From positions 1,904,856 to 1,968,855 of the forward strand of contig CAWFPH010000003.1 in the NCBI GenBank assembly GCA_963817615.1: DNA of 64,000 nucleotides, read 5' to 3'. A program made the position numbers and the translations under genes. Positions within the stretch are counted from its first letter, which is position 1. Every line of letters starts with the position of its first letter. This DNA comes from an uncultured Gammaproteobacteria bacterium (GTDB lineage Bacteria > Pseudomonadota > Gammaproteobacteria > Steroidobacterales > Rariloculaceae). The notes beneath the pieces are model-generated. The model had not been told where the DNA came from. It made no database searches and saw nothing but the letters and a program-made list of their open reading frames with translations. Positions 1-64,000 of the stretch are shown here, in pieces.

Positions 1-1
1 G

Positions 2-745
2 TGGTGGGAAGAAAAAGGCGACGGCAAGCCGAGCATCGACTGGCTGGGCCGACCGTATCAGGCGAACAATGGGCCGGCGGCGCACCCGAACTCCCGCTTC
101 ACCGTGTCCGCGAAACAGAACCCCAGCTACTCGACGCTCGCCGAGGCGCCCGAAGGCGTGCCGATCTCGGCGCTCGTGTTCGGCGGCCGGCGGCGCGAGC
201 TCGCGCCGCTCGTCTACCAGGCGAAGGACTGGGCTCACGGTGTGCTGGTCGGTGCGAGCGTGGCGTCCGAGACGACCGCCGCGGCCACCGGCAAGGTGGG
301 CGTCGTCCGCCGCGACCCGATGGCCATGAAGCCGTTCTGCGGCTACAACTACGGCGACTATTGGGCTCACTGGCTCAGCTTCGCCGAGCGCTCCGACAAG
401 CTGCCGAAAATCTTCCACGTGAATTGGTTCCGCCGCGACTCCTCGGGCCGCTTCCTGTGGCCCGGCTTCGGCGAGAACCTGCGAGTGCTGCGCTGGATCA
501 TCGATCGCTGCGAGAACCGCGTGGGCGCGGTCGAGCTGCCGATCGGCTGCCTGCCGAGACCCGAGGACATCGATCTCGAGGGCGTCGACGTGTCGCAGGA
601 CACGCTCGAGCAACTGCTGGCGGTCGACCCGCAGCAGTGGCGCACGGAGATGCAGAGCATCGAGGAGTATTTCGCGGGTTTCGGCGAGCGGTTGCCGAGC
701 GGCCTGCGGAACGAGCACCAGAAGGTGGTTCAGGCGCTGTCGTGA
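2..745 (+). CDS. pckG: GTP-dependent phosphoenolpyruvate carboxykinase, C-terminal ~248 codons (5' end lies outside the window)
   Basis: Frame 2 is open from the window edge (WWEEKGDGKPSIDWLGRPY...). It continues NPSYSTLAEAPEGVPISALVFGGRR...KIFHVNWFRRD...WPGFGENLRVLRWI, the conserved C-terminal half of GTP-PEPCK. Stop at 743-745. Confidence 0.9.
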   Translation, partial: WWEEKGDGKPSIDWLGRPYQANNGPAAHPNSRFTVSAKQNPSYSTLAEAPEGVPISALVFGGRRRELAPLVYQAKDWAHGVLVGASVASETTAAATGKVGVVRRDPMAMKPFCGYNYGDYWAHWLSFAERSDKLPKIFHVNWFRRDSSGRFLWPGFGENLRVLRWIIDRCENRVGAVELPIGCLPRPEDIDLEGVDVSQDTLEQLLAVDPQQWRTEMQSIEEYFAGFGERLPSGLRNEHQKVVQALS

Positions 746-748
746 TTC

Positions 749-765
749 GCCGGCCCGCGGCCGGC
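749..765. terminator. GC hairpin between convergent pckG and cyclase genes (7-bp stem gccggcc/ggccggc, 3-nt loop), no U tract
   Basis: Read directly from the 38-nt convergent spacer. Function as a bidirectional terminator is inferred only. Confidence 0.3.
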
Positions 766-783
766 CGCGCGAGCTGAGCTGCG

Positions 784-1683
784 TCAGTCCTCGACCACGT
801 AGTGCACGGCGAGCGCCGTGCCGGGCTGGGCCACGCGGCCGAGCCCGATCACGCCCTCGCCGGTGAGCTGCGTGCTGTCGCGGCGCACGAAGATCTCCTC
901 GCCCGTATTGGTCTGCACGAACGTGCCGTTCGTGCTCTCGTCGACGAGCGTGAATTTGTCGCGGCTCGCTTCGATGCGCGCATGCACGCGCGAGATGAGA
1001 TTGCCCTTGACGACCACGTCGTTGTCCTCGGCGCGGCCGAGCGTGGCGCTCTTGCGGCCTTCCCCCACCGTTACCTCACGGCCCTGATAGCGGAGGCTCA
1101 GCCGCTTCGGCCGAGTCGTCTTGCGGCCGAGCCCGACGGTCGGCAGCATGCTCGTGGCCTCTTCCGGCTGCCAGATCACCTCGAACAGCACGACCTCGTC
1201 CGCTTTGCCGCGGACCGTGGCGATGTCGATCTGCCGCGCCGTGGACTGCCATTCCGGCGAGAGGCGCTCGACCGTCGACAGGGTCGTGATGATTTGCTTC
1301 GCCTTCGCTTGGCTGGTCATGCGGTTGGCCGTGTGGACGGCCGAACCGAAAATATCGCGCTGCTCCTGGACGACCGGACCGAAGTGGCAGCCGATCCTGA
1401 TCGCCACGTGGCCGTTGTCGTGCGCCAGCTCGGGGTCGGTGGAGATCTTCTCCTGCATGCGCTTGGCGGCATTCATGGCGGCGTCGGCCGTGGGGAAGGT
1501 GGCCATCACCTCGTCGCCCATGGTTTTGATCACGGTGCCGTCGTTCACCTCCGTGGCCTCGCGCATGATGTCGAGGCAACGGCCGACCATCTGGCGCGCT
1601 TTGACGTCGCCGAGCTGTTCGTAGAGCTGCGTGCTGCCCACCACGTCGGCGAACAGGATCGCAACCTCGATGTCCTTACCCAT
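784..1683 (-). CDS. Class III adenylate/guanylate cyclase domain fused to a C-terminal FHA domain
   Basis: 299-aa ORF with ATG at 1683 after GAAGG. The N-terminal cyclase core reads AILFADVVGSTQL...IKTMGDEVMATF...IRIGCHFGPVV. The C-terminal FHA-like segment reads LGRAEDNDVVV...ISRVHARIE...LVDESTNGTFV. Confidence 0.85.
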   Translation of the reverse strand: MGKDIEVAILFADVVGSTQLYEQLGDVKARQMVGRCLDIMREATEVNDGTVIKTMGDEVMATFPTADAAMNAAKRMQEKISTDPELAHDNGHVAIRIGCHFGPVVQEQRDIFGSAVHTANRMTSQAKAKQIITTLSTVERLSPEWQSTARQIDIATVRGKADEVVLFEVIWQPEEATSMLPTVGLGRKTTRPKRLSLRYQGREVTVGEGRKSATLGRAEDNDVVVKGNLISRVHARIEASRDKFTLVDESTNGTFVQTNTGEEIFVRRDSTQLTGEGVIGLGRVAQPGTALAVHYVVED

Positions 1684-1790
1684 GGCTGCCTTCTTGAGTG
1701 CGCACCGCAGGAGCCGGGGCGATTATACGCCATCGCCCTCGGCGGCGACGCTCGGTGCCGAAGCCTGCTTCGAGCGGAAGTCGAGTGGGA

Positions 1791-2576
1791 CTACTTCTCG
1801 GCGACGAGGTAAGCGATCCAGGCGAGGTCGGCTTCGCCGGTCGCATGCTCGGTGAACACACCGTTGCCGCCGCCGTCGCCGTCGTCGCCTTCCCAATACA
1901 CTCGAACCTTCGAGAAGCCCGCTTCCGTCAGCAGCTCGCGCAGCTCGGGCAGCGTCCAGAGCCGCCAATCGTAGGTGAACGCCTTCTTGATCTTCGAGCC
2001 GTCCGGAAACTTGAAATGGATGTGGCACAGCAGCCGACCCGTCACCGGCTCGAACTCGGCCTGGTCCCAGACGTAGGTGAAGCCGTCGATCTTCGTCTTC
2101 TCCTTCTGCAGCTCGCACGCCTCCGGGCCGCCGAACGAATCGAGAAAGAACAAGCCGTCCGGATTCAGAGCGCTACGCACGCGCTCGAAATACGCGCGCA
2201 TCTCCGCGCGCGTCTTGAAGCAGTAGTAGCTGAAGTTGAACGCGCCGACCACGTCCACGGTGTCGCTGACGACGTTGCGCACGTCGTCGTTGAGGAGCTT
2301 CACGCGCGCACGCGCGGCTTCCGGCAGCCGGGCGACGCGGTGGCGCCTGCCCCAGTCGAGCACGCTGGCATCGACGTCGACGCCGATGGCCGTTCGCGTC
2401 TCTCCCGTGCGCACCCATTCGCACGAGGCGCTCGCGGTGCCGCAAAAGTCTTCGCGGAAACTGATCGGGCTGCGGCCGCGCAGCGTGCGAAACGTGTCCT
2501 GCAGGAACTCGATCTCGACGTCGACCGCCTGCACGGACTGCTCGTACAGCTCGTGGATATCGGCGTGCTCGGCCAT
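1791..2576 (-). CDS. Class I SAM-dependent methyltransferase
   Basis: The ORF-track entry 1791..2747 runs into dusA. The internal ATG at 2576 (MAEHADIHELYEQS...) gives a 261-aa protein with a Rossmann MTase-like core (FREDFCGTA...VVGAFNFSYYCF). Confidence 0.75.
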   Translation of the reverse strand: MAEHADIHELYEQSVQAVDVEIEFLQDTFRTLRGRSPISFREDFCGTASASCEWVRTGETRTAIGVDVDASVLDWGRRHRVARLPEAARARVKLLNDDVRNVVSDTVDVVGAFNFSYYCFKTRAEMRAYFERVRSALNPDGLFFLDSFGGPEACELQKEKTKIDGFTYVWDQAEFEPVTGRLLCHIHFKFPDGSKIKKAFTYDWRLWTLPELRELLTEAGFSKVRVYWEGDDGDGGGNGVFTEHATGEADLAWIAYLVAEK

Positions 2577-2688
2577 CGTGCCGGATGATTTCTTCTTCGG
2601 ATTCGCTGCCACGCGCCACCTCGGACGAAGATCGACTGATTGCGACGCACGCATTGTAGCGGGATCGCCCCGCGATGCACGCCCGCGT

Positions 2689-3699
2689 TCAGGGATAGCT
2701 GAAGGCGCCCTCAGGTGCCGGCTCCGGCGACGGGCGCGGAGCCGCATCGAGCGCGGCGACGAGCGAGCGCAGCGCGCGCACGCCGGCCGTGCCGGGCTCG
2801 AGCTCGCCGAGCGCGCGCCGCCAGCGGCGGCCGCCGGCGCGCCCCGCCCGCATGCCCAGCAAATGGCGCGTCATGGACCGCAACGGCGTACCCGCTTCGA
2901 CCTCGCGCTCGACGTAGCGGCAATAGCGCTCGTAGAGCGTGCCGGCCGGCGGCGCCGCCCGCCCCGACAGGCGCGAGTCGAGCGCCGCGACCAGCCAGGG
3001 ATCTTCGTAGGCAACACGGCCGAGCATGACGCCGTCGACGCTCGCGAGGTGGTCGAGGCCTGCATCGAGCGAGCGCACGCCCCCGTTGAGCACGATCGTG
3101 AGCGTTGGGAAATCGGCCTTGAGCCGATAGACGCGAGCGTAGTCGAGCGGCGGAATCTCCCGATTCTGCTTCGGGCTCAAGCCGCTGAGCCATGCCTTTC
3201 GCGCATGAACGATCAACGTCCCGCAACCGGCCGCCGCGACGTGCTCGACGAATGCACACAGGAACTCGTAGCTGTCGTGGTCATCGACGCCGAGCCGCGT
3301 CTTGACGGTCACCGGGATCGCGACTGCTTGCCGCATCGCGGCCACGCAATCCGCGACGCGTTGCGGCTCGAGCATGAGCGCCGCCCCGAAGCAGCCCGCG
3401 CGCACGCGCTCGCTCGGACAGCCCACGTTGAGGTTGATCTCGTCGTATCCCGCGGCCTCGCCGAGCCGAGCGGCAGCCGCGAGCTCGTCCGGCTCCGACC
3501 CGCCGAGCTGCAGCGCAACGGGATGCTCGGCCGGGTCGAACTCGAGCAGGCGCGCCGTATCGCCGCGCAGCAACGCGCGTGCGGTCAGCATCTCCGTGTA
3601 CAGCCGCACGCCGGGCGCAAGCAACCGCAGCAGGAACCGGAAATGCCGGTCCGTGCGGTCCATCATCGGCGCGACGCAAAGCTCGTGGCTGCGGCTCAT
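2689..3699 (-). CDS. dusA: tRNA dihydrouridine(20/20a) synthase DusA
   Basis: 336-aa ORF with a DusA-type N terminus (ELCVAPMMDRTDRHFRFLLRLL) and Dus TIM-barrel motifs (NLNVGCPS, PVTVKTRLG). Confidence 0.9.
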   Translation of the reverse strand: MSRSHELCVAPMMDRTDRHFRFLLRLLAPGVRLYTEMLTARALLRGDTARLLEFDPAEHPVALQLGGSEPDELAAAARLGEAAGYDEINLNVGCPSERVRAGCFGAALMLEPQRVADCVAAMRQAVAIPVTVKTRLGVDDHDSYEFLCAFVEHVAAAGCGTLIVHARKAWLSGLSPKQNREIPPLDYARVYRLKADFPTLTIVLNGGVRSLDAGLDHLASVDGVMLGRVAYEDPWLVAALDSRLSGRAAPPAGTLYERYCRYVEREVEAGTPLRSMTRHLLGMRAGRAGGRRWRRALGELEPGTAGVRALRSLVAALDAAPRPSPEPAPEGAFSYP

Positions 3700-3755
3700 T
3701 CGAGGAGCCTCGAAAGGAGTCGGGGAAGGGCGAATGATACCAGGCTCGGCCCGCG

Positions 3756-6700
3756 TCAGGCGCGCAGCCGGCCGCGCGCGCCGCTTATGGGAAGCTCCGC
3801 GACGGACTGCGGCACGGCGACGAAGAAGCCTTGCGCGTAGGCCACGCCGAGCTCGCCCAAGCGGCGCATCGCATCGCGGCTCTCCACGCGCTCCGCAATC
3901 GCTTCGATGCCGAACGCCCGCGCCATTCGCGCGATCGCCTCGACGACGGCCTCGTCGGCGCGATCGCGCGTCACGTTGCGCACGAACTGCCCGTCGATCT
4001 TCACGTAGTCGACCGGCAGGTTCTTGAGGTACATGAGCGACGACAGTCCCGTGCCGAAGTCATCGAGCGAGAACCGGCAACCCCGCGCCTTGAGCGCGCG
4101 CATGAACGCGACGACCTGGCCGAGGTTCGCGATGGCGGCCGTCTCCGTGATCTCGAAGCAAAGCGCGCCGGCCGGCACGGCCGATCCGGCGAGCTCGTCG
4201 AGCACGAAGTCGAGGAACCGCGCGTCGTTCAAGGTCGTGCCGGACAAGTTCACCGCGAGCGTGTAGGGCTCGCTGCCCGGCTCGCCGCGGTAGACGAGCG
4301 TCTCGACGACGTGGCTCACGACCCAGCGGTCGATCGACGGCATCAGGTTGTAGCGCTCCGCGGCCGGGATGAACGCCGTCGGCGGCACGAGCTCGCCGCG
4401 CTCGTCGCGGAGCCTGAGCAGCAGCTCGTAGTGCGGCCAGCGCTGCCCCCTCTCACCGATCGGCACGATCGGCTGGAAGTGAAGCTCGAACCGCTCCTCC
4501 TCGAGCGCACGGTTGATCCGTGCGACCCACAGCATCTCCTGATGCCGCTCGGCCGCGTCGCCCTCCTCGTAGACGTGGATCCGGTTCCGGCCGAGGTCCT
4601 TCGCGACGTAACAGGCGACGTCGGCCGCGCTCATCAAAGCACCGACGCTTTCACTCGCGGCGTCGATCGGAACGACGCCGATGCTCACCCCGACTTGCAG
4701 GGCGCTGTCGCGCCATGCGAAGCGAAATCCGGCAATCGTCTCGCGCAGCTCCTCCGCGATCTCGAGGGCGCGCGGGAGCGCGCAATCGCAGAGCAGGACG
4801 GCGAACTCGTCGCCGCCGAGCCGCGCCAGCACGCCGCTCGCCGGCACCCGCTTGCGCAGCAAATCGCTGAGCTGACGGAGCAGCAGATCGCCGGCCGCAT
4901 GACCGCAGGTGTCGTTCACGACCTTGAATTGGTCGAGATCCATGTACAGAAGGCTGCTGGGCTGCCCGCCTTCTCGTTGCACCCCACGCAGCGCCGCCGA
5001 CAGGCGCTCCTCGAACTCCCGCCGGTTGATGAACCCCGTGAGCGAATCGTGGCTCGCGAAATACGCAAGCCGGCGATGCAGCTGGCGCTCCTGGCTCACG
5101 TCGTGGAAGACCATGACGGCGCCGATCACTCGGCCGTTGCGGTCGAGAATCGGCGCCGCGGAATCTTGAACGGCGATCGTCGTGCCGTCGCGGCTGCGCA
5201 GCACGGCGTTCCCGGCCAGCACGACGACCCGCTCCTCGCCCAGGCAGCGCAGAACCGGGTTGTCGATCGCGTCTCCGGTCACTTCGTCCGCGAGATCGAT
5301 GATGAGCTCGATCGGCCGACCCTCGGCCTCGCGGCGTTCCCAACCCGTGAGCTGCTCCGCCACCGGATTCAGGTAATCGACGACGCCGGTGGCGTCCGTC
5401 GTGATGACGGCATCGCCGATCGACTGGAGCGTGACTTGTGCGCGCTCCTTCTCGTTGAACAACGCTCGCTCGGCCGCCTTGCGCTGCGTCACGTCGGTGA
5501 TCGTGCCCTCGAAATACAGCACGCGATCGTTCGCGTCGACGACCGCGCGCGAGTTCTCGATCGCCACGATCGTGCGGCCGTCCGCCTTGCGCAGCTGATA
5601 TTCGAAGTTGCGCACCCGGCCTTGGCCTTCGAGCTCCGTCAACAGCCGCTCGCGCTCTTTGGGCTCGACGAAGAGCTCCGCCAAATTTTGCCGCATCAGC
5701 TCGGCCTCGCTGTCGTAGCCGAGGATGCGCACGAGCGCCGGATTCACCGACAGGAGCTCGCCGGCGCGCGTGGCCTGAAAAACGCCGTCGACGACGTTCT
5801 CGAACAGATCGCGGAAGCGTGCCTCGCTCACGCGCAGCGCCGTCTCGTCCTGCTTGCGGCGAATCGCGATTCCGGCGAGCTGCGTGAGCCGAGTGACGAG
5901 GTCGAGCTCCTCGGTGAGCGGCGCACGCGGCGAATCGAAGTACAACGCGAGCGTGCCGTGGAGACGGTCGCCCGCCGTCACGATCGGGGTCGAGCAGGCG
6001 GCCCGCAGACCACTCGCCGCGAGCAGTCCGCCGTGCTCCGAGCAGAGCGGGTCTGCCGCGACGTCGCGGACGACGATCTGACGGCCGAGCGATGCCGCTG
6101 CGCCGCAAGCCCCGGCGTTCGAGCCGAGCGGCAGCGTCGCGAGCGCGGCCGCGACGGCCTCCGGCAGTCCGCTGCGGGCCGCCAGCTCGAGCCGCGGACG
6201 CTCCGCGTCGAGCAGCATCACGGTCGCGCCGACTTGCGGATGCAGCTGCTCGACGAGGCGCACGACCGCCTGCAGCGTTCGCTCGAGTGGCGCGTTGCCG
6301 GCAATGAGCTCGAGCACACGCCGCTCTCCGTACGAGAGCGTATCGCCCCGGCGCCGCGCCGTGATATCGATGATGCTTGCACGGATCAGCCGCTGCCTCG
6401 AAGACGGCAGCCTGATGAATCGAACCTCGCAAGGGATCGCCGTGCCGTTCGTGTCGCGGTGCAGCCATTCGAACACCGGGCGGCCGCCGCTCAAGGCCCG
6501 CTCGACGTAGCTGCGCTGCAGGCCGTACGACGGCAGGCCATCGCTCTGCACGTCGGGGCTCAGCGTGCGAGGCGACACCGTGAGCAAAGCCTCACGCGTG
6601 AGCTTGAAGAGCTTCGCGGCGTTGTCGTTCGCGTCGACGAAGCGCTCCCGGTCGACGTCGAGCACGACGATCGCTTCGGCCGCGTTCTCCACGAGCGCGC

Positions 6701-7238
6701 GGTAGCGGGCCTCGCTGTCGCGCAGCGCCTGCTCGTCCTGCAAGCGCTCCGTGACGTCCCGCATGCAGAGCACGAAGTGTTGACCGCCGTCGTTCGACGT
6801 CTTGCTGACCGTAACCTCCGCCGTGAACGGCTGGCCGTCCGTGCGCCGCGACGCGAGCAGCTCGGGCGCAATGTCGACGAACGTGTCGGCGACGCGCTCC
6901 GCGAGCGCTTGGAGAGCCTCATCCGCCGGCGCCAGTGCGGGCACGAGCTCGGTGATCGGTCTCTGGACGAGCTCGATGGAATCCGGCGCACCGAAGAGCC
7001 GCGCCGCCGCGACGTTCGCCGCGAGGATCCAGCCGTCCCGGTCGGCCACGACGATCGCATCCTTCACGCTGTCCAGGATCTCGTGCAGCGGAGCATCGAC
7101 GGGAGGCGGCACCGGCGGCTCGGACGAGGCGCCGCAATGCCGCAGCACGTGGCGCAAGCGATCGCCGGCCGCGGGCCCCGACAGGGCTTCGGCAATCCTG
7201 CGTCTCAAGCGGTCCCTCGCCATCCCCAAGCCCGTCAC
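3756..7238 (-). CDS. Multi-sensor PAS/GAF - GGDEF - EAL protein (c-di-GMP cyclase/phosphodiesterase)
   Basis: Uninterrupted 1160-aa ORF with several PAS/PAC-like segments and a GAF-like segment. GGDEF motif LARLGGDEFAVLL; EAL-domain motifs ELHFQPIV and SLDDFGTGLSSL. The start may be GTG 7238 or ATG 7223. Confidence 0.9.
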   Translation of the reverse strand: MTGLGMARDRLRRRIAEALSGPAAGDRLRHVLRHCGASSEPPVPPPVDAPLHEILDSVKDAIVVADRDGWILAANVAAARLFGAPDSIELVQRPITELVPALAPADEALQALAERVADTFVDIAPELLASRRTDGQPFTAEVTVSKTSNDGGQHFVLCMRDVTERLQDEQALRDSEARYRALVENAAEAIVVLDVDRERFVDANDNAAKLFKLTREALLTVSPRTLSPDVQSDGLPSYGLQRSYVERALSGGRPVFEWLHRDTNGTAIPCEVRFIRLPSSRQRLIRASIIDITARRRGDTLSYGERRVLELIAGNAPLERTLQAVVRLVEQLHPQVGATVMLLDAERPRLELAARSGLPEAVAAALATLPLGSNAGACGAAASLGRQIVVRDVAADPLCSEHGGLLAASGLRAACSTPIVTAGDRLHGTLALYFDSPRAPLTEELDLVTRLTQLAGIAIRRKQDETALRVSEARFRDLFENVVDGVFQATRAGELLSVNPALVRILGYDSEAELMRQNLAELFVEPKERERLLTELEGQGRVRNFEYQLRKADGRTIVAIENSRAVVDANDRVLYFEGTITDVTQRKAAERALFNEKERAQVTLQSIGDAVITTDATGVVDYLNPVAEQLTGWERREAEGRPIELIIDLADEVTGDAIDNPVLRCLGEERVVVLAGNAVLRSRDGTTIAVQDSAAPILDRNGRVIGAVMVFHDVSQERQLHRRLAYFASHDSLTGFINRREFEERLSAALRGVQREGGQPSSLLYMDLDQFKVVNDTCGHAAGDLLLRQLSDLLRKRVPASGVLARLGGDEFAVLLCDCALPRALEIAEELRETIAGFRFAWRDSALQVGVSIGVVPIDAASESVGALMSAADVACYVAKDLGRNRIHVYEEGDAAERHQEMLWVARINRALEEERFELHFQPIVPIGERGQRWPHYELLLRLRDERGELVPPTAFIPAAERYNLMPSIDRWVVSHVVETLVYRGEPGSEPYTLAVNLSGTTLNDARFLDFVLDELAGSAVPAGALCFEITETAAIANLGQVVAFMRALKARGCRFSLDDFGTGLSSLMYLKNLPVDYVKIDGQFVRNVTRDRADEAVVEAIARMARAFGIEAIAERVESRDAMRRLGELGVAYAQGFFVAVPQSVAELPISGARGRLRA

Positions 7239-7522
7239 CCGGACGAATCCCCAGCCGAATTCGGCCGATCACTATATGAATCGCGCTTGAAACGTCACCG
7301 TGACTGCAGTCTCGTTTACGGGGTCGGCGATTCGCTCCGATTCCGGTGCGGGCCCAGGCCGGAGGCGCGCCAGCCCCGGGGAACTCCTGGAACGATCGGA
7401 GGCTCGGAGAAGAACTTGGATGGGGGAAAGCGCGTGCCACCGCAAACTGCGACCGGTATCCCGGTCCGCCAGCTCCGACCTGATACACTCCTCGGTTTCA
7501 TTATGTCACTCGAGTTAAGCGC

Positions 7523-8521
7523 ATGACGGGCAAGACAATTCTGGTAACTGGCGGCGCCGGCTACATCGGCTCGCACGTGGTGCGTCAGCTCGGCGAGGCC
7601 GGCGAGCAAGTCGTCGTGCTCGACGACCTGTCGACCGGCTTCAGGCAGGCCGTGCTGCACGGCGAGCTCGTCGTCGGCAACACGGGGGACGCGCGCTGCC
7701 TCGAGCAGGTGTTTCGACGCTTCGACGTGGACACGGTCATGCATTTCGCGGCTCACACGATCGTGCCGGAGTCCGTGGCGGACCCGCTCAAGTACTATCG
7801 CAACAACACGTGCGCGAGCCGCACGCTGCTCGAGCACGCGCTGAAAGCCGGCGTGCGTCACGTCGTGTTCTCGTCGACCGCCGCGGTCTACGGCATCCCG
7901 TCCGATGGCGTGGCGGCCGAAGACACGCCCACCGCGCCGATCAACGCTTACGGCACCTCGAAGCTCATGACGGAATGGATGCTGCGCGACGTCGCGGCCG
8001 TCAACCCGTTGACCTATGTTGCGCTGCGTTACTTCAATGTGGCCGGCTCGGACCCCGAAGGCCGCATCGGGCAAGCCACGCCGAAAGCCACGCTGTTGAC
8101 CAAGGTCGCCTGCGAGGTCGTAGTGGGCAAGCGCGACCACGTGTCGATCTTCGGCACCGACTATGCGACTCCGGATGGCACCGGCGTGCGCGACTACATC
8201 CACGTGGAGGACCTGGCGGACGCACATCTCAAGGCGCTCGCGTACTTGCGCCGCGGGGGCGATTCCACGACATTGAATTGCGGTTATGGGCGTGGCTACA
8301 GCGTGCGGGAGCTTCTGACCATGGTCGAGCAAGTCGCAGGCCATTCGATCGCCAAACGTGAGGCGCCGCGGCGCGCCGGCGACCCGCCGGTTCTAGTCGC
8401 ACGCGCCGATCGAATTCGCGACACGTTGCAATGGCAACCGCAGCACGACGATCTCGAGGAGATCGTCGCCAATTCCCTGAACTGGGAGCGCAAGCTCGCG
8501 GCCGGCATTTGGAGCGCGTGA
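7523..8521 (+). CDS. galE: UDP-glucose 4-epimerase
   Basis: 332 aa with TILVTGGAGYIGSHVV, a YGTSK catalytic motif and GalE-like sequence throughout. Confidence 0.9.
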   Translation: MTGKTILVTGGAGYIGSHVVRQLGEAGEQVVVLDDLSTGFRQAVLHGELVVGNTGDARCLEQVFRRFDVDTVMHFAAHTIVPESVADPLKYYRNNTCASRTLLEHALKAGVRHVVFSSTAAVYGIPSDGVAAEDTPTAPINAYGTSKLMTEWMLRDVAAVNPLTYVALRYFNVAGSDPEGRIGQATPKATLLTKVACEVVVGKRDHVSIFGTDYATPDGTGVRDYIHVEDLADAHLKALAYLRRGGDSTTLNCGYGRGYSVRELLTMVEQVAGHSIAKREAPRRAGDPPVLVARADRIRDTLQWQPQHDDLEEIVANSLNWERKLAAGIWSA

Positions 8522-8540
8522 ACAGCTTGAGCGTCGCGCA

Positions 8541-10019
8541 GTGAAAATCAGGCGGCCACGAACCCTATTGGGGTTGGTGTTGCTCGGCCTCGGCTTCGTC
8601 ACGCTGCCGCTGCTGATCGCGGTGGGCAATGCCGTGCTGAAGCTCGGCCAGCTCGCAACCCAAAGCGAGACGGTGCTCGGGGACAGTGCAACGGCGACGC
8701 TCGAGAATCAACGCTTGCAGAGCCTTCTCACGAGCATGGAGCGCAACTCCCTTCAGTATCTGCAGCTTCAGGGCACGGTGGCATCCGCCCCGGACCTGCT
8801 GACGCTCTACGACGGCGATCAAGCCGCGTTCGAGAAGAGTCTGCGCGCGCTGGCCGCGCTGCCGCACGATCCCGACATCAGCGACCAGTTGCGCAAGCTA
8901 GGCGCCATCTCGAAGGACATGCACGACTCGCTGCGTCACGGTCGGCCGAACGGCCTGCAGGACGAGATCACGGAGAGCTTCCGTGTGATGAACCTCACGG
9001 CGCGCGACGTGGCGACCGGAATGCGGGATTCGATCAACGAGCGTCTCAACACGCTGCAGGAAAACACCCGCAAAGCCCAGCAGGCTCTCGCGTGGCAATC
9101 GGCGGCGCTGATTCCCGGCACGTTCCTGCTCGTCATCTTGTTCCTGTTGCTCGTAGGGCGGCCCATCCGTCAGGTCGACCGCGCGATCCGCGAGCTCGGC
9201 GGCGGCGACTTCAGTCGCCCGATCACCGTCAGCGGGCCGAACGATATCGAAACGCTGGGCCGTCAGCTCGAGTGGCTGCGTCATCGATTGAAGGAGTCGA
9301 GCGACGAGAAGAACAAGTTCCTGCGCCACATGTCGCACGAGCTGAAGACGCCGCTCGCTAACATTCGTGAGGGCACCGAGCTGCTGCTCGACGGCTCGGT
9401 CGGCGCACTGGATCACCAGCAGCAGGAGGTGACGAGCATCCTGCGCGACAACGGCGTGAAACTGCAGAAATTGATCGAGAACCTGCTCACGTTCAGCGCG
9501 TGGCAAACGAATTCCGCATCGCTCGAGCTCACGGAGTTCGACCTCAAGCCGATGGTGTTCGGGGTGCTGAGCCAGCACCGCCTTGCGATCTCCAACAAGA
9601 AGATCAAGCTGAGGCTCAAAGTCAGCGCGATCAAGGTGCTCGCCGACGAGGGCAAGCTCAAGCTCGTGCTCGACAATCTGTTGTCGAACGCCATCAAGTT
9701 CACGCCCGACGGCGGCATGATCCACTTGGGCGCGGCCATGCAGGGCAACCAGCTCGTGATCGACGTCGCCGACAGCGGACCCGGCGTGCATCCCGAGGAC
9801 GGCGAGCGGATTTTCGAGGCGTTCTATCAAGGCCGGCGGCCGCAAGGCGGACCGGTGGGAGGCACCGGGATCGGATTGTCGGTGGTGGCCGAGTGCGTGC
9901 AGGCGCATGGCGGCTCCGTGCAGATGGCTCGGGGCGATCTCCCGGGCGCTCACTTTCGGGTGAGTCTGCCGCTGCGCCGCGCGAGCGACAGGCGGGTGCT
10001 GGCGGTGGCCAATGGCTAA
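8541..10019 (+). CDS. glrK: Two-component sensor histidine kinase, GlrK/QseE-like (2 TM, HAMP, HisKA, HATPase_c)
   Basis: 492 aa, GTG start. H-box FLRHMSHELKTPL, plus N/G boxes (LLSNAIKFTP, DSGPGV, GTGIGLSVV). The gene order HK-lipoprotein-sigma54 RR matches glrK-yfhG-glrR. Confidence 0.75.
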   Translation: MKIRRPRTLLGLVLLGLGFVTLPLLIAVGNAVLKLGQLATQSETVLGDSATATLENQRLQSLLTSMERNSLQYLQLQGTVASAPDLLTLYDGDQAAFEKSLRALAALPHDPDISDQLRKLGAISKDMHDSLRHGRPNGLQDEITESFRVMNLTARDVATGMRDSINERLNTLQENTRKAQQALAWQSAALIPGTFLLVILFLLLVGRPIRQVDRAIRELGGGDFSRPITVSGPNDIETLGRQLEWLRHRLKESSDEKNKFLRHMSHELKTPLANIREGTELLLDGSVGALDHQQQEVTSILRDNGVKLQKLIENLLTFSAWQTNSASLELTEFDLKPMVFGVLSQHRLAISNKKIKLRLKVSAIKVLADEGKLKLVLDNLLSNAIKFTPDGGMIHLGAAMQGNQLVIDVADSGPGVHPEDGERIFEAFYQGRRPQGGPVGGTGIGLSVVAECVQAHGGSVQMARGDLPGAHFRVSLPLRRASDRRVLAVANG

Positions 10020-10638
10020 GACGGCTGCACTGTTGACGGTCGCGGTCGGCGTGCTGACCGGCTGCAGCGTCTTCGGCAGCCGCGACAACGTCCCGCCGAT
10101 TTCGCCGTCGACGGCGGCCGCGACGGCGCCTCGAGGCGCCAACGGCGACAGCCTCACGCTGTACCTGCAGACGCTGCACGATCTCGTCGACGGCGACGCG
10201 GTGGTCCAAGCCGATGCATTTCGTAAAGCGCAGGAGGCGGCCGAGGCGGCGCCGACCACGACGAACCGGCTCAATCTCGCGCTCGCCCTGGCGATGCCGG
10301 GACATCCGTCCAGCAACCCCCGCGAGGCCCAGCGTATGCTGAATGAGCTGCTGGCCGCCCCGGACTCGCTGTTGCCCGAGGAGCGCATTCTCGCGATGGT
10401 GCACTTGAAAGAGGTCGAACAAAGGCTGATTCTCGATGCCGAAGCGGAACGGCTGCAGCGCGCTGCCGCGGCTGCGGCCGCGCAGCGCAACGACCAGGCC
10501 TCCCAGCGCCTCCAGGCGGCGCTCGAGGAAAACAAGCAGCTTCGTGCCGAGCTCGACGACGCTCATGCGAAGCTCAACGCGATTACGAACATAGAACGAT
10601 CCATTAGAGAGCGTGAAAATGGTGCCAATCCAAAGTAG
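10012..10638 (+). CDS. Ala-rich coiled-coil lipoprotein, QseG/YfhG-like by position
   Basis: 208 aa with a lipobox (VGVLTGC). It overlaps the glrK stop by 8 nt and the glrR start region. The assignment rests mainly on synteny. Confidence 0.55.
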   Translation: MAKTAALLTVAVGVLTGCSVFGSRDNVPPISPSTAAATAPRGANGDSLTLYLQTLHDLVDGDAVVQADAFRKAQEAAEAAPTTTNRLNLALALAMPGHPSSNPREAQRMLNELLAAPDSLLPEERILAMVHLKEVEQRLILDAEAERLQRAAAAAAAQRNDQASQRLQAALEENKQLRAELDDAHAKLNAITNIERSIRERENGANPK

Positions 10639-11992
10639 GCCGATCGGCCAGGACCAAGCGAGGGGACGCATCCTGCTCGTCGACGACGACCCGGGGCTGC
10701 TGCGTCTCCTGAGCATCCGCCTCCGCTCCGAAGGCTACGACGTGGAGGCCGTCGAGAGCGCACCGGAGGCGCTGGCCGCGTTATCGCGCTTCAGGCCCGA
10801 CCTCGTGATCACGGACCTGAGAATGAACACGATGGACGGAATCGCGCTGCTGAAGGAGATTCAGCGACAGCGTCCCGGACTCTGCGTGCTGCTGCTCACG
10901 GCCCACGGCACGATCCCGGACGCCGTCGAGGCGACCCAAAGCGGCGCGTTCGGCTTCCTCACGAAGCCCGTCGATAAGCAGCAGCTCCTCGATTACGTCG
11001 AGCGCGCGATGAAGGTCTCCGGCCTGCCGAAGAGCGAGGCCGAGTGGAGCTCGGAAATCATCACGCGCAGCCCGGCAATGGAAGCCTGTCTGCAGCAGGC
11101 GCGGATGGTCGCGGGGACGGATACCCGCGTGCTGATCACCGGCGAGTCCGGCACCGGCAAGGAACTACTCGCTCGGGCGATTCACCGCGCGAGCACGCGC
11201 CGCGACAACGCGTTCGTCGCCATCAACTGCAGCGCGATGGCCGAGAACCTGCTCGAATCCGAGCTGTTCGGGCACGAGAAGGGTGCCTTCACGGGCGCAC
11301 ATCGCACGCACCGGGGTCTCTTCCAGGCGGCCCACGGCGGCACGCTGCTGCTCGACGAGATCGGCGACATGCCGATGCGGCTCCAGGTCAAGCTCCTTCG
11401 CGTGCTGCAGGAGGAGCAAGTGCGGCCGGTCGGCAGCACCGATGCGATCAAGGTGAACACGCGGGTGATCTCCGCGACGCACCAGGATCTCAAGGATCTC
11501 ATGATCAAAGGCGCGTTCCGCGAGGATCTGTATTACCGCCTGAACGTCGTGAACATTCATCTTCCCGCTCTGCGCGAGCGCCGCGAAGACATTCCCCTGT
11601 TGGTCGAGCACTTCCTCGTGCAGATCTCGGCGGAATCGAACCAGGAGCGGCGAGTCTATGCCCCCGAAGCGGTCGAGCTGCTCGTCGCCAGCCACTGGCC
11701 CGGCAATATTCGCCAGCTCTACAACGTCGTGCGTCAGAACGTGGCGCTGTCGCCCACGCGCGTCATCTCCACGGAGCAGGTCCGCAGTGCGCTCGGTGAG
11801 CAGGCGAACGCCTTGCCCTCGTTCTCGGAGGCACGCGACGAGTTCACGCGGAACTACCTGTCGCAGCTACTGCAAATCACCGGCGGCAACGTGAGCCAGG
11901 CTGCACGACTCGCGAAGCGCAACCGCACGGACTTCTACAAGCTGCTGGGAAGGCACCAGTTGAACTCGGAGCAATTCAAGGAAGGGCGCTGA
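10619..11992 (+). CDS. glrR: Sigma54-dependent response regulator GlrR/QseF-like
   Basis: The receiver domain (ILLVDDDPGLLRLLSIRLRSEGY...DLVITDLRM..MDG...LLTAHGTIPDAVEATQSGAFGFLTKPVDK) closely resembles E. coli GlrR as recalled. It is followed by AAA+ ([14 protein letters not shown]) and a Fis-type HTH. ATG 10619 follows GAGAG; GTG 10613 is an alternative start. Confidence 0.85.
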   Translation: MVPIQSRPIGQDQARGRILLVDDDPGLLRLLSIRLRSEGYDVEAVESAPEALAALSRFRPDLVITDLRMNTMDGIALLKEIQRQRPGLCVLLLTAHGTIPDAVEATQSGAFGFLTKPVDKQQLLDYVERAMKVSGLPKSEAEWSSEIITRSPAMEACLQQARMVAGTDTRVLITGESGTGKELLARAIHRASTRRDNAFVAINCSAMAENLLESELFGHEKGAFTGAHRTHRGLFQAAHGGTLLLDEIGDMPMRLQVKLLRVLQEEQVRPVGSTDAIKVNTRVISATHQDLKDLMIKGAFREDLYYRLNVVNIHLPALRERREDIPLLVEHFLVQISAESNQERRVYAPEAVELLVASHWPGNIRQLYNVVRQNVALSPTRVISTEQVRSALGEQANALPSFSEARDEFTRNYLSQLLQITGGNVSQAARLAKRNRTDFYKLLGRHQLNSEQFKEGR

Positions 11993-12023
11993 TCGGCCCC
12001 GATCGCGGACGGCCGGGCCGGTC

Positions 12024-13388
12024 TCAGGACTCCTGGCTTTCGGGGCGGACCTCGTACTTCTGCATCAGGTCGTACAGCGTCGGCCGCGTAATCCCGAGCA
12101 GCTCGGCGGCGCGCGAGATGTTGCCGCTCGTCCGCATCAGCGCCTGTCGAATCGCCTGACCCTCCGCTCTCTGGCGCACGACTCTCAGGTTCAACGTCGG
12201 AGGCTCGTCGGTCGCGAGTCCCAAGTCGCGCGCCGTCACGAACTTGCCTTCGGCCATGATGACGGCGGCCTTGATCTTGTTTTCCATCTCGCGAACGTTG
12301 CCCGGCCAAGGGTAGGCGTCGATGGCGTCCTGCCCGTCGGGAGAGAAGCCTTTCAGATAGCGGCCTTGTTGGCGGCCAAACTTGGCAAGCAAATGCTGGG
12401 CGAGCGCAATTCGCCCCGCGTCGCGTTGACGCAGCGGCGGAATCTCTATCGTGATCTCGCTGATTCGGTAGTAGAGGTCGTCGCGAAACTGCCCGTTCGC
12501 CATGGCCTGCTTCAGGTTCTTGTTCGTCGCGCAGACGACTCGCACATCGACCGGCAGTTCCGCCCTGCCGCCGATACGCTCGAACGTGCGCTCCTGAAGA
12601 AACCGCAGCAGCTTCGCTTGAAGCGACGCGGGCATATCGCCGATCTCGTCGAGAAACAGCGTGCCGCCGTTCGCGAGCTCGATCTTGCCGGGCGTCTGCT
12701 TCACGGCGCCGGTGAACGCACCGCGCTCGAAACCGAACAGCTCGGACTCCAGCAGCGTTTCCGGAATCGCCGCGCAGTTGATCGCGACGAACGCCTTCGC
12801 GGATCTCGGGCTCAGCGCATGAATCGCCCGCGCGAGCAGCTCCTTGCCCGTGCCGCTCTCGCCCTGCAGCAGCGTCGTTGCGTTGGTCGGCGCCACCTTC
12901 TCGATGATCCGGCACACCTTCATCATCGCGTCGCTGCCCGTGATGATGCCGTCGAGCGGAGAGGAGCCGTTGCCCTGGAGCAAGCGCCGATGCGCCGCCT
13001 CGAGATCGTGAATCTCGAATGCGCGCCCGACGATGAGGCGCAAGGTTTCGACATCGACGGGCTTCTGATAGAAATCGTAGGCGCCGAGCGCCACGGCCTT
13101 GACGGCGTTGCGATGGTCACCGTGGCCCGTGATTACCACGATCTTGGTGAGAGGCGCGAGCGTGAGGATCTCCCGCACCGTCGCAAACCCCTCCTCCACT
13201 CCGTCGTCATCGGGGGGGAGACCGAGATCCTGCAACACGACCGCCGGCTCGTGACGCCGCAACTCCGTGATCGCGCTCGGCCGATCTTCGGCGGCGAGCA
13301 CCTGGTAGCCTTCGAAACACCAGCGAAGTTGGCTCTGGATACCCGGGTCGTCCTCGACGATCAATAGCTTGCGAGTGGGCGCTGTCAC
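12024..13388 (-). CDS. prsR: Sigma54-dependent response regulator, PEP-CTERM-box regulator PrsR-like
   Basis: 454 aa. The N terminus [24 protein letters not shown]...[19 protein letters not shown] matches my recollection of the PrsR (TIGR02915) family. AAA+ sigma54 interaction domain and C-terminal HTH follow. Confidence 0.75.
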
Positions 13389-13521
13389 GCTCGGGATGCT
13401 GCCACAAGTGCTCGCGAAATCGAACCACCGATGTCACACAAAGAAGACCCTTCGTCAGCGCGCGGTATGAATGCCGAGCGCCTTGCCGCGGAGAGATTCA
13501 AGGGCGACCGCACGCCGGGCG

Positions 13522-14700
13522 TCATCGGCGCGCGTAGAAAGCAGCGAGCCGATCGACCACGAATTCGCGCTGCGCGGCCGTGAGCTCGGGGTAGATCGGC
13601 AATGCCAGCGTCTCGGCGGCGGCGCGCTTCGCCACGGGGAAATCGTCCGCCGAATGGCCGAGGTATGCGAAGCATTGCTGTTGATGCAGCGCCAACGGAT
13701 AGTAGATCTCCGTGCCGACGCCCTCGTCCTTCAGATAGGCCCGCAGCTCGTCGCGGTGCCGCGCCCGAACCACGTACTGGTTGAAGATGTGCCGATAGCC
13801 CGGCTCGACGGCCGGCAACCCGAGGAACTCCTCGAGACCGGCGGCGGCGATCGCCGCGCCGTAGTCGGCGGCGTTGCGCTGCCGAGCCGCGGTCCAGGCG
13901 TCGAGATGCTCGAGCTTGATGAGCAGAACGGCCGCCTGGAGCTCGTCGAGCCGAAAATTTCCGCCGACGACGGCATGGAAGTACTTCGGCTCGCCGCCGT
14001 GCACTCGCAGTATTCGCATTCGTTCGGCGAGCGCCGCGTCGTTCGTGGTGCACAGACCCGCATCGCCGAAAGCACCGAGATTCTTCGTCGGAAAGAACGA
14101 GAAGCAGCCGATGTCGCCGACCGCGCCCGCTCGGCCCGCCGGCGACGCCGCGCCGATCGCCTGCGCGGCATCCTCGACGACGGCGAGCCCGTAGCGACGC
14201 GCGATCGCGCCGAGAGCATCCATGTCCGCCATCTGGCCGTAAAGGTGCACCGGCATCAGCGCGCGGATGACGCCGCCGGTCGCGCGATGGATCAGGCGTC
14301 CGTCGTCTTGGGTGCAGCGCTGCTCGATGAAGCGCGCGACTGCCGTCGGCGATAAGTTGAACGTGCGCTCGTCGATGTCGCAGAACACCGGACGAGCACC
14401 GAGACGCGCGACGACGCCGCCGGTCGCGAAGAACGTGTACGGCGTGGTGATGACCTCGTCGCCCGCTCGGATGTCGAGCGCCATCAGCGCGAGCAACAAC
14501 GCATCGGTGCCCGACGATACGCCGATTCCGTGGGCCGCTTCCGAGTACCGCGCGACCGCCCGTTCCAACTCCGCGACGCGCGGTCCGAGAATGAATTGCT
14601 GGCTGTCGCAGACGTCACGAATCGCTTGCTCGATGCGCTCGCGCAGCGGCGCATATTGCGCACGCAGATCGAGCAGCGGGACATGCGCGCGGGCAGTCAC
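13522..14700 (-). CDS. DegT/DnrJ/EryC1/StrS-family PLP aminotransferase (NDP-4-keto-sugar aminotransferase)
   Basis: HVPLLDLRAQYAPLRERI..., PLP-fold motifs and FFPTKNLGAFGDAG. The ORF track starts at TTG 14745. GTG 14700 just after AGGAGAG is the more likely start. Confidence 0.85.
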   Translation of the reverse strand: MTARAHVPLLDLRAQYAPLRERIEQAIRDVCDSQQFILGPRVAELERAVARYSEAAHGIGVSSGTDALLLALMALDIRAGDEVITTPYTFFATGGVVARLGARPVFCDIDERTFNLSPTAVARFIEQRCTQDDGRLIHRATGGVIRALMPVHLYGQMADMDALGAIARRYGLAVVEDAAQAIGAASPAGRAGAVGDIGCFSFFPTKNLGAFGDAGLCTTNDAALAERMRILRVHGGEPKYFHAVVGGNFRLDELQAAVLLIKLEHLDAWTAARQRNAADYGAAIAAAGLEEFLGLPAVEPGYRHIFNQYVVRARHRDELRAYLKDEGVGTEIYYPLALHQQQCFAYLGHSADDFPVAKRAAAETLALPIYPELTAAQREFVVDRLAAFYARR

Positions 14701-14915
14701 GGACTCTCCTGATACTGAAAGCAAAAGAGGGGGCGACACTGCCAACCCGGAGCCTACGGAAACCGCCGCCGACAGACGGGACTACCCATGGCTTCCACTA
14801 GACGTAGCGTTGACAGCGCACCCCCGAGACGAACTTGCGGGGATAGCCCTGAGATGTAGAGCCAGCAGAATACCGCCTGGCGGCGTGGTAGCCAAGCACC
14901 CGGAATAAATTTCTG

Positions 14916-15536
14916 CTACTTCATATGCTTAGAGCCGATCTCTGCCGGCCCGTCCGTTAACGCCTTCCGAAGCGCCGCAGCCTCCGCGGGCGTGTTCGCG
15001 CTTCGCAGCCGCTCAGGCTCGTCGGGGCGGCAGACCTTCGCCCCGGCCTGCTCGAGCACCGCGCGCAGCGACAGCCCCGAGCGCACGGCGCCGCGGATCG
15101 AGGGCTCCCAAATCGCGCACAGCGGCTCGATTCGTCCCTCGTCGTTTTGGAATGCCGTCGCCGCACGGCCGGGATCGCGTGCGTCGATCAGCCGGCGCAG
15201 TGTGGAGGCATCGAGCAACGGCATGTCGGCTGCCACGGTGAGCCAGGCGACTGTCGGCGCCATCGCCCAGGCCGCGGCGAGGCCGGCGGCCGGCCCCCCG
15301 CCGGCCTCGGTATCGACGATATGCGGTACTGCGCCGTACCGTCCGGATACGACTTGCGCGGCCCCAATCGAGACGTAGGCGCGCTCACAAAGCGTCGCGA
15401 GCAACGCTTGCGCCCAGAGGGCCTGCGGCGCGTCGTGGTACTCGATCAGCGCCTTGTCCCCGCCCATCCGCCGGCTCTGGCCGCCCGCCAGGACGAGGCC
15501 CCACAGAGGCGGCGCGGCTTCGAATGCGTCGGACAT
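14916..15536 (-). CDS. MobA-like NTP transferase (molybdenum cofactor guanylyltransferase family)
   Basis: 206 aa. GLVLAGGQSRRMGGDKALI at the N terminus is the MobA/NTP_transf_3 signature. Confidence 0.65.
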   Translation of the reverse strand: MSDAFEAAPPLWGLVLAGGQSRRMGGDKALIEYHDAPQALWAQALLATLCERAYVSIGAAQVVSGRYGAVPHIVDTEAGGGPAAGLAAAWAMAPTVAWLTVAADMPLLDASTLRRLIDARDPGRAATAFQNDEGRIEPLCAIWEPSIRGAVRSGLSLRAVLEQAGAKVCRPDEPERLRSANTPAEAAALRKALTDGPAEIGSKHMK

Positions 15537-15617
15537 ACAGTTGTACCTACCGGCTAAAGAATCGCGAGACTGCTGCCGATATTGGCAAAGCGGCCCGGAT
15601 TTTGGGAGAGAACACTT

Positions 15618-16470
15618 ATGTCAACATCCGCTCAGGCGATCGGCTTCAGCTTCGTAGAACAACTCGCACAAGACCTCAAGGACGAGCGCCTCGAGCTTCC
15701 CTCTTTCCCTGAAGCCGTCTTGCGCGTTCAACGAGCGCTGCAATCGCCGGACACCAGCACCGAAGACGTCGTTCGAATACTCAGCTCCGAGCCCTCGCTT
15801 GCCGCTCGCCTGCTGCGAATCGCGAACTCCGCCGAATTTCGTCGCATGGACGGCGAGATCACGGACCTGCGCAAAGCCGTGAGCCGAATGGGGTTCAACA
15901 TGGTTCGCAGCGTCGCCGTCGCCTTTGCGATGCGGCAGCTGCGCCGAAACGACACCTATACGCCCGCCGTTCGTGCCGAGCTCGAAAAGATCTGGAAGGA
16001 TAGTCTGGACGTGGCGGCAGCTTGCTTCGTGCTCGCCAAGCGGTTCACGCGAATCAATCCCGATCAAGCCTTGCTCACCGGCCTCCTGCACGTCGTCGGC
16101 CGACTCTATATCATCATGCGATCCAAGGACCTCACCGATGCGCCGGACGTCAACCTCCAAGAGATCGTGGGCGGTTGGCAGGCTTCGATCGCGAAGGCCA
16201 TTCTCGACAGTTGGGGCTTGCCCGAGTCGATGCGCGAGGCCGTCGAGAAGCAGGACGATTTCGCGCATAAAGCCGAGGGCAGCGTCGCCCTCGTCGACGT
16301 GCTGGTTGCGGCCAAGTTCCTGTTGCGCGCCGAGGCCGGCGATTCGGATGCCGACTCCACGTGCCCGGCGCTGCGCCGCCTGAGCTCCGGCGCCGCCGAT
16401 CAGGTACCCAGCTGCGCTCAAGGATCACGCCGGCGAAATCAATTCCGTGCGCGCATCGCTCGGCGACTGA
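15618..16470 (+). pseudogene. HDOD-domain signalling protein with an apparent frameshift near the 3' end
   Basis: ATG 15618 follows GGGAGAG. The HDOD-like sequence (LPSFPEAVLRVQRAL...ILSSEPSLAARLLRIANSAEF...) is in frame 3. That frame then runs as Arg-rich junk to 16892, 380 nt into convergent gltX. Frame 1 between 16384 and 16470 reads ...AALKDHAGEINSVRASLGD*, a plausible native C terminus. Confidence 0.6.
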
Positions 16471-16511
16471 GCCGTCGCCAAGACGAGGCCGCTCTTGCAG
16501 CGGCGGCCGGG

Positions 16512-17933
16512 CTACGCGCCGGATGCTTGCGAGTCGATGTACGAGACGGCCCGGTCGAGACGGCCGAGCGTACGATCGCGTCCGAGCAGCCGCAACGTCG
16601 TGCCTATGCCCGGCGACGCCGTGTCGCCCGTGACCGCGACTCGCACCGGCTGAGCGACCTTGCCGAGCCCGACCTGGGCCTGCTCGGCCACGCGCTCGAC
16701 GACCCCTTGCGTTGCGTCTTCGGTCCAATCGGCGAGCGCCGCAAGACCGTCCCGGACCGCGCGCAGCAACGGCGCCGCCGCCGGCTTCAACTGCTTTTGT
16801 GCGGCCGCCGGCGCGTAGGAGATGCCCTCGGCACCGACGTAGATTCGGGCTTGGTCGGCCATCTCGCTCAGCGTCTTGGCACGTTCCCGTAAGGCGTCCG
16901 CAAGCGGCACGAGCGTCTGCAGCTCGACGGCGACGCCGTGGCGCGCCAACTGCTCGCGAAGTGCCGCGGCGAGCGCGGGGGCCGCCGTTCGCTTCAGGTG
17001 CTGCTGATTCAGCCAATTCAGCTTCTCGACGTCGAAGCGCGCAGGCGAGCGCTGCACGGCCGACAGATCGAACAGCGCGATCATCTCCTCGCGCGTGAAC
17101 AGCTCCTGGTCGCCGTGCGACCAGCCGAGACGCACCAGATAGTTCAGCAACGCGTCCGGCAGGTAGCCGAGCTCGCGATACTCGAGCACGCTGACCGCAC
17201 CGTGGCGCTTGGACAGCTTCGCACCGTCCGGCCCCGCAATCATCGGCAGATGCGCGTACTCCGGGGCGTGCAGTCCAAGCGCGGCGAAGATGTTGATCTG
17301 TCGCGGCGTGTTGTTGAGATGATCGTCGCCGCGAATCACGTGGGTGATGCGCATGTCGGCGTCGTCGACGACCACGGCGAAATGGTAAGTCGGGGTGTCA
17401 TCGGATCGCATGATCACCAGATCGTCGAGCTCGCTGTTCTCGAAAACCACGCGCCCGTAAACCAGGTCGTTCACGACCACTTGCCCATCGCTCGGATTGC
17501 GAAAACGGACGGCGGCCGGGCGACTCGGGATGTCCGTGCGCTCGCGGCAGCGGCCGTCGTAGCGCGGTTTCTCGCCGCGGGCGGCCTGCTGCTCGCGCAT
17601 CGCGGCCAGCTCCTCCGCGGTGCAGTAGCAACGGTAAGCTTGCCCCGCGGCGATCATACCGGCCGCGACTTCCCGATAACGTTCGAACCGCCGGCTCTGG
17701 AGATAAGGAGTCTCGTCCGGCTTCAGGTCGAGCCAATCGAACGCGCTCAAAATGCCGTCGATGGCTTCCTGCGTGGACCGCTCGCGGTCCGTGTCCTCGA
17801 TGCGCAGGAGATATTGGCCGCCATGCCGGCGAGCATAGAGCCAGCAGAACAGCGCCGTGCGAACGCCGCCGATATGCAGGTGGCCGGTGGGGCTTGGGGC
17901 GAAGCGGGTGCGGACGGGAGTGCTCATGGTCAA
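16512..17933 (-). CDS. gltX: Glutamate--tRNA ligase
   Basis: 473 aa with RFAPSPTGHLHIGG (HIGH motif), KLSKRHG (KMSKS motif) and GltX-like sequence throughout. Confidence 0.95.
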   Translation of the reverse strand: MTMSTPVRTRFAPSPTGHLHIGGVRTALFCWLYARRHGGQYLLRIEDTDRERSTQEAIDGILSAFDWLDLKPDETPYLQSRRFERYREVAAGMIAAGQAYRCYCTAEELAAMREQQAARGEKPRYDGRCRERTDIPSRPAAVRFRNPSDGQVVVNDLVYGRVVFENSELDDLVIMRSDDTPTYHFAVVVDDADMRITHVIRGDDHLNNTPRQINIFAALGLHAPEYAHLPMIAGPDGAKLSKRHGAVSVLEYRELGYLPDALLNYLVRLGWSHGDQELFTREEMIALFDLSAVQRSPARFDVEKLNWLNQQHLKRTAAPALAAALREQLARHGVAVELQTLVPLADALRERAKTLSEMADQARIYVGAEGISYAPAAAQKQLKPAAAPLLRAVRDGLAALADWTEDATQGVVERVAEQAQVGLGKVAQPVRVAVTGDTASPGIGTTLRLLGRDRTLGRLDRAVSYIDSQASGA

Positions 17934-17976
17934 CGCCGGCTCGAGCGTACGGCGCTTCTGTCTTGGAATCCGAAGA

Positions 17977-18693
17977 TCATGTGCGTGACAAATACACGAG
18001 TCGAGACTGGACGGTCCGATACAACGCCGGAATGCCCCAAATCTTGCCGAGAAAGCGCATCACTTGCCGGCCATGGGACTGGAAGAACTCTCGCTCGACG
18101 AATCGATAGCTGAAACCGAGTTTTTTCCACATGACTCGATAGCAGGAGTTAGGTACGTAGTTCAGCGCCTCAACGGCGAAGAATGCATTCCGATCGGCCG
18201 TCTCATCCGCCGAAAGGCCCTTTTGGTACTGGTTCCGGATGCCTAGCAGCGCCCATAGCTTGTACCACCAGCGATGCACGATGAAACCGCCGAATGGAAC
18301 CAGAATATGTCCCTCGATGGGCCTGTAGCGCGCGGGGAAGAGATGCAGATGATGCCCACCAGATTTCGTGATCCTGTGCAGCTCTGAGAACACGCGCACT
18401 TGATCCTTGATGTGCTCACACACTTGGTCAGAGAGCACCACGTCGAACTGTGCATCTTCGAACGGAAGTTTCAAGTCGAGCAGCGTGCCTGTCGTAATGT
18501 AGTCTGCGCGGCGATGCCCGAGCAGGCTCGGACCATCCGTGACATCGTATCCTTCGGCATTGACGTAGCCCGCTTCCCGCAGCAACTTGACGAAGTCGCC
18601 CGCGCCACAACCAAAGTCCAGGATTCGCGCCTCTTTAGAAACGACGACTCCAAGGCGATCGAATATTCTCTCAAAGGTCCTGATGTCACGCAT
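17977..18693 (-). CDS. Class I SAM-dependent methyltransferase (lower-GC gene)
   Basis: 238 aa with motif I ILDFGCGAGDF and FDVVLSDQVCEHI. GC is visibly lower (about 50%) than in flanking gltX. Confidence 0.75.
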   Translation of the reverse strand: MRDIRTFERIFDRLGVVVSKEARILDFGCGAGDFVKLLREAGYVNAEGYDVTDGPSLLGHRRADYITTGTLLDLKLPFEDAQFDVVLSDQVCEHIKDQVRVFSELHRITKSGGHHLHLFPARYRPIEGHILVPFGGFIVHRWWYKLWALLGIRNQYQKGLSADETADRNAFFAVEALNYVPNSCYRVMWKKLGFSYRFVEREFFQSHGRQVMRFLGKIWGIPALYRTVQSRLVYLSRT

Positions 18694-18856
18694 GAGCCAA
18701 CCTTCGACGTTACAGAGCCTGCAGCCCGTTCAATACCATTAGCATTCCCGGTCGCCAGACAGGGCAGCATCGCCAACGGATATCACTCGGCTGACCCAAT
18801 CTTTCCGTGTTTCGAGATCTGTGGAAGACCCGAGTCGCTGGCCAGACGAACCAGAA

Positions 18857-18932
18857 TGGCGTCCCCAGGGGGATTCGAACCCCCGTTACCGCCGTGAAAG
18901 GGCGATGTCCTAGGCCTCTAGACGATGGGGAC
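18857..18932 (-). tRNA. tRNA-Glu (anticodon UUC)
   Basis: The reverse complement GTCCCCATCGTCTAGAGGCCTAGGACATCGCCCTTTCACGGCGGTAACGGGGGTTCGAATCCCCCTGGGGACGCCA folds as a cloverleaf. It is close to E. coli tRNA-Glu and has an encoded CCA. Confidence 0.92.
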
Positions 18933-18971
18933 CAAGTCGGCGAGCCGGCACGACTGCCGGCTTCGGTAAAT

Positions 18972-19047
<76 letters not shown>

Positions 19048-19061
19048 GAAATGTCGGGGCG

Positions 19062-19090
19062 ACCGTATGCAAACTCGGTGCGGGTGTCAA
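19062..19090 (-). promoter_or_regulatory. Candidate sigma70 promoter for the tRNA-Ala/tRNA-Glu pair
   Basis: The minus strand reads TTGACA - 17 nt - TACGGT followed by a GC-rich discriminator (cgcccc), 14 nt upstream of the tRNA-Ala 5' end. Confidence 0.45.
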
Positions 19091-19124
19091 GCAACGCGAA
19101 CGCCGTGCCGTACGGCAAAAAAAA

Positions 19125-21167
19125 TCAGCCGCCCGCGACAGACGTCGACAGCGCCCGCTCCTCGTAGAGCGGGATGCGGATACTGAAGACGGACCCGACG
19201 CCCTCCACGGTCTGCACATTCAGCGAGCCGCCGCACCGTCTGACGATCTCTCTGATCTGAAACGCTCCGATGCCGAGCCCCGTTCCGCCTTTGGTCGTGT
19301 CGAACGGCCGAAAAAGCCGCTCCTGAACGAAGTCGGCGGACATACCCGAGCCGTTGTCGCTCACGGTGATCAATGCGCACTGATCTTCGCGCCGCAGCGC
19401 CACCTTCACGGCTCCGGCTGCGGTAGCCGCCTGTTGGGAATTGCGGACGAGATGGGCGAGACCGTGACTCAGCTGGTCCATCTCCGCAAAGATTCGTAGC
19501 GGCTCGGTCGGCAGCTCGACCGCCGGCGCAGGCGAATATCCGGCGCACAATCGCACGGCGTCGGCCACGACCGAGGCCGCCTCGCCCGACGTCGGCGCAC
19601 TGGGGCGCGATCCCGAGCGAACGAGGGCCACGAGTCGGTTGATGCGCTCGACGGACCGCGAAATCGTGCGCATCGCGTCGGCAATGAATTCCGGATTGTT
19701 GCGGTGCCGCCCCTCGTTTTGAAGGATCAGGCTTTGCTGCGTGCTGATATTGCTCAAGTCGTGGACCAGAAACGCGGTCATCCGACCGAACTCTTCGAAC
19801 TGCTTCGCTTCGGCCAAACGCTGCGTCAAATAATGCTGGCTCAGATGACCGGCGACCTCGCGGCCGCCGGTTCTGAGGATATCGATGTCTTCGAACGTCA
19901 GTCGCTCCAGTCCGGCCGGTCTCTCCAAAATGACGAAGCCGAAAAGCTTGTCGTGCACGAGGAGCGGGACTACCAGCAGCTCCTTGTCCGTCCGCGACAA
20001 GACGTCGTCGAGGAAGCTCGGCGCTTGGCTCGCGGGCCGAACCTTGTATTCGACGCTATCGACGATCCAGGCCGACTCGGCCATGAACGCGAGCAAGTCG
20101 TCCGGCGGGTACTCCTGCAAAGGCGCATAGCTGGCCGTATTCCATGAAGCAGCAGCCACGTAGCTTTCCGATCCGGGCTCGAACACGAAGAGAGCACCCG
20201 CGCGGCTCGCGACGATATCCGCAAGCGCCTTGATCGCCCGCTTCGGCAGATCTTCGCTGGACGATGCCAGCGTGTTGGTAAGCCGCAGCCACTCGCTGCG
20301 GTAGTCGTACCTGAAACGATAGAAATGCTTCGTCAGCAGTACGCGAACCCAGGTGGCATGCTCTCGGCTGTAGAGCAGCACGGCCGGCAACAACAGCAGG
20401 ATGGCGAGCGCGGCGAACAGGCCACGAGGACCCGCACTCGCCCCGGACGTCAACCGATAGATCAAGAACGCAGGCAGCAACACCGCGACCAGCGCGACGG
20501 CGCCTACCACAGCCGTCGTCAGGGCGTCGCGCGACACGAACGCGCGCATTTCCAGATCGTTCACCCTTACGACCAACATGCCGAGCAGCGGTGCCAAACT
20601 CAGCGCCGCCCCCCCGCGAGCGATCAACAACGCATCCCTGACGGCGGCGCTCGTGCCCGGCACGGCCGCTAGAATGGCCGTGGTCCCCAGCAGGACGAAG
20701 GCGCATCCGGCGAAGCGATACCAGGCGGCCTGCCGAAGCGCGGTCACGTCGACCGAAAGCTCCAGCACGATCCAAAGTCCCATTGTGGAAATCGCAAACG
20801 CGGCAGCCCGCAACGGCACATCTCCGCCCGATCGAGACAGTATGGCGATCGCCGCGGCGGCGACGACTCCGACCCCGATCGAACGAACCGCTATCGTCGA
20901 TGCGCGAGAGCTGGTGGCGACTACGAGAACGCCGAACAACGACGCCCAGCCGATCATCTGCAACGGCTCGAACCACGGGTACTCGTATAGCCCGTAGGCG
21001 CGCAGCGAGACATGCGCCAGGTTGACGCTCCACAGGCAGAAGGCTGCGACGCCGAGCGCAAACAGACCCGCTCGCGACCGGACGGAATTGGCACCCGCCA
21101 CGAGCACGAACAGAGCGGCGAACTCGAGCGCGGCCAAGGCATGCAACGAGCCCAGCCAAGTCGCCAC
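19125..21167 (-). CDS. prsK: Multi-TM GAF histidine kinase, XrtA/PEP-CTERM-system kinase PrsK-like
   Basis: 680 aa; GTG 21167 follows GGAGG. The N-terminal ~300 aa are hydrophobic (about 8 TM helices). A GAF-like region, H-box (FLVHDLSNIS) and HATPase_c (SDNGSGM, GGTGLGIGAF) follow. Size and architecture match PrsK (TIGR02916) as recalled. Confidence 0.75.
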   Translation of the reverse strand: MATWLGSLHALAALEFAALFVLVAGANSVRSRAGLFALGVAAFCLWSVNLAHVSLRAYGLYEYPWFEPLQMIGWASLFGVLVVATSSRASTIAVRSIGVGVVAAAAIAILSRSGGDVPLRAAAFAISTMGLWIVLELSVDVTALRQAAWYRFAGCAFVLLGTTAILAAVPGTSAAVRDALLIARGGAALSLAPLLGMLVVRVNDLEMRAFVSRDALTTAVVGAVALVAVLLPAFLIYRLTSGASAGPRGLFAALAILLLLPAVLLYSREHATWVRVLLTKHFYRFRYDYRSEWLRLTNTLASSSEDLPKRAIKALADIVASRAGALFVFEPGSESYVAAASWNTASYAPLQEYPPDDLLAFMAESAWIVDSVEYKVRPASQAPSFLDDVLSRTDKELLVVPLLVHDKLFGFVILERPAGLERLTFEDIDILRTGGREVAGHLSQHYLTQRLAEAKQFEEFGRMTAFLVHDLSNISTQQSLILQNEGRHRNNPEFIADAMRTISRSVERINRLVALVRSGSRPSAPTSGEAASVVADAVRLCAGYSPAPAVELPTEPLRIFAEMDQLSHGLAHLVRNSQQAATAAGAVKVALRREDQCALITVSDNGSGMSADFVQERLFRPFDTTKGGTGLGIGAFQIREIVRRCGGSLNVQTVEGVGSVFSIRIPLYEERALSTSVAGG

Positions 21168-21242
21168 GCGCTACCTCCCCCGTCAACTTACACAACCGCC
21201 ACCCGCCCCGGTCGGAGCACGGCGCGCGGCGGCTAACGGTAT

Positions 21243-22577
21243 TCAGCCTCCGTGGCGGCCCGCTTGCAAGCGCGCATCTCCGGCGAGCTTTGTGGCCGGC
21301 GGCGAATCGGAGCGGCTTTGCTCGAGCGAAAGACCCGCCTGACCTTCACGTTGCGACAGGCGCGTGACGACGACGCCGGCAGGCTGTGGCGCGACGTCGA
21401 CCTTGCGCGTGCGACGCTCGCCACGCCTGCGCTCGCTGCCGCTGCGGCGGTCCGAGACGCCGGCTGGCAAGGGTCGTTGCTGCTTACGCTGCTCCATGTT
21501 GGTTCGGCGGTCTGCGACGGCACGCCGGCGACAGATGGACCAGCGCAGAAAGCGCATCACTGTCCACGAACGGAGAATGACCGACAGGTACAGCATAGCG
21601 GCGCTGACGAAGAGAACGAGCATCGCCCAATTCGGCATCGCAAACACTTCGCCGGCGATACCGATCGCGGCCGCCGCAACCGCCATGCCGGTCAGGATCA
21701 TCACGGTTTCGCCAACCGTGAAGCCCGCCATCATGAGCACGTGGTGGAGATGCTCCTTGTCGGCTCTGAACGGCGATCGACCGCGGGCGAGGCGGCGGAT
21801 CATCATCGTGACCGTATCGCAGATCGGAACGGCAAGGAGCCAAAGAGCGGTGATCGGCGACATTACGGCTTCGGGGCCGGTCGAAAGATCGATCGCCAAC
21901 CACACGTAGGTGAAGCCGAGGAACATCGTGCCGGCGTCCCCGAGAAATACGCTTGCCTTCTTGCGCCCGAACACGCGCGCGTTGAAAACCAAGAATCCCA
22001 CCAGGCACGACATGAGCAACAGGAGCTGCCCGACGTGAACGTCCTGACCCGCGCGCTGCGCTAAAATGGCGAGCGCGCCGAATGCGACCAGCAGTTGAAA
22101 GCCCGCGAGCCCATCGAGGCCATCGGACAGATTGACTGCATTGATGACGCCGATCGCCGCGACCAAAGTGAACGGAATCGCGAGGAACCCGAGCTCGACG
22201 GGACCGAACTCCGGCACCAAACTGCCGATGGTTTGCACGGATACGCCGCCGGCCACGCACATCAAGAGGATCGCGGAGACTTGGAAGGCGATCTTCGCGA
22301 TAGGCCGCAGCTCGAAGAAATCGTCGAGCAGACCGCCGAGCACGATCACCGCGCTCGCGACCGCGAAAACTGCGACGGGCTGAAGCTCCGGAACGAGCAG
22401 GAACGCGCCGATGAGGTACGCCGCGAAGATTCCCAATCCGCCGACGAGCGGGACGTCGCCCAGATGAGCCTTGCGCGAGTTAGGCTGATCGACCAGACCG
22501 ATCTTTTGCGCGAGCGGCGAAAGTGCGCCGATCAGCGCCGCGGTGACCACGGCGACAATGAAAACAGCAACCCTCAT
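21243..22577 (-). CDS. WecA/MraY-family polyprenyl-phosphate N-acetylhexosamine-1-phosphate transferase with an Arg-rich C-terminal tail
   Basis: 444 aa. GLVDQPNSRKAH, PLVGGLGIF, NAVNLSDGLDGLAG and multiple TM helices. The last ~100 aa (RRRAVADRRTNMEQRKQQR...DRRSGSERRRGERRTRK...) are hydrophilic and very basic. Confidence 0.85.
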   Translation of the reverse strand: MRVAVFIVAVVTAALIGALSPLAQKIGLVDQPNSRKAHLGDVPLVGGLGIFAAYLIGAFLLVPELQPVAVFAVASAVIVLGGLLDDFFELRPIAKIAFQVSAILLMCVAGGVSVQTIGSLVPEFGPVELGFLAIPFTLVAAIGVINAVNLSDGLDGLAGFQLLVAFGALAILAQRAGQDVHVGQLLLLMSCLVGFLVFNARVFGRKKASVFLGDAGTMFLGFTYVWLAIDLSTGPEAVMSPITALWLLAVPICDTVTMMIRRLARGRSPFRADKEHLHHVLMMAGFTVGETVMILTGMAVAAAAIGIAGEVFAMPNWAMLVLFVSAAMLYLSVILRSWTVMRFLRWSICRRRAVADRRTNMEQRKQQRPLPAGVSDRRSGSERRRGERRTRKVDVAPQPAGVVVTRLSQREGQAGLSLEQSRSDSPPATKLAGDARLQAGRHGG

Positions 22578-22918
22578 TCAAACGCTCGAACAAAGGGGGA
22601 CATCGAAGATACTAGCCATTCCATGTGAATCTTCTTTTTCAGTCCGCGAAAACGCTCGACGTAAAGGCGGTATCCGCCGTTATGTTCAATGCATTCGCGC
22701 GACTCCCAAAGACCCTTTCGAGCAGCCGCGCCACGGATCGCATCGACGTCGAGGAATAGCCTAACCTTTCTCTCTTCGGAATCAAGTTGACGTGACCAGA
22801 TTTCAGGCTGGGGCCGGACACAATTGCCCGTCCAGCCCTGGAGCATAATGGCTTCCAAGCGAGCGACGAGACAGCGCTCTGGAACGGCTCTAGAATCAAA
22901 GGGTTGTATCAGACGCAC
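22574..22918 (-). CDS. Hypothetical protein, translationally coupled (ATGA) to the WecA-like gene
   Basis: 114-aa ORF whose TGA overlaps the downstream ATG (22574-22577). It lies in lower-GC DNA and no family was recognised. It could be a gene remnant. Confidence 0.3.
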   Translation of the reverse strand: MRLIQPFDSRAVPERCLVARLEAIMLQGWTGNCVRPQPEIWSRQLDSEERKVRLFLDVDAIRGAAARKGLWESRECIEHNGGYRLYVERFRGLKKKIHMEWLVSSMSPFVRAFE

Positions 22919-23268
22919 CTCGAAAGTGCAAACGCTGGTACTTACGCAGGCGTCACGATAACAGGAGCGCCGAGACGTATTCTGTGTTGTCCGTAGCGCG
23001 TGACGCGGTAGGCTTCAGCGACGAAGCGCATTCGTGCTGAGATGCGCCGCCCGGTGCGCGCCGCGACCTGCGGGCAGAGGCGCAGCGCTTCGCGCAACGA
23101 CACCGGAACGGCGGCAAAGTTCGATCGGCCTTCATATCGCCAAACTGATTTTCAAAGAGAACAACGTGGACACGACGCAAGCTCGCAGCACCCTTACGGA
23201 AGATATTAGCCCGCAGACGGAAGTCCCGGGTCGATTTCATCCTATCCAAGGTCGCGACGAAGGACGAG

Positions 23269-23816
23269 ATGAGGATCATCGACATCGGCTGCGGCATCGA
23301 TGGGCGATCGTTCGAGGACTACGTTTCACCGAAGTGGCGCATCACGGGCATCGATATCCACGCTGAGGAACGCGTGACTCATACGCATCCAAATTTCGTG
23401 TATCTGCGCCAGGATGCGCAGAACCTTAGCCAGTTCAGAGACGGCGAGTTCGATCTATCGCTCTCCATCGGGATGATGGAGCACATCACAGATCCTCCGA
23501 CGTTCCGCAGGATCTGCGCGGAAATACAACGCGTGGCGAAACAGTACGTAGTTGTCGTTCCCTATCGCTACTGCTGGATCGAACCTCATTTCGGAGTGCC
23601 GTTCTTTCCGCTGTTTCCGGAGCGGCTCCAGATAGCTTTGGTGAAATCGCTCAACCTCAGTGGACTACGTCACGTACTCGACGAGGAGCCCGACCATATA
23701 AGGAAGAATTATCAGTGGTTCACAAATGCGCAATACCGCGAGATTTTCCTGGATCTACAATCTACCTGCTGCCAACGCTCGAGACCATTGCGATCGTAAA
23801 GCGAACCGCGACATAG
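23269..23816 (+). pseudogene. Class I SAM-dependent methyltransferase (Methyltransf_11-like), start unclear and 3' end frameshifted
   Basis: Motif I IIDIGCG lies right at the first ATG, and MTase-like sequence (RVDFILSKVATKDE) continues upstream in frame without a canonical start. The native-looking C terminus STIYLLPTLETIAIVKRTAT* is in another frame, ending at 23816. Confidence 0.55.
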
Positions 23817-23855
23817 CCGGTTAGCTCGTTCAGAATGCCGAAGAGCCTTCTAGAA

Positions 23856-25150
23856 TTATTGAACTGAAAGCGTAGGACTCTGCGGTCTGACCACGACGTC
23901 CTTTCGCATCAAAACAATCCCATCGCGATCGTTAAGGTTAACGGTTCGCGTCAATTGACCATTGTTAACGCGTCGGGTCTTGACGTCCAGCAATACGTCT
24001 AAAGTCATCCTCGAGCTGAACGGACTTCGCGCCCGTTGCCTTTCGGATTGACTAGTACGATCCCGTTCTCGAAGTCTCGCCTGTAAACGCCGTTCTGCCA
24101 AGGATTAGAGCGCCGGCGCACTCGTTGCCGCCCCGAGAATCGCGTCGTATTCGTCGAAATATGGTGCGTCGTTGTAGGCGTCGGAAGCGTTGAACGCATA
24201 ATAACGCATCATCTAGCAAACACGAAGCAAATCCGTATCGAAACGCCTGGTAGTCAGTCGGGCTGCCGATCTGATGAAAATACCGAGCTTCGGTCGGCGT
24301 ATGCCGCCATGATCTTCCGGTACGCCCTCATCATCTCCGACCAGCCACCCCACGTCTCGAATGACCAACTCGACCGATTAGGGCTTCCATGAAGCCGCCG
24401 TTTAGCTGTTGATCAATTCCGGGAAAACTGCGGCCTCATCGCTTCCCCAATCAGCCGTATTCCCGAGTTCGTACTTATTTGGGAGCAGTTGGTGCATCAG
24501 TTCGAAATGGCGGCGAAGCCCTGCCTTAACCATGTGGCCACCTTAGGATCGGACTTCGAATCGACAATACCATCGGCGTCGTAATCACCGTCAACTCTGG
24601 ACGCCAGAAGACGTTATCGAGATAGAAGCCGTCCAAAGATGGACTGCGTTGAAAAAGCGTGCTGGACGACCCAGTGTCGCGTACCAATCAACCCAACGAT
24701 TACCCTGGCTGTTTGGGCCGCGCTAACAACGTATTGTTGAGCAATACCGCACCAGGCCACAGGAGGTAAGTTGACAGCAGACCCTGACGTCCCAGACGCG
24801 TATAGATACCATCGGTTCGGAATCGAGCGCGGTATAAAGATCGGCCAAAACTGGAGTTCTCGCCGCAGAGATTTCGTTATTGTTGATGTACGCGAAGACC
24901 TTAGTACGCGGATTTATCGCCTTTATGTTTCGTTACGACCTGTTCGATCGTCGTCCCACGACCGACCTCCCAACCGGCCAGAAGTTAATGAGTGCGATAT
25001 CTCCGCGGGCGAGTTGACGTTGGATCGCCGGATCTTCGTAGTTTTGTTGGGTAACCAGTTCACTGCCAGCCGAGGGTACGGCGGATCCTCTGCTCCTAAA
25101 GCTCGTGCCGCGAAGGCAAGTCCCATCAAGACTACGAACAGCTTATTCAT
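23856..25150 (-). pseudogene. Secreted glycoside-hydrolase-like (GHL15-type) protein, multiply frameshifted
   Basis: ATG 25150 follows AGGAGGG and encodes a signal peptide (MNKLFVVLMGLAFAARALGA). Downstream fragments lie in different frames: DPAIQRQLARGDIALINFWPVG, INPRTKVFAYINNNE, DGFYLDNVFWRPE and GVYRRDFENGIVLVNPKGNG...DRDGIVLMR. The family call is from recall only. Confidence 0.4.
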
Positions 25151-25508
25151 TGAAGCCCTCCTGGCTCTGCAACCTATGAGACAGCATGTTCGTGCGTCAA
25201 GGCAAACAGTCGCTGATGGCAGACATTGAACCGCGATTGACGGTGAGCCTTGTGACGGGTTTCTCAATTTGGCGCCTGACAGCCGCGAACCCGTCATCAC
25301 GTTCGGATCCATCGATCCGATTTCACGGAACGCCCCCTACTCGGCGGAACATGCGTCCGGAGACCTCTCACCATTTTTCCGATCGGCGTCGATCGCGTTC
25401 ACGCCCTATCAGCGTTGAGTCGAACCGGACAGGAGCTGTGGTCAATTTTGCAGACGGCGTCATTACGCCTCAGGACATTCAGTGTCCGGAAACGCAGGTT
25501 GAGACCGC

Positions 25509-25730
25509 CTACTTCTTCTTCCAAACGTAAAACGTCGCTTCGCTGATCCCCATCGTCCGACAAACGTCACCCACCGGTGTGCCGCTCTCGGCCTGCTTCA
25601 GGGCGTACAAAATCTTCTCTTCCGAGTACCTCGATCGCTTCATTGCTCTAGCTCCTTGATGCGCTGCCAAGGGCCGAAGCGAGCAATCTACTCCAGGTCT
25701 AAACGACTACGAAAAATCGGGACCACGTCA
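25509..25730 (-). mobile_element. Remnant of a second IS3-family element: terminal repeat (TGACGTGGTCCCGATTTTTCG...) plus the 5' part of orfA
   Basis: orfA' (25643 down to 25509) reads MKRSRYSEEKILYALKQAESGTPVGDVCRTMGISEATFYVWKKK*. The TAG sits where the family motif WKKKYGGL has Tyr, and GGL follows in frame. Downstream sequence is degenerate. Confidence 0.6.
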
Positions 25731-25775
25731 GAATTTTGCCATCAAGTGCTGTCGCGGGGAGAGATTGCCGGGGTT

Positions 25776-26636
25776 CTACCCCGTTTCCACGGACGGTTGA
25801 GTTAAGGCTGAAAACTTCCGATCTTGCCGGGCCACTCTACGACGCATTCGCGGGTTGTGGAACCGCTCGAGGTAATCAAACAGGTCCGCGCGCGCCTCAT
25901 CGCGCGTCCGGTACTGACGATGGTGCACACGTTCCCGCTTGAGCATTCCGAAAAAGCCCTCGCAAGCCGCATTGTCGGCGCAGTGGCCGACCGCGCTCAT
26001 GCTGCAGACCAACGCGTTGCCACCCAGGAACTTCTGGTAGGTGCCGCTGATGAACTGACCGCCGCGATCCGAGTGCAGGATGACCTCCGAGCTGCCCGCC
26101 CGTTGCCACACAGCCATCTGCACCGCGCGCACGACCATGTGTCGATCCTGCCGGTGATGCATCGACCAGCCCGCCACGAGCTTGCTGAACAGATCGAGCA
26201 CGATGCACAGATACAGCTTGCCTTCGAGCGTCAGGATCTCCGTGATGTCGGTGACCCACTTGGTCTCCGGTTCGTTGGCACTGAAGTCTCGTTCGAGCAG
26301 GTTCTTGACCCCGACAGGTCGAACCCCTGCCTTGCCGCCGAAGCGGCGCTTGCGCCGCCGCGGCCAGCCCTGCAGGCCGGCACCCGCCATCAGGCGGGCC
26401 ACCCGGTTGAGGCTGACGCGCTCGCCCTCGTCGGCGAGGTCCTCGTGCATGCGGGGTGCGCCGATCACTCCGAGGCTGTCTTCATGGATCTCTCGGATGC
26501 GCTCCAGCAAGCGCGCATTGGCTTGCGCGCGCGGCCCAGGCGTGCGGCACGCCCACGCATAGAAGCCGCTCGTCGAGACTTCCAAGCAGCGGCACATCAT
26601 CCCCACGGGATACTCGCTGCGGCAGTGTTCAATCAC
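25776..26636 (-). CDS. IS3-family transposase orfB (rve/DDE integrase core)
   Basis: 286 aa: ...[12 protein letters not shown]...[12 protein letters not shown]...[10 protein letters not shown]...[17 protein letters not shown]. The frame continues upstream into orfA through the slippery site. Confidence 0.85.
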
Positions 26637-26936
26637 CGCGTACCGCTCGGTGACTGCTTCGCGAAGTACGCTGCCGCGTCTCTTAAAAAATCCCGTTCCT
26701 TGGTGACCTTCGAGAGCTCGCGCTTGAGGCGGGCCATCTCCTCATCGCGCGGCGTGCCGCCGCCCGGGAAGGCTTGTGCCTCCGGCCTCGGCTTCACGGA
26801 CCCAACGGGTCAACAGGTTCGGGTTGACCCCGACCTCCAGGGCGATCTGCCGGCAGCTCGACTGCGACCGCCGAACCAGCTCGACGATCTCTCGCTTGTA
26901 CTCAGGGCTGTAACGCTTGCGCTTCGACATGGACAC
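26633..26936 (-). pseudogene. IS3-family transposase orfA (HTH), internally frameshifted near 26775
   Basis: The N-terminal part MSMSKRKRYSPEYKREIVELVRRSQSSCRQIALEVGVNPNLLTRWVREAEAGG is in one frame. The C-terminal part [30 protein letters not shown]...* is in another. Confidence 0.65.
26684..26690 (-). promoter_or_regulatory. Candidate programmed -1 ribosomal frameshift heptamer T TTT TTA linking orfA and orfB
   Basis: The minus strand reads GAT TTT TTA AGA. Slipping -1 there continues as [26 protein letters not shown], which is the orfB frame. Confidence 0.6.
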
Positions 26937-26994
26937 TCCTCTGGCTCAGTATGAGCCTTAGTGAAAGTGTCCGCAGAATCGGGGTAGAACCCTG

Positions 26995-27230
26995 GGCGGC
27001 CACGCAGCTCGACGAGCTGATCGAGTGCACGCACGATGCGCCGAGCCGGTAGATTCGCGTCGATCTCGATCCGCAGGACATCGCGGTCGAAGTCTCCATC
27101 AGACGTTCGAACGCGCGAAACTGTCGACCCGACCACAAGGCATCGGCCATGAAGTCAGCCGACCAGACCTCGTTCGGTCGAGCCGGAGTCACCAAGGGCG
27201 CATTCACCTGCGACCGGGTTCTGCACAAAT
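26995..27230 (-). pseudogene. IS3-family orfB fragment cut by the IS at 25769-26994
   Basis: Fragments PARPNEVWSADFMADALWSGRQFRAF and DGDFDRDVLRIEIDANLPARRIVRALDQLVELRGRP lie in two frames. The second runs straight into the IS terminal repeat. Confidence 0.55.
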
Positions 27231-27341
27231 GTATCCGGCCTGTAAAAAATCCGACAGCTCCCGTCGTCGCCGCCCCGCAGCGCTCGCGACATTAGCTTTC
27301 TTCATCGCAACGCAAATGCCTCTTGCAGGCAGAGAATAATT

Positions 27342-28085
27342 TTGCCACTCTTCGGTATAACCCCTCTACGATCATATGGCAGAGAGATCTGTCTTATGCA
27401 AGGGACAAGTGCATCTTCGTCCATATTCCAAAGTGCGCGAGGCTCTAGCTTTGAGGTGGTCCTCGGACACGAGGGACTACCTGACCATACGACGATACGC
27501 ATGTTGGAGGCGCCGATACCGATCCTGAAATCGGTGGCGGCACCCGATAACCTCAAGCAGTTTGTATTGAGATGTCGGCAGCACGTCCTTGGACACGTCA
27601 AGCATCAAAGAGGACCTGCGCTAAGTCGCGGTCAATATGAGGACTACTTCAAATTCTACGATTATCCGGAATCCATGGAGTAGAGCGTTCTCCTGGTAAA
27701 GAACTGTATGCGTAGCCCCGCACATCGGCAACACTATGGCTTAGCGCCTAACATGACACTTGCTCAGTTTTTAGGCGATGGAGTGGGCGAGAAGCCTTGA
27801 GACCACAGACGGAGTGGTTAAAGAACTACTCTGGCACAATTCCTATGGACTAGATTGGCCGGTTCGAATCATTACCGGCCGACTTTCGCGCAATCAAACG
27901 TCGTCTCAATCTCTCGGCTTCCACGTTACCTCATGCGTTCAAAGGCAGCGGAGGATTACCGCACCTACTTCGATCCTACTTCGATCGAGTTAGTGCGCCG
28001 CGTATACGCCGAAGAAATCAAACTCTTTGGCTATTCGTTTGATGGGACCTATTACAAGGAGACCGCGAGCGCGGCGACGCCCTGA
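27342..28085 (+). pseudogene. Sulfotransferase-family protein, multiply frameshifted
   Basis: Pieces in different frames: ARGSSFEVVLG (the family has PKxxGSSF here), STIIRNPWSRAFSW (family motif RNPWDR..S.Y), and DYRTYFDPTSIELVRRVYAEEIKLFGYSF (typical C terminus). Confidence 0.5.
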
Positions 28086-28149
28086 TTTCAACCCTCAGCG
28101 GTCCAACCGACAAAAGGCTGGGTAGCCCCGCGGCGCTCTCTGAGACGTA

Positions 28150-28454
28150 TTCCGCGTCTATAACGGAGAAGACGGCTCGCGAATTCGTCGACTGGGCAAA
28201 AGGCAGGCATGATGATCGAATACATCGAGCCCTGCGAGCCGAATCAGAAAGCCTATATCGAGCGGTTCAATCGAACGTATCGCGACGAAGTCCTAGACCT
28301 TCAGCTGTTCGAGACACTCGAGCAGGTCCGGGAAATCACGCATCGGTGGCTGATCGATTACAACGAGCATCGGCCGCACGACTCGCTTGGCGATTTGCCG
28401 CCAAGCGAGTATGCAAAAACCGCCGGAAGTTCTAGTTCTCAACCGCCCGCTTGA
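28150..28454 (+). pseudogene. IS3-family orfB C-terminal fragment (opposite orientation to the other remnants)
   Basis: TEKTAREFVDWAKGR is followed, after a frame change, by MMIEYIEPCEPNQKAYIERFNRTYRDEVLDLQLFETLEQVREITHRWLIDYNEHRPHDSLGDLPPSEYA. A further scrap, RRRHSALGYMSP, lies at about 28470-28530. Confidence 0.6.
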
Positions 28455-28614
28455 CGGGGAGCTACGCGACAACCCGCGTCGTCGACACTCGGCACTCGGA
28501 TATATGAGCCCGCGGAATACGAATGGACCGCAGGGTGTCACGGGAAACGGGGCAAGCGCAACGCACGGTCGTATCGACCCACTATTGAGTTCAGGACGAG
28601 TTCGGAACGGCCGC

Positions 28615-29893
28615 TCACTTGCGGTTCCTTGCTAGCCACGCTAGCTTCGTCATTGCGCCAATGTATGACCACACGTATGGCAAGGGCGAATAGAGCACCA
28701 CGAAGGAAATCGACACCAGTAGCGCAATCAACGCATATAGGAACGCAATCAGGTAAGAGCGACTGACTGGATCAGCGTTCGGCAAAGTACGCGCAACCGC
28801 GCGATAGACGCTAACGAAAAGCCAGAGAAACACGGACAGCCCGATTGCGCCGGTGTTGTACAGCAGCAGCAAGTAATGGTTGTGGGGATCCGTATAGATC
28901 CCACTGTAAAAAACATATTCCATCCGACGCCCGTTACGAAGCTGTATGGCTTACTCAGCATGTCGATCAAAGTCGCCTGCCACACAACGGTTCGGCCTGC
29001 GCTTGCAGTGCTGAGCGTCTGGGCTCCTTGCGTCTCGCTCATTCGAGACAAAAACATGTCTGGGTTCGAGAGGAATGCAACAGCTGCAATCGATCCGAAA
29101 AGCAGCACCGCGCAACACCAACCCTCAGAACGGTGCGAGATCCAAATAGTCGCCTCAAGAGGGCCGTCGCTATCACGGCTCCTAACGTCAAACCTACCAG
29201 CGCCCCACGTGAGCCGGTCTCGAGAACCAGCATCATCGAGGCAAGAACACCCACCATCACAATTAAAGACCTTGGGCGAAGGAAAAGCAGCGGACTTACT
29301 GCGAGGAAAAGAATACGAGAAACGCAGCGAACTGGTTGCTCTCTCCTACGGCACCAGCGAGACGGCCACCTTCGATGGTTTCTGTCAGACCCATGTCGGG
29401 CAGCTTCAAGAAATCCATCAATAAGACAATGCTCAAAAGCGAAATTACGATCGCGATGCGTTTAACTAGCCATAGCACATCTCCAGTGCTCCGCAGACCA
29501 AAGAAGAAGACACAGAAAAACAACAGCGGGTCCACGAGCTGCGTTTTAAGGCTAAGAAGGTTTATCAGACCATCGTAGTTGCTATGTACGCTCGTCGAGA
29601 TTGCCCATGAAGCCAGCCCGTAAATGCATAGGAGCCACGAATACCACAAGGAAGCGGGGAAACCGCGTACCCAAAAGCGTGCCGCGCGCCACAGCGACGC
29701 AAGAAAGGTAGCCGACCATAAGATAAAGAACGATGTTCTTAAAGCTCAGTCCTGGAAGGACCGAGAGGCCGATCTGAAAAACGTCGTCCGCGAGCAGGAC
29801 CGCGAACAGTCCGAGGAGCGCAAGATTACGACCAAGGCTGGATACGCCAGCACCAGGTCTACGCAACGAACCTAACTGCACGAGACTTTGCAT
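28615..29893 (-). pseudogene. O-antigen ligase/polymerase-like (Wzy_C) membrane protein, at least 4 frameshifts
   Basis: Five overlapping hydrophobic ORF fragments in different frames: 29582..29893, 29296..29649, 29039..29260, 28749..29108 and 28615..28923. The last contains HNHYLLLLYNTGAIGL, the Wzy_C-type motif. Confidence 0.6.
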
Positions 29894-30143
29894 TGAGATG
29901 CGTTCGAGGAAACGACCAAATTTCCGAAGTGTACGCTTGTTTTGTCAGTTCCCCGTGCACGGTTGACGGAATAGAGACAATCTGAACTGAGATCAGGGCA
30001 CTCCCGCCCTGACACTACCGGCCGGACAGGTGAATCTCGCTAGAAAGCCAAGGGCGAACTGCACCACCAGCTGCTCTGGATGCCGGACCGGTCGAACCTA
30101 TGCCGCTCTCGCCATCGTCGCCGCGCAGATCTGCTGAAGAGTC

Positions 30144-30975
30144 CTATGCGGGACGGACTCCCACGATCTGGATGGTGAAGATCAAATTTGCGATCGGTCG
30201 TCGCATGCGCCAACGCTTCGGCGCTAAAGCACAAAGGCGCTCGATGAGGATCATCAACCAAGCCGGCACCTCGATGTAGCGACCACGGCCGCCGATGAGA
30301 CTTCGCACGGAGCGAAACCCAGCCGCAGCAAACAAGCCTGCAAGTTCACGAAATGTGTACTCTCGGAGGTGAAACCCCGTCGCGTAAGTCGTCAAAGCCT
30401 GCTGAAATATCGTGGGGACCGCAAAGTGCATTTGGCGTGATGCACAGATATCGTCCGCCAGGCGCAAGGGCAGCGTAGACGTTCTCTAGTTGGGCTCTAG
30501 CATCGTCCGGATGTAGATGCTCCATGAGCTGGTTGGAGAACGCCAGTGTTGCGCCGGCGACCGGGATGCTGGTCCCGTCGGAAAGCACCAGCTGGCAATT
30601 GGCTGGCAGCACCCGTCGCGTTATTTCTGATGAAACATCGACGGCATACACGTGTTGAACTCGCGCTGCGACCGCAGCGGAGAGCGCACAATCGCCAGGA
30701 CCAATCTCGAGGAAGATAGAGCTTGGATTCAGATATCGACCGACAATCGCCAATAGCTGATCGACGTAGCGGCGCGTCTCATCCGGCGACGCCTTTCGTG
30801 TCAGCTGCGGATGGTCGGGTATCTGCGAGAACAGCTCATCGTAGAGCTCCCGATACAACCGGCCTCTTTCGGTCAATGGGGCGCTGCGCAACTTGGCGGC
30901 GAGAGCGCGCTCGATGTCGTAGTGCCGCCTTACGGCGGACGCTTCTCGGGCTGGATGCAATTTGTCCATCTCCAT
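30144..30975 (-). pseudogene. Class I SAM-dependent methyltransferase with one frameshift near 30440
   Basis: ORF 30346..30990 (FLEIGPGDCALS...LAPGGRYLCITPN) continues in ORF 30144..30467 (...ATGFHLREYTFRELAGLFAAAGF...) in another frame. Confidence 0.6.
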
Positions 30976-31407
30976 GGCGCACACTGCCAACGAATTACCC
31001 GCAAATCACCTAGTGGGCCGTCGGCCAACCTGCCCATACAACTGCGGCGAGCAGAACGTTATGTCATGCGCGGCCGCCCCCGACCACCGGATTCTGGCAA
31101 CCAAACCAAGCTAGTACAAGCGCTGGTCGGGAGCCTTGCCCAAACCAGCGCCGCCTTCTCGGGGAGGCGAACTGCCTGGAAGCGGCGCACCCGTGACTCG
31201 TCAATCGTGACCGCGGTCATTTCCACCCTTCACCCAGATGTTAAATTAGCCTTCCTCCGATCGCGGGCGCCTCTCCTGACGGGTTATAGACTTACCGCTA
31301 CTTACGACGAAGCTGCGATAACCCTATACTCTAATGACACTATGGCTATGCTGAGGAACGGCGTGCCTAAAGGGACACCAATCCATCGCGTTCGTGATGG
31401 ACGCTCG

Positions 31408-32014
31408 ATGTTTCGTGCCGCGTTAAGCGTCCTTTGGTTCTCGCTCAATTGGGCCGCGACGCCTTGGGCGGCCGAAGCTCAACAGAGCGCCCCGGCGCCC
31501 GCCGACGACGCGACCTATACGATACAGCCAGGCGACGTGCTCGAGGTATCCGTCTGGAAGGAAACAGACCTCCAGAAGGACGTAATTGTCCGCCCGGACG
31601 GCGCATTCGCGTTTCCGCTTGGCTGGCGAGATACAGGCACGCGGCAAGACCGTCGAACAGGTCCGCAGCGAGATCACGCAACGACTCGTCCGCTACGTTC
31701 CGGACCTCGTTGTCACCGTGATGGTCAAGGAGATCGTCGGCAACCGAATCTACGTCATCGGCCAGGTCAACAAACCGGGCAGCTACGTCGTCAATCCAAG
31801 CGTCGACATCGTCCAAGCACTGAGCTTGGCCGGCGGCACGACCCCCTTCGCTTCGCTCGATTCGATCAAGATCATCCGCCGAGACGGCGCGAAAGCAGAT
31901 CTGCGATTCCGTTCAACTACGGCGACGTCTCAAAGGGACGAAATCTCGATCAAAACGTCATGCTGAAGACCAGGCGACGTTTTGCTGAGTCCCGTGATGC
32001 GTCGCTCACAGTAA
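31408..32014 (+). pseudogene. Polysaccharide export protein Wza/EpsE-like (PEP-CTERM-locus type), 3 frameshifts
   Basis: Signal-like start MFRAALSVLWFSL..., then YTIQPGDVLEVSVWKETDLQKDVIVRPDGAFAFPL in frame 1. AGEIQARGKTVEQVRSEITQRL...VKEIVGNRIYVIGQVNKPGSY...LSLAGGTTPFAS...IKIIRRDG is in frame 2. IPFNYGDVSKGRNLDQNVMLK returns to frame 1, then PGDVLL is in a third frame. The first shift is an extra t at about 31619. Confidence 0.7.
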
Positions 32015-32061
32015 TATCGTCGCTTGTCGCGCGACGGCACGCTCATACAAGAGGACAATAC

Positions 32062-33780
32062 ATGGACGACACCGCAGGCGTTTCGATAGAGGACTACCTG
32101 ACGATTTTTCGTCGGCGACGCTTTGCGATGGCGTGGGTTGCTCTCGGCGTGCTGACTCTCGCCGTGGTCGTAACGACGTTCATGCCGGAGCGTTATCGTT
32201 CCGCGGCCACGATCCTGATCGAGGATCCCGAAGTCCGCGGCGAATACGTTCGGACGACCGTCCAGATCGCAAGCACCGACTTGCGCATCGACCGCATGCG
32301 TGACCGCGTCGTCAAACGGGAAAACCTGGAACCCATCATCGAGGAATTCTCGCTCTATCCGGACGAGGACCCGGAGGACAGGCCCGGTCTCCTGCGCAGC
32401 AACATCGACATCCAGAAGATCATCAACAGTAACGATCCGCGAGCGCAGCTGACCGGTCTTGGAGATACCGTGGGCTTCCAGGTCATTTTCACGGCGGATA
32501 CGCCGGAGGCCGCACAAGGGAGTGGCGAATCGCCTGGCCGAGCTGTTCGTCACGGAAAACACGAAGAGCCGCACCGAATCGGTGACGCAGACCTCGAGCT
32601 TTCTCGAGCAGCGAGGCCGACGCTCTCAAGACTCAACTGACCAAGACCGAGCAAGCGCTGGCCGAGTTCAAGAAAGCAGAACGCGGGCAGCCTGCCGAGC
32701 GATAAGGACCTCAATTTGCAGATGCTCGACCGGAACCAGCGCGATCTCGACTCAGTGGACCGAGAGATTCGAACGCTGCAGGAGCGCAAAAATCTGCTCA
32801 CTGCCCAAATCGCGAACACACCGTCATCGGCAACGGTTTACTCCGACAAGGGCGAGCCCATCCTCGGCACCGATCAGCGCCTCGAAGCGTTACGCCGCGA
32901 ATACGTGTCGATGGCTGCCCGCTACAGCCCGGAACACCCCGATCTCGTGAGGCTGCGACGCGAGATTGCGCTGTTGAGCGACGGCAATGCTACGCCTGCC
33001 GGCTACGGATGTGATCCAAAAGGAGATCGACGAGAAGCGAGCTGCAACTGAAGACGCTGCGGCAGCGCTACGGAGACGATCACCCCGATATCAAGCGATT
33101 GGAGCGGACGATCGACGGGCTATTGGAGGAGCTCAAAACCGCCCCGATGGAGACCAAAGCCAAGAGCCAAGGGCAGCGCAGCAACCCGACAATCCGGCCT
33201 ATATCGAGCTCCAAGTCCAGATCTCCGGTGCCGACAGCGAGCTTGCCGCGCTTCGCACCCAACGCGACGAGTTTCGCGACCGCATAACGGACTACGAAAA
33301 GCTGATCGCGCGTGCGCCCGAAACCGAAAAGCAACTGCTCGCGCTCACGCGCGACTACGAGATTGCGCGGCACGATTATGACGAGACTCGGCAAAAGCAA
33401 GCAGAAGCTCAACGAGCCGTGGTGATCGAGGACCAGCAACGAGCGGAGCGGTACGTGATGCAGAGAGCCGCTGGCTTGCCGAGCGGCCCGGCCCAACCGA
33501 CTCACCTTACGTTGCTGGCCATAGGCTTATTCTTGAGCATCACCGCAGCGCTTGGGCAGTGGGCATATTGCGAGAAGCGATCGACATCACTGTCACGGGG
33601 CGCGCGCGACCTCCGCACGATGCTCTCGACGCCGCCGATCGCGGTGATCCCGATGATCGAGAACACGACGCGACACCAGACGGCGCGTTCTGCGGCGCGC
33701 CGCGCTGGCAGTCTCTTTCGCCGCAGTGGCGGTGTTCGGCGTCGTGGTGCTTGCTTGTAAGCGCGCGAGCAGAACCATAA
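32062..33780 (+). pseudogene. Chain-length determinant (Wzz-type, PEP-CTERM-locus subfamily-like), about 9 frame changes
   Basis: ATG 32062 follows AGAGGA. IEDYLTIFRRRRFAMAWVALGVLTLAVVVTTFMPERYRSAATILIEDP is the family N terminus. Later coiled-coil pieces (VANRLAELFVTENTK, EADALKTQLTKTEQALAEFKK, LQMLDRNQRDLDSVDREIRTLQERK, QRYGDDHPDIKRLERTIDGL, PAYIELQVQISGADSELAALRTQRDEF) alternate between all three frames. Confidence 0.7.
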
Positions 33781-33797
33781 GCAACGGAAGCAATGAA

Positions 33798-34621
33798 ATG
33801 GGACACATCGAACGAGCCATAGCCCAGGCTAGAGAGCGCGAAAGACTCGCTGGCTCGTCATCGCGCGCCGGAACGCGCAGCGCCGGCACAGCCGGACACT
33901 TCGCCAGACTTCGCGCCCGCCGTCGATATTGGCACGGTCCGCCGTATCGAGCTGGATCAGGCGCTGCTCCAAGCGAATCGCGTCATCGCCGGCACTGGAC
34001 GATCGGCAGGCGCAGAGGCGTTCAAGATGCTGCGCACGCGCGTGCGACGCGCGATGGAGAGCCAGCGGCTCACGACGCTTGCGATCTCGAGCGCGGCACC
34101 GAACGAGGGCAAGACTCTCGTGGCAATCAATCTCGCGTTCACGATGGCAGCGGAGACAACCGGCGAGGTCATTCTTGCCGACTTCGATCTGCGCAACCCT
34201 TCGATCGGCAAGACGCTGGGCATAGACCCGTCTCTGCCCGGGACTCGGCAGCTACCTGCGAGGCGAAGCGCGGCTGCAGGACATTTGCCTTTGCCCCTCG
34301 CCGGGCCGTTTGGCCATCATCGCGAATTCGGAAGTGTTCGAAAACTCGTCCGAAGTCCTCAGCTCTCCGAAGATGGCCGAGCTCGTTGCCGAGCTGCGAA
34401 GCCGCGGCGGCTCCAGAATCGTGATTTTCGACTTGCCGCCGCTACTTCATGCCGACGACTTTCTCGCGTTCAGCGCGCACGTCGACGGGCTGCTGCTCGT
34501 CGCGTGCGAGGGCAAGACGAAACGTCAGGACCTGCAGGAAGCGTTCGATCTGCTCGATGGCGTGAACGTTTTGGGAACCGTGCTCAACAAGTCGGTGAGC
34601 CAGGGAGAGAATTACTACTAG
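33798..34621 (+). pseudogene. CpsD/CapB/EpsG-like tyrosine autokinase ATPase, 2 frameshifts
   Basis: MGHIERAIAQARERE (frame 3), then ...AFKMLRTRVRRAMESQRLTTLAISSAAPNEGKTLVAINLAFTMA...ILADFDLRNPSIGKTLG (frame 1, Walker A), then RLAIIANSEVFENSSEVLSS...IVIFDLPPLL...LLVACEGKT...GTVLNK (frame 2). Confidence 0.7.
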
Positions 34622-34653
34622 CCGCGGCTCGCCGCCTCTAGCGCTCGCGGTGC

Positions 34654-35418
34654 TCAAGCAGGTCGTAGCCGGTGCACCGCCCTTTCTGATGATGTAGGTA
34701 AGCCCGCTCTGCTCGGTAGATAGCCGGCCCAAGCGAAGCGATCTCGACGATCTTCATGAACGCGAACAGCACGTTTTTCAGTCGCTCCGAGATGGCCCCA
34801 ATTGCTGCTCGCAAATTCGACCTCGATCTTTAGGCCGTGCTTTCGGCAGTACGCGTTGATGCCCTTGCGAGAGACGATTCGATCGTAGTAAGTCGGGTAC
34901 GGATCGTGCCCCGGCTTACCGGCGTTCGGATTTCCTTCGACATATTTCTTGAACAGCACGTGGCACCAGAACGGCAGAAGCCGAGTAACGAAGCCGAAGA
35001 CCGAATCACGATTCGGAATCCGCAGCACCAGCAAACCACCGGGCTTCAGCCACGCAATGAAATTGTCGACAACCGCTTCGGCTCCGTCGACGTGCTCGAG
35101 CACGAACGCGTTGTAGATCACGTCGAACGTTCCGCTCGGAAAGCTCGCCGTGCGCAGATCGCCATGGACGACCTCGTGCAGATCTCGATGCGTGCGCATC
35201 CTTATGTCGAGCGCATTGCGGTCCATGTCGATGCCCGTCAACTCATAGTTGAGGCCATCTAACTTGAGCGGCCACTGCGTACCGCAGCCCGCTTCGAGAA
35301 TCTTGACGACCTCTTTGGTCGGGAATGCGGAACGCACGAAACTGGACAGGACCCGGTTCTGTTCGAACCAGTCGTCGAGCATTTCGATCGGGGCAAGAGC
35401 GAATGGTGTCGCGGACAT
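34654..35418 (-). CDS. Class I SAM-dependent methyltransferase
   Basis: 254 aa with motif I ILEAGCGTQ, FDVIYNAFVLEHV and LKPGGLLVL. The last ~45 codons look non-native, and an alternative frame reads ISERLKNVLFAFMKIVEIASLG. A 3' frameshift is therefore possible. Confidence 0.65.
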   Translation of the reverse strand: MSATPFALAPIEMLDDWFEQNRVLSSFVRSAFPTKEVVKILEAGCGTQWPLKLDGLNYELTGIDMDRNALDIRMRTHRDLHEVVHGDLRTASFPSGTFDVIYNAFVLEHVDGAEAVVDNFIAWLKPGGLLVLRIPNRDSVFGFVTRLLPFWCHVLFKKYVEGNPNAGKPGHDPYPTYYDRIVSRKGINAYCRKHGLKIEVEFASSNWGHLGATEKRAVRVHEDRRDRFAWAGYLPSRAGLPTSSERAVHRLRPA

Positions 35419-35752
35419 TTACACTTTGCGTCTATCTGGTATATGTGGCAGCACGGCAACCGTCGGTGGCTGTGCCGAGCGGAGTTCCGTGCGTATCATA
35501 GCGTCTCTGCGCTGCGCATGAATGTCGATTTATTCATGGTTGGCCAACACGCGCAAGACAGTCCGAAGATCCGTGAGCCCTCTCACAGCCGCAAACACCG
35601 TCGGATGCTAAATAACGATGCGACCGCCTCGACCTCTACGAACACGATGACCGGATTGTTGCTCCGTTGCTGCGCGACAGTCCGGCGACCCGCCGCATCC
35701 GCTACGCGGCGGTTGCCCGTTCGAGCGGGTTCCTGCCTTAGGTAGTGACGTC

Positions 35753-36945
35753 TTGCCAAGCGTCTGCATCATCTATCCCGCCGACCCGTTGGGTGTCCTT
35801 CCCAGCGGGATCGACACGTTCATCGACGGCCTCATTCGCTGGTCTCCGCCGGACTTCGATCTTCGGCTGGTCGGCGTCACGACCGACCCGTCCGCTCGGC
35901 GCATCGGAGAGTGGAACGAGTGCAGGCTGGGGACCCGACGATTCGAGTTCTATCCGCTCTTCCGCTTCAGCCGCGGCAGCCGTCGGCCCGACCATCCCTG
36001 TAACCGTGCGCTTCTTGCTGGCACTATTGCTTGGCAGACCGTCGATTCGAGCGGACATCCTGGAGTTCCACCGCCTCGAGCCGCTGCTGCTCTTCCTGCG
36101 GGACTCGCGGCCGAAGACGAGCTTCATTCACCAGAACATGGCGGAACTGCACAACCGTCACGCCGACATTCGCTGGAAGCACGCGCCCGGCTTGTACTTT
36201 GCGCTCGAGGGCTTTCTAATCCGGCGGTTGAAGAAGCTCTTCTGCGTGCGCGAGGACGCCGTCGTCAACTACCGCAAGTCGCTACCCGGAACAGGCCGAA
36301 CTGTTCGATTTCACGCCGACGTGGGTCGACCCCGAGCAGTTCTCGCCGGCGTCGGCGGAGACGCGAGCCGCACTTCGCAAGGAATTCGCACGAAGCATGG
36401 GTGCGTCCGCCCGACGAACCGCTCCTGGTGTCCGTCGGGCGACTCGATCAACAGAAGGATCCGTTGCTGCTTTAGCGGCATTCGAGGAGTTGCGTAAGCG
36501 CCGAGCGGCGCGGCTCGTCATCATCGGCGACGGCATGCTGCGCCGCGACGTCGAGCAGTTCATTGCCGACCACGGCCTATCGAGCTCGGTGACCCTGGCT
36601 GGCCTCAAGCCGAAATCCGAGATCGTGAATTGGCTGCGCGCGGCGGACGTGTTCGTGCTGTCATCGGCCTATGAGGGCATGCCGATGGCTGCGCTCGAAG
36701 CGCTCGGCTGCGGCCTGCCCGTCGCATCGACGGACGTGGGGGAGATCCGCCGAGTGGTTACGCCGGGCGTGAACGGTGCGATCGTGCCGCACGGCGACGC
36801 TACGGCGCTTGCCGGCGCGATCGAGCAGTGCATCGACCGGCGATCGGCTCTTGCCGGCCGTCCTTGCACGGACGCCGTCGCCGAGTATTCGCCCGCCAAA
36901 ATCGTCGGCCACATCTACAGCGCTTATCGCAAGCTACTGCCATGA
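35753..36945 (+). pseudogene. GT4-family (GT-B fold) glycosyltransferase, 4 frameshifts
   Basis: The frame order is 2, 3, 1, 2, 1. SVCIIYPADPLGVLPSGIDTF..., then ILEFHRLEPLL...ALEGFLIRRLKKLFCVREDAV, then FTPTWVDPEQFSP, then LLVSVGRLDQQKDPLLL. The last piece is AAFEELRKRRAARLVIIGDG...VFVLSSAYEGMPMAALEALGCGLPVASTDVGEI (the EX7E region). Confidence 0.65.
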
Positions 36946-37730
36946 CGCTGCATCGGGAGAGGATCGCCGGTCACGAAGTCTGCACGCTGCTCTCGCGCCG
37001 ACTGCATCGCGGACATGGTGGACTGGATCGAGCACGGCAAGACGCCGCGATTTTTCGCGTGCGCAAATCCTCATTCGATCTCGGTCGCCGAGAGACGCGC
37101 CGAGTTCAAAGACGGCGCTGGCGGCGGCGGACTGGCTGACGCCCGACGGAGTCGGTGTCGTGCTCGCATCGCGCTTGCTGCGCGGCTCCATCAGGGAGCG
37201 AGTCACGGGCATGGACGTGTTGAGCGGCGTATCTCGCGCACTATCCGACCGCGGCGGATTCCGGACGTTCTTTCTCGGATCCACCGAGAAGACGCTCGCG
37301 GCAATCAGAGGTCGCCACATGCGCGAGTTCCCCGGTCTCGAAATCGCCGGCATGCTGTCGCCGCCGTTCGCTCCGCAGTTCAGCGCAGAACAGACCAGCG
37401 CGATGATCGACGCCGTCAACCGTGCGAAGCCCGACGTGCTTGTGGGTCGGCATGACGGCTCCCAAGCAGGAGCTCTGGATTCACGAGAACTTGGATCGGC
37501 TCGACGTCCGCTTCGTCGGCGCGATCGGCGCGGCGTTCGACTTCTTCGCGGGCACCATCAAGCGGCCGGCGGCGATCTACCAGCAGCTCGGCATCGAATG
37601 GCTGGTCAGATTGGTGGGCGAGCCGAAACGCCTTTGGTACCGCACGGTCGTATCCGCTCCCCGTTTCCTCTGGCTGGTGGGCCGTCATCGCGTTGCCGAG
37701 ATCGGCCGGACAGCTCAACTGGTCGACTGA
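36942..37730 (+). pseudogene. WecB/TagA/CpsF-family (GT26) glycosyltransferase, 3 frameshifts
   Basis: The ATG overlaps the upstream stop (ATGA). Pieces are FFACANPHSISVAERR, DWLTPDGVGVVLASRLL...FFLGSTEKTLAAI...PGLEIAGMLSPPF and LWVGMTAPKQELWIHEN...VGAIGAAFDFFAGTIKRPA, in frames 3, 1, 2, 3. Confidence 0.65.
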
Positions 37731-37754
37731 AATCCGCGGCGGCGCCGCCAAGGG

Positions 37755-38897
37755 CTAGGCCCTGCGCGCTATGTCGTGCAAGAGCCGCTCGGTCTCGCGA
37801 ATCATGCCTCGCTCGGTAAACCGCTCGAGAACCAGTTGCCGCGCGTTGCGGCCGAGCGAGCGCCGATAGTCCGCATCACCGGCCAAACGGCCCAAACCAC
37901 GAGCCAACGCGGGAACGTCGCCCGGTGGGACGAGCAGGCCGGTCCGTCCGTCCAGCACCGCTTCGCGCGTGCCGCCCATGTCGGTTGCGACGAGCGGCAC
38001 GCCCATTGCCATGGATTCGAGCATCGCCATTGAAAAGGTCTCGACGGCCGTCGAGGCGAGCACCGTCACGTCGCTCGCAGCGAGCAGCGTGCGCACGTCG
38101 GCGATCGGGCCCGCAAAGCGGACGTTCGAGGCGACGCCGAGGTCTTGCGCGAGCTTCTCCGTGCTTTCCCGCGTGGGACCGCCGCCCGCGAGCACCAGAT
38201 AGGCCTTAGGCTGCGATTCGAGCACGGCCGCGAATGCTCGCAGCAGCAAGTCGTGCGCCTTCTCGGGTCGAAATCCGGCGACACAGCTGATCATTGGACC
38301 GTCGAGCGGCACTTCGAAACGGGCCCGGAAGGAATCCGAATCGATCGGCTGGGCAGGATCGAAGAAGTCCGTATCGACACCGTTGTATACGACCTGCGAG
38401 CGAGCACGAAGCTCCGGATATTTCGCGATCCAGTGCTCCCGCTGCGTTTCGCAGACGAAAACAGTCGCGGCGCACCTCTTCAACAGCCCTCGATATAGGA
38501 GCCGATCCGCCAACTCGTAGTAGCCCGTCAGATTGACGGTCGTGTGGATCGCTGCGACCAACGGCGGCTTTCGGCGCGCCAGCAGGCGCGCGGCGGCGCC
38601 GAGCAGCATCGAGTATTGGATCGTGCAATGGACGACCTCGATGCCTTCCGAGTCGATGATGCGCGCAACCGCCGAGGCCAGAGCAAAGTCGAACGCCCGC
38701 TTCTTTTGCAAGCGATGCAGGCGTACCCTCGAGGTATTCACACGATCCCTGAGGGCCTCTCCTCCGTCGTAGTAGAGCAAATGCGCTTCGAAGCGAGCCG
38801 GGTCCAAGCCGTTCGCGAGATTGACGGCCTGCATCTCGGCGCCGCCTTGACGGAGCGACGGCACGAGGCACAAGACCTTCAACGCAGCGGCTCCCAT
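37755..38897 (-). CDS. GT4-family glycosyltransferase (intact)
   Basis: 380 aa: KVLCLVPSLRQGGAEMQAVNLANGL...VLASTAVETFSMAMLESMAMGVPLVATDMGGTREAV. Confidence 0.85.
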   Translation of the reverse strand: MGAAALKVLCLVPSLRQGGAEMQAVNLANGLDPARFEAHLLYYDGGEALRDRVNTSRVRLHRLQKKRAFDFALASAVARIIDSEGIEVVHCTIQYSMLLGAAARLLARRKPPLVAAIHTTVNLTGYYELADRLLYRGLLKRCAATVFVCETQREHWIAKYPELRARSQVVYNGVDTDFFDPAQPIDSDSFRARFEVPLDGPMISCVAGFRPEKAHDLLLRAFAAVLESQPKAYLVLAGGGPTRESTEKLAQDLGVASNVRFAGPIADVRTLLAASDVTVLASTAVETFSMAMLESMAMGVPLVATDMGGTREAVLDGRTGLLVPPGDVPALARGLGRLAGDADYRRSLGRNARQLVLERFTERGMIRETERLLHDIARRA

Positions 38898-38899
38898 CG

Positions 38900-40030
38900 C
38901 TAGAGACGCTCGAACAATTCGACATACCGCTTCGTCACTGCGGCTGCAGAATAGGTATCCACGGCGTAGCGACGCACCAACGCGGCCATGGCGGCGAGAC
39001 GGGTTGGGTCACCTGCGAGCGCGCTCAGTGCCGCTGCCATCTGCTCGATATCGGCAACGCGCATACCGAAGCCCCGCCGCTCTATGAGGCCGTCCGGGTC
39101 GAAAAAGGACACGATCGGCACGCCCCTGATCCAGGCCTGCAAGAACGAATTGGGAAAGCCTTCGGACTCCGACGTGTTCACGAACAATTTCGCGCGGGCG
39201 AAGTAGGCGTTCACATCCTTATAGGGCACGGGTCCCAGTGCCTCGAGGTTGGACACGCCTCGCGCGGCCCGGAGGATGCCCTCGTAGTACGACTCTTGCC
39301 CCGGCACCGGCCCGCCGATCATGACGAAGCGAAGACCCGGACAGCGCTGCGCGACCTCCACGAGCAGCTCGGGACGCTTGAACGAGCGCATGTTGTTGAC
39401 CCAGAGAACGTCGATATCGCGCGGCCCGTCCAGATTTTCCGCAGGGTCCTCGACGACCATGTCGACGACTTCGCTCGAGAGTCCATAGTGCTGCCGCAAT
39501 AGAGCTTGCTGCTTGACCGTCTGAGCCAGGATGGCGTTCGCACGGCGCAGGCCATACGCGTAAAGGATCTTGTCGCGCCGAAAGCGCAGCATGTGCTCGC
39601 TCGGCACGCAGTCGCTGTCGTGGGCGACGCGAAAAACGAAGCGCCTGTCATAGCGCCGTGCAAATGCCGCGAGAACGGCGGGCACGTAATCGGCGCAGGA
39701 AAAGTAGTAGATGTCGGCATTCGCACGCTTGAGCGCGGACCAAAGCGACGTGGTCTTCGGATGAACGAAACGCACGACTGGCAGTCCCGCCGTCGGTGCA
39801 CAGGTCTTGTAGACGCGGATGCGGCCGATCGTCTCGCCGTCCTGCTGACCGAAGTCGCGAACGATCGCGGACACGTCGTGACCCGCGGCCGAGAACGCTT
39901 TGGCCAACAGGCTGTGCTGCACGGATTCGCCGCCGAGATAGGTGGTGTCCGACGTCCCGCTCAAGACGGGGTATGCATCCGCGTGGACGAAGCAAACCTT
40001 CAACATTGCCGTTCCATTTCCATGCGGCAT
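38900..40030 (-). CDS. GT-B fold glycosyltransferase (intact)
   Basis: 376 aa: LKVCFVHADAYPV...LFVNTSESEGFPNSFLQAWIRGVPIVSF. ATG 40006 is an alternative start. Confidence 0.8.
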   Translation of the reverse strand: MPHGNGTAMLKVCFVHADAYPVLSGTSDTTYLGGESVQHSLLAKAFSAAGHDVSAIVRDFGQQDGETIGRIRVYKTCAPTAGLPVVRFVHPKTTSLWSALKRANADIYYFSCADYVPAVLAAFARRYDRRFVFRVAHDSDCVPSEHMLRFRRDKILYAYGLRRANAILAQTVKQQALLRQHYGLSSEVVDMVVEDPAENLDGPRDIDVLWVNNMRSFKRPELLVEVAQRCPGLRFVMIGGPVPGQESYYEGILRAARGVSNLEALGPVPYKDVNAYFARAKLFVNTSESEGFPNSFLQAWIRGVPIVSFFDPDGLIERRGFGMRVADIEQMAAALSALAGDPTRLAAMAALVRRYAVDTYSAAAVTKRYVELFERL

Positions 40031-40036
40031 GCCGAT

Positions 40037-41249
40037 CTAGCGGCTCACGAGCTCGTATACTGCGCGAAGTTTCGCGGTCACGGCTTGCCAGGTGTGGCCG
40101 CGCTCTACCTTCGCGCGCCCGCTTGCACCGAACGCGCGGCCTAATTCGCCGTTCTCGAGCAACCGGAGAACGGCGCGCGCGAGCGCAGCTTCGTCGCCGT
40201 ATCTTACGATCAGCCCGTCGACGCCATCCGCGATTACACTGCGCACCGCCCCGATGTCGGCGCCGATGACGGGCTTGCCGGCAGCCCACGCCTCGAGATA
40301 CGTGATTCCGAACGACTCGTATTTCGAAACCATCGAGAATACGTCGCAAGCCGCAAACAGCGCGGGCTTTTCCTGCTCGCGAAAGTCCTCGACGAGACGC
40401 ACCCGAGCCCTCTGTTCCGGCGGCAGCGCGGCCACGAGCGCCGTGGATCGTCTCGGAATACGAGTCGCGAGCTCCCGCGATCAATAGGCTCGCATGCGGC
40501 ATCCGCTCCCAAACGATCCGCATCGCACCGATCAACGTATCGATTCCCTTGCCGCCGGCCTGGCGGCCGACGTACGCGACGACCGGCTCGTCGCCGATGC
40601 CGTATTTCGCGCGGGCCGCGCAGCGCTCCAAGCCGGCGTAGTCTTCCAGATCCACGCCGGGACCGACGACATGAATCTTGTCCGCGGGAACACCCCAGCG
40701 CGCGAACGCATCCCGTTCGAAGGCGGTATTCGCCACGTACGCGTCCGCACGCTCAGCGATTTCGAGCGTCAACCTGTCGACCTGCTCGCCGACGATGTGC
40801 AGCGCGCCGTAGCATACGAACGGCTTGCGGTGCTTGCCGAGCGTCGGATAGAGCATATGCGTGTAGCCGAACGCCGTCGCGCCCACGACGTCGGCCTCCG
40901 CGCGCGCGATGGCGCGCGCCATGCCCCAAGACAGAGGGCCCCGATTCGCGAGCGTCGCGAGATCTGCAAACGGCATACGCAGCTTTCGAGACGCGCGCGC
41001 GGCCGCGTTGAGCGCCCAGCGGCCGCGGCGCACGTAAGGGAAGCGCAGCACGCGGACACCGCCGATGATTTCCTCGCGACGCTCGATGCGGCCCGTCGTG
41101 AGGTCACTCGGGTCGCCGAGCGCATCGCTCGTCACGACGGAGACGACGTCGCCGAATTCCGCGACGAGCTGCTCGGAGAAGCGCTTGAAGAGCAGCTGAC
41201 TTCCGCCGAGCGCGGGATGGTAGCTGTGCACGACGTGCAGGATCTTCAT
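40037..41249 (-). pseudogene. GT4-family glycosyltransferase with one frameshift near 40440
   Basis: The N-terminal 270 aa (MKILHVVHSYHPALGGSQLL...LLIAGARDSYSE) are embedded in ORF 39648..41411. The C-terminal 132 aa (ORF 40037..40435: ...DVFSMVSKYESFGITYLEAWAAGKPVIGADIGAV...) are in another frame. Confidence 0.75.
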
Positions 41250-41312
41250 GCGCGAGCGGCGCCCGCGGCGGTATCGGCGAGCCGCGCCTCGATCAACGTC
41301 GAAAGCTGCTCG
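41221..41312. repeat. Direct repeat copy 1 (92 bp, 3 mismatches to 43111-43202)
   Basis: tag[c/g]tgtgcacgacgtgcaggatcttcatgcgcgagcggcgcccgcggcggtatcggcgagccgcgcctcgatca[ac/gt]gtcgaaagctgctcg. It spans the ATGA junction of two glycosyltransferase genes. Confidence 0.9.
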
Positions 41313-41480
41313 CCTGTCTGCCTCCAGTCCCCTGCAAATCGCTGAGCAGGTCGCGCTATTCGCGCGCAGCGGAAAGCGCTCGGGCCAATTCCGATCGAGA
41401 ATGTACGACATGAGGCCAACGCGAAGCCCTTCACGTAATTGGTCGCTTCGCGGGCATCGCCTGCGCTGAAGCGGCGCGGC
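41250..41480 (-). pseudogene. Degenerate, internally deleted copy of the 3' end of the 43136..44335 glycosyltransferase gene
   Basis: ...NYVKGFALA...LMSYILDRNWPERFPL...EQLSTLIEARLADTAAGAARA* parallels ...SYVKGFDVGLMPYVLDRHSDNVSPL...EQLSTLIEARLADTAAGAARA* of the intact gene. Confidence 0.55.
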
Positions 41481-42175
41481 ACGAGCGGATTGCGAAGTGT
41501 AAATGACTTCCCGCCGAGCGGCTACGTGCGCCGTTCACCTAAACCGTACGATCGAAATGCCTATTGGACGCGAAACAATCGGGGCCACGCGCCGTTACGT
41601 CAAATGGCCGAAAAGCAAAGCCACTACACGTGAGAGCTTCGAAGCCGACAAGAGTGGAGAAGTTACTTCCGACCGAACCGTCGGCTTTCTGATCGGCTCA
41701 GCATTCGCCATCCTGGTGGGCCTCAGCACTCGGCGAGAACACTACAGGCTTCAAGATCGACTCCGGCGACTACACGTAATTCGCGTCGATCGGCACTTTC
41801 GGATCGGCGAGATAGACGCGCGTGCGAATCGCGACTGTGCGCAATCACTTGTGTTAGCGCACAACTGCGACTCCGGCATACACCACATCGCCCAGTCATT
41901 CCGACGTTGGCGAGAGGATCATCGACCCTGTATGGGCCTTGTAGTACGGCGTGGGCACGGCGACAATCGGTCGACGCGGCGGCATTCGCGACCGACGCGA
42001 CTAGACGCCTCGAGCGCAGCGCCGGGTCCGCCACCACATCTGCGGCCATCTGGCGGCTATCGTAGCGTCGTACTCTGTCGTTTGCGTTCTTGCATTCGCT
42101 GCGGCGAACCGACAACTGGGTGCGCCAAGCCAAGCCACGGCTTGCTCTCTATGTTTAAGAATAAGGAGAACACAG

Positions 42176-43039
42176 ATGTTCCGACGCCTGCTGCGTCCGC
42201 TCGTGCAACGTGCGGCTGTTTCGTTCGAGCTGCGCTCTCGGACTTCTCCCGCGACAAAGATTGCGCAACGGCAGCTCTATCACTACTACCGCGACGTCGC
42301 GGCAACGGGAGCCGCCCCTAAGTTGTGCGAGACCGGATTTCGATGTTTCTCGCAATTCGAAGAAGACGGCAAGCTCTTATTCATATTCGCCGTATTGGGC
42401 ATATGGCGAGGCACTTTCGTCGATGTTGGCTCCGCCGATGGGATCAACAGCAATTGCGCAAACCTTGCTCTGAATTTTGGATGGCACGGGCTATTCATTG
42501 ATGGCGATGCAGAGAACGTACGTCGGGGAGAAGCGTTTTATAGAAGCCATCCGGACACGTTCGAGTATCCGTCGAAGTTCATCCGGGCGCTCGTTACGCG
42601 GGAAAACGTCAACGATCTCCTCAAGGCCGCCGATGTGCCGCCCGAAGTCGATTTGATGTCGATCGACATCGACGGTAACGACTATTGGGTGTGGGATGCT
42701 CTGGAGCATACGGCGCCCAAAGTCGTAATCATTGAGACTCATGTCGAATTCGGAGATCGAAGCGTTGTCGTCCCGTACGATAAGGACTACGTCTATCCCG
42801 GCAAGCACCCGGACTACCACGGCGCCTCTCCGAGAGCAATGCAGAAGCTGGCCAGCAAGAAAGGGTACCGTCTCATCGGTTCCAACAACTACGGGTTCAA
42901 TACGATCTATATGCGCGCGGGCTTGGCAGAAGATGTTCTGCCCGCAGTACCTGTCGAGACTGTCTTGGAGCACCCGAGAAACGCTAAGCGGGCATTGCGA
43001 TTCGGTCCCATCAAGGATTGGGAGTACGTGGAGGTTTAG
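42176..43039 (+). CDS. FkbM-like (Methyltransf_21-type) methyltransferase on a lower-GC cassette
   Basis: 287 aa; ATG follows AAGGAGA. FSQFEEDGKLLFIFAVLG...GTFVDVGSADGINSNCANLALNFGWHGLFIDGD...DLMSIDIDGNDYWVW resembles FkbM-family proteins of LPS/EPS loci. Confidence 0.65.
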   Translation: MFRRLLRPLVQRAAVSFELRSRTSPATKIAQRQLYHYYRDVAATGAAPKLCETGFRCFSQFEEDGKLLFIFAVLGIWRGTFVDVGSADGINSNCANLALNFGWHGLFIDGDAENVRRGEAFYRSHPDTFEYPSKFIRALVTRENVNDLLKAADVPPEVDLMSIDIDGNDYWVWDALEHTAPKVVIIETHVEFGDRSVVVPYDKDYVYPGKHPDYHGASPRAMQKLASKKGYRLIGSNNYGFNTIYMRAGLAEDVLPAVPVETVLEHPRNAKRALRFGPIKDWEYVEV

Positions 43040-43110
43040 AGTCCCCGCACGCGTCGGATGACCCGTTCCTGAAGCGCCGCATGCAGCGTTAAATGTCGCG
43101 CGGAGCCGGT

Positions 43111-43202
43111 TAGGTGTGCACGACGTGCAGGATCTTCATGCGCGAGCGGCGCCCGCGGCGGTATCGGCGAGCCGCGCCTCGATCAGTGTCGAAAGCTGCT
43201 CG
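43111..43202. repeat. Direct repeat copy 2; includes a 9-codon stub (MKILHVVHT*, 43110-43139, minus strand) of the GT4 gene start
   Basis: Same sequence as 41221-41312. The stub keeps the ATGA overlap with the stop of 43136..44335. Confidence 0.9.
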
Positions 43203-44335
43203 ACTCGCCGCTCCCAGCTGGACGCCTTGGCCAGGGCTAGCCGGTCGGGTCTGCCGGCGGCGGGCTGCGCTAGAGCGGCGCTCGCAGCCGCAACATAGTC
43301 GCGCCCCGGACCGACGAGCTCCACGTACCGGGAGAACTCGAGGACGGCTTGTATCCGCGCGGAAACCACCGGAATTCCGGCCGCAAAGTAGTCGTAGAGC
43401 TTCAGAGGGCTGACGTTGTCGGAATGTCGGTCCAGCACGTAGGGCATCAGTCCCACGTCGAAGCCCTTAACGTAGCTCGGTACCTCCCGCACGTTCACGG
43501 CGCCGAGATGGTGGACGTTCGGCAACTCCACGAGCTTCTGCCAGGCGTCGGCTGGGCCGGCAAACCTCACCTCCCCCAAGAACACGAGCGACCACTCCGG
43601 CTTTTGCCGAGCCAAAGCAGTCAGCGCCGGCAAGTCGAGCCGCTCGCTGATGTGGCCGATGTAACCCAAGCGCGGCGCCGGAATCGCGGCAAGCGAGGCC
43701 GGTAGATTCTCGTCTGCGAGCGCGCGCGCATACAGTTCGAAATCGACGCCGTTGGCGACCAGGTACGTGTGCGGGTTGTGCACTCGCTTGGCCTTCAGCA
43801 AGTTCTCCGAGACGACGATCACGAGGTCGGCGCGAGCCAGCAAGCGCTGCTCGGCTGCCTCGATCTTGCGCCTCCACTCCTCGCCCACGCCGTGGTACGC
43901 GGAATACTCGTCCACGACGTGATAGACGAGCAGTCGAGGATCGGGTATCTCCGCAACGATGTCCTCCATATCGGGACGCGAGATCCAAACGATCGGGCGC
44001 GCCATCCCGAGCCTCTGCATGGCATGTGCGAGAGTCCTCCGCCGCACCGCTGCACCGATCTGCTTGAACGGCGCACGCGGGCTCAACGCACCCCATAGGG
44101 GATAGCGCAGCACGCTCAAGTGATCCGCTACCGAACGGACCGTAGGGTCTCTCCAGCTCGGATGATCGACCGCATGACGGTTACCGCGCGCGAGCAGACG
44201 GCGAAGGTGCGGTCGCGGCTCGACGAAGAGGACACTGTTGTCGCGCGCGAAGATCGACATCAACTGCTGCCGGTTACGCCACATGCCCTCCCAGCGCTCG
44301 GGTGCGAAGTAGAGGAGGCTGTGCCCCTTCAGCAT
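43136..44335 (-). CDS. GT-B fold glycosyltransferase (intact)
   Basis: 399 aa: SLLYFAPERWEGMWRNRQQLMSIFA...LGYIGHISERLD...VKGFDVGLMPY...PLKLYDYFAAGIPVVS. Confidence 0.8.
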   Translation of the reverse strand: MLKGHSLLYFAPERWEGMWRNRQQLMSIFARDNSVLFVEPRPHLRRLLARGNRHAVDHPSWRDPTVRSVADHLSVLRYPLWGALSPRAPFKQIGAAVRRRTLAHAMQRLGMARPIVWISRPDMEDIVAEIPDPRLLVYHVVDEYSAYHGVGEEWRRKIEAAEQRLLARADLVIVVSENLLKAKRVHNPHTYLVANGVDFELYARALADENLPASLAAIPAPRLGYIGHISERLDLPALTALARQKPEWSLVFLGEVRFAGPADAWQKLVELPNVHHLGAVNVREVPSYVKGFDVGLMPYVLDRHSDNVSPLKLYDYFAAGIPVVSARIQAVLEFSRYVELVGPGRDYVAAASAALAQPAAGRPDRLALAKASSWERRVEQLSTLIEARLADTAAGAARA

Positions 44336-44360
44336 CTTGTGCGCCTCGAGGTGCGACCGA

Positions 44361-45104
44361 TTAGGTCGAAGAGGCGTTACTCGAGATCAACTGCTTCACG
44401 GCGCGGACCGAAATCGACAATTGATAGTCGCGGTCATGGTAGTCGAGTTCGGCCGGCCGCAAATCGCTGCTCGAGAGACCATGCAGAAACGCACAGGCGG
44501 CCAAGACGTTGCCGTGAGACTCGACGGTCACGTTCGCCGGCCCGAAAACGTCGCCAAACAAGCGCCCGGCCGATGCATCGGTGAAACGCCAGAAGTCGCC
44601 CCATTCCATCATGTCGTACCGGCAGATTTGACTGATTCCGGGGACGGTCGCGAGGACGACGCCGCCGGGCTTGAGCGTTCGGAAGCTGTTCGCAACCGCT
44701 CTACGAACATCGTAGATGAACGGATATACCTGCGTGAGGATCAAACAGTCGAACGTTTCCTCGGGCAGACCAGCGCCTGTTTCGAGGTTCGCGACGATGG
44801 TTCCGTCGCGATGACCTTCCGTCGGGTACATCACATCCGCACGCGTCACGCGGTCGCCGCCAAATTTCGTTGTGTAGCTCACGAGCCCGCCGGCCTCGAG
44901 CACGGCGCCGCGGATGTCGGTCGCGTGCAGCGCCATGAAGCGCTCTATGTAGTACCGATCGATGGGCCAGCCTCGATCGACTCCCAAGGAGCGGCTGATC
45001 GGCGTGACGCGGCGCAGCGATCCGAAGCGCAGCGGCAAACGGATACCGACCGCACGCAGACCAAGACCAATCGCTTGCCTGACCGGCCTAAGCACTGCAC
45101 TCAT
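44361..45104 (-). CDS. Class I SAM-dependent methyltransferase
   Basis: 247 aa: AVLEAGG...FDCLILTQVYPFIYDV...LKPGGVVLATVPG. It lies immediately downstream of wzm-wzt. Confidence 0.8.
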   Translation of the reverse strand: MSAVLRPVRQAIGLGLRAVGIRLPLRFGSLRRVTPISRSLGVDRGWPIDRYYIERFMALHATDIRGAVLEAGGLVSYTTKFGGDRVTRADVMYPTEGHRDGTIVANLETGAGLPEETFDCLILTQVYPFIYDVRRAVANSFRTLKPGGVVLATVPGISQICRYDMMEWGDFWRFTDASAGRLFGDVFGPANVTVESHGNVLAACAFLHGLSSSDLRPAELDYHDRDYQLSISVRAVKQLISSNASST

Positions 45105-45112
45105 GGCACAAG

Positions 45113-46468
45113 CTACCCAATCTCAGCTCGCGCCGTCTCGCTGCGCGAACTACCGCCGGTCTCAGTCGTCCACTGCAACATCGGCCGGACAACCCCGGGC
45201 ATGTCTCCGGCCCACTCACCACGCGCGGTGTCGGCGCCCATGTGGTCCCGCACTCCGAACACGATCACCTGGGGCTCGTCGAATTGCACGGCTTTCGGAC
45301 TTTGCGTGATCAACGCCGGTGTCACGAACAGCATTCCCGGCGCGAGGAAGTTGCCGGGTACCCAGGCCGTGGTCACGTACACGCCGGTCGCATACGGTCT
45401 TTGAGACCACACCGGATCCGTGTGATTTACGGCGAAAATCATCGCGCCCTCTTCGTTATATACCCAGTAATGGGGGAGCAGCTTGAAGCCGGGCTGCAAA
45501 ACCTCGAACGTCATTTGCAGTCCAACGCTCTCGCGAATGTCAACGGAGGACACCGGCTTGTTGCCGCGATCGACTATGCGTACGGAGCGCAACCTTGCAA
45601 CGTTGCCGCCCGGGGCGGTCGAGGGATCGTGCCATTCTCGGCTCGAAGCGCCACCCTCTCCGGCGTTTAGATAATGGCTGATGACCTGGTGCGCGGGACC
45701 GTCGATCTCGACCGTTCCTCCGGACAACAAGATAGCGCGGCTGCAAAGCATCGAGACGGCCGGCATATTGTGCGAGACGAAGAGAATGGTCCTGCCTTCG
45801 CGGCTCACGTCCTGCATCTTGTTGATGCACTTCTTCTGGAACGAGGCATCGCCTACTGCCAGAACCTCGTCGACTATGAGGATCTCGGGTTCCAGGTGAG
45901 CCGCTACGGCGAACGCAAGCCGAACGGCCATGCCGCTGGAATACCGCTTGACCGGTGTGTCGAGAAAGCGTTCTACGCCTGAAAAATCGACGATCTCGTC
46001 GAACTTGCGGCTCACCTCGGACTTGGTCATGCCGAGTATCGTGCCGTTCAAAAAGATGTTCTCGCGGCCGGTGAGCTCGGGATGGAACCCGGTTCCCACC
46101 TCTAGTAAGCTCGCCACGCGGCCATTGATATCGGCCCTGCCGTGCGTCGGCGGCGTGATCCTGGTCAATATCTTCAACAATGTGGATTTGCCTGCGCCGT
46201 TGCGCCCGATCAAACCCACGACCTCGCCGCGTTTCACGTCGAATGAGACGTCGCGCAGCGCCCAAATGACGTCGTCCGGATTCTCGGCTCCTTCCGGATC
46301 CACGTCATCGAAGCGGTATAGCGATCGGTAGCGGCGATAGTTGGTGAGCGGACTCCGAACGAAATCGAAGACGGTTCCGGCGAAGCTATCCTTCAAATTC
46401 TCCTTGATGCCGATCCGATAGACCTTGCTGAGGCCGGCCGCGCGCACGGCAATATTCGAGTCCGTCAT
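45113..46468 (-). CDS. wzt: Polysaccharide/O-antigen ABC exporter ATP-binding protein with a C-terminal glycan-binding-type extension
   Basis: 451 aa with Walker [10 protein letters not shown], signature YSSGMAVRL and Walker [14 protein letters not shown] ~200-aa extra C-terminal domain follows, as in Wzt proteins. Confidence 0.88.
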
Positions 46469-46490
46469 TTTTGATGGCGCCTTTACCGTG

Positions 46491-47318
46491 TCAGATGACG
46501 TCCACGAAGACGCGTTCCATGCGTCGGAAATAGACCGCGCCGGTCACGGTCAAGAGCACTCCGACCCCGATTCCAGGGAGAATGAACGCCCAGGAAATTG
46601 GGCCGCCCAGCAAGCAAGCGCGGAAGCCTTCGACGACGGCCACGAGCGGATTCAGCGAATAGACGAGCCGGTAGGACTTTGGAATCGAAGAGGCACTGTA
46701 GAGAATCGGCGCCGTGTAGATCAGCAGCCGTATCACGAACTGCATTGCGAATTTCACGTCCCGGAATCGAATGGCCAAAGCCGAAAGCCACAGACCGATC
46801 GCCGTCGGCACCGCCATCATCAGAACGACGAACAGCGGCAGCAGCACGACGTTCGGTCCGGGAGCCACGCGGTAGTAGATCATCACGCCGGCCAACAGCA
46901 GCAGCGAGATCGCGAAGTCGACCAATTTCGCCGCGATCGGCGTCAGCGGATAGATGATCCGCGGAAAGTACACCTTCGCGAGCATGCTCTGCCCGGCCAC
47001 CAAGCTCTGACTGGACAACGTCATCGCCTCGGACATATAGGTCCATGGGATGATCGCGACCGTCGAGAACAGCATGTAAGGCGTGCCATTGGTCGGCACA
47101 CCGGCAACCCGGCCGAATATCAACGTGAACAGGATGATCTGCACGGCCGGGTTCAAGATCGCCCACGCGAAGCCGAGCACGGTTTGCGCGTACAGGACCT
47201 TCACGTCCCGCAGCACCAGGAAGTAAAACAGATCCTTGTAACGCTTGAGCTCGGCGAAATCGAAAGCTTCGAATCCGGAAGCAGGCTTTATTACGATGGT
47301 CGGTAGTTGTTGAGCCAC
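46491..47318 (-). CDS. wzm: ABC-2 type polysaccharide exporter permease
   Basis: 275 aa: [37 protein letters not shown] plus 6 TM segments. Confidence 0.88.
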
Positions 47319-47640
47319 TGACTGAGTCCAAACAGTATTGCGAGCGACCGCCCCAATGAGGTCTGGACCAAGACGGGCTCGGCACGGGGTTCGAGGATAG
47401 CCTGTCCACTGCGTAAAGTGGCGTGTTAGATCTCACATTAGTCCTTCCGTGCGCGCGGCAGTGCGCCGCGACCATCGAGCGGTCGCTCGATCGCCCTCCT
47501 GGCGCTGAGCCCGATTGCGGGATTCGTGATGCCGGGCTTGGCGGCCACGGCAGCATTCCCCTAGTCTATGTGAGCCGCTGAAACCGAAGCAATCGCCGAG
47601 CACCCTGGCCGCGCGATTTACCCGAAACTACGAGGACCGC

Positions 47641-48580
47641 GTGATTCGCGCATCCGCACGGCGCCTCAAGCGCGCGTTGAAAAGCAGACTCGCCCGGCGC
47701 ACGAGCCGCACGCGCCTCCCGACGGGTACGCAGCACGAATGGTCGATCGGAATCTACGAGGGCGCCTCGCCTCTCTCGCTCACGCCGTGCCCGGCGGATC
47801 AACCCCGTGCTCACGCGCGACGACGTGAGCGACGTGCCGGCGGCTTTCGTGGCCGATCCCTTCATGGTAGAGGCCGAAGGCCGCTGGCACATGTTCTTCG
47901 AGGTGTTGAACGCACACACTCGCAAAGGGGAGATCGGGCTCGCGACCAGCCGAGACGGGCTCGAAATGGTCGTACCGAAAGATCGTCGTTGCCGAGCCCT
48001 TTCACCTGTCGTACCCATACGTCTTTCGATGGAACCAGTCCTATTACATGATCCCGGAAAGCCACCAGGACCGCTCCGTGCGGCTCTACGAAGCGACGGC
48101 GTTCCCGCACGAATGGGCGTTATCGGCCCGTCTATTGACCGGCCAGAGCTTCGCCGACACGTCCGTGCTCCGCCATGCGGATCGGTGGTGGCTGTTCACC
48201 GCGACGAGTCCGGGCGATCGGCATGACACGCTGCGCCTGTATTCGGCCGAGGAGCTGGGCGGGCCCTGGCTCGAGCATCCTCGGAGCCCAATCGTCAGCG
48301 GCAATCCTCATACCGCTCGACCGGCCGGCCGAGTCATAGCGGCGGGCGACAAGTTATTCAGATTCACGCAGGACTGCTATCCGGTTTACGGACTCGAGGT
48401 CCGAGCATTCGAGATCACCGAGCTCACGACCACGGCCTATCGCGAGCAAGAAGCCTCCGATTCGCCGCTGCTGAAGGCCGCCGGTGTAGGCTGGAACGCT
48501 TCCGGCATGCATCACGTGGACCTGCACCAGATCGGCCGGCGCGTTGGCGCGCGTGCGTCGACGGCTGGATCGGCGTTTGA
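47641..48580 (+). pseudogene. Beta-propeller-like protein common in O-antigen loci (family I recall as annotated glucosamine inositolphosphorylceramide transferase-like), 3 frameshifts
   Basis: EWSIGIYEGASPLSLTP (frame 1), then VLTRDDVSDVPAAFVADPFMVEAEGRWHMFFEVLN...GEIGLATSRDGL (frame 2). FHLSYPYVFRWNQSYYMIPESHQDRSVRLYEA...RFTQDCYPVYGLEVRAFEITELT is in frame 3, and the end RWRACVDGWIGV* is in frame 2. Confidence 0.55.
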
Positions 48581-49852
48581 CTCGCCCTCGGAGAATCGCC
48601 TTGCGTAACCCGTTGCCGCCTCGAGTCAAGCGCCGAATCCACAACACCACGCCCTACTACTACCTCACCGCACTGCAGACCAGCCTGCGTTCCGCGTCGG
48701 CTCTCGATCGCAGATTCGTCTCGCTCAAGCCGGACGGCGGCAGCGCCGGTCGAGTTCTGCTGTCGTACATCAACGACCCGTTTTTTCTGAAGCCGGGCGA
48801 GCCCGTTCCGATCGGCCATACGCATTTCTGGGAATCGCGAGAGATCGCCAACACGTTCCTCGAGCTCGGCTACGAGGTCGACGTGATTCGCTATTCCAAC
48901 CGCAGCTTCGTGCCCCAAAAGGACTATTCGCTGCTGATCGATTCGCGCTTCAATCTCGAACGACTGTCGGGGCTGCTGAATTCCGATTGCCTGCGAATCA
49001 TGCACGCCGACGCGGCCCACTGCCTGTTCCACAACGCCGCCGAGGCTCGCCGCTTGCTCGAGCTGCAACAGCGCCGAGGCGTCACACTCCGACCGCAGCG
49101 CGTCATGGCGCACAATCTCGGCATCGAGCACGCCCATTGCCTGACCATACTGGGCAACCGCTTCACGATCGATACGTACGGCTACGCCGACAAGCCGACG
49201 TACCGCGTACCCGTCTCCACCCCCGTGCTCTACCCCTGGCCCCGCGACAAGGACTTCGACCGCGTGCGGAAGAGCTACATGTGGTTCGGCAGCGGCGGCT
49301 TCGTTCACAAGGGGCTCGATCTCGTGCTGGAAGCGTTCGCCGGAATGCCCGACTACCACCTGACGATCTGCGGCCCGATCGCAAACCCGCTCGAACGCGA
49401 CTTCGTCGATGCGTTTCGCAAGGAGCTGTACGAGACGCCGAACATTCACACCGTGGGCTGGACCGACATCAGCTCGCCGGAATTCGTGCGCCTAGCCAAT
49501 GGCTGCGCCGGCTTGGTGTATCCGTCCTGCTCGGAGGGCGGCGGCGCCAGCGTCCTCTCGTGCATGCACGCGGGCATGATTCCGCTCGTGAGCTACGAGT
49601 CGAGCGTCGACATCGAGCCCGCGTACGGGGCCGTGCTCGAAAACTGCTCCGTCGACACGATCCGCAGCTCCGTCAGAGCCGTCTCCGAGCTGCTCGTCCG
49701 ACACGCTCACACACATGGCACGCGCGTCTTGGGAATTCGCGCGCGCGAGCCATACAAAGGAGCGTTTCGCGGCCGAGTACAGAAAAGTCGCGAACGAGCT
49801 GGTTGCGGCGCGCGACAGGCTACGCGCGGCGCCGCAGGTCCGAACACCCTAG
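48544..49852 (+). pseudogene. GT-B fold glycosyltransferase with one frameshift near 49690
   Basis: ...SYMWFGSGGFVHKGLDLVLEAF...VYPSCSEGGGASVLSCMHAGMIPLVS... lies in frame 1. The native-looking tail SSDTLTHMARASWEFARASHTKERFAAEYRKVANELV...* is in frame 2, ending at 49852. The start is uncertain (TTG 48544 or GTG 48553). Confidence 0.6.
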
Positions 49853-51154
49853 CTTCGCTCGAGCAGCAACCCGGCGGCCACGAGCTCGTCCGCGGCGGAT
49901 CTGATCGAAGCGAACGGCAGGCCGGAACGCGCCGCAATGTCGAGCAGCGAATGCTCGCCGTCCGACTGATTCAGCACCCATAGGATCGCCCACTCGCGGT
50001 CGGGCAGCCGCTTGCCCCCGGTCAGACGATAGAGTCCGCGCTTTCCGAGCTGCGGCTCGCACTTCGGAGACTGGTTGACGTAGACGCCGTCGTGGTCGAG
50101 CACGTCGAAAATGGCACGAACCGCCTGATACGAATCGGCCAGCGATTCGCGCGTGACGAAATCGAGGTCGTCTGCCGAGCTGTGATACTCCGGATATTCG
50201 CCGTTCGGCGTGCGGGTCAGGCGTCCCATCGGGAGGTCGAAGCCCGGCGAGCAGAACTGCCGTTCGTCGTAGCCGTATGGCGAGAAGGAATCACCTTCGA
50301 CCGCGCACTGCGCGACTGCAGGACGTGCGCGGCGGCGCGGTCGATAGCGGCGGTTTCCCGACGACTCCGCTTGTAGTGAGCGGCCCCCGGTCGCCGAGCA
50401 ACGCAAGCACCAATCCGTGATCGACCCGACTCACGTTTTGCTCGTTGATGCTGAGCCAGCAGATCGAGCCGATCGTGCCCGGACCCCATACGAACCGGTA
50501 GCTGTGCTTCCTTTTTTCGGCCGCCACGGAAGCGGCCAAATAGGCGCTGACGGCGAGGCCGCTCAGGTTGTCGTTGCAAAGCGATGGATGACACAGGTGA
50601 GAAAAGATCAGGATCTCGCGTTCGCTCTCGCCCGGCACGAAAAACTCGCCGTACGACAGCGAGCCGGGCTCGAGCGTCGAATCGATGACGACCTCGTAGT
50701 CGCCCTCGCGCAGCGTCTCCAAGACGCGGTGCGGCAGGCAGAACCCCCAATCCTCGCGGTAGTACGACGTGCGATAGGGAATCCAGTCCGGGTGCTCGGG
50801 CAGCGAGAACAAATGCGGGCGAAGCTCGGCCAGGCCGAGCTTCGCCCGCACCGGCACGCTATAGCTCATCACATGCAGGTTGTGGTCGGCGAAGTCCACG
50901 ATCTTGCGGCCGTCCGGCCCGCGCAGATACGCGCCGCGTATGTTCCATTCCTTCGGCACGACCCAGTCGAACACGGGCGTGCCGCTCGGGACCTCGTGGA
51001 CCTCGAGCGGGACGAGCTGCGCGAGCGCGCCCAGAGTCTCTCTGGCTCCCGCGCCGGTGATGCTCCGGCAGATCGGATAAAGATCCGCCACGAGGCGATA
51101 GAGCCGCTCGCCGATGCCCTCCGCACCTGCCGGGTCCTGCGAAACGGCGCTCAT
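49849..51154 (-). pseudogene. DUF4910-type (M28 aminopeptidase-like plus winged-helix) protein, 2 frameshifts
   Basis: ORF 50291..51154 (LYPICRSITGAG...FSHLCHPSLCNDNLSG...) is followed by LTYKRSRRETAAIDRAAAHVLQS in a second frame. ORF 49849..50406 (DSFSPYGYDERQFCSPGFDLPMG...YPEYHSSADDLDFV...) is in a third. Confidence 0.65.
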
Positions 51155-51163
51155 CGTCGCCGG

Positions 51164-52443
51164 CTACTCGATCACACCGAGATCGGGAATCGGCACTATC
51201 CACTTGCCGCCCCAGGAGCGGATGTAGGAAGTCTGCGCCACGATTTCGGCTTTGAGGTTCCACGGCAGAATCAGCAGATAGTCCGGCTTCGTTTCCTCGA
51301 TTTTTTCCGGCGGCAGAATGGGAATGTGCGTGCCCGGCGTGTACTTGCCCTGCTTGTACGGATTCCGGTCGACCGTGAAGTCCAGGAAGTCGGTGCGGAT
51401 GCCGCAATAGTTCAGCAGCGTGTTGCCCTTGCCAGGCGCGCCGTAGCCCGCGATCGATTTGCCGGCGCCTTCGCTTCGATGAGGAACTCCAGGAGCTCCC
51501 GCTTGTTCTCCTTGACCTGCTCGGTGAAGCGTCATAGGGCTCGAGCCGGGTGAGACCGTACGGCGATTCTCGCATTAGCGCATGCACGGCCTGGCCGAGG
51601 GCTTCGTCGAATCTCGGCGTGCCGGGCGTAGATACGCAGCGAGCCGCCGTGCGTCGGCAGATCTCTTGCACGTCGAACAGCGTGAGCCCGTGGGCAGCGA
51701 AGACTTTCTCCACGGTGGCAAACGAGAAATACCAGAAGTGCTCGTGATAGATCGTGTCGAACTGGTTGTCCTGCATCAGCCGCATGAGGTGCGGGAATTC
51801 CATCGTCATGACGCCCCTGGCGCCAGCAGGATTCAGCCCCGCACGAAATCATTGAGAACGGCGCATGAGCGAGCACGTTGTTGCCGATGATCAGATCGGG
51901 CTGCCGGTACTTGGCTGCGAGCGTGCGTGGCGTTTCGCTGCCAAAGAACTTCACTTCGCGTCCGCATGCCTTTCTCGATAGCCACCTTCGCCACGTTCGC
52001 TGCGGGCTCGATGCCGAGACGGGAACGCCTTCTTGCACGAAGTGCTGCAGCAGATAGCCGTCGTTGCTCGCGATCTCCATGACGAGGCTGTTCGCGCCAA
52101 GGCCGAACCGCGCGAAATGGCCTCCACATACTGGCGAGCATGCTCGATCCAGGAGTCGGAATACGAGGAGAAGTACGCATACTCCTCGAAGAGTCGCTCG
52201 GCGAGACGAACTCGTCGAGCTGGACCAGAAAGCATTGCTCGCAGACCAACGCATGCAGCGGATAGAACGGCTCCATCTGGTTGAGGTGTTCCTGCTTGAT
52301 GTGCGTCTGACACAGCGGCGACATGCCCAGATCGATGAACGTTCGCAGCGCGGCCGAACCGCAGAACCTGCACTTAGCCCGCGCGGCGCCTGCTGCGGCG
52401 CGTCACGTCCCTGCTCGACCATCACTGTGCTGGACCCCTTCAT
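51164..52443 (-). pseudogene. NDP-sugar C-methyltransferase (Zn-ribbon, SAM MTase and C-terminal domain), about 9 frame changes
   Basis: Pieces scattered over three frames include CRFCGSAALRTFIDLGMSPLCQ, FYPLHALVCEQCFLVQLDEFVSP and ERLFEEYAYFSSYSDSWIEHA. Further pieces are LVMEIASNDGYLLQHF, LGIEPAANVAKVA, PDLIIGNNVLAHAP, FDTIYHEHFWYFS and THGGSLRIYA. The last piece is the intact ORF 51164..51535 (GAPGKGNTLLNYCGI...DRNPYKQGKYTPGTHIPI...). Confidence 0.7.
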
Positions 52444-52509
52444 CGCCTGTCTCCCTGTCGGCTTGGAACGACGTCCGTTGTCTGCGTCGTTCGACGTTCA
52501 ACACCATCA

Positions 52510-53043
52510 TCACTGTACCGAAAAATCCGGCCACGCCGCATCCTTCGGCGCCAGCGTGGACACCTCTATCGGCCATTCGATACCGAAGCTCGGATCGTTG
52601 TAGCGCGCGCCGGATTGTAGCTCGCGGACGTAGAACTCCGACATCAGATACGAGACCTCCGTGTCGTTCGCGAGCGTTTGGAAGCCATGCGCAAACCCTT
52701 CGGGCACGAACAACATGCGGCCGTTGCTGTCGCTGAGCTCCACCCCCAACCACTTCAGGTACGTGGGCGAATCCGTTCGAAGATCGACCACGACGTCGAA
52801 CAGCGATCCGCGGGAGCAGCGCACGAGCTTGGCCTCCGCTTTGGGAGCGCGCTGCCAGTGCATGCCGCGGACGGTGCCCTTCAGGCGGTTGCGCGAGATA
52901 TTCGCTTGAACGAACGTGCCGTGTAGACCGTGCTCCTCGAACTCCCGCCGGCACCAGGTGCGCGCGAAAGAGCCGCGCTCATCGCCAATAGGCTCGACCT
53001 CGACGCACACCAACCCGGCGAAACGTGTCTGGACGAATTCCAT
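52510..53043 (-). CDS. NDP-4-dehydro-6-deoxyhexose 3,5-epimerase (RfbC/cupin family)
   Basis: ATG 53043 gives 177 aa: DERGSFARTW...GMHWQ...KLVRCSRGSLFDVVVDLR...SPTYLKW...LFVPEGFAHGFQTL...YNDP. The longer ORF-track entry (to 53292) overlaps rfbF. Confidence 0.85.
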   Translation of the reverse strand: MEFVQTRFAGLVCVEVEPIGDERGSFARTWCRREFEEHGLHGTFVQANISRNRLKGTVRGMHWQRAPKAEAKLVRCSRGSLFDVVVDLRTDSPTYLKWLGVELSDSNGRMLFVPEGFAHGFQTLANDTEVSYLMSEFYVRELQSGARYNDPSFGIEWPIEVSTLAPKDAAWPDFSVQ

Positions 53044-53071
53044 GGATGTCGAGCGCCGCGAACAACGACGG

Positions 53072-53857
53072 TCACCACACTTTCCACGGAGCCTTGCCCT
53101 TCGACCAGAGGTCTTCCAAAACCATCTTGTCGCGCAGCGTATCCATGGGATGCCAGAACTGAGGGTGCCTGAAAGCACACAGCTCGCCGTCGCGCGCCAA
53201 CCGCTCCAGGGGCTCTTTCTCCCAGACGGTCGAGTCGGCATCGATGTAACGAACAACCTGGGGATCCAGGAAAGAACCCCCCATTGACCCATGCGCCGTC
53301 ACCCGTGGGTTTCGATGGAAGCGGGCGACCATGTCCGATTCGGCCGCCATCGTAAATGCGCCGAATCGGCCGGGCACCTGCACGGCGGTCATGGTGGCAA
53401 GCTTCCCGTGCTTCTTGTGAAATTCGATCTGCGCGCTGATGTCGATGTCGCCGACTCCGTCGCCGTACGTGAAGCAGAACGGATCGCCGTTCAAGAGATG
53501 TGCGACGCGCTTCAAGCGCCCGCCCGTCATCGTTGCATCACCCGTGTCGACCAACGTGACGCGCCAAGGCTCCGAGGACCTCCCTTGGTGATATTCGATC
53601 TCGCGCGTGGTCAGATCGACCGTGATATCGGTCGTATGGGTGAAGTAGCTGCAGAAATAGTCCTTGATGTAGTACGACTTGTAGCCGCAACAGACGATGA
53701 AGTCATTGATTCCGTAGGCGGAATAGATCTTCATGATGTGCCACAGGATCGGACGATCGCCGATCTCGACCATCGGCTTCGGGCGAACCGCGGTTTCCTC
53801 GGAGAGCCGTGTGCCGAAACCACCCGCCAATATTACGCATTGCATCTTCGAAGACAC
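53072..53857 (-). CDS. rfbF: Glucose-1-phosphate cytidylyltransferase; the ORF is open but contains a compensated double frameshift
   Basis: GTG 53857 follows GAGGAG. CVILAGGFGTRLSEETAVRPKPMVEIGDRPILWHIMKIYS...FWHPMDTLRDK..LE.LW...APWKVW is RfbF-like. Codons at about 53266-53325 read RNPRVTAHGSMGGSFL in the main frame. The conserved KPTGDGAWVNGGFF is encoded out of frame at 53271-53312. Confidence 0.75.
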   Translation of the reverse strand: MSSKMQCVILAGGFGTRLSEETAVRPKPMVEIGDRPILWHIMKIYSAYGINDFIVCCGYKSYYIKDYFCSYFTHTTDITVDLTTREIEYHQGRSSEPWRVTLVDTGDATMTGGRLKRVAHLLNGDPFCFTYGDGVGDIDISAQIEFHKKHGKLATMTAVQVPGRFGAFTMAAESDMVARFHRNPRVTAHGSMGGSFLDPQVVRYIDADSTVWEKEPLERLARDGELCAFRHPQFWHPMDTLRDKMVLEDLWSKGKAPWKVW

Positions 53858-53882
53858 TGCGGCTGCTCCTCGGGACCCTTCC

Positions 53883-54929
53883 TCAGCCCTGCACCCAGTA
53901 AAGCGACTCGTCGACGGCGCCGCGCTCCCTGAGACGCGAGAGCACCTTCAATCGAATCAGATCCGACTCGCGGAAGCGCGAGTCGGAAAAGGCGATGCCC
54001 TGTAGCCCTTCCTTGAGACCGGCGATCGAGGAATCGAGCTTGTGCGCCGGCAAGTGCTCCGGAGCAAGCTCTTTGTAGAGGCTGAAATCGACTTGATAGG
54101 ACCGGCGGTCCGGAGGCGCGTCCTTGTTGATCGAAACGGTCGTCCCGGGTATCGCACGCGCGACGGCCTCAGCAAGATCGCGGACCTGGTAGTTGCACTC
54201 ATTGCGGCCGACGTTGATTGCGAGAAAAGGCCGGCCGTCAACAGGCCGCTGCGCGGCCCACTCGATCGCGAGCGCCATGTCTCGAACGTCGATCAACGGG
54301 CGCCACGGCGTGCCGTCGCTCAACACCTCGATTTTGCCCGTCGCGATCGCAGACGCCACGAAATCGTTGAGGACGAGGTCGAGCCGCAGACGCGGGCTGA
54401 AACCGCAGGCCGTCGGAAATCGTAGGCTAGTGACGACGACATCGTCGGTCGCAAGAGGCGCGAGGTCTTTCTCCGTGTCGATCTTCGAGTGAGCGTAAGC
54501 AGTGAGCGGATTGACGGGCGCTTGCTCGTTGCGTGCGCCGCCCTCGGCGAAACCGTATACGCTGCATGAGGAAGCAAAGACGACTCGCTTGACTCCGGCG
54601 TCGATCGCGAGCTTGGCAATATGCGCGCAGGCCCGGCGGTTCACCTCAGCGGTAACTTTCTCGAATGCCTTCCCCATCGGATCGTTCGAGATCGCCGCGA
54701 GCAAGACCAGCACGTCGACGCCTTCGAGAATGGATTCGTCGATGCGGCGCACATCGCCGAAGTGCTGAACATCGAGACACGCCTCCGGAAACCGATCGCG
54801 GCTCGTAAGGCACTGCCCGAAGAAGCAAGTATCGAGCCCCGAGAGTGTGGCGTTCGGATACCTGTTGCGTAGATGACGTGCCACTACAGGGCCGACATAC
54901 CCCATGTTACCTGTGATCAGGAAATGCAT
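53883..54929 (-). CDS. NAD-dependent epimerase/dehydratase (extended SDR)
   Basis: 348 aa with FLITGNMGYVGPVV and a YAHSK catalytic motif. Confidence 0.8.
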   Translation of the reverse strand: MHFLITGNMGYVGPVVARHLRNRYPNATLSGLDTCFFGQCLTSRDRFPEACLDVQHFGDVRRIDESILEGVDVLVLLAAISNDPMGKAFEKVTAEVNRRACAHIAKLAIDAGVKRVVFASSCSVYGFAEGGARNEQAPVNPLTAYAHSKIDTEKDLAPLATDDVVVTSLRFPTACGFSPRLRLDLVLNDFVASAIATGKIEVLSDGTPWRPLIDVRDMALAIEWAAQRPVDGRPFLAINVGRNECNYQVRDLAEAVARAIPGTTVSINKDAPPDRRSYQVDFSLYKELAPEHLPAHKLDSSIAGLKEGLQGIAFSDSRFRESDLIRLKVLSRLRERGAVDESLYWVQG

Positions 54930-55277
54930 TCATGTCCCTTTTTTTGCTTGGTGTGCGTCTGCAGGCCGACGTGGTTCGCGGCGCGGGCGATCTTGACCGA
55001 ATCAGACGCACGAAAACAGCGACTCGCTCGGAAAAATCGCACGACCTCGCTCTCGGAATGGACGCCGACGCTCCGCCGCGGCAACGCGCGCATTGCGGCC
55101 GCGGGCTGAATTGCGGAGATTATGGTAAAACGATCGGCGCCGACGTGCGACACCCGCCGAACGCTGACCCCCGGTGCGCCAAACGTTGTACTCTAACGCT
55201 TTTTCGGTCCACGGGGCGGGTTCGGGGAACAGACAGAGGACCGAAACGTACGGCGTCTCCAGGGCAATCTACGCTGA

Positions 55278-55502
55278 ATGAATACCATCTTCTTCGACTC
55301 GCCGATGGGCGACGACGAGCGCGGGCAGCGGATTTTCGAAGACCGGATGTGCCTCTCGTCACCGCAGAACAGGGCTCTCGCGTTCTTTGAGCTCGGGAGC
55401 GAGGCCGTCTGCAACGCGATCGCACCGCCGGCCCCCACCTGCACTCGACACGGGCGAAACGTCGCCCGCCCGCATGCCGCCGAGCAGCCCTTTCTGCTAT
55501 GA
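55278..55502 (+). CDS. Small hypothetical ORF, ATGA-coupled to the downstream SDR gene; possibly a gene remnant
   Basis: 74 aa (MNTIFFDSPMGDDERGQRIFEDRM...). No family was recognised. The only support is the stop/start overlap at 55499-55502. Confidence 0.2.
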   Translation: MNTIFFDSPMGDDERGQRIFEDRMCLSSPQNRALAFFELGSEAVCNAIAPPAPTCTRHGRNVARPHAAEQPFLL

Positions 55503-56488
55503 CTGCGCCGGATACCGCGACACTCTTGGACTCGACCAACCTTGGAACGATAGCCGGTCGTAGGGTGCTCGTAACGGGCGCTTCGGGATTCTTGGGCACG
55601 CACCTTTGCAAACGACTGGCGACAGCGGGCGCCGAGGTGCAAGCCGTGTCACGCGGCGCCCACGTTGCGGACTCAACCAACGTGCGGTGGTGGCAAGCGG
55701 ACACCGCTGATCTCGACTCGGCGAAAAAGCTACTGAACGAGACGCAGCCGCACACGGTCTTTCACCTTGCCGGCCTAGTCACCGCGCGGCCGGAGATCGA
55801 TCTCGTACTGCCGTCGGTCCATAGCTTGTTCCTCAGCACCGTGAACCTATTGACGGTCGCCGCGGGCTTGAACGGCTGCCGCGTGATCCTGATTGCCTCC
55901 CTCAACGAGCCGCCACCCTCGGCCGAGGAGCCCGTTCCCAGCTCCCCGTATTCCGCGGCCAAGTTCGCCGCGAGCACATACGGTCGGATGTTTCACCGCC
56001 TATACGGCACGCCGGTAGTCGCGGTGCGTCTCTTCATGACGTACGGACCGCATCAGGACGCGCAAAAACTGGTGCCGCACGTCGCGCTATCGCTGCTGCG
56101 CGGCGGCAGCCCGAAGCTCTCGAGCGGTCTGTGGCAAGCCGACTGGATCTACATCGACGATGCGATAGAAGGGATGATCAGCACGGCACTCGCTCCGGAT
56201 ATCGAAGGCTCGACTATCGATATCGGCTCCGGTCGGCTCATCGCAGTGCGAGATCTCGTAGAATCCATCGCCGAGCTCGTCGGCGGAATCGGCAAACCCG
56301 TGTTCGGTGCGTTGCCGGATCGACCCGTTGAGCCGCCGGCCCGCGTCGCCGACATCGAGTCTACGTACCGCAAGCTCGGTTGGCGGCCGCGAACCGAGCT
56401 GCGGGAAGGCTTGGCGGCCACCATCGAATGGTTCCGGCGGACGCTCGGAGGGACTCGCGAAGCTCCGAGCACGCTCCTCCGGCCCTAG
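55499..56488 (+). CDS. NAD-dependent epimerase/dehydratase (extended SDR)
   Basis: 329 aa with RVLVTGASGFLGTHL and a YSAAK catalytic motif. Confidence 0.85.
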   Translation: MTAPDTATLLDSTNLGTIAGRRVLVTGASGFLGTHLCKRLATAGAEVQAVSRGAHVADSTNVRWWQADTADLDSAKKLLNETQPHTVFHLAGLVTARPEIDLVLPSVHSLFLSTVNLLTVAAGLNGCRVILIASLNEPPPSAEEPVPSSPYSAAKFAASTYGRMFHRLYGTPVVAVRLFMTYGPHQDAQKLVPHVALSLLRGGSPKLSSGLWQADWIYIDDAIEGMISTALAPDIEGSTIDIGSGRLIAVRDLVESIAELVGGIGKPVFGALPDRPVEPPARVADIESTYRKLGWRPRTELREGLAATIEWFRRTLGGTREAPSTLLRP

Positions 56489-56550
56489 TGGCGGAAATTC
56501 TTAGGTCGTCCGCGGACCGCCAGCGGTGGTTCTCGGCAAAGGAAAGTCCC

Positions 56551-57792
56551 ATGCAAAAAGCAGTTGTAGCTAGGTTTGGAACAAGCGTCGCTTGCGCGCT
56601 GGTCGCATTGCTCGCCGACAGCGGCGCACGTGCTGCATGGGATACGGTGCCCACGTTCGGCGTGAGCGTAGAGCCGGATGACAATCCTCGGCTGGAGTCC
56701 GATGCGCTAAAGAAGTCGGACGTTCGGACCCTATTGGACGCGGGAGTGTCAGCCACCGCTTACAACCAGCGCGGGGAAATTCGCCTCCAACCCCGCGTCC
56801 AGGCCCAGCAGTACGGCAACGCCTCCAACAGCGATCTCGAAAACACCGACGTCTACTTTTCATCGCGCGGCCGTTACACGTGGTTGAAGGCGGAAGGCAA
56901 TTTCTATCTCGATTCGTCGCGCCAGAGCATTCTGACCGGCGAGCTCGCAAACGCCGAGCCGCTCGACCCGGACGCGCCTGGTCTTCCGAGCTTGAGTACC
57001 GGGCAGCTCGTGTTTCTGAACCAAAACGTGACGAGGACCGTGCTGCAGCCGACCCTCGACGTGCGCCTCGGCGATGTGACCGATCTCGTCTTCGACACGC
57101 AGTATTCCACGGCCTCCTATTCCGGTCCGACCGTCATCACGCGGTCGAATTTCACGAACAGGAATCTCTCCTTCGGCGTGCAACGCCGGCTCAGCCCGCA
57201 GAATCGCGTGCTCGCGCGGCTCTATGCGGCCGACTACCAGGCCGACGTGACCGACAACACGACGCGCACGAATGGCCTCGCGGGCACATTCTCGCGGCAG
57301 CTGAACCAGACTCTCACGCTCGGACTCGACATCGGAGTGGCACGAAGCGATTTCAATTTTCTATCCGGCGCAGGCAGGGTCGACAGCTCCGACACGAGCT
57401 TCACTGCGCACGTCAGTCTCCGCCAGAGAGCCGCGAGAACGACGTTGAACTTCGACATCGGCCGTCAAGTCGATCCGAACGGATCGGGCTTCGTCGTAAG
57501 CCGCGATTCGGTTCTGTTGTCGCTATCCCGGACGTTCAAGCCACGTTTGATCGGCAACACCGGCGTGAGGATCGATCGAACGCGTGCGGTCGGGAACGTG
57601 CTCACGACCTCCGCCAATCGCGATTACGTCCGCCTGGAGCTCGGCCTCGAGTGGGCCTGGACCCAACGCCTATCGCTGAACACCGGCTACAGCTTCACGT
57701 CGCAGAAGTTCGTCGACACGGCCGATCAGCGGGTCGCGTCGAACTCTATCTACTTCGGTATCGGCTACTCGGCCCTGTCCCGGCGCCGCTAG
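56551..57792 (+). CDS. Outer-membrane beta-barrel protein, EpsL-like (PEP-CTERM-system-associated barrel by recollection)
   Basis: ATG 56551 follows AAAGGAAAG. The signal peptide is MQKAVVARFGTSVACALVALLADSGARA. An alternating beta-strand pattern runs throughout, with an aromatic-rich C-terminal strand (SIYFGIGYS). Confidence 0.55.
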   Translation: MQKAVVARFGTSVACALVALLADSGARAAWDTVPTFGVSVEPDDNPRLESDALKKSDVRTLLDAGVSATAYNQRGEIRLQPRVQAQQYGNASNSDLENTDVYFSSRGRYTWLKAEGNFYLDSSRQSILTGELANAEPLDPDAPGLPSLSTGQLVFLNQNVTRTVLQPTLDVRLGDVTDLVFDTQYSTASYSGPTVITRSNFTNRNLSFGVQRRLSPQNRVLARLYAADYQADVTDNTTRTNGLAGTFSRQLNQTLTLGLDIGVARSDFNFLSGAGRVDSSDTSFTAHVSLRQRAARTTLNFDIGRQVDPNGSGFVVSRDSVLLSLSRTFKPRLIGNTGVRIDRTRAVGNVLTTSANRDYVRLELGLEWAWTQRLSLNTGYSFTSQKFVDTADQRVASNSIYFGIGYSALSRRR

Positions 57793-57807
57793 CGGCGCCG
57801 TTCGCCA

Positions 57808-58221
57808 TCAATCGGGCTCTGTCTCGCCTACGATCAGCAGCTGCGGCAGATCGCCTCCCGCGGCCGGGGGCGTTTTCCGCAACAGCAACCGCGTATGCGC
57901 GACGTTGGCCTTGTCGAACTTGATCGCGACGTCGACCATCACGTCGGTGTCGCCGGCCGCTTCGATCTTCTCGATCTCGAACTGTGCCCCGCCGTAGGTT
58001 TGCTGCAAAAAGGCGGGGTACGTCGGGTTCGACAGAAGCGCGGACCGATTGGCGAGCAGCTGTCCGCCCAGCAGTGAGCGGATGGCATCGGTGTTCCCCT
58101 GCGAGAGGGAATCGAAGTAGCGGTTCATCACCGCCGTAGTCTCTTGAGTTTCCACTTGGGCGACGACCGACTGCGAGAGAGCCAGCGTCGCTGCAAGAAA
58201 TATCGAAACGAGGGTCTTCAT
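57808..58221 (-). CDS. Small secreted protein, NTF2/SnoaL-like by sequence pattern
   Basis: 137 aa with signal peptide MKTLVSIFLAATLALSQSVVAQ. It starts 11 nt after the stop of the giant gene, so it is probably co-transcribed. Confidence 0.55.
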   Translation of the reverse strand: MKTLVSIFLAATLALSQSVVAQVETQETTAVMNRYFDSLSQGNTDAIRSLLGGQLLANRSALLSNPTYPAFLQQTYGGAQFEIEKIEAAGDTDVMVDVAIKFDKANVAHTRLLLRKTPPAAGGDLPQLLIVGETEPD

Positions 58222-58232
58222 CTCGGTTCCCG

Positions 58233-61200
58233 TCAGTTGGCCACGACGATGGCGATATAGTTCGCGTCCGCACCGCTCGCACCGGCCGCCAGGTTGCCGC
58301 CGAGCGTAACCGAACCGGCGTTGTACGTGCGGCTGTAAAGACGCATGGAGGTTCCAGCGGGGTTCGTGGTGCCGACGCTGAGCCCGGTGTCCGTGAACGC
58401 GCTCATCCAGGTCGGACGGCTGGCCGCACCTGCATCGTATGCAACGTAGACGGTAACCGGTCGATCGACGCTGAACGTCAGATAGTTGCTGCTCGTGTTG
58501 CCCACATCTGCGTTCGCCGTCATGATCCAGCGCCCGTTGGCAAGCACGCTCGGAATGCTCGTCAATCGATACGACCCGTCGACGTAGTAGAAGTCGTCAA
58601 GCTCCAACAGGTTCTGCTTGAGATATGGAGCCACCGTCGAACGCGACAGATTGTCGAGCACGAACGGCAACGCAGCGGGAGCCGACGGATTGAGCGCGTT
58701 GTGCCAGAGCGTCGCCAACACCACGTGGCCCAGACCGTTCGGATGGAGCGTATCGCTGAACAGACTGAAACGATTGACGGTCGAGCTCAGGAAATAGCTG
58801 AACAGATCGGGGCCGACCTGGCGCCCGGTGAGCTCGTAGCGAATCACGTCGTTGTACGGTTGAATGTAGCTCACGTTCCGCCAGGAGTTGAGCGGATCCG
58901 TGAAGATCGTCGAACCGGAGCCGAACGCCGGCGGCACGAGCGCTACATATACCGTCTTGCCGGCGCTCGTCAGCGAGTTGATCACCGTTTGGACGTTGCC
59001 TTTGTACGTGCCGTTGCACGCCGTACCGGAGCAGCCGCTGCCGCTCGGGATCCCGCGGTTCGAATCGTTCGTGCCGATCAAGAGCAACACCTTCTGACTC
59101 GCCGGATGGCGCGCCTTGATGGAGTTGAGGCGGCTGAACGCGGTCTGGGAGGAATCGTCGCCGCCGATGCCCTCGTTGAAGACCATGACCTGCTTGCCCA
59201 GGGAATTCTCGAGCAGATTGGTGAGCGGCGCCTCCATCCCCTCGTCGGCGACGATGCGGCCGTTCAGCGACTGGTCGTCGGTCCCGAAATTGTCGCCGAT
59301 GCCGTTCGTGATGCTGTCCCCGACCGCCACGAAGTATTCGCCAGTCGTGCCGACAGCGGTGTTGGTATCGCGCGCGATCTCGACGTTGGAAGAGTTGCGC
59401 AGGCTCGCTACGACCGTATGGTTGCCCGGCGTAACCGACGAGTACGTCGCCGTGTAGGGCTCGGTCGTGTCGGTTATCGAATTCGTGCCGTCCAGAGTGA
59501 AGACGACTTTGCCGCCGGTGGGCACTTGCGTGGCAATGGCCGAGACGGAAAGCAAGTTGGTCACTTGCGTGGAGTACGACGTCGGCGTCGAGAGCGTGAT
59601 GGACGGAGACGACCCAACCGCCTGAATCAACACGTTGTCGAAGGTCGACCGATCCTGACAATACAACGCCACCGTGCCCGTGCTTAGAGCGGAGTCCTGC
59701 ACCGCGAACAACGGCACGCCGTTACGCAGCACCTGGATCTTGTTGCCCTGAACATCGATCGTGATGTGCTCCGTTTGCCCGACGACGTAGCCCCTGCCGT
59801 CGACCGCCAACGGCGTGAACACGCCGGCGACCTTCTTCTCCAGGCGGCTGAATCCGTAGCGGGCGTTCATCGTGAACCGGTAGTAGTTGTTCGGATCCAC
59901 GTAGCGGAACATGACCCCCAGATCGTCGGAGAGGTCGTCCGGCCCATCGCTCGAGAGGAACGTCGCATCGACGCTGAAGCGGTAGTCCGTGAGCGTCGAG
60001 CCGGCACTGAGGTACGCAAACGTACCGAGATGGTAAGTCTGATCGAACGTTTGCAAGCTCTCCACGCGGTTGTTCTCGAGGAACTGCCCTGCAGAAACCA
60101 GCCAAGACGGCGAAAGGTTCGATTCGTTGACGACCGCCCACCCCACCGAGTTGCCATCGTCGAAGTTGTCAGTGAACGGCAGTGTGAGGACTGCCGCGTT
60201 CCCCGCCAGAGCCACCGCCTGCAAGCCGATGTTGCCGCCGTAGTCGGTCACGATGGTATGCCGGATCGTCAGCGTCTGATTCGCCGATGCGGCCGAGTAG
60301 GTCAACGTGATGACGCGGGCATAGACGTTCCCTGACGAATCGCCGATCGTCGTGGTGTACGAGCTCGCGCTCCCGTCGCTCAACGTCGCCTGCACTTGGC
60401 TCTGCGACATCCAGCCACCGAGGTAAATCTTCACGGTCCGCGGCGTCGTATCGGCAGGCACGGTCAACTGGTAACCATGGCCGACGCCCGTGAAGTAGAC
60501 CAGCGACTGAGTACCGGCACTGCTCACGGTCGGAGTGCCGTCGGACCAGCTGTGGACGGTCCACGCCGTGTCGCCTTGGTAGCCGTTCGCACTGGTGCCG
60601 ATCGCAGTAAAGTTGCTGATCTGCTGCGCCACACCGGCTTTGTGATTGAACGTTCCGGCAGTGGGACCCCAATGGGCCCAATCGGCCGTTCCGACGGCGG
60701 TCAGGTTGACGGACGCCGGCGCTGTCGTGACGGAACCGCTCAAGGTCGCGCCGGACGAAGAGGACAGCACGGTGATCGAAACGCTCTGGGCGTCCGTCGC
60801 ATTCGCGGCGTCGCGCGCCGTAAACGTCACCGAGTACGGACTTCCGGCCGCCGCACCTGCTGGCGGCGTCCAGGTGAACGTGCCGCTACCGCCGCTCGCG
60901 GTGAAGCCGGCGCCGGCCGGAAGCGACGATGCCGTGATTTGCAGCGTGTCACCGACATCCGGGTCGGACGCCGTCACGCCGAAATTCAGTGTTTGACCCT
61001 CCGTCACCGACTGATTGCCCGGCGTCGTCAGAACAGGCGGATCGTTGACGGGATTCACCGTGAGCGTGACGGTCGCAGGCGTGGAGGCAGCGACCCCGTC
61101 GTTGGTCTTGAAGGAGAAGCTATCCGGGCCGTTGTAGTTCGCGGCTGGCGTGTACGTGACATGCGCGGTGCAGTTGCTCGGCGTTCCCGTGCACGAAATC

Positions 61201-62555
61201 GAGTTGATCGCGCCGAGCGCGCCGTGGGACGGTGCAGTGACGATCGCGAACGTCAGCGCATTGCCGTCGGCATCCGAACCCGCCAGCGTGAGCGGCAGCG
61301 CAACGTCTTCGTTCGTGCTCGACGACTGCGCGGCCGCCGTCGGAGGAGTATTGCCGGCTACCGATCCGGCCTGCAACGTCGCGGCTTGTAAACCGATGTT
61401 GCCGCCGTAGTCGGTCACGATCGTGTGCCGAATCGTGAGGGTGCGTCCGGCGGAGGCGGCGGCGTAGGTGAGAGTGATGACCCGTATGTACGCGTTCCCC
61501 GACGAGTCGCCGATTGTCGTCGTGAACGGGGTGGCGCTGCCGTCGCTCAGCGTTGCCTGCACTTGGCCTTGCGTCATCCAGCCGCCGACGTAGATTCGAA
61601 CCGTCCGCTGTGTGGTATCGGCTGGGAGCGTCAGCTGGTAGCCGTGACCGAGACCCGTGAAATAGATCAGTGACTGAGTACCGCCGTTGCCGGCGGTCGG
61701 CGTGCCGTCCGTCCAGCTGTGGAACGTCCACACCGAATCCCCTTGATAACCGATCGCGCTGGCGCCGATCGCCGTGATGTTGCTGATCTGCTGGGCGACG
61801 CTCGCTTTGCGGTCGAAGCTGCTCGACGTCGGTCCCCAATGTGCCCAATCGGCTGTGCCTTCCGCCGTCAGATTCACCGAGGACGGCGAAGTGCCGACCG
61901 CACCGGAGAGCGTGCCGGAACCCGACGAAGAGCCCCCTTGGAGAGTCACGGCTTGCAAGCCGATGTTACCGCCGTAGTCGTTGACGATCGTTTGCTTAAT
62001 CGTCAGCGTTTGACCGGTAGCCGCGGCGGCGTAGGTCAGCGTGACCATGTTCGCATAGGCGTTGCCCGACGAATTCCCGATCGTCGCGGTGAATGCCGTT
62101 GCGCTACCGTCGCTCAGCGTCGCTTGCACCAGGCTCTGAGTCATCCATCCGCCGAGATAGATGCGCACGGTCCGCTGCGTCGTGTCGGCAGGGACGGTCA
62201 GCTGATAACCGTGGCCGACTCCCGTGAAGTAAACGAGCGCCTGAGTGCCCCCGTTGCTCGCCGTCGGCGTACCGTCCGACCAGCTGTGAAACGTCCAGAC
62301 AGAATCGCCCTGATACCCGATCGCGCTCGCGCCGATCGTCGTGATGTTGCTGATCTGCTGTGAAACGCCGGACTTGCGGTCGAAACTGCTCGCGGTCGGC
62401 CCCCAATGGGCCCAGTCCGCCGTTCCCTCGGCGGTCAGGTTCACCGAAGTAGGCGCGGTCGCGACCGTGCCGGTGAGCTGCGCGCCCGAGGCGACACCCA
62501 CGTAAAGGAACAGCAGAGGGACCAACGACCGTAGAATCTTGCCAGCAAGCTTCAT
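58233..62555 (-). CDS. Giant secreted mosaic protein: 3 copies of an unassigned ~189-aa module, cadherin-like and Ig-like domains, LamG/ConA-like domain, SGNH/GDSL hydrolase and C-terminal beta-sandwich
   Basis: Uninterrupted ORF. ATG 62555 gives the signal peptide MKLAGKILRSLVPLLFLYVGVASGA; GTG 62603 is the ORF-track start. The SGNH blocks are VAVGDSITNG, FNEGIGGDDS, LLIGTNDS and SDTLHPN. There is no PEP-CTERM, LPXTG or autotransporter end. Confidence 0.85.
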   Translation of the reverse strand: MKLAGKILRSLVPLLFLYVGVASGAQLTGTVATAPTSVNLTAEGTADWAHWGPTASSFDRKSGVSQQISNITTIGASAIGYQGDSVWTFHSWSDGTPTASNGGTQALVYFTGVGHGYQLTVPADTTQRTVRIYLGGWMTQSLVQATLSDGSATAFTATIGNSSGNAYANMVTLTYAAAATGQTLTIKQTIVNDYGGNIGLQAVTLQGGSSSGSGTLSGAVGTSPSSVNLTAEGTADWAHWGPTSSSFDRKASVAQQISNITAIGASAIGYQGDSVWTFHSWTDGTPTAGNGGTQSLIYFTGLGHGYQLTLPADTTQRTVRIYVGGWMTQGQVQATLSDGSATPFTTTIGDSSGNAYIRVITLTYAAASAGRTLTIRHTIVTDYGGNIGLQAATLQAGSVAGNTPPTAAAQSSSTNEDVALPLTLAGSDADGNALTFAIVTAPSHGALGAINSISCTGTPSNCTAHVTYTPAANYNGPDSFSFKTNDGVAASTPATVTLTVNPVNDPPVLTTPGNQSVTEGQTLNFGVTASDPDVGDTLQITASSLPAGAGFTASGGSGTFTWTPPAGAAAGSPYSVTFTARDAANATDAQSVSITVLSSSSGATLSGSVTTAPASVNLTAVGTADWAHWGPTAGTFNHKAGVAQQISNFTAIGTSANGYQGDTAWTVHSWSDGTPTVSSAGTQSLVYFTGVGHGYQLTVPADTTPRTVKIYLGGWMSQSQVQATLSDGSASSYTTTIGDSSGNVYARVITLTYSAASANQTLTIRHTIVTDYGGNIGLQAVALAGNAAVLTLPFTDNFDDGNSVGWAVVNESNLSPSWLVSAGQFLENNRVESLQTFDQTYHLGTFAYLSAGSTLTDYRFSVDATFLSSDGPDDLSDDLGVMFRYVDPNNYYRFTMNARYGFSRLEKKVAGVFTPLAVDGRGYVVGQTEHITIDVQGNKIQVLRNGVPLFAVQDSALSTGTVALYCQDRSTFDNVLIQAVGSSPSITLSTPTSYSTQVTNLLSVSAIATQVPTGGKVVFTLDGTNSITDTTEPYTATYSSVTPGNHTVVASLRNSSNVEIARDTNTAVGTTGEYFVAVGDSITNGIGDNFGTDDQSLNGRIVADEGMEAPLTNLLENSLGKQVMVFNEGIGGDDSSQTAFSRLNSIKARHPASQKVLLLIGTNDSNRGIPSGSGCSGTACNGTYKGNVQTVINSLTSAGKTVYVALVPPAFGSGSTIFTDPLNSWRNVSYIQPYNDVIRYELTGRQVGPDLFSYFLSSTVNRFSLFSDTLHPNGLGHVVLATLWHNALNPSAPAALPFVLDNLSRSTVAPYLKQNLLELDDFYYVDGSYRLTSIPSVLANGRWIMTANADVGNTSSNYLTFSVDRPVTVYVAYDAGAASRPTWMSAFTDTGLSVGTTNPAGTSMRLYSRTYNAGSVTLGGNLAAGASGADANYIAIVVAN
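60204..60743 (-). repeat. WAHWGP module copy 3 (aa ~621-800), separated from copy 2 by the cadherin-like and Ig-like domains
   Basis: LSGSVTTAPASVNLTAVGTADWAHWGP...HGYQLTVPADTTPRTVKIYLGGWMSQ...DYGGNIGLQAVALAG. Confidence 0.8.
61371..61910 (-). repeat. WAHWGP module copy 2 (aa ~232-411), directly tandem to copy 1 with a 189-aa period
   Basis: LSGAVGTSPSSVNLTAEGTADWAHWGP...HGYQLTLPADTTQRTVRIYVGGWMTQ...DYGGNIGLQAATLQ. Confidence 0.8.
61938..62477 (-). repeat. WAHWGP module copy 1 (aa ~43-222 of the GTG-numbered ORF)
   Basis: LTGTVATAPTSVNLTAEGTADWAHWGP...HGYQLTVPADTTQRTVRIYLGGWMTQ...DYGGNIGLQAVTLQ. Confidence 0.8.
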
Positions 62556-62900
62556 GGCGGGGTTCGACTCACTCCTTGACCGCGTATTCGCCGGGAGGCG
62601 CACCTACAAACCTGCAGCATCCGCCGCAGAGCTCAAAGAACCTTGAGCCTGCAGTCTGACACATGCAAAACGATTCCTTAACAGCCGCCTCGGAGGCGCG
62701 TAAGAAATACCGACACTCCCGATGCCGCGACAGCGACTGTAGCGACCGTTTAGCGAACTTTGTGGTGCGAATGCATCGACTGGCACCGTGGCGCCAATCG
62801 ACGCTCGAGCGCACTTTTGAGAAGCCGTCCTGTGGCGCAAACGCCGGTAGTCCTTACAATTGATCTAATTTTTTTTCATTTGATCGGAGCGGATTGGCCA

Positions 62901-63650
62901 ATGGAGATGAAGTTGCCGAAAGCCCTACGTCGCGCGGTGCACCGAGGGTCGCGATACGAGTGCCCATTCTGCGCCTCGATCGTGAACGCGATGAAGCCGT
63001 TCGGCTTCGAGTTTCCGGTGCTTGCAGAGAAACGGGTCGTCGGGGGCGGTCTGCGCGACAATTGCCTGTGTCCTGTCTGCGGTTCTGTCGACCGCGAGCG
63101 GCTGCTGCTTCTCTACCTGCGCGAACGCACCTCGCTGTTCACTCGGCCGACCAAGTTGCTGCACTTCGCGCCCGAACCGCAGCTGCGTACCGAGATAGCG
63201 AAGCATCGGAACGTGAACTACACGACGGCCGATCTGAACCGCGACGACGTCACCGCTCGGATCGACATCACCGACATTCGTTTCCCCGACGCCTCCTTCG
63301 ACGCGATCATTTGCAATCACGTGCTCGAGCACATCCCCGACGATCGCAAGGCGATGAAGGAGCTCCGCCGCGTGCTCAAGCCCGGCGGCTGGGGCATTCT
63401 GCAGGTGCCGATTTCCTACGTGCTCGCCGCCACCCACGAAGATCCGTCGATCGTCACCACCGAAGCGCGCGAGCAAGCCTTCGGCCAGTACGACCACGTG
63501 AGAATCTACGCAAAGGACTACGTCGACCGGCTCGTCGGCGCCGGATTCAAAGTCGAGCAGTTCGACTGGACGAAGCAAGGCGACGCCTTCGGCGGCTCGT
63601 CGAATCGGTTTGCGCTGATCCCCGAAGAGCGTGTCTTTGCGGTAGCCTGA
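62901..63650 (+). CDS. Class I SAM-dependent methyltransferase with an N-terminal Cys4 zinc-ribbon
   Basis: ATG 62901 (MEMKLPKAL...). YECPFC...CLCPVCGS, then FDAIICNHVLEHI and LKPGGWGILQVP. Confidence 0.8.
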   Translation: MEMKLPKALRRAVHRGSRYECPFCASIVNAMKPFGFEFPVLAEKRVVGGGLRDNCLCPVCGSVDRERLLLLYLRERTSLFTRPTKLLHFAPEPQLRTEIAKHRNVNYTTADLNRDDVTARIDITDIRFPDASFDAIICNHVLEHIPDDRKAMKELRRVLKPGGWGILQVPISYVLAATHEDPSIVTTEAREQAFGQYDHVRIYAKDYVDRLVGAGFKVEQFDWTKQGDAFGGSSNRFALIPEERVFAVA

Positions 63651-63682
63651 TCTTGCACCGACGGCGGCGCCGGCGACGCAGA

Positions 63683-64000
63683 TCAGACGGCCTGCGAGCG
63701 CCCGCGAAAATGACGGACGACTTCCGGGACGTCTAGCAGCCAAAACAGCGCTGCAGCAGCAACGCGCCCGTAGCTGATTCGTAGACCGATCTTCGCCAAG
63801 GAGTCCCGCTGATATTTCCAGAAATCGCGGCCCTTCCGCTGGAAGACGGATTTGCCGAGAAAGCGGTAGTGAACGGCTATTCGCAGACGCATCATTCGCT
63901 CGAACTCGTCCCGCGAGAAGTGCCTCCGGCCGTATTGCTGGAAAATCCAGAGATCCTCGGACGGGTAGGTGTTGTAGCGGCGGTTACGCGACGTGTACGA
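63683..64000 (-). CDS. Hypothetical protein, C-terminal part (5' end outside the window)
   Basis: The frame is open from the window edge (...YTSRNRRYNTYPSEDLWIFQQYGRRHFSRDEFERMMRLRIAVHYRFLGK...*). No family was recognised. Confidence 0.4.
   Translation of the reverse strand, partial: SYTSRNRRYNTYPSEDLWIFQQYGRRHFSRDEFERMMRLRIAVHYRFLGKSVFQRKGRDFWKYQRDSLAKIGLRISYGRVAAAALFWLLDVPEVVRHFRGRSQAV

Follow-up and report, generated by a model that had tools for sequence, protein, structure and literature searches.

The window, a 64,000-nucleotide stretch of one contig from an uncultured gammaproteobacterium, contains a 14.6-kb run of polysaccharide genes in which an insertion sequence and two insertion-sequence remnants are embedded. 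The genes for PrsK and PrsR lie to the left of this island, and genes for glycosyltransferases and an ABC exporter lie to its right. The following features occupy the run; frame changes are the switches of reading frame that a full-length protein requires.

23149..23815, + strand: class I SAM methyltransferase MT1 (Pfam Methyltransf_11/25/23)
23868..25141, - strand: GHL15 glycoside-hydrolase-like gene, full length, 18 frame changes, 0 in-frame stops
25508..25640, - strand: remnant of a second IS3-family element, N-terminal part of orfA with a second HTH_Tnp_1 stretch
25771..26992, - strand: complete IS3-family insertion sequence with 42-nt imperfect terminal inverted repeats and HTH_Tnp_1, HTH_21 and rve domains
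27330..28085, + strand: Sulfotransfer_2 family gene, at least 5 frame changes, PF03567 match of the stitched protein
28206..28403, + strand: remnant of an IS3-family orfB, C-terminal rve_3 part (Pfam rve_3, E 1.6e-23)
28633..29842, - strand: Wzy_C / O-antigen-ligase-like membrane protein, 4 frame changes (29635, 29309, 29115, 28915), 0 stops
30040..30990, - strand: methyltransferase MT2 (Pfam Methyltransf_23, positions 7-162 of 164, stitched protein)
31456..31993, + strand: Wza-type polysaccharide export protein, 3 frame changes (31618, 31893, 31972)
32062..33743, + strand: Wzz-type chain-length determinant, 9 frame changes, 0 stops
33798..34618, + strand: XrtA-associated-type tyrosine autokinase, 2 frame changes (33930, 34237)
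34654..35418, - strand: methyltransferase, open 254-aa ORF, 2 frame changes (34797, 34733)
35753..36939, + strand: GT4 glycosyltransferase, 4 frame changes (35987, 36279, 36415, 36471)
36957..37730, + strand: GT26 (WecG/TagA/CpsF) glycosyltransferase, 3 frame changes (36990, 37108, 37439)

The first-pass annotation had described the consecutive polysaccharide genes and the IS3 orfA as each needing frame changes, roughly 30 or more in all, and had proposed counting indels against family members by frameshift-aware methods. Such a count bears out the description and raises the number. A custom protein-to-DNA aligner that allows frameshifts was run with intact homologues as references, taken from the metagenome contigs L001 and L007 and from the proteins P0009 and P0129-P0131. 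The eight genes with such references require 45 frame changes in 2,684 aligned codons, a density of approximately one in 180 nt. About eight further changes fall in genes without close references (at least five in the sulfotransferase, one in the IS3 orfA, and probably one each in MT1 and MT2), bringing the block total to approximately 53 sites; the counts for MT1, the sulfotransferase and MT2 are based on manual stitching of frames. The earlier gene assignments proved essentially right, from the methyltransferases, GHL15 and Sulfotransfer_2, through the 'ligase-like' gene (Wzy_C), Wza, Wzz and the tyrosine kinase, to GT4 and GT26.

The most heavily affected gene is GHL15, with one frameshift per 71 nt. 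Eighteen events were obtained against each of P0129, P0130, and P0131, with a corrected identity of 60-64%, and the homologues, 433 aa long, cover 99% of the stitched query. Wzy_C is 52% identical to its 444-aa counterpart in L001, and its tblastn HSPs alternate among four frames. For Wza, frameshift-aware alignment gives 69% identity to the L001 protein. Wzz is 57% identical to the L001 Wzz and was also aligned to P0009; the stitched protein matches 560-aa homologues with 62% identity and 100% coverage. The tyrosine kinase is 65% identical to a 263-aa protein of L001, and GT4 is 61% identical to the 410-aa GT4 of L001, with a tblastn pattern in three frames. GT26 was aligned over 36957-37700 with WecG of L007 as the reference, and the corrected protein exceeds the cutoff of TIGR00696 (118.9 bits against 69).

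A Pfam scan of the six-frame translations with stops masked detected single domains divided between frames. Thus, positions 3-41 and 39-76 of the Poly_export profile fall in two frames around 31615, and positions 1-101 and 96-135 of the WecG profile in two frames around 37435. For the sulfotransferase, the six-frame scan gave no Sulfotransfer_2 match at E<0.01 in 27.33-28.08 kb, and the stitched protein matches PF03567 over positions 8-252 of 252 (E 4e-16). In this gene, a TAG codon at 27851-27853 lies where the family motif reads D-Y/F-I-G-R-F-E. MT1 is mostly in one frame and probably changes frame once toward its 3' end, near 23745, a count that is not firm because it comes from stacked frames and distant references. 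In MT2, which has no close reference, stacked frames likewise suggest one change near 30385, after which the other frame runs to approximately 30040. The methyltransferase at 34654-35418 had been considered a possible exception to the frameshifting, and it turns out to carry two shifts near its 3' end. Its last approximately 40 residues fit the relatives only once both shifts are made (alignment span 35382-34682; 237-aa reference from L007, 48% identity), and low local scores make these two events less certain. A search for contigs encoding the 254-aa protein gave no record.

The complete insertion sequence is a typical member of the IS3 family, with terminal inverted repeats, an orfA with a helix-turn-helix domain, an orfB with an rve (DDE) domain in the -1 frame, and a slippery run between them. 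Aligned along its entire length with the IS3 element of CP113227.1, it shows 74% nucleotide identity, and the two elements share the T/A run where orfA meets orfB. The orfB gene (304 aa, 963 nt) is intact, and frameshift-aware alignment places one extra base in orfA near 26786. The flanking triplets, where a 3-bp target-site duplication would lie, differ (CCG and TGG), and the ends of the element are uncertain by approximately one base. Both the IS3 insertion and the two remnants are genuine and nothing unusual for islands of this kind.

Seven control genes outside the block, at 36-65% identity to their references, showed none under identical settings, and gltX, Dus, PrsR, PrsK, and DegT are intact. 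The earlier claim that long reading frames elsewhere are intact thus holds for the controls and housekeeping genes. It fails at smaller frameshift clusters, together approximately 12 sites, at approximately 40.4 (40.44), 47.95, 50.3, and 51.2-52.4 kb, all of them in polysaccharide genes. In the C-methyltransferase at 51-52 kb deletions dominate, whereas insertions dominate in the block, so the error process is not uniform. A codon-usage Viterbi frame tracer, whose training on high-GC flanking sequence makes it unsuited to the 54% GC part of the island, was used solely as a pointer to suspicious spots outside it.

The lesions themselves have a distinctive pattern. Single-base events account for 38 of 45, with one extra base in 28 cases and one missing base in ten. 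The suggestion that several indels sit in short homopolymers did not survive: no repeated base is present at 20 of the 45 sites, the longest run at any site is at most 6, and the largest homopolymer averages 1.91 nt at shift sites versus 1.87 nt at random sites, that is, without enrichment. Against the 45 frameshifts, the 2,684 corrected codons contain no in-frame stops. A random substitution in these codons has a chance of approximately 3.2% of yielding a stop, and about 4.3 stops are therefore expected at three substitutions per indel (the probability of observing none is 0.014, falling to 8e-4 at five per indel), with the expectation spanning 4-14 at three to ten substitutions per indel. 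All genes with close references align end to end at full length, and their shift sites show neither truncation nor the loss of several codons.

Substitutions tell the same story. Identities to one set of four outgroups are 56-59% for the corrected GHL15 and 57-61% for its intact relatives P0129 and P0130. For the corrected Wzz, identities to outgroups are 0.56, 0.37, and 0.38, and for its intact sister P0009 they are 0.57, 0.36, and 0.38. A branch longer than that of functional relatives was thus not found for the corrected GHL15 and Wzz, both within approximately 2% identity of intact sisters. Because their outgroup identities are close to those of the sisters, these genes, with 18 and nine indels, respectively, have accumulated essentially no additional substitutions.

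The first-pass annotation had offered two readings, a decaying exopolysaccharide locus and a locally poor consensus, and had held that the sequence cannot decide between them. In fact, the sequence discriminates a good deal: nonsense codons are nearly absent, the indels are single bases outside homopolymers, the genes keep their full length, and the window's branch shows no surplus of substitutions, all of which favors consensus error. We consider it probable that the frameshifts stem from a consensus of locally poor quality in a polysaccharide island that varies among strains. An artefact is expected to leave overwhelmingly 1-nt indels in otherwise conserved, full-length coding sequence, as is seen here; in addition, the control genes are clean, and the other patches with similar clusters are confined to polysaccharide genes. 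The insertion sequence points in the same direction: the element is structurally complete, both inverted repeats are present, orfB is intact, and orfA differs by one extra base. Several observations run against this explanation, namely the real rearrangements (the IS3 insertion, the two remnants, and an 8.8-kb lower-GC insert that separates WecA from Wza relative to L001), up to three in-frame stops where references are weaker (TAG at 27851, TGA at 51835, and maybe one at 51534), the contrast between an insertion excess in the block and a deletion excess at 51-52 kb, and the intact 963-nt IS3 orfB, which is mildly unexpected at a uniform error rate. A minority of the lesions may be real.

Because the flanks are clean, generally low quality cannot be the cause, and a local one is needed. 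Residual indel errors of long-read and hybrid assemblies concentrate in stretches of low coverage or of divergence between co-existing strains. The most likely mechanism would be a presumably long-read or hybrid assembly with a poorer consensus in the island than in the flanks, so that the assembled island carries many single-base insertion and deletion errors. One source may be low coverage over a strain-specific segment; alternatively, diverged co-existing haplotypes may have been collapsed, with the consensus threading in extra bases or dropping bases.

The block resembles residual indels of long-read or hybrid (meta)genome assemblies in that the lesions are mostly single-base and free of substitutions, the genes are full length and conserved, and the damage is patchy and falls in the most strain-variable gene class, the source being one very long contig that lacks close relatives. 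The window proteins are seen only on this 2,030,089-bp contig and are singletons at 90% identity, and an exact 40-mer search of genome contigs gave no match. The sole near relative is L009 (ENA 'contig_13850'), a public contig with a Flye-style name that shows the same kind of noise: it differs by approximately 200 gaps, most of them 1 nt long, and these extend to genes without lesions in the window. For this lineage, noisy assemblies from long reads are thus on record. L009 was considered as a third sequence for assigning each indel to one side, and was dropped as too noisy itself. The differences from typical long-read errors are that homopolymers, the classic weak spot of nanopore sequencing, are not enriched at the sites, and that extra bases outnumber missing ones in the block.

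Another scenario is genuine recent pseudogenization, in which the island was inactivated, for example by IS activity or because the polymer was no longer needed, and real frameshifts have been piling up neutrally. We regard it as unlikely, although it would account for the confinement of frameshifts to accessory polysaccharide genes with housekeeping genes intact. The IS3 element and the remnants inside the block also fit it, as do the possible nonsense codons at 27851 and 51835 and the lower GC of the 23-30 kb region, which suggests acquired DNA. Pseudogene-rich loci of host-restricted or recently specialized bacteria likewise combine interruptions in consecutive accessory genes with IS elements and leave housekeeping genes untouched, but the lesions there are a mix of nonsense codons, deletions of many sizes and truncations, with raised substitution rates. 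Here, stops are essentially absent (none in the referenced codons and one TAG in the unreferenced sulfotransferase), genes with close references lack truncations and larger deletions, and branch lengths are normal. Neither the varied indel lengths nor the deletion bias and frequent location in repeats that accompany decay are observed. In bacteria, spontaneous indels are biased toward deletions, cluster in runs, and arise several-fold less often than substitutions, whereas the block has mostly single extra bases outside homopolymers. It is also difficult to reconcile decay with GHL15, which has a frameshift every 71 nt and yet retains 64% identity to its homologues.

A real, locus-restricted process that produced more than 50 single-base indels almost exclusively and within a very short time (local hypermutation by an error-prone polymerase, phase-variable switching of capsule genes, or a deliberate recoding system) would fit indels without substitutions clustered in surface-polysaccharide genes, an often phase-variable class, but is highly improbable, as 20 of the 45 sites lack a repeated base and no run exceeds 6, nine to 18 shifts in one gene cannot be toggled, and the block showed neither diversity-generating nor repeat machinery. 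Phase variation relies on long simple repeats, one or a few in each gene; both it and programmed frameshifting were rejected, given the lack of repeats and the many shifts per gene.

If the frameshifts were real, the island would be an unusually indel-dominated case of decay of a surface-polysaccharide locus. If they are consensus errors, as we favor, about 13 'pseudogenes' and many short ORFs, including deposited fragment proteins, would be mis-annotations, and it would be a mistake to read genome decay or a loss of exopolysaccharide production into this record. The 609-aa ORF at 30811-32640 would be another spurious annotation; it is an off-frame chimera of Wza and Wzz, and a search for related loci with this ORF found none. 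For other records, stops per frameshift, branch length relative to intact sisters, and indel size and context provide a sequence-only recipe for distinguishing noise from decay without reads.

Under the consensus-error explanation, the island would be a normal, probably functional, strain-variable exopolysaccharide or O-antigen-type locus of the XrtA/PEP-CTERM type, and the organism would probably have a working system of this kind. PrsK (TIGR02916, 414.9 bits, cutoff 300) and PrsR (TIGR02915, 680.9 bits, cutoff 502.6) exceed the curated NCBIfam cutoffs for these two-component regulators. As in XrtA/PEP-CTERM (EpsI-type) loci, they flank the island, and pepcterm models are the best matches for the corrected transport proteins: pepcterm_export for Wza (TIGR03027, 129.9 bits vs. 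cutoff 180), pepcterm_ChnLen for Wzz (TIGR03007, 262.7 vs. 278.85), and pepcterm_TyrKin for the tyrosine kinase (TIGR03018, 135.6 vs. 230.65). Unlike in those loci, all three score below the curated equivalog cutoffs, and by these profile scores they are related to the XrtA/PEP-CTERM families rather than certified members. The gene order WecA-Wza-Wzz-kinase is common to the window and the metagenome contig L001.

The GC content of the window is ~64% overall, ~54% at 23-30 kb and ~60% at 30-36 kb. Long ORFs are almost absent between 23 and 37.7 kb, where the block contains genes for three methyltransferases, GHL15, Sulfotransfer_2, Wzy_C, Wza-Wzz-kinase, GT4, and GT26. The following features surround it:

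tRNA-Glu and tRNA-Ala, left of the block
12024-13388, PrsR, regulator matching PrsK
19125-21167, PrsK, XrtA/PEP-CTERM histidine kinase, left of the block
21243-22577, WecA-type phosphotransferase, left of the block
glycosyltransferases, ABC exporter, and sugar-nucleotide genes, right of the block

Whatever the cause of the frameshifts, the gene content and layout of the island are ordinary for XrtA/PEP-CTERM-type loci; its transport proteins are related to the pepcterm families, with scores below the curated cutoffs. The order WecA-Wza-Wzz-kinase is common to the window and L001, a metagenome contig with intact homologues. In L001 (7690-9187) WecA and Wza adjoin and are divergent, whereas in the window (22577-31456) an 8.8-kb insert of lower GC lies between them, containing a methyltransferase (MT1, 23149-23815), GHL15, IS elements, the sulfotransferase, Wzy_C, and another methyltransferase (MT2, 30040-30990). 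By exact-sequence look-up, the window proteins, including two short fragment ORFs, occur on one 2,030,089-bp contig (NCBI and ENA) only, and all but one of those looked up are singletons at 90% identity among ~15 billion proteins. Therefore, there is no close relative for direct comparison.

Pfam scans of stop-masked six-frame translations place positions 3-41 and 39-76 of the Poly_export profile in different frames around 31615, and split the WecG profile (1-101 and 96-135) around 37435. Stitched by hand, Wzz matches, over 97-100% of its length, intact homologues of 558-560 aa at 54-62% identity, and GHL15 matches 433-aa homologues at 56% identity with 99% coverage. Most block genes are present intact on L001 and on L007, a second metagenome contig carrying Wzz/GHL15 homologues. 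With intact homologues as references, a purpose-written protein-to-DNA dynamic-programming aligner allowing frameshifts yielded the following counts:

GHL15, 18 frame changes, identical with three references
Wzz, 9 frame changes
Wzy_C-like, 4 frame changes
GT4, 4 frame changes
Wza, 3 frame changes
GT26, 3 frame changes
tyrosine kinase, 2 frame changes
methyltransferase 34654-35418, 2 frame changes

The eight genes total 45 frame changes over 2,684 codons of alignment. None occurs in seven controls from outside the block, which are 36-65% identical to the references used for them. The Sulfotransfer_2 gene, visible to Pfam only once stitched, adds at least five by manual stitching, IS3 orfA adds one, and MT1 and MT2 probably one each, for a whole-block total of at least 53. 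Split domains and frameshift-aware alignment thus bear out the first-pass annotation in that the polysaccharide genes are frameshifted; its estimate of ~30 changes was too low, and the methyltransferase at 34654-35418, proposed as a possible intact exception, is itself probably frameshifted. The longest ORF of the block (30811-32640, +, 609 aa) runs from the N-terminus of Wza through an off-frame stretch into the N-terminus of Wzz. It was rejected as a gene, being an off-frame join, and no relatives were found in 185,579 species genomes.

The likely explanation is that the consensus is locally poor within a strain-variable island, on a long contig whose remaining sequence is well resolved. Most likely, the block genes are intact in the organism and the frameshift feature is not biological. 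Apart from consequences for annotation, its importance is low. Genuine decay of the polysaccharide locus, which we consider improbable, is suggested by the type of gene affected, the presence of IS elements, and at most three ambiguous stops; nothing else supports it. Approximately 3.2% of random substitutions in the corrected codons produce a stop. At 3, 5, and 10 substitutions per indel, natural decay predicts 4.3, 7, and 14 in-frame stops, but the 2,684 corrected codons contain none (P = 0.014, 8e-4, and 1e-6, respectively). Under natural mutation, the 18 indels in 1.27 kb of GHL15 should be accompanied by dozens of substitutions; however, the similarity of corrected GHL15 and Wzz to outgroup homologues equals that of intact sister proteins, with no extra divergence.

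In bacteria, spontaneous indels arise several-fold less often than substitutions, show a deletion bias, and cluster in runs. In the block, each of these three tendencies is reversed, which also argues against decay. Single-base events make up 38 of the 45 changes (28 with one extra base, 10 with one missing), 20 of the 45 lie at sites without any repeated base, and the largest homopolymer averages 1.91 at the sites, the same as the background (1.87). All closely referenced genes align over their whole length, and none is truncated or has a larger deletion at a junction. Nothing positively supports a genuine indel-only mutational process or recoding, which is very improbable.

Structurally, the IS3 element at 25771-26992 is complete: it has inverted repeats, its 304-aa orfB is intact, and the run at the junction is shared with a plasmid IS3; despite this intact structure, its orfA contains one extra base. 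With its ends placed to within about a base, it shows no obvious 3-bp target-site duplication (CCG at 25768-25770, TGG at 26993-26995). Two remnants of a second IS3-family element, an orfA start at 25508-25640 (-) and an orfB end at 28206-28403 (+), lie in opposite orientations to each other, on either side of the complete IS3 and the sulfotransferase gene. This layout suggests a past rearrangement or deletion.

The one window protein with a relative at ≥90% identity led to L009 (ENA ERZ25039533, contig_13850), the protein collection's sole near relative. This metagenome contig is 82-91% identical in nucleotides to window 44864-54929, with ~200 gaps, mostly of 1 nt and also inside genes intact in the window, and the genes called on it are fragmentary. 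L009 resembles a long-read assembly left unpolished; the lineage therefore has at least one public assembly of this noisy, long-read-style kind.

Right of the block, overlapping ORFs that looked suspicious were scanned with Pfam, revealing further splits, including a second cluster:

near 40.44 kb, GT4 with N- and C-domains in different frames, single frame change
near 47.95 kb, GINT1_N-like gene, single frame change
near 50.3 kb, DUF4910 gene, single frame change
51167-52399 (-), C-methyltransferase (Methyltransf_13/14), in pieces

Against full-length references, the C-methyltransferase shows 8-10 shifts, mainly single missing bases; three homopolymer contractions could create its TGA at 51835. 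Thus, the earlier claim that long ORFs elsewhere are intact holds for gltX, PrsK, the long GGDEF/EAL ORF, and the giant ORF, as well as Dus, DegT, and PrsR, but not for these four genes. All genes split right of the block are polysaccharide genes, and the intact ORFs just named are uninterrupted; therefore, the noise occurs in patches, all within the strain-variable polysaccharide region at 23-52 kb, with clean genes between the patches (e.g., 37.76-40.0 kb). Such a consensus could plausibly stem from low coverage where a segment is strain-specific, or from diverged haplotypes collapsed during consensus calling. Either could account for extra bases at non-repeat sites, for the restriction of the errors to the genes that vary most, and for the cleaner state of the multi-copy IS.

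The 587-aa ORF at 39648-41411 is an off-frame extension, overlapping the next gene by 380 bp. A further split gene may lie at 41503-43039 (+), where two ORFs of 272 and 287 aa, neither with a Pfam match, share 145 nt in a region of 56% GC.

Follow-up and report, generated by a model that had tools for sequence, protein, structure and literature searches.

A single open reading frame in the 64-kb window (the whole stretch of DNA that was analysed) encodes three copies of a domain of about 182 residues, marked by the motif WAHWGP, that represents a new, uncurated domain family inside a known fold class. Taken together, our results moderately favour the view that these modules are non-catalytic, extracellular jelly-roll units that hold an SGNH enzyme multivalently on a surface polymer, most likely the polysaccharide whose synthesis the surrounding locus encodes.

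Three copies of the module in a predicted secreted protein

The host gene (58233-62603, minus strand) opens with a GTG at 62603, and the ATG at 62555 (MKLAGK...) is likely the real start; an exact look-up of the protein with each of these start codons matched no record. According to the ORF list and its Pfam architecture, which is the same in an orthologue of 56% identity (P0068), its 1456-aa product is a multidomain protein that is predicted to be secreted. A putative Sec signal peptide (62484-62555, minus strand), read by eye from the translation, shows a basic N-terminus, a hydrophobic core and an A-S-G cleavage motif, with MKLAGKILRSLVPLLFLYVGVASG before the predicted cleavage site and A after it.

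The protein contains exactly three module copies, all on the minus strand and all delimited with a module HMM: copy 1 at aa 42-223 (61935-62480; domain E 1.8e-65), copy 2 at aa 231-412 (61368-61913; 6.4e-69) and copy 3 at aa 620-801 (60201-60746; 1.1e-66). The overall span of 60201-62480 fits that of 60204-62477 given for three copies in an earlier sequence-only reading, and every motif which that reading listed as shared (ISN(I/F)T(A/T)IG, ATLSDGSA, DYGGNIGLQA and others) was found in the copies. WAHWGP lies at aa 64, 253 and 642, and its W codons begin at nt 62414, 61847 and 60680, respectively; recomputing the W-to-W distance between copies 1 and 2 gave the same 189 residues (567 nt) as before. 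These two copies are linked by a 7-residue Gly/Ser stretch. A six-frame scan of the 64-kb window with the module HMM detected no fourth copy.

The three copies align with one another without gaps, at 72-79% identity in protein and 73-75% in DNA, and a DNA repeat finder also reports three copies, with start-to-start intervals of 567 and 1167 nt. Pairwise Nei-Gojobori estimates give dS of 1.07-1.27, dN of 0.11-0.15 and dN/dS of 0.09-0.14. The copies are long diverged and have been kept by purifying selection; a dS above 1, a dN/dS of about 0.1 and an intact frame together show that they are not an assembly duplication.

Alternate-frame ORFs appear in the ORF list at 62104-62406, 61120-61848 and 60169-60681. 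The suggestion that they start at the same point in each copy is exact for copies 2 and 3, in which the TTG start arises from conserved Asp-Trp codons (GAT-TGG), and only approximate for copy 1, in which Asp is GAC and the first alternate-frame TTG falls 9 nt later, at His-Trp (CAT-TGG). We reject these ORFs as overlapping genes and regard them as frame shadows, which conserved codons produce in DNA of high GC content.

Between copies 2 and 3 stand two cadherin-like/Big_9 Ig-like domains (aa 418-577; 60873-61352, minus strand), which match Pfam Big_9 (6e-22), Cadherin_5 (4e-14) and Cadherin_4 (3e-13); against the NCBIfam tandem-95 repeat this stretch scores 60 bits, below the 90-bit cutoff. 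Copy 3 is immediately N-terminal of a conserved core, the same place that the module occupies in single-module orthologues. The core includes a DUF1080/3-keto-disaccharide-hydrolase-like (LamG-like) domain (aa 810-993; 59625-60176, minus strand; PF06439, 28.3 bits against a 26.8-bit cutoff), which is also present in orthologues, and an SGNH/GDSL hydrolase domain (aa 1092-1297; 58713-59330, minus strand). The latter exceeds the Pfam cutoffs for both Lipase_GDSL_2 (E 1.2e-14; 55.7 against 32.9 bits) and Lipase_GDSL (E 1.6e-8; 35.4 against 23.6 bits) and retains all four SGNH catalytic blocks (I, II, III and V: GDSIT at 1095 with its Ser at 1097, GIGGD at 1145, GTNDS at 1177 and DTLHPN at 1284). 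Judged by these signatures, the catalytic domain of the host protein belongs to the SGNH/GDSL hydrolase superfamily. It has no close solved relative in the PDB, where the best match was a sialate O-acetylesterase/lysophospholipase L1 (E 0.07). The C-terminal 160 or so residues (58236-58712, minus strand) match no Pfam family and align with P0068 to about aa 1415.

The module matches no curated family

When the three copies and 7 relatives were compared with Pfam-A (2025) and NCBIfam (2026) at E<=10, nothing reached threshold, and a Pfam/NCBIfam scan of 116 family members left the module covered by no family. Searching the whole host protein at E<=1 likewise gave nothing credible over aa 42-412 or 620-801; the sole overlap with the module region was NCBIfam FliD (aa 115-194), at 20.2 bits against a cutoff of 500 bits. 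Neither Pfam CBM_6 (PF03422) nor CBM_35 (PF16990) matches the module. An established CBM or DUF family, which would have reduced the novelty to a new domain combination, was thus found in neither the Pfam-A nor the NCBIfam searches, and the earlier statement that no named CBM family fits the module holds against Pfam, NCBIfam and the PDB, the three resources with which it was compared. The literature searched for the motifs DWAHWG, WAHWG and LSDGSA contained nothing relevant.

A PDB sequence search with one module returned only noise, and a search with the module-only profile A3 found no relative, HpiC1 included. Two apparent leads were discarded. A match to Cyt1Aa (E 7e-5 over 88 positions) was obtained with a 40-sequence profile that included flanking columns, to which it was partly due, and disappeared with the module-only A3; the Cyt fold is alpha/beta, and the all-beta fold predicted for the module (see below) is a further point against kinship. 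A PDB search with the family member P0021 matched only antibody light chains (E>0.04), which we dismiss as chance.

Fold of the module and comparison with known systems

The AlphaFold2 model of copy 2 is all-beta and confident (pLDDT 97.1, pTM 0.92); it is a predicted sandwich/jelly-roll, as the sequence-only reading had suspected from the pattern of the repeats. Its Foldseek neighbours are carbohydrate-binding modules of families 6, 35, 61, 4 and 16, a Cry toxin and the CBM-fold Stig cyclases, with TM-scores of 0.31-0.47, all below 0.5. In BFVD, the matches are CBM-like decorations of phage tail, neck-passage and baseplate proteins (TMq 0.37-0.48). Going by the model, the module appears to resemble carbohydrate-binding modules in fold only, and the similarity is weak.

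The CBMs of families 6, 35, 61, 4 and 16 (5la1, 1gmm, 1o8s, 2w87, 2xon and 2zey) belong, like the modelled module, to the all-beta jelly-roll fold class and are non-catalytic accessory units of secreted multidomain proteins, often in several copies, as the module would be by analogy. They are among the best Foldseek matches (E 3e-4 to 2.5e-3; for CBM6/35, 3e-4 to 2.4e-3), yet with a TMq of just 0.31-0.36 the match is not a close one. At 182 aa against approximately 120-145 aa, the module is also longer, and it is without sequence or profile kinship to the jelly-roll CBMs: when the module alignment was compared by hhalign with a genuine CBM6/35 domain of the Thiogranum sequence L002, the probability was 0.2%, in an alignment that pairs the module hairpin LTVPADTTxRTLxVYVG with the 'ITLTLNAGQNTIRV' strand pair of that domain.

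The Bacillus thuringiensis Cry toxin (4w8j, 4moa, 1ciy and 8w7n) gives the top Foldseek value in the PDB (TMq up to 0.47). Domain III of Cry is a jelly-roll receptor- and glycan-binding domain. Identity to the module is 9-14%, however, with TM below 0.5 and no sequence kinship, and the context of the Cry domain is a pore-forming toxin. The phage tail decorations fall in the same loose fold class and bind host-surface glycans on modular proteins; they too remain below a TM of 0.5 and have no sequence similarity to the module. No phage context was seen near the host gene in the window.

Stig cyclases (5wpp, 5yvk, 5yvl, 6a99 and 6a9f), at approximately 200 aa, have a CBM-like fold and a size near that of the module, and their Foldseek alignments extend over nearly the whole module (170-200 columns, TMq 0.41-0.44; at their widest, 170-215 columns, TMq 0.37-0.44 and rmsd 7-12 A). 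They are stand-alone, dimeric, Ca2+-dependent cyanobacterial enzymes, of which HpiC1 has a CBM fold and binds Ca2+ (10.1101/173674). In contrast, the module is tandemly repeated in secreted multidomain proteins from many phyla.

Family size, distribution and partner domains

The module family comprises at least 1,812 clusters (50% identity) at E<=1e-30. At E<=1e-3 the count is 4,617, obtained with a profile that carries about 110 flanking, partly PKD-like positions, so 1,812 is the safe lower figure. Members come mostly from metagenome-derived sequences and contain 1-10 copies per protein. They occur in many phyla whose envelopes differ widely and, in a genome scan, are plentiful in uncultured Acidobacteriota and several other bacterial phyla; as the scan with alignment A3 used the single pattern [EV]GTADWAH, its list of taxa is a biased sample. 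The signature of the family is NLTxEGTxDWxHWG...SWxDGTPT...GxGxGFxxTVPADTxxRTLxxYVG...AxLSDGSA...AASxGQTLTV...GNVxLQAAxL. The residues conserved most strongly are L15, W23, W26, I43, W67, L122, L159 and L180, which could perhaps be just the hydrophobic core; the polar residues D22, K36, S123, D124 and S126 are kept in 86-97% of 185 diverse modules.

Most partners of the module are Ig, PKD, fn3 or cadherin-like domains. Ig, PKD and fn3 domains are interspersed among the modules, a PEP-CTERM or T9SS sorting tail closes some of the proteins, and the largest members carry 8-10 copies (4385 and 6070 aa). Among 76 members scanned, the catalytic partners were M23 peptidases (9), GDSL hydrolases (7), sulfatases (3) and an S8 subtilase (1), several of which act on envelope or extracellular polymers; none of the 76 had a glycoside hydrolase catalytic partner. 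One member has four modules at its N-terminus and carries the source annotation 'RHS repeat-associated protein'.

The host gene lies in a polysaccharide-synthesis locus

The locus of the host gene contains Wzt-type ABC transporter, glycosyltransferase, methyltransferase, nucleotide-sugar enzyme and Poly_export/Wzz genes. Directly downstream is an ORF of 137 aa (57808-58221, minus strand) with a signal-peptide-like N-terminus and no Pfam match, which has 43% identity (E 4e-19) to the ORF just downstream of P0068 in L033; by sequence comparison, the pairing of the host gene with this small ORF is a conserved neighbourhood. The P0068 locus has a gene set similar to that of the window, together with Acyl_transf_3 and a hexapeptide acetyltransferase.

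The closest modules (56-58%) were found in Thiohalobacter and Thiogranum MAGs, in a genome-collection scan that used the single pattern [EV]GTADWAH; on this basis the window is probably of gammaproteobacterial origin. In the Thiohalobacter orthologue (L001), which is complete, a single module precedes the same core and the gene adjoins an epimerase and a methyltransferase. In Thiogranum (L002) the ORF is truncated by the contig start; a single module is visible there, and what can be seen of the core is the same. In each of the three orthologues of gammaproteobacterial type whose flanks could be read, the gene stands among polysaccharide-synthesis genes.

Proposed function and alternatives

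The multiple copies, the interleaving with Ig, PKD and fn3 domains and the sorting tails are the behaviour of extracellular binding modules. The absence of glycoside hydrolases from the partners sampled (0/76) sets the family apart from a classical CBM and fits surface-polymer targeting better than a role of the CAZyme type. For the orthologue subfamily, the position of the gene amid polysaccharide-synthesis genes points to the product of the locus itself as the ligand. In the scheme that we favour, the host protein would leave the cell by Sec, and its three modules, carried on flexible or Ig-like spacers ahead of the DUF1080/LamG-like domain and the SGNH esterase/acyl-transferase domain, would attach with multivalent avidity to a repetitive polymer on the cell surface, most likely the polysaccharide from the surrounding ABC-transporter-dependent locus. 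The modules would keep the SGNH domain on this polymer, so that acyl (acetyl) groups could be removed or transferred. The analysis shows the repeats, the purifying selection on each copy, the modelled fold class, the lack of a family assignment, the SGNH motifs and the conserved placement in a polysaccharide locus; that the protein is exported, that the modules bind a ligand, what this ligand is and which way the SGNH reaction runs are parts that we infer.

A precedent for such an arrangement is AlgX of Pseudomonas aeruginosa, in which an SGNH-like domain is combined with a CBM; it acetylates alginate, is encoded in a polysaccharide biosynthesis locus and works on the nascent polymer (PMC4148444). 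By analogy, the whole host protein may work in an AlgX-like manner. The likeness is one of layout, without homology seen: AlgX has one C-terminal, sequence-unrelated CBM and a locus of the synthase type, whereas the host protein has three N-terminal modules, cadherin-like repeats and DUF1080 in a locus of the ABC-transporter type.

A broader proposal, which we advance tentatively and at less than even chances, is that the WAHWG module founds a new CBM family that recognises a glycan of the bacterial envelope (O-antigen, EPS or cell wall) and, as a general tag, docks secreted esterases, M23 peptidases, sulfatases and RHS toxins there. It is rather unlikely that the ligand is another envelope polymer, such as peptidoglycan, or the surface glycans of neighbouring cells, with the module acting as a general targeting unit for secreted enzymes and toxins. 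Such a role would suit the M23 peptidoglycan endopeptidases, the commonest catalytic partner (9/76), as well as the subtilase and sulfatase partners, the RHS-annotated member and the occurrence of the family across very different envelopes, but it sits less well with the three orthologues found among polysaccharide-synthesis genes.

Quite unlikely, in our estimate, is a structural or protein-binding adhesin or spacer unit without glycan specificity. The predominance of Ig, PKD, fn3 and cadherin-like partners, the 8-10-copy giants that resemble adhesins or surface-layer components, the lack of glycoside hydrolase partners among the members sampled and the many conserved positions that are hydrophobic or Gly/Pro are all consistent with it. 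The fold neighbours, however, are overwhelmingly ligand-binding jelly-rolls rather than Ig folds, the conserved polar residues suggest a functional or Ca2+ site beyond packing, and the module is fused to enzymes that need targeting.

It is very improbable that the module has catalytic activity of its own on a CBM-like scaffold, in the manner of the Stig cyclases (HpiC1 family). Size and the length of the Foldseek alignments, which are among the longest, speak for it, as does an HpiC1-like match (PF22825) in P0021. This match, at E 0.0024 and 18.4 bits, is below the 27-bit gathering cutoff and was found in 1/40 members, the window modules do not match PF22825, HpiC1 is absent from the PDB profile search, the TM-scores remain below 0.5, and up to 10 tandem copies fused to catalytic domains are typical of binding modules. 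Finally, an assembly or sequencing artefact has a negligible probability: the three modules of P0068, on a metagenome contig, are DNA-identical over approximately 557 nt and could in principle be an assembly problem there, but the window copies differ at 25-27% of nucleotides, mostly synonymously and with the frame intact, which refutes an artefact for the window and bears out the earlier argument from their similar, non-identical DNA.

Implications

The advance is incremental, in that a new family is added to a known fold class with no new mechanism. The domain occurs in thousands of protein clusters and has no representative in Pfam, NCBIfam or the PDB; consequently, in little-studied bacteria of soil and sediment, large surface proteins bear no annotation beyond 'Ig-like', 'fn3' or 'hypothetical', and a family definition would directly improve their annotation. 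If the ligand is an envelope polymer, the module would be a new targeting unit for enzymes and toxins directed at bacterial surfaces and would provide a handle on how polysaccharide-modifying SGNH enzymes stay on their substrate; should that polymer be an envelope glycan, its specificity class would be unlike those of the plant and algal glycan CBMs that dominate CAZy.

The WAHWGP module defines a large uncurated family

The WAHWGP module, a repeat of about 182 residues, occurs three times in a 1456-aa multidomain protein encoded at 58233-62603 on the minus strand, and it represents a new, large and uncurated family inside a known fold and role class. The module has no match in Pfam-A or NCBIfam even at E<=10, none of the 116 family members scanned contains a curated family that covers it, and neither phmmer nor a module-only profile finds anything among PDB sequences. 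A match to Cyt1Aa came from a profile that included flanks and was not reproduced by the module-only profile. Family members are annotated at source as 'hypothetical', 'Ig-like', 'fn3 domain-containing', 'PKD repeat' or 'RHS repeat-associated', and the module itself is never named.

A word-indexed search recovers 43 module proteins, mostly metagenome fragments, and an exhaustive HMMER search returns 1,812 representative clusters at E<=1e-30, rising to 4,617 when the cutoff is relaxed to E<=1e-3; the lower figure is the safe family size since the search profile included flanking positions. The sequence-only reading had left the module unassigned, and these searches agree in returning a large family with no CBM or DUF match in Pfam-A, NCBIfam or the PDB. 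The number of copies per protein ranges from 1 to 10 (194 sequences). Across 185 clusters (<=55% identity) the signature is vnLT.eGt.DW.HWG ... K.gv..qIs ... sW.dGtPt ... G.G.Gf..tvPAdt..rtL..YvG, followed in the carboxy-terminal half by A.LSDgSa ... vyt..y.Aas.gQtLtv ... gnv.l.aA.L. Scanning GTDB species genomes with a single pattern yields MAGs only, predominantly Acidobacteriota, together with Chloroflexota, Planctomycetota, Verrucomicrobiota, Bacteroidota, Armatimonadota, Myxococcota, Desulfobacterota and two gammaproteobacterial sulfur oxidisers (Thiohalobacter and Thiogranum).

The module adopts a predicted CBM-like jelly-roll fold

An AlphaFold2 model of the module, built from a 40-sequence alignment (pLDDT 97.1, pTM 0.92), is all beta, with three long strand pairs toward the carboxy terminus. 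Foldseek against the PDB retrieves jelly-roll ligand-binding domains with E-values of 3e-4 to 3e-3, at a TMq of only 0.31-0.47. These neighbours include CBM6 (arabinoxylanase 5la1 and others), CBM61, CBM35, CBM16 and CBM4, as well as accessory domains of EngBF and CITase, a tailspike domain of phage CBA120, the CBM-fold Stig cyclases and Cry toxins, in the part that we take to be domain III. Matches in BFVD, with TM in a similar range, are CBM-like decorations on phage tail proteins. No profile relationship to CBM6/35 is seen with hhalign, which gives a probability of 0.2% against a genuine CBM6/35 domain from the Thiogranum locus. One of 40 members (P0021) has an HpiC1-like Pfam match at 18.4 bits, below the 27-bit cutoff; HpiC1 has been described as a CBM-fold protein that binds structural Ca2+ (10.1101/173674). 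Taken together, the structural neighbours and the negative family tests place the modelled domain in the CBM-like jelly-roll fold class, outside every family tested. The beta-sandwich suggested earlier from sequence is thus borne out by the predicted model and its jelly-roll neighbours, and the lack of assignment by Pfam-A, NCBIfam and the PDB; glycan binding, also suggested, we can only infer.

The three copies are old and separately maintained

The WAHWGP motif lies at residues 64, 253 and 642. A module HMM built from relatives delimits copy 1 at aa 42-223 (nt 61935-62480), copy 2 at aa 231-412 (61368-61913) and copy 3 at aa 620-801 (60201-60746), all on the minus strand. Domain E-values are 1e-65 to 1e-69, and the same HMM, run over the entire window in all six frames, detects no fourth copy. 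A DNA repeat finder recovers the same three copies at spacings of 567 and 1167 nt, so that translation, HMM and repeat finder all uphold the earlier count of three, with the first two exactly 189 aa (567 nt) apart. The copies align without gaps at 72-79% protein and 73-75% DNA identity. Since dS between them is 1.07-1.27, near saturation of synonymous sites, and dN is 0.11-0.15 (dN/dS 0.09-0.14), the copies are old and each is under purifying selection, which excludes assembly duplication, as had been concluded from sequence.

The sequence-only reading had also noted alternate-frame ORFs starting at the same point in each copy. These ORFs exist, and in copies 2 and 3 their TTG starts fall in the same conserved Asp-Trp codons (GAT-TGG); in copy 1, where this Asp is written GAC, the TTG lies 9 nt downstream in His-Trp codons (CAT-TGG). 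They are shadows of the main frame.

Orthologues suggest how the copies arose. A metagenome orthologue (P0068, 1449 aa) is 56% identical and shares the architecture. The Thiohalobacter MAG orthologue has a single module ahead of the same DUF1080-Ig-SGNH core, and the Thiogranum ORF, cut at the contig start, shows one module and that core in its visible part, which argues that the core-adjacent module is the constant one and the amino-terminal copies are add-ons. Downstream of the Thiogranum orthologue, at a distance of about 1.5 kb, its locus encodes an apiosidase-like glycoside hydrolase (4001-6268, plus strand) that carries CBM6/35 domains. Modules are 98-99% identical within P0068 and 75-82% within the window protein, and positional counterparts between the two are 58-64% identical; this greater likeness within proteins points to separate duplications or to gene conversion. 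The three P0068 modules (contig L033, 10001-14350) are 100% identical in DNA over ~557 nt, as against dS>1 in the window; their identity could stem from a gene conversion or duplication of very recent date, or from metagenome assembly.

The host protein belongs to a polysaccharide locus

From an internal ATG, the protein begins with MKLAGKILRSLVPLLFLYVGVASG followed by A, which by eye looks like a Sec signal peptide. Between copies 2 and 3, Pfam recognises two cadherin-like/Big_9 domains (aa 418-577); after copy 3 come a DUF1080/3-keto-disaccharide-hydrolase-like domain (aa 810-993) and, at aa 1092-1297, an SGNH/GDSL hydrolase domain, whose blocks are all intact (GDS 1095, GIGGD 1145, GTND 1177, DTLH 1284) and whose nearest solved relatives in the PDB are marginal. 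The last ~160 residues (LPFVLDNL...YIAIVVAN; aa 1298-1456, 58236-58712, minus) have no Pfam match, are conserved in P0068, and are probably another uncharacterised domain.

The window from about 21 kb to its end is a polysaccharide locus encoding a WecA-type initiating transferase, several GT1/GT4 glycosyltransferases, a WecG/TagA enzyme, methyltransferases, a Wzt-type ABC ATPase, epimerases, an NTP-transferase and a dTDP-sugar isomerase. A 609-aa ORF (30811-32640, plus) combines a Poly_export piece (aa 232-270) and a weak Wzz chain-length-determinant piece (aa 427-475) in an unusual fusion-like arrangement. Within this locus the segment 22000-30800, with few long ORFs and a GC of 54-60% against 60-69% elsewhere, may be variable or horizontally acquired. 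A DUF4910/DUF2172 aminopeptidase-like gene (49849-51154, minus) is broken across two frames: ORFs 50291-51154 and 49849-50406 correspond to aa 1-260 and 291-436 of a 439-aa homologue on L033, both at 57% identity. The break is a frameshift near 50.3-50.4 kb, either a pseudogene or a sequencing error. A 470-aa ORF (56380-57792, plus) with a sub-threshold Autotransporter beta-domain match (23.8 bits against a 26-bit cutoff) is likely an outer-membrane beta-barrel of the locus. Directly downstream of the large gene, a 137-aa ORF (57808-58221, minus) with a signal-peptide-like amino terminus and no Pfam family is kept in the same position beside P0068, where it is 43% identical (E 4e-19); it is a possible functional partner.

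The P0068 locus resembles that of the window (methyltransferases, DUF4910, NTP-transferase, epimerase, dTDP-sugar isomerase, ABC-2 permease) and additionally contains Acyl_transf_3 and a hexapeptide acetyltransferase; the Thiohalobacter orthologue adjoins an epimerase and a methyltransferase.

Partner domains and implications for function

Outside the modules, 76 multi-copy members consist mainly of Ig-like domains (Big_7, Ig_3, I-set, PKD, fn3, Big_1, Big_9, He_PIG, TIG). Catalytic partners are Peptidase_M23 (nine members), GDSL (seven), sulfatase (three), glucose/sorbosone dehydrogenase (two) and subtilase (one); none of the 76 has a glycoside hydrolase catalytic domain, an absence that speaks for a broader role at surface polymers. 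Further contexts, seen in nine members encoded in genomes, are DUF11, beta-propeller, GSDH with a T9SS tail and FecR, and a PEP-CTERM or T9SS sorting signal closes some of the short members. A 3488-aa JGI metagenome protein (P0057), annotated as 'RHS repeat-associated protein', carries four amino-terminal modules (aa 78-991), which suggests that the module can be the targeting head of polymorphic toxins. Such a set of partners suits an extracellular module for multivalent targeting or adhesion, and does not suit a classical plant-glycan CBM.

Because the position in polysaccharide loci is conserved and the SGNH domain is intact, the most economical candidate ligand of the window protein would be the polysaccharide of its own locus, from which the SGNH domain could remove, or to which it could transfer, acyl groups. 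The closest working analogy is AlgX, in which an SGNH-like domain is joined to a CBM and acts on alginate (PMC4148444). Mechanistically unsurprising, the module family nevertheless merits a proposal as a Pfam or CBM family.
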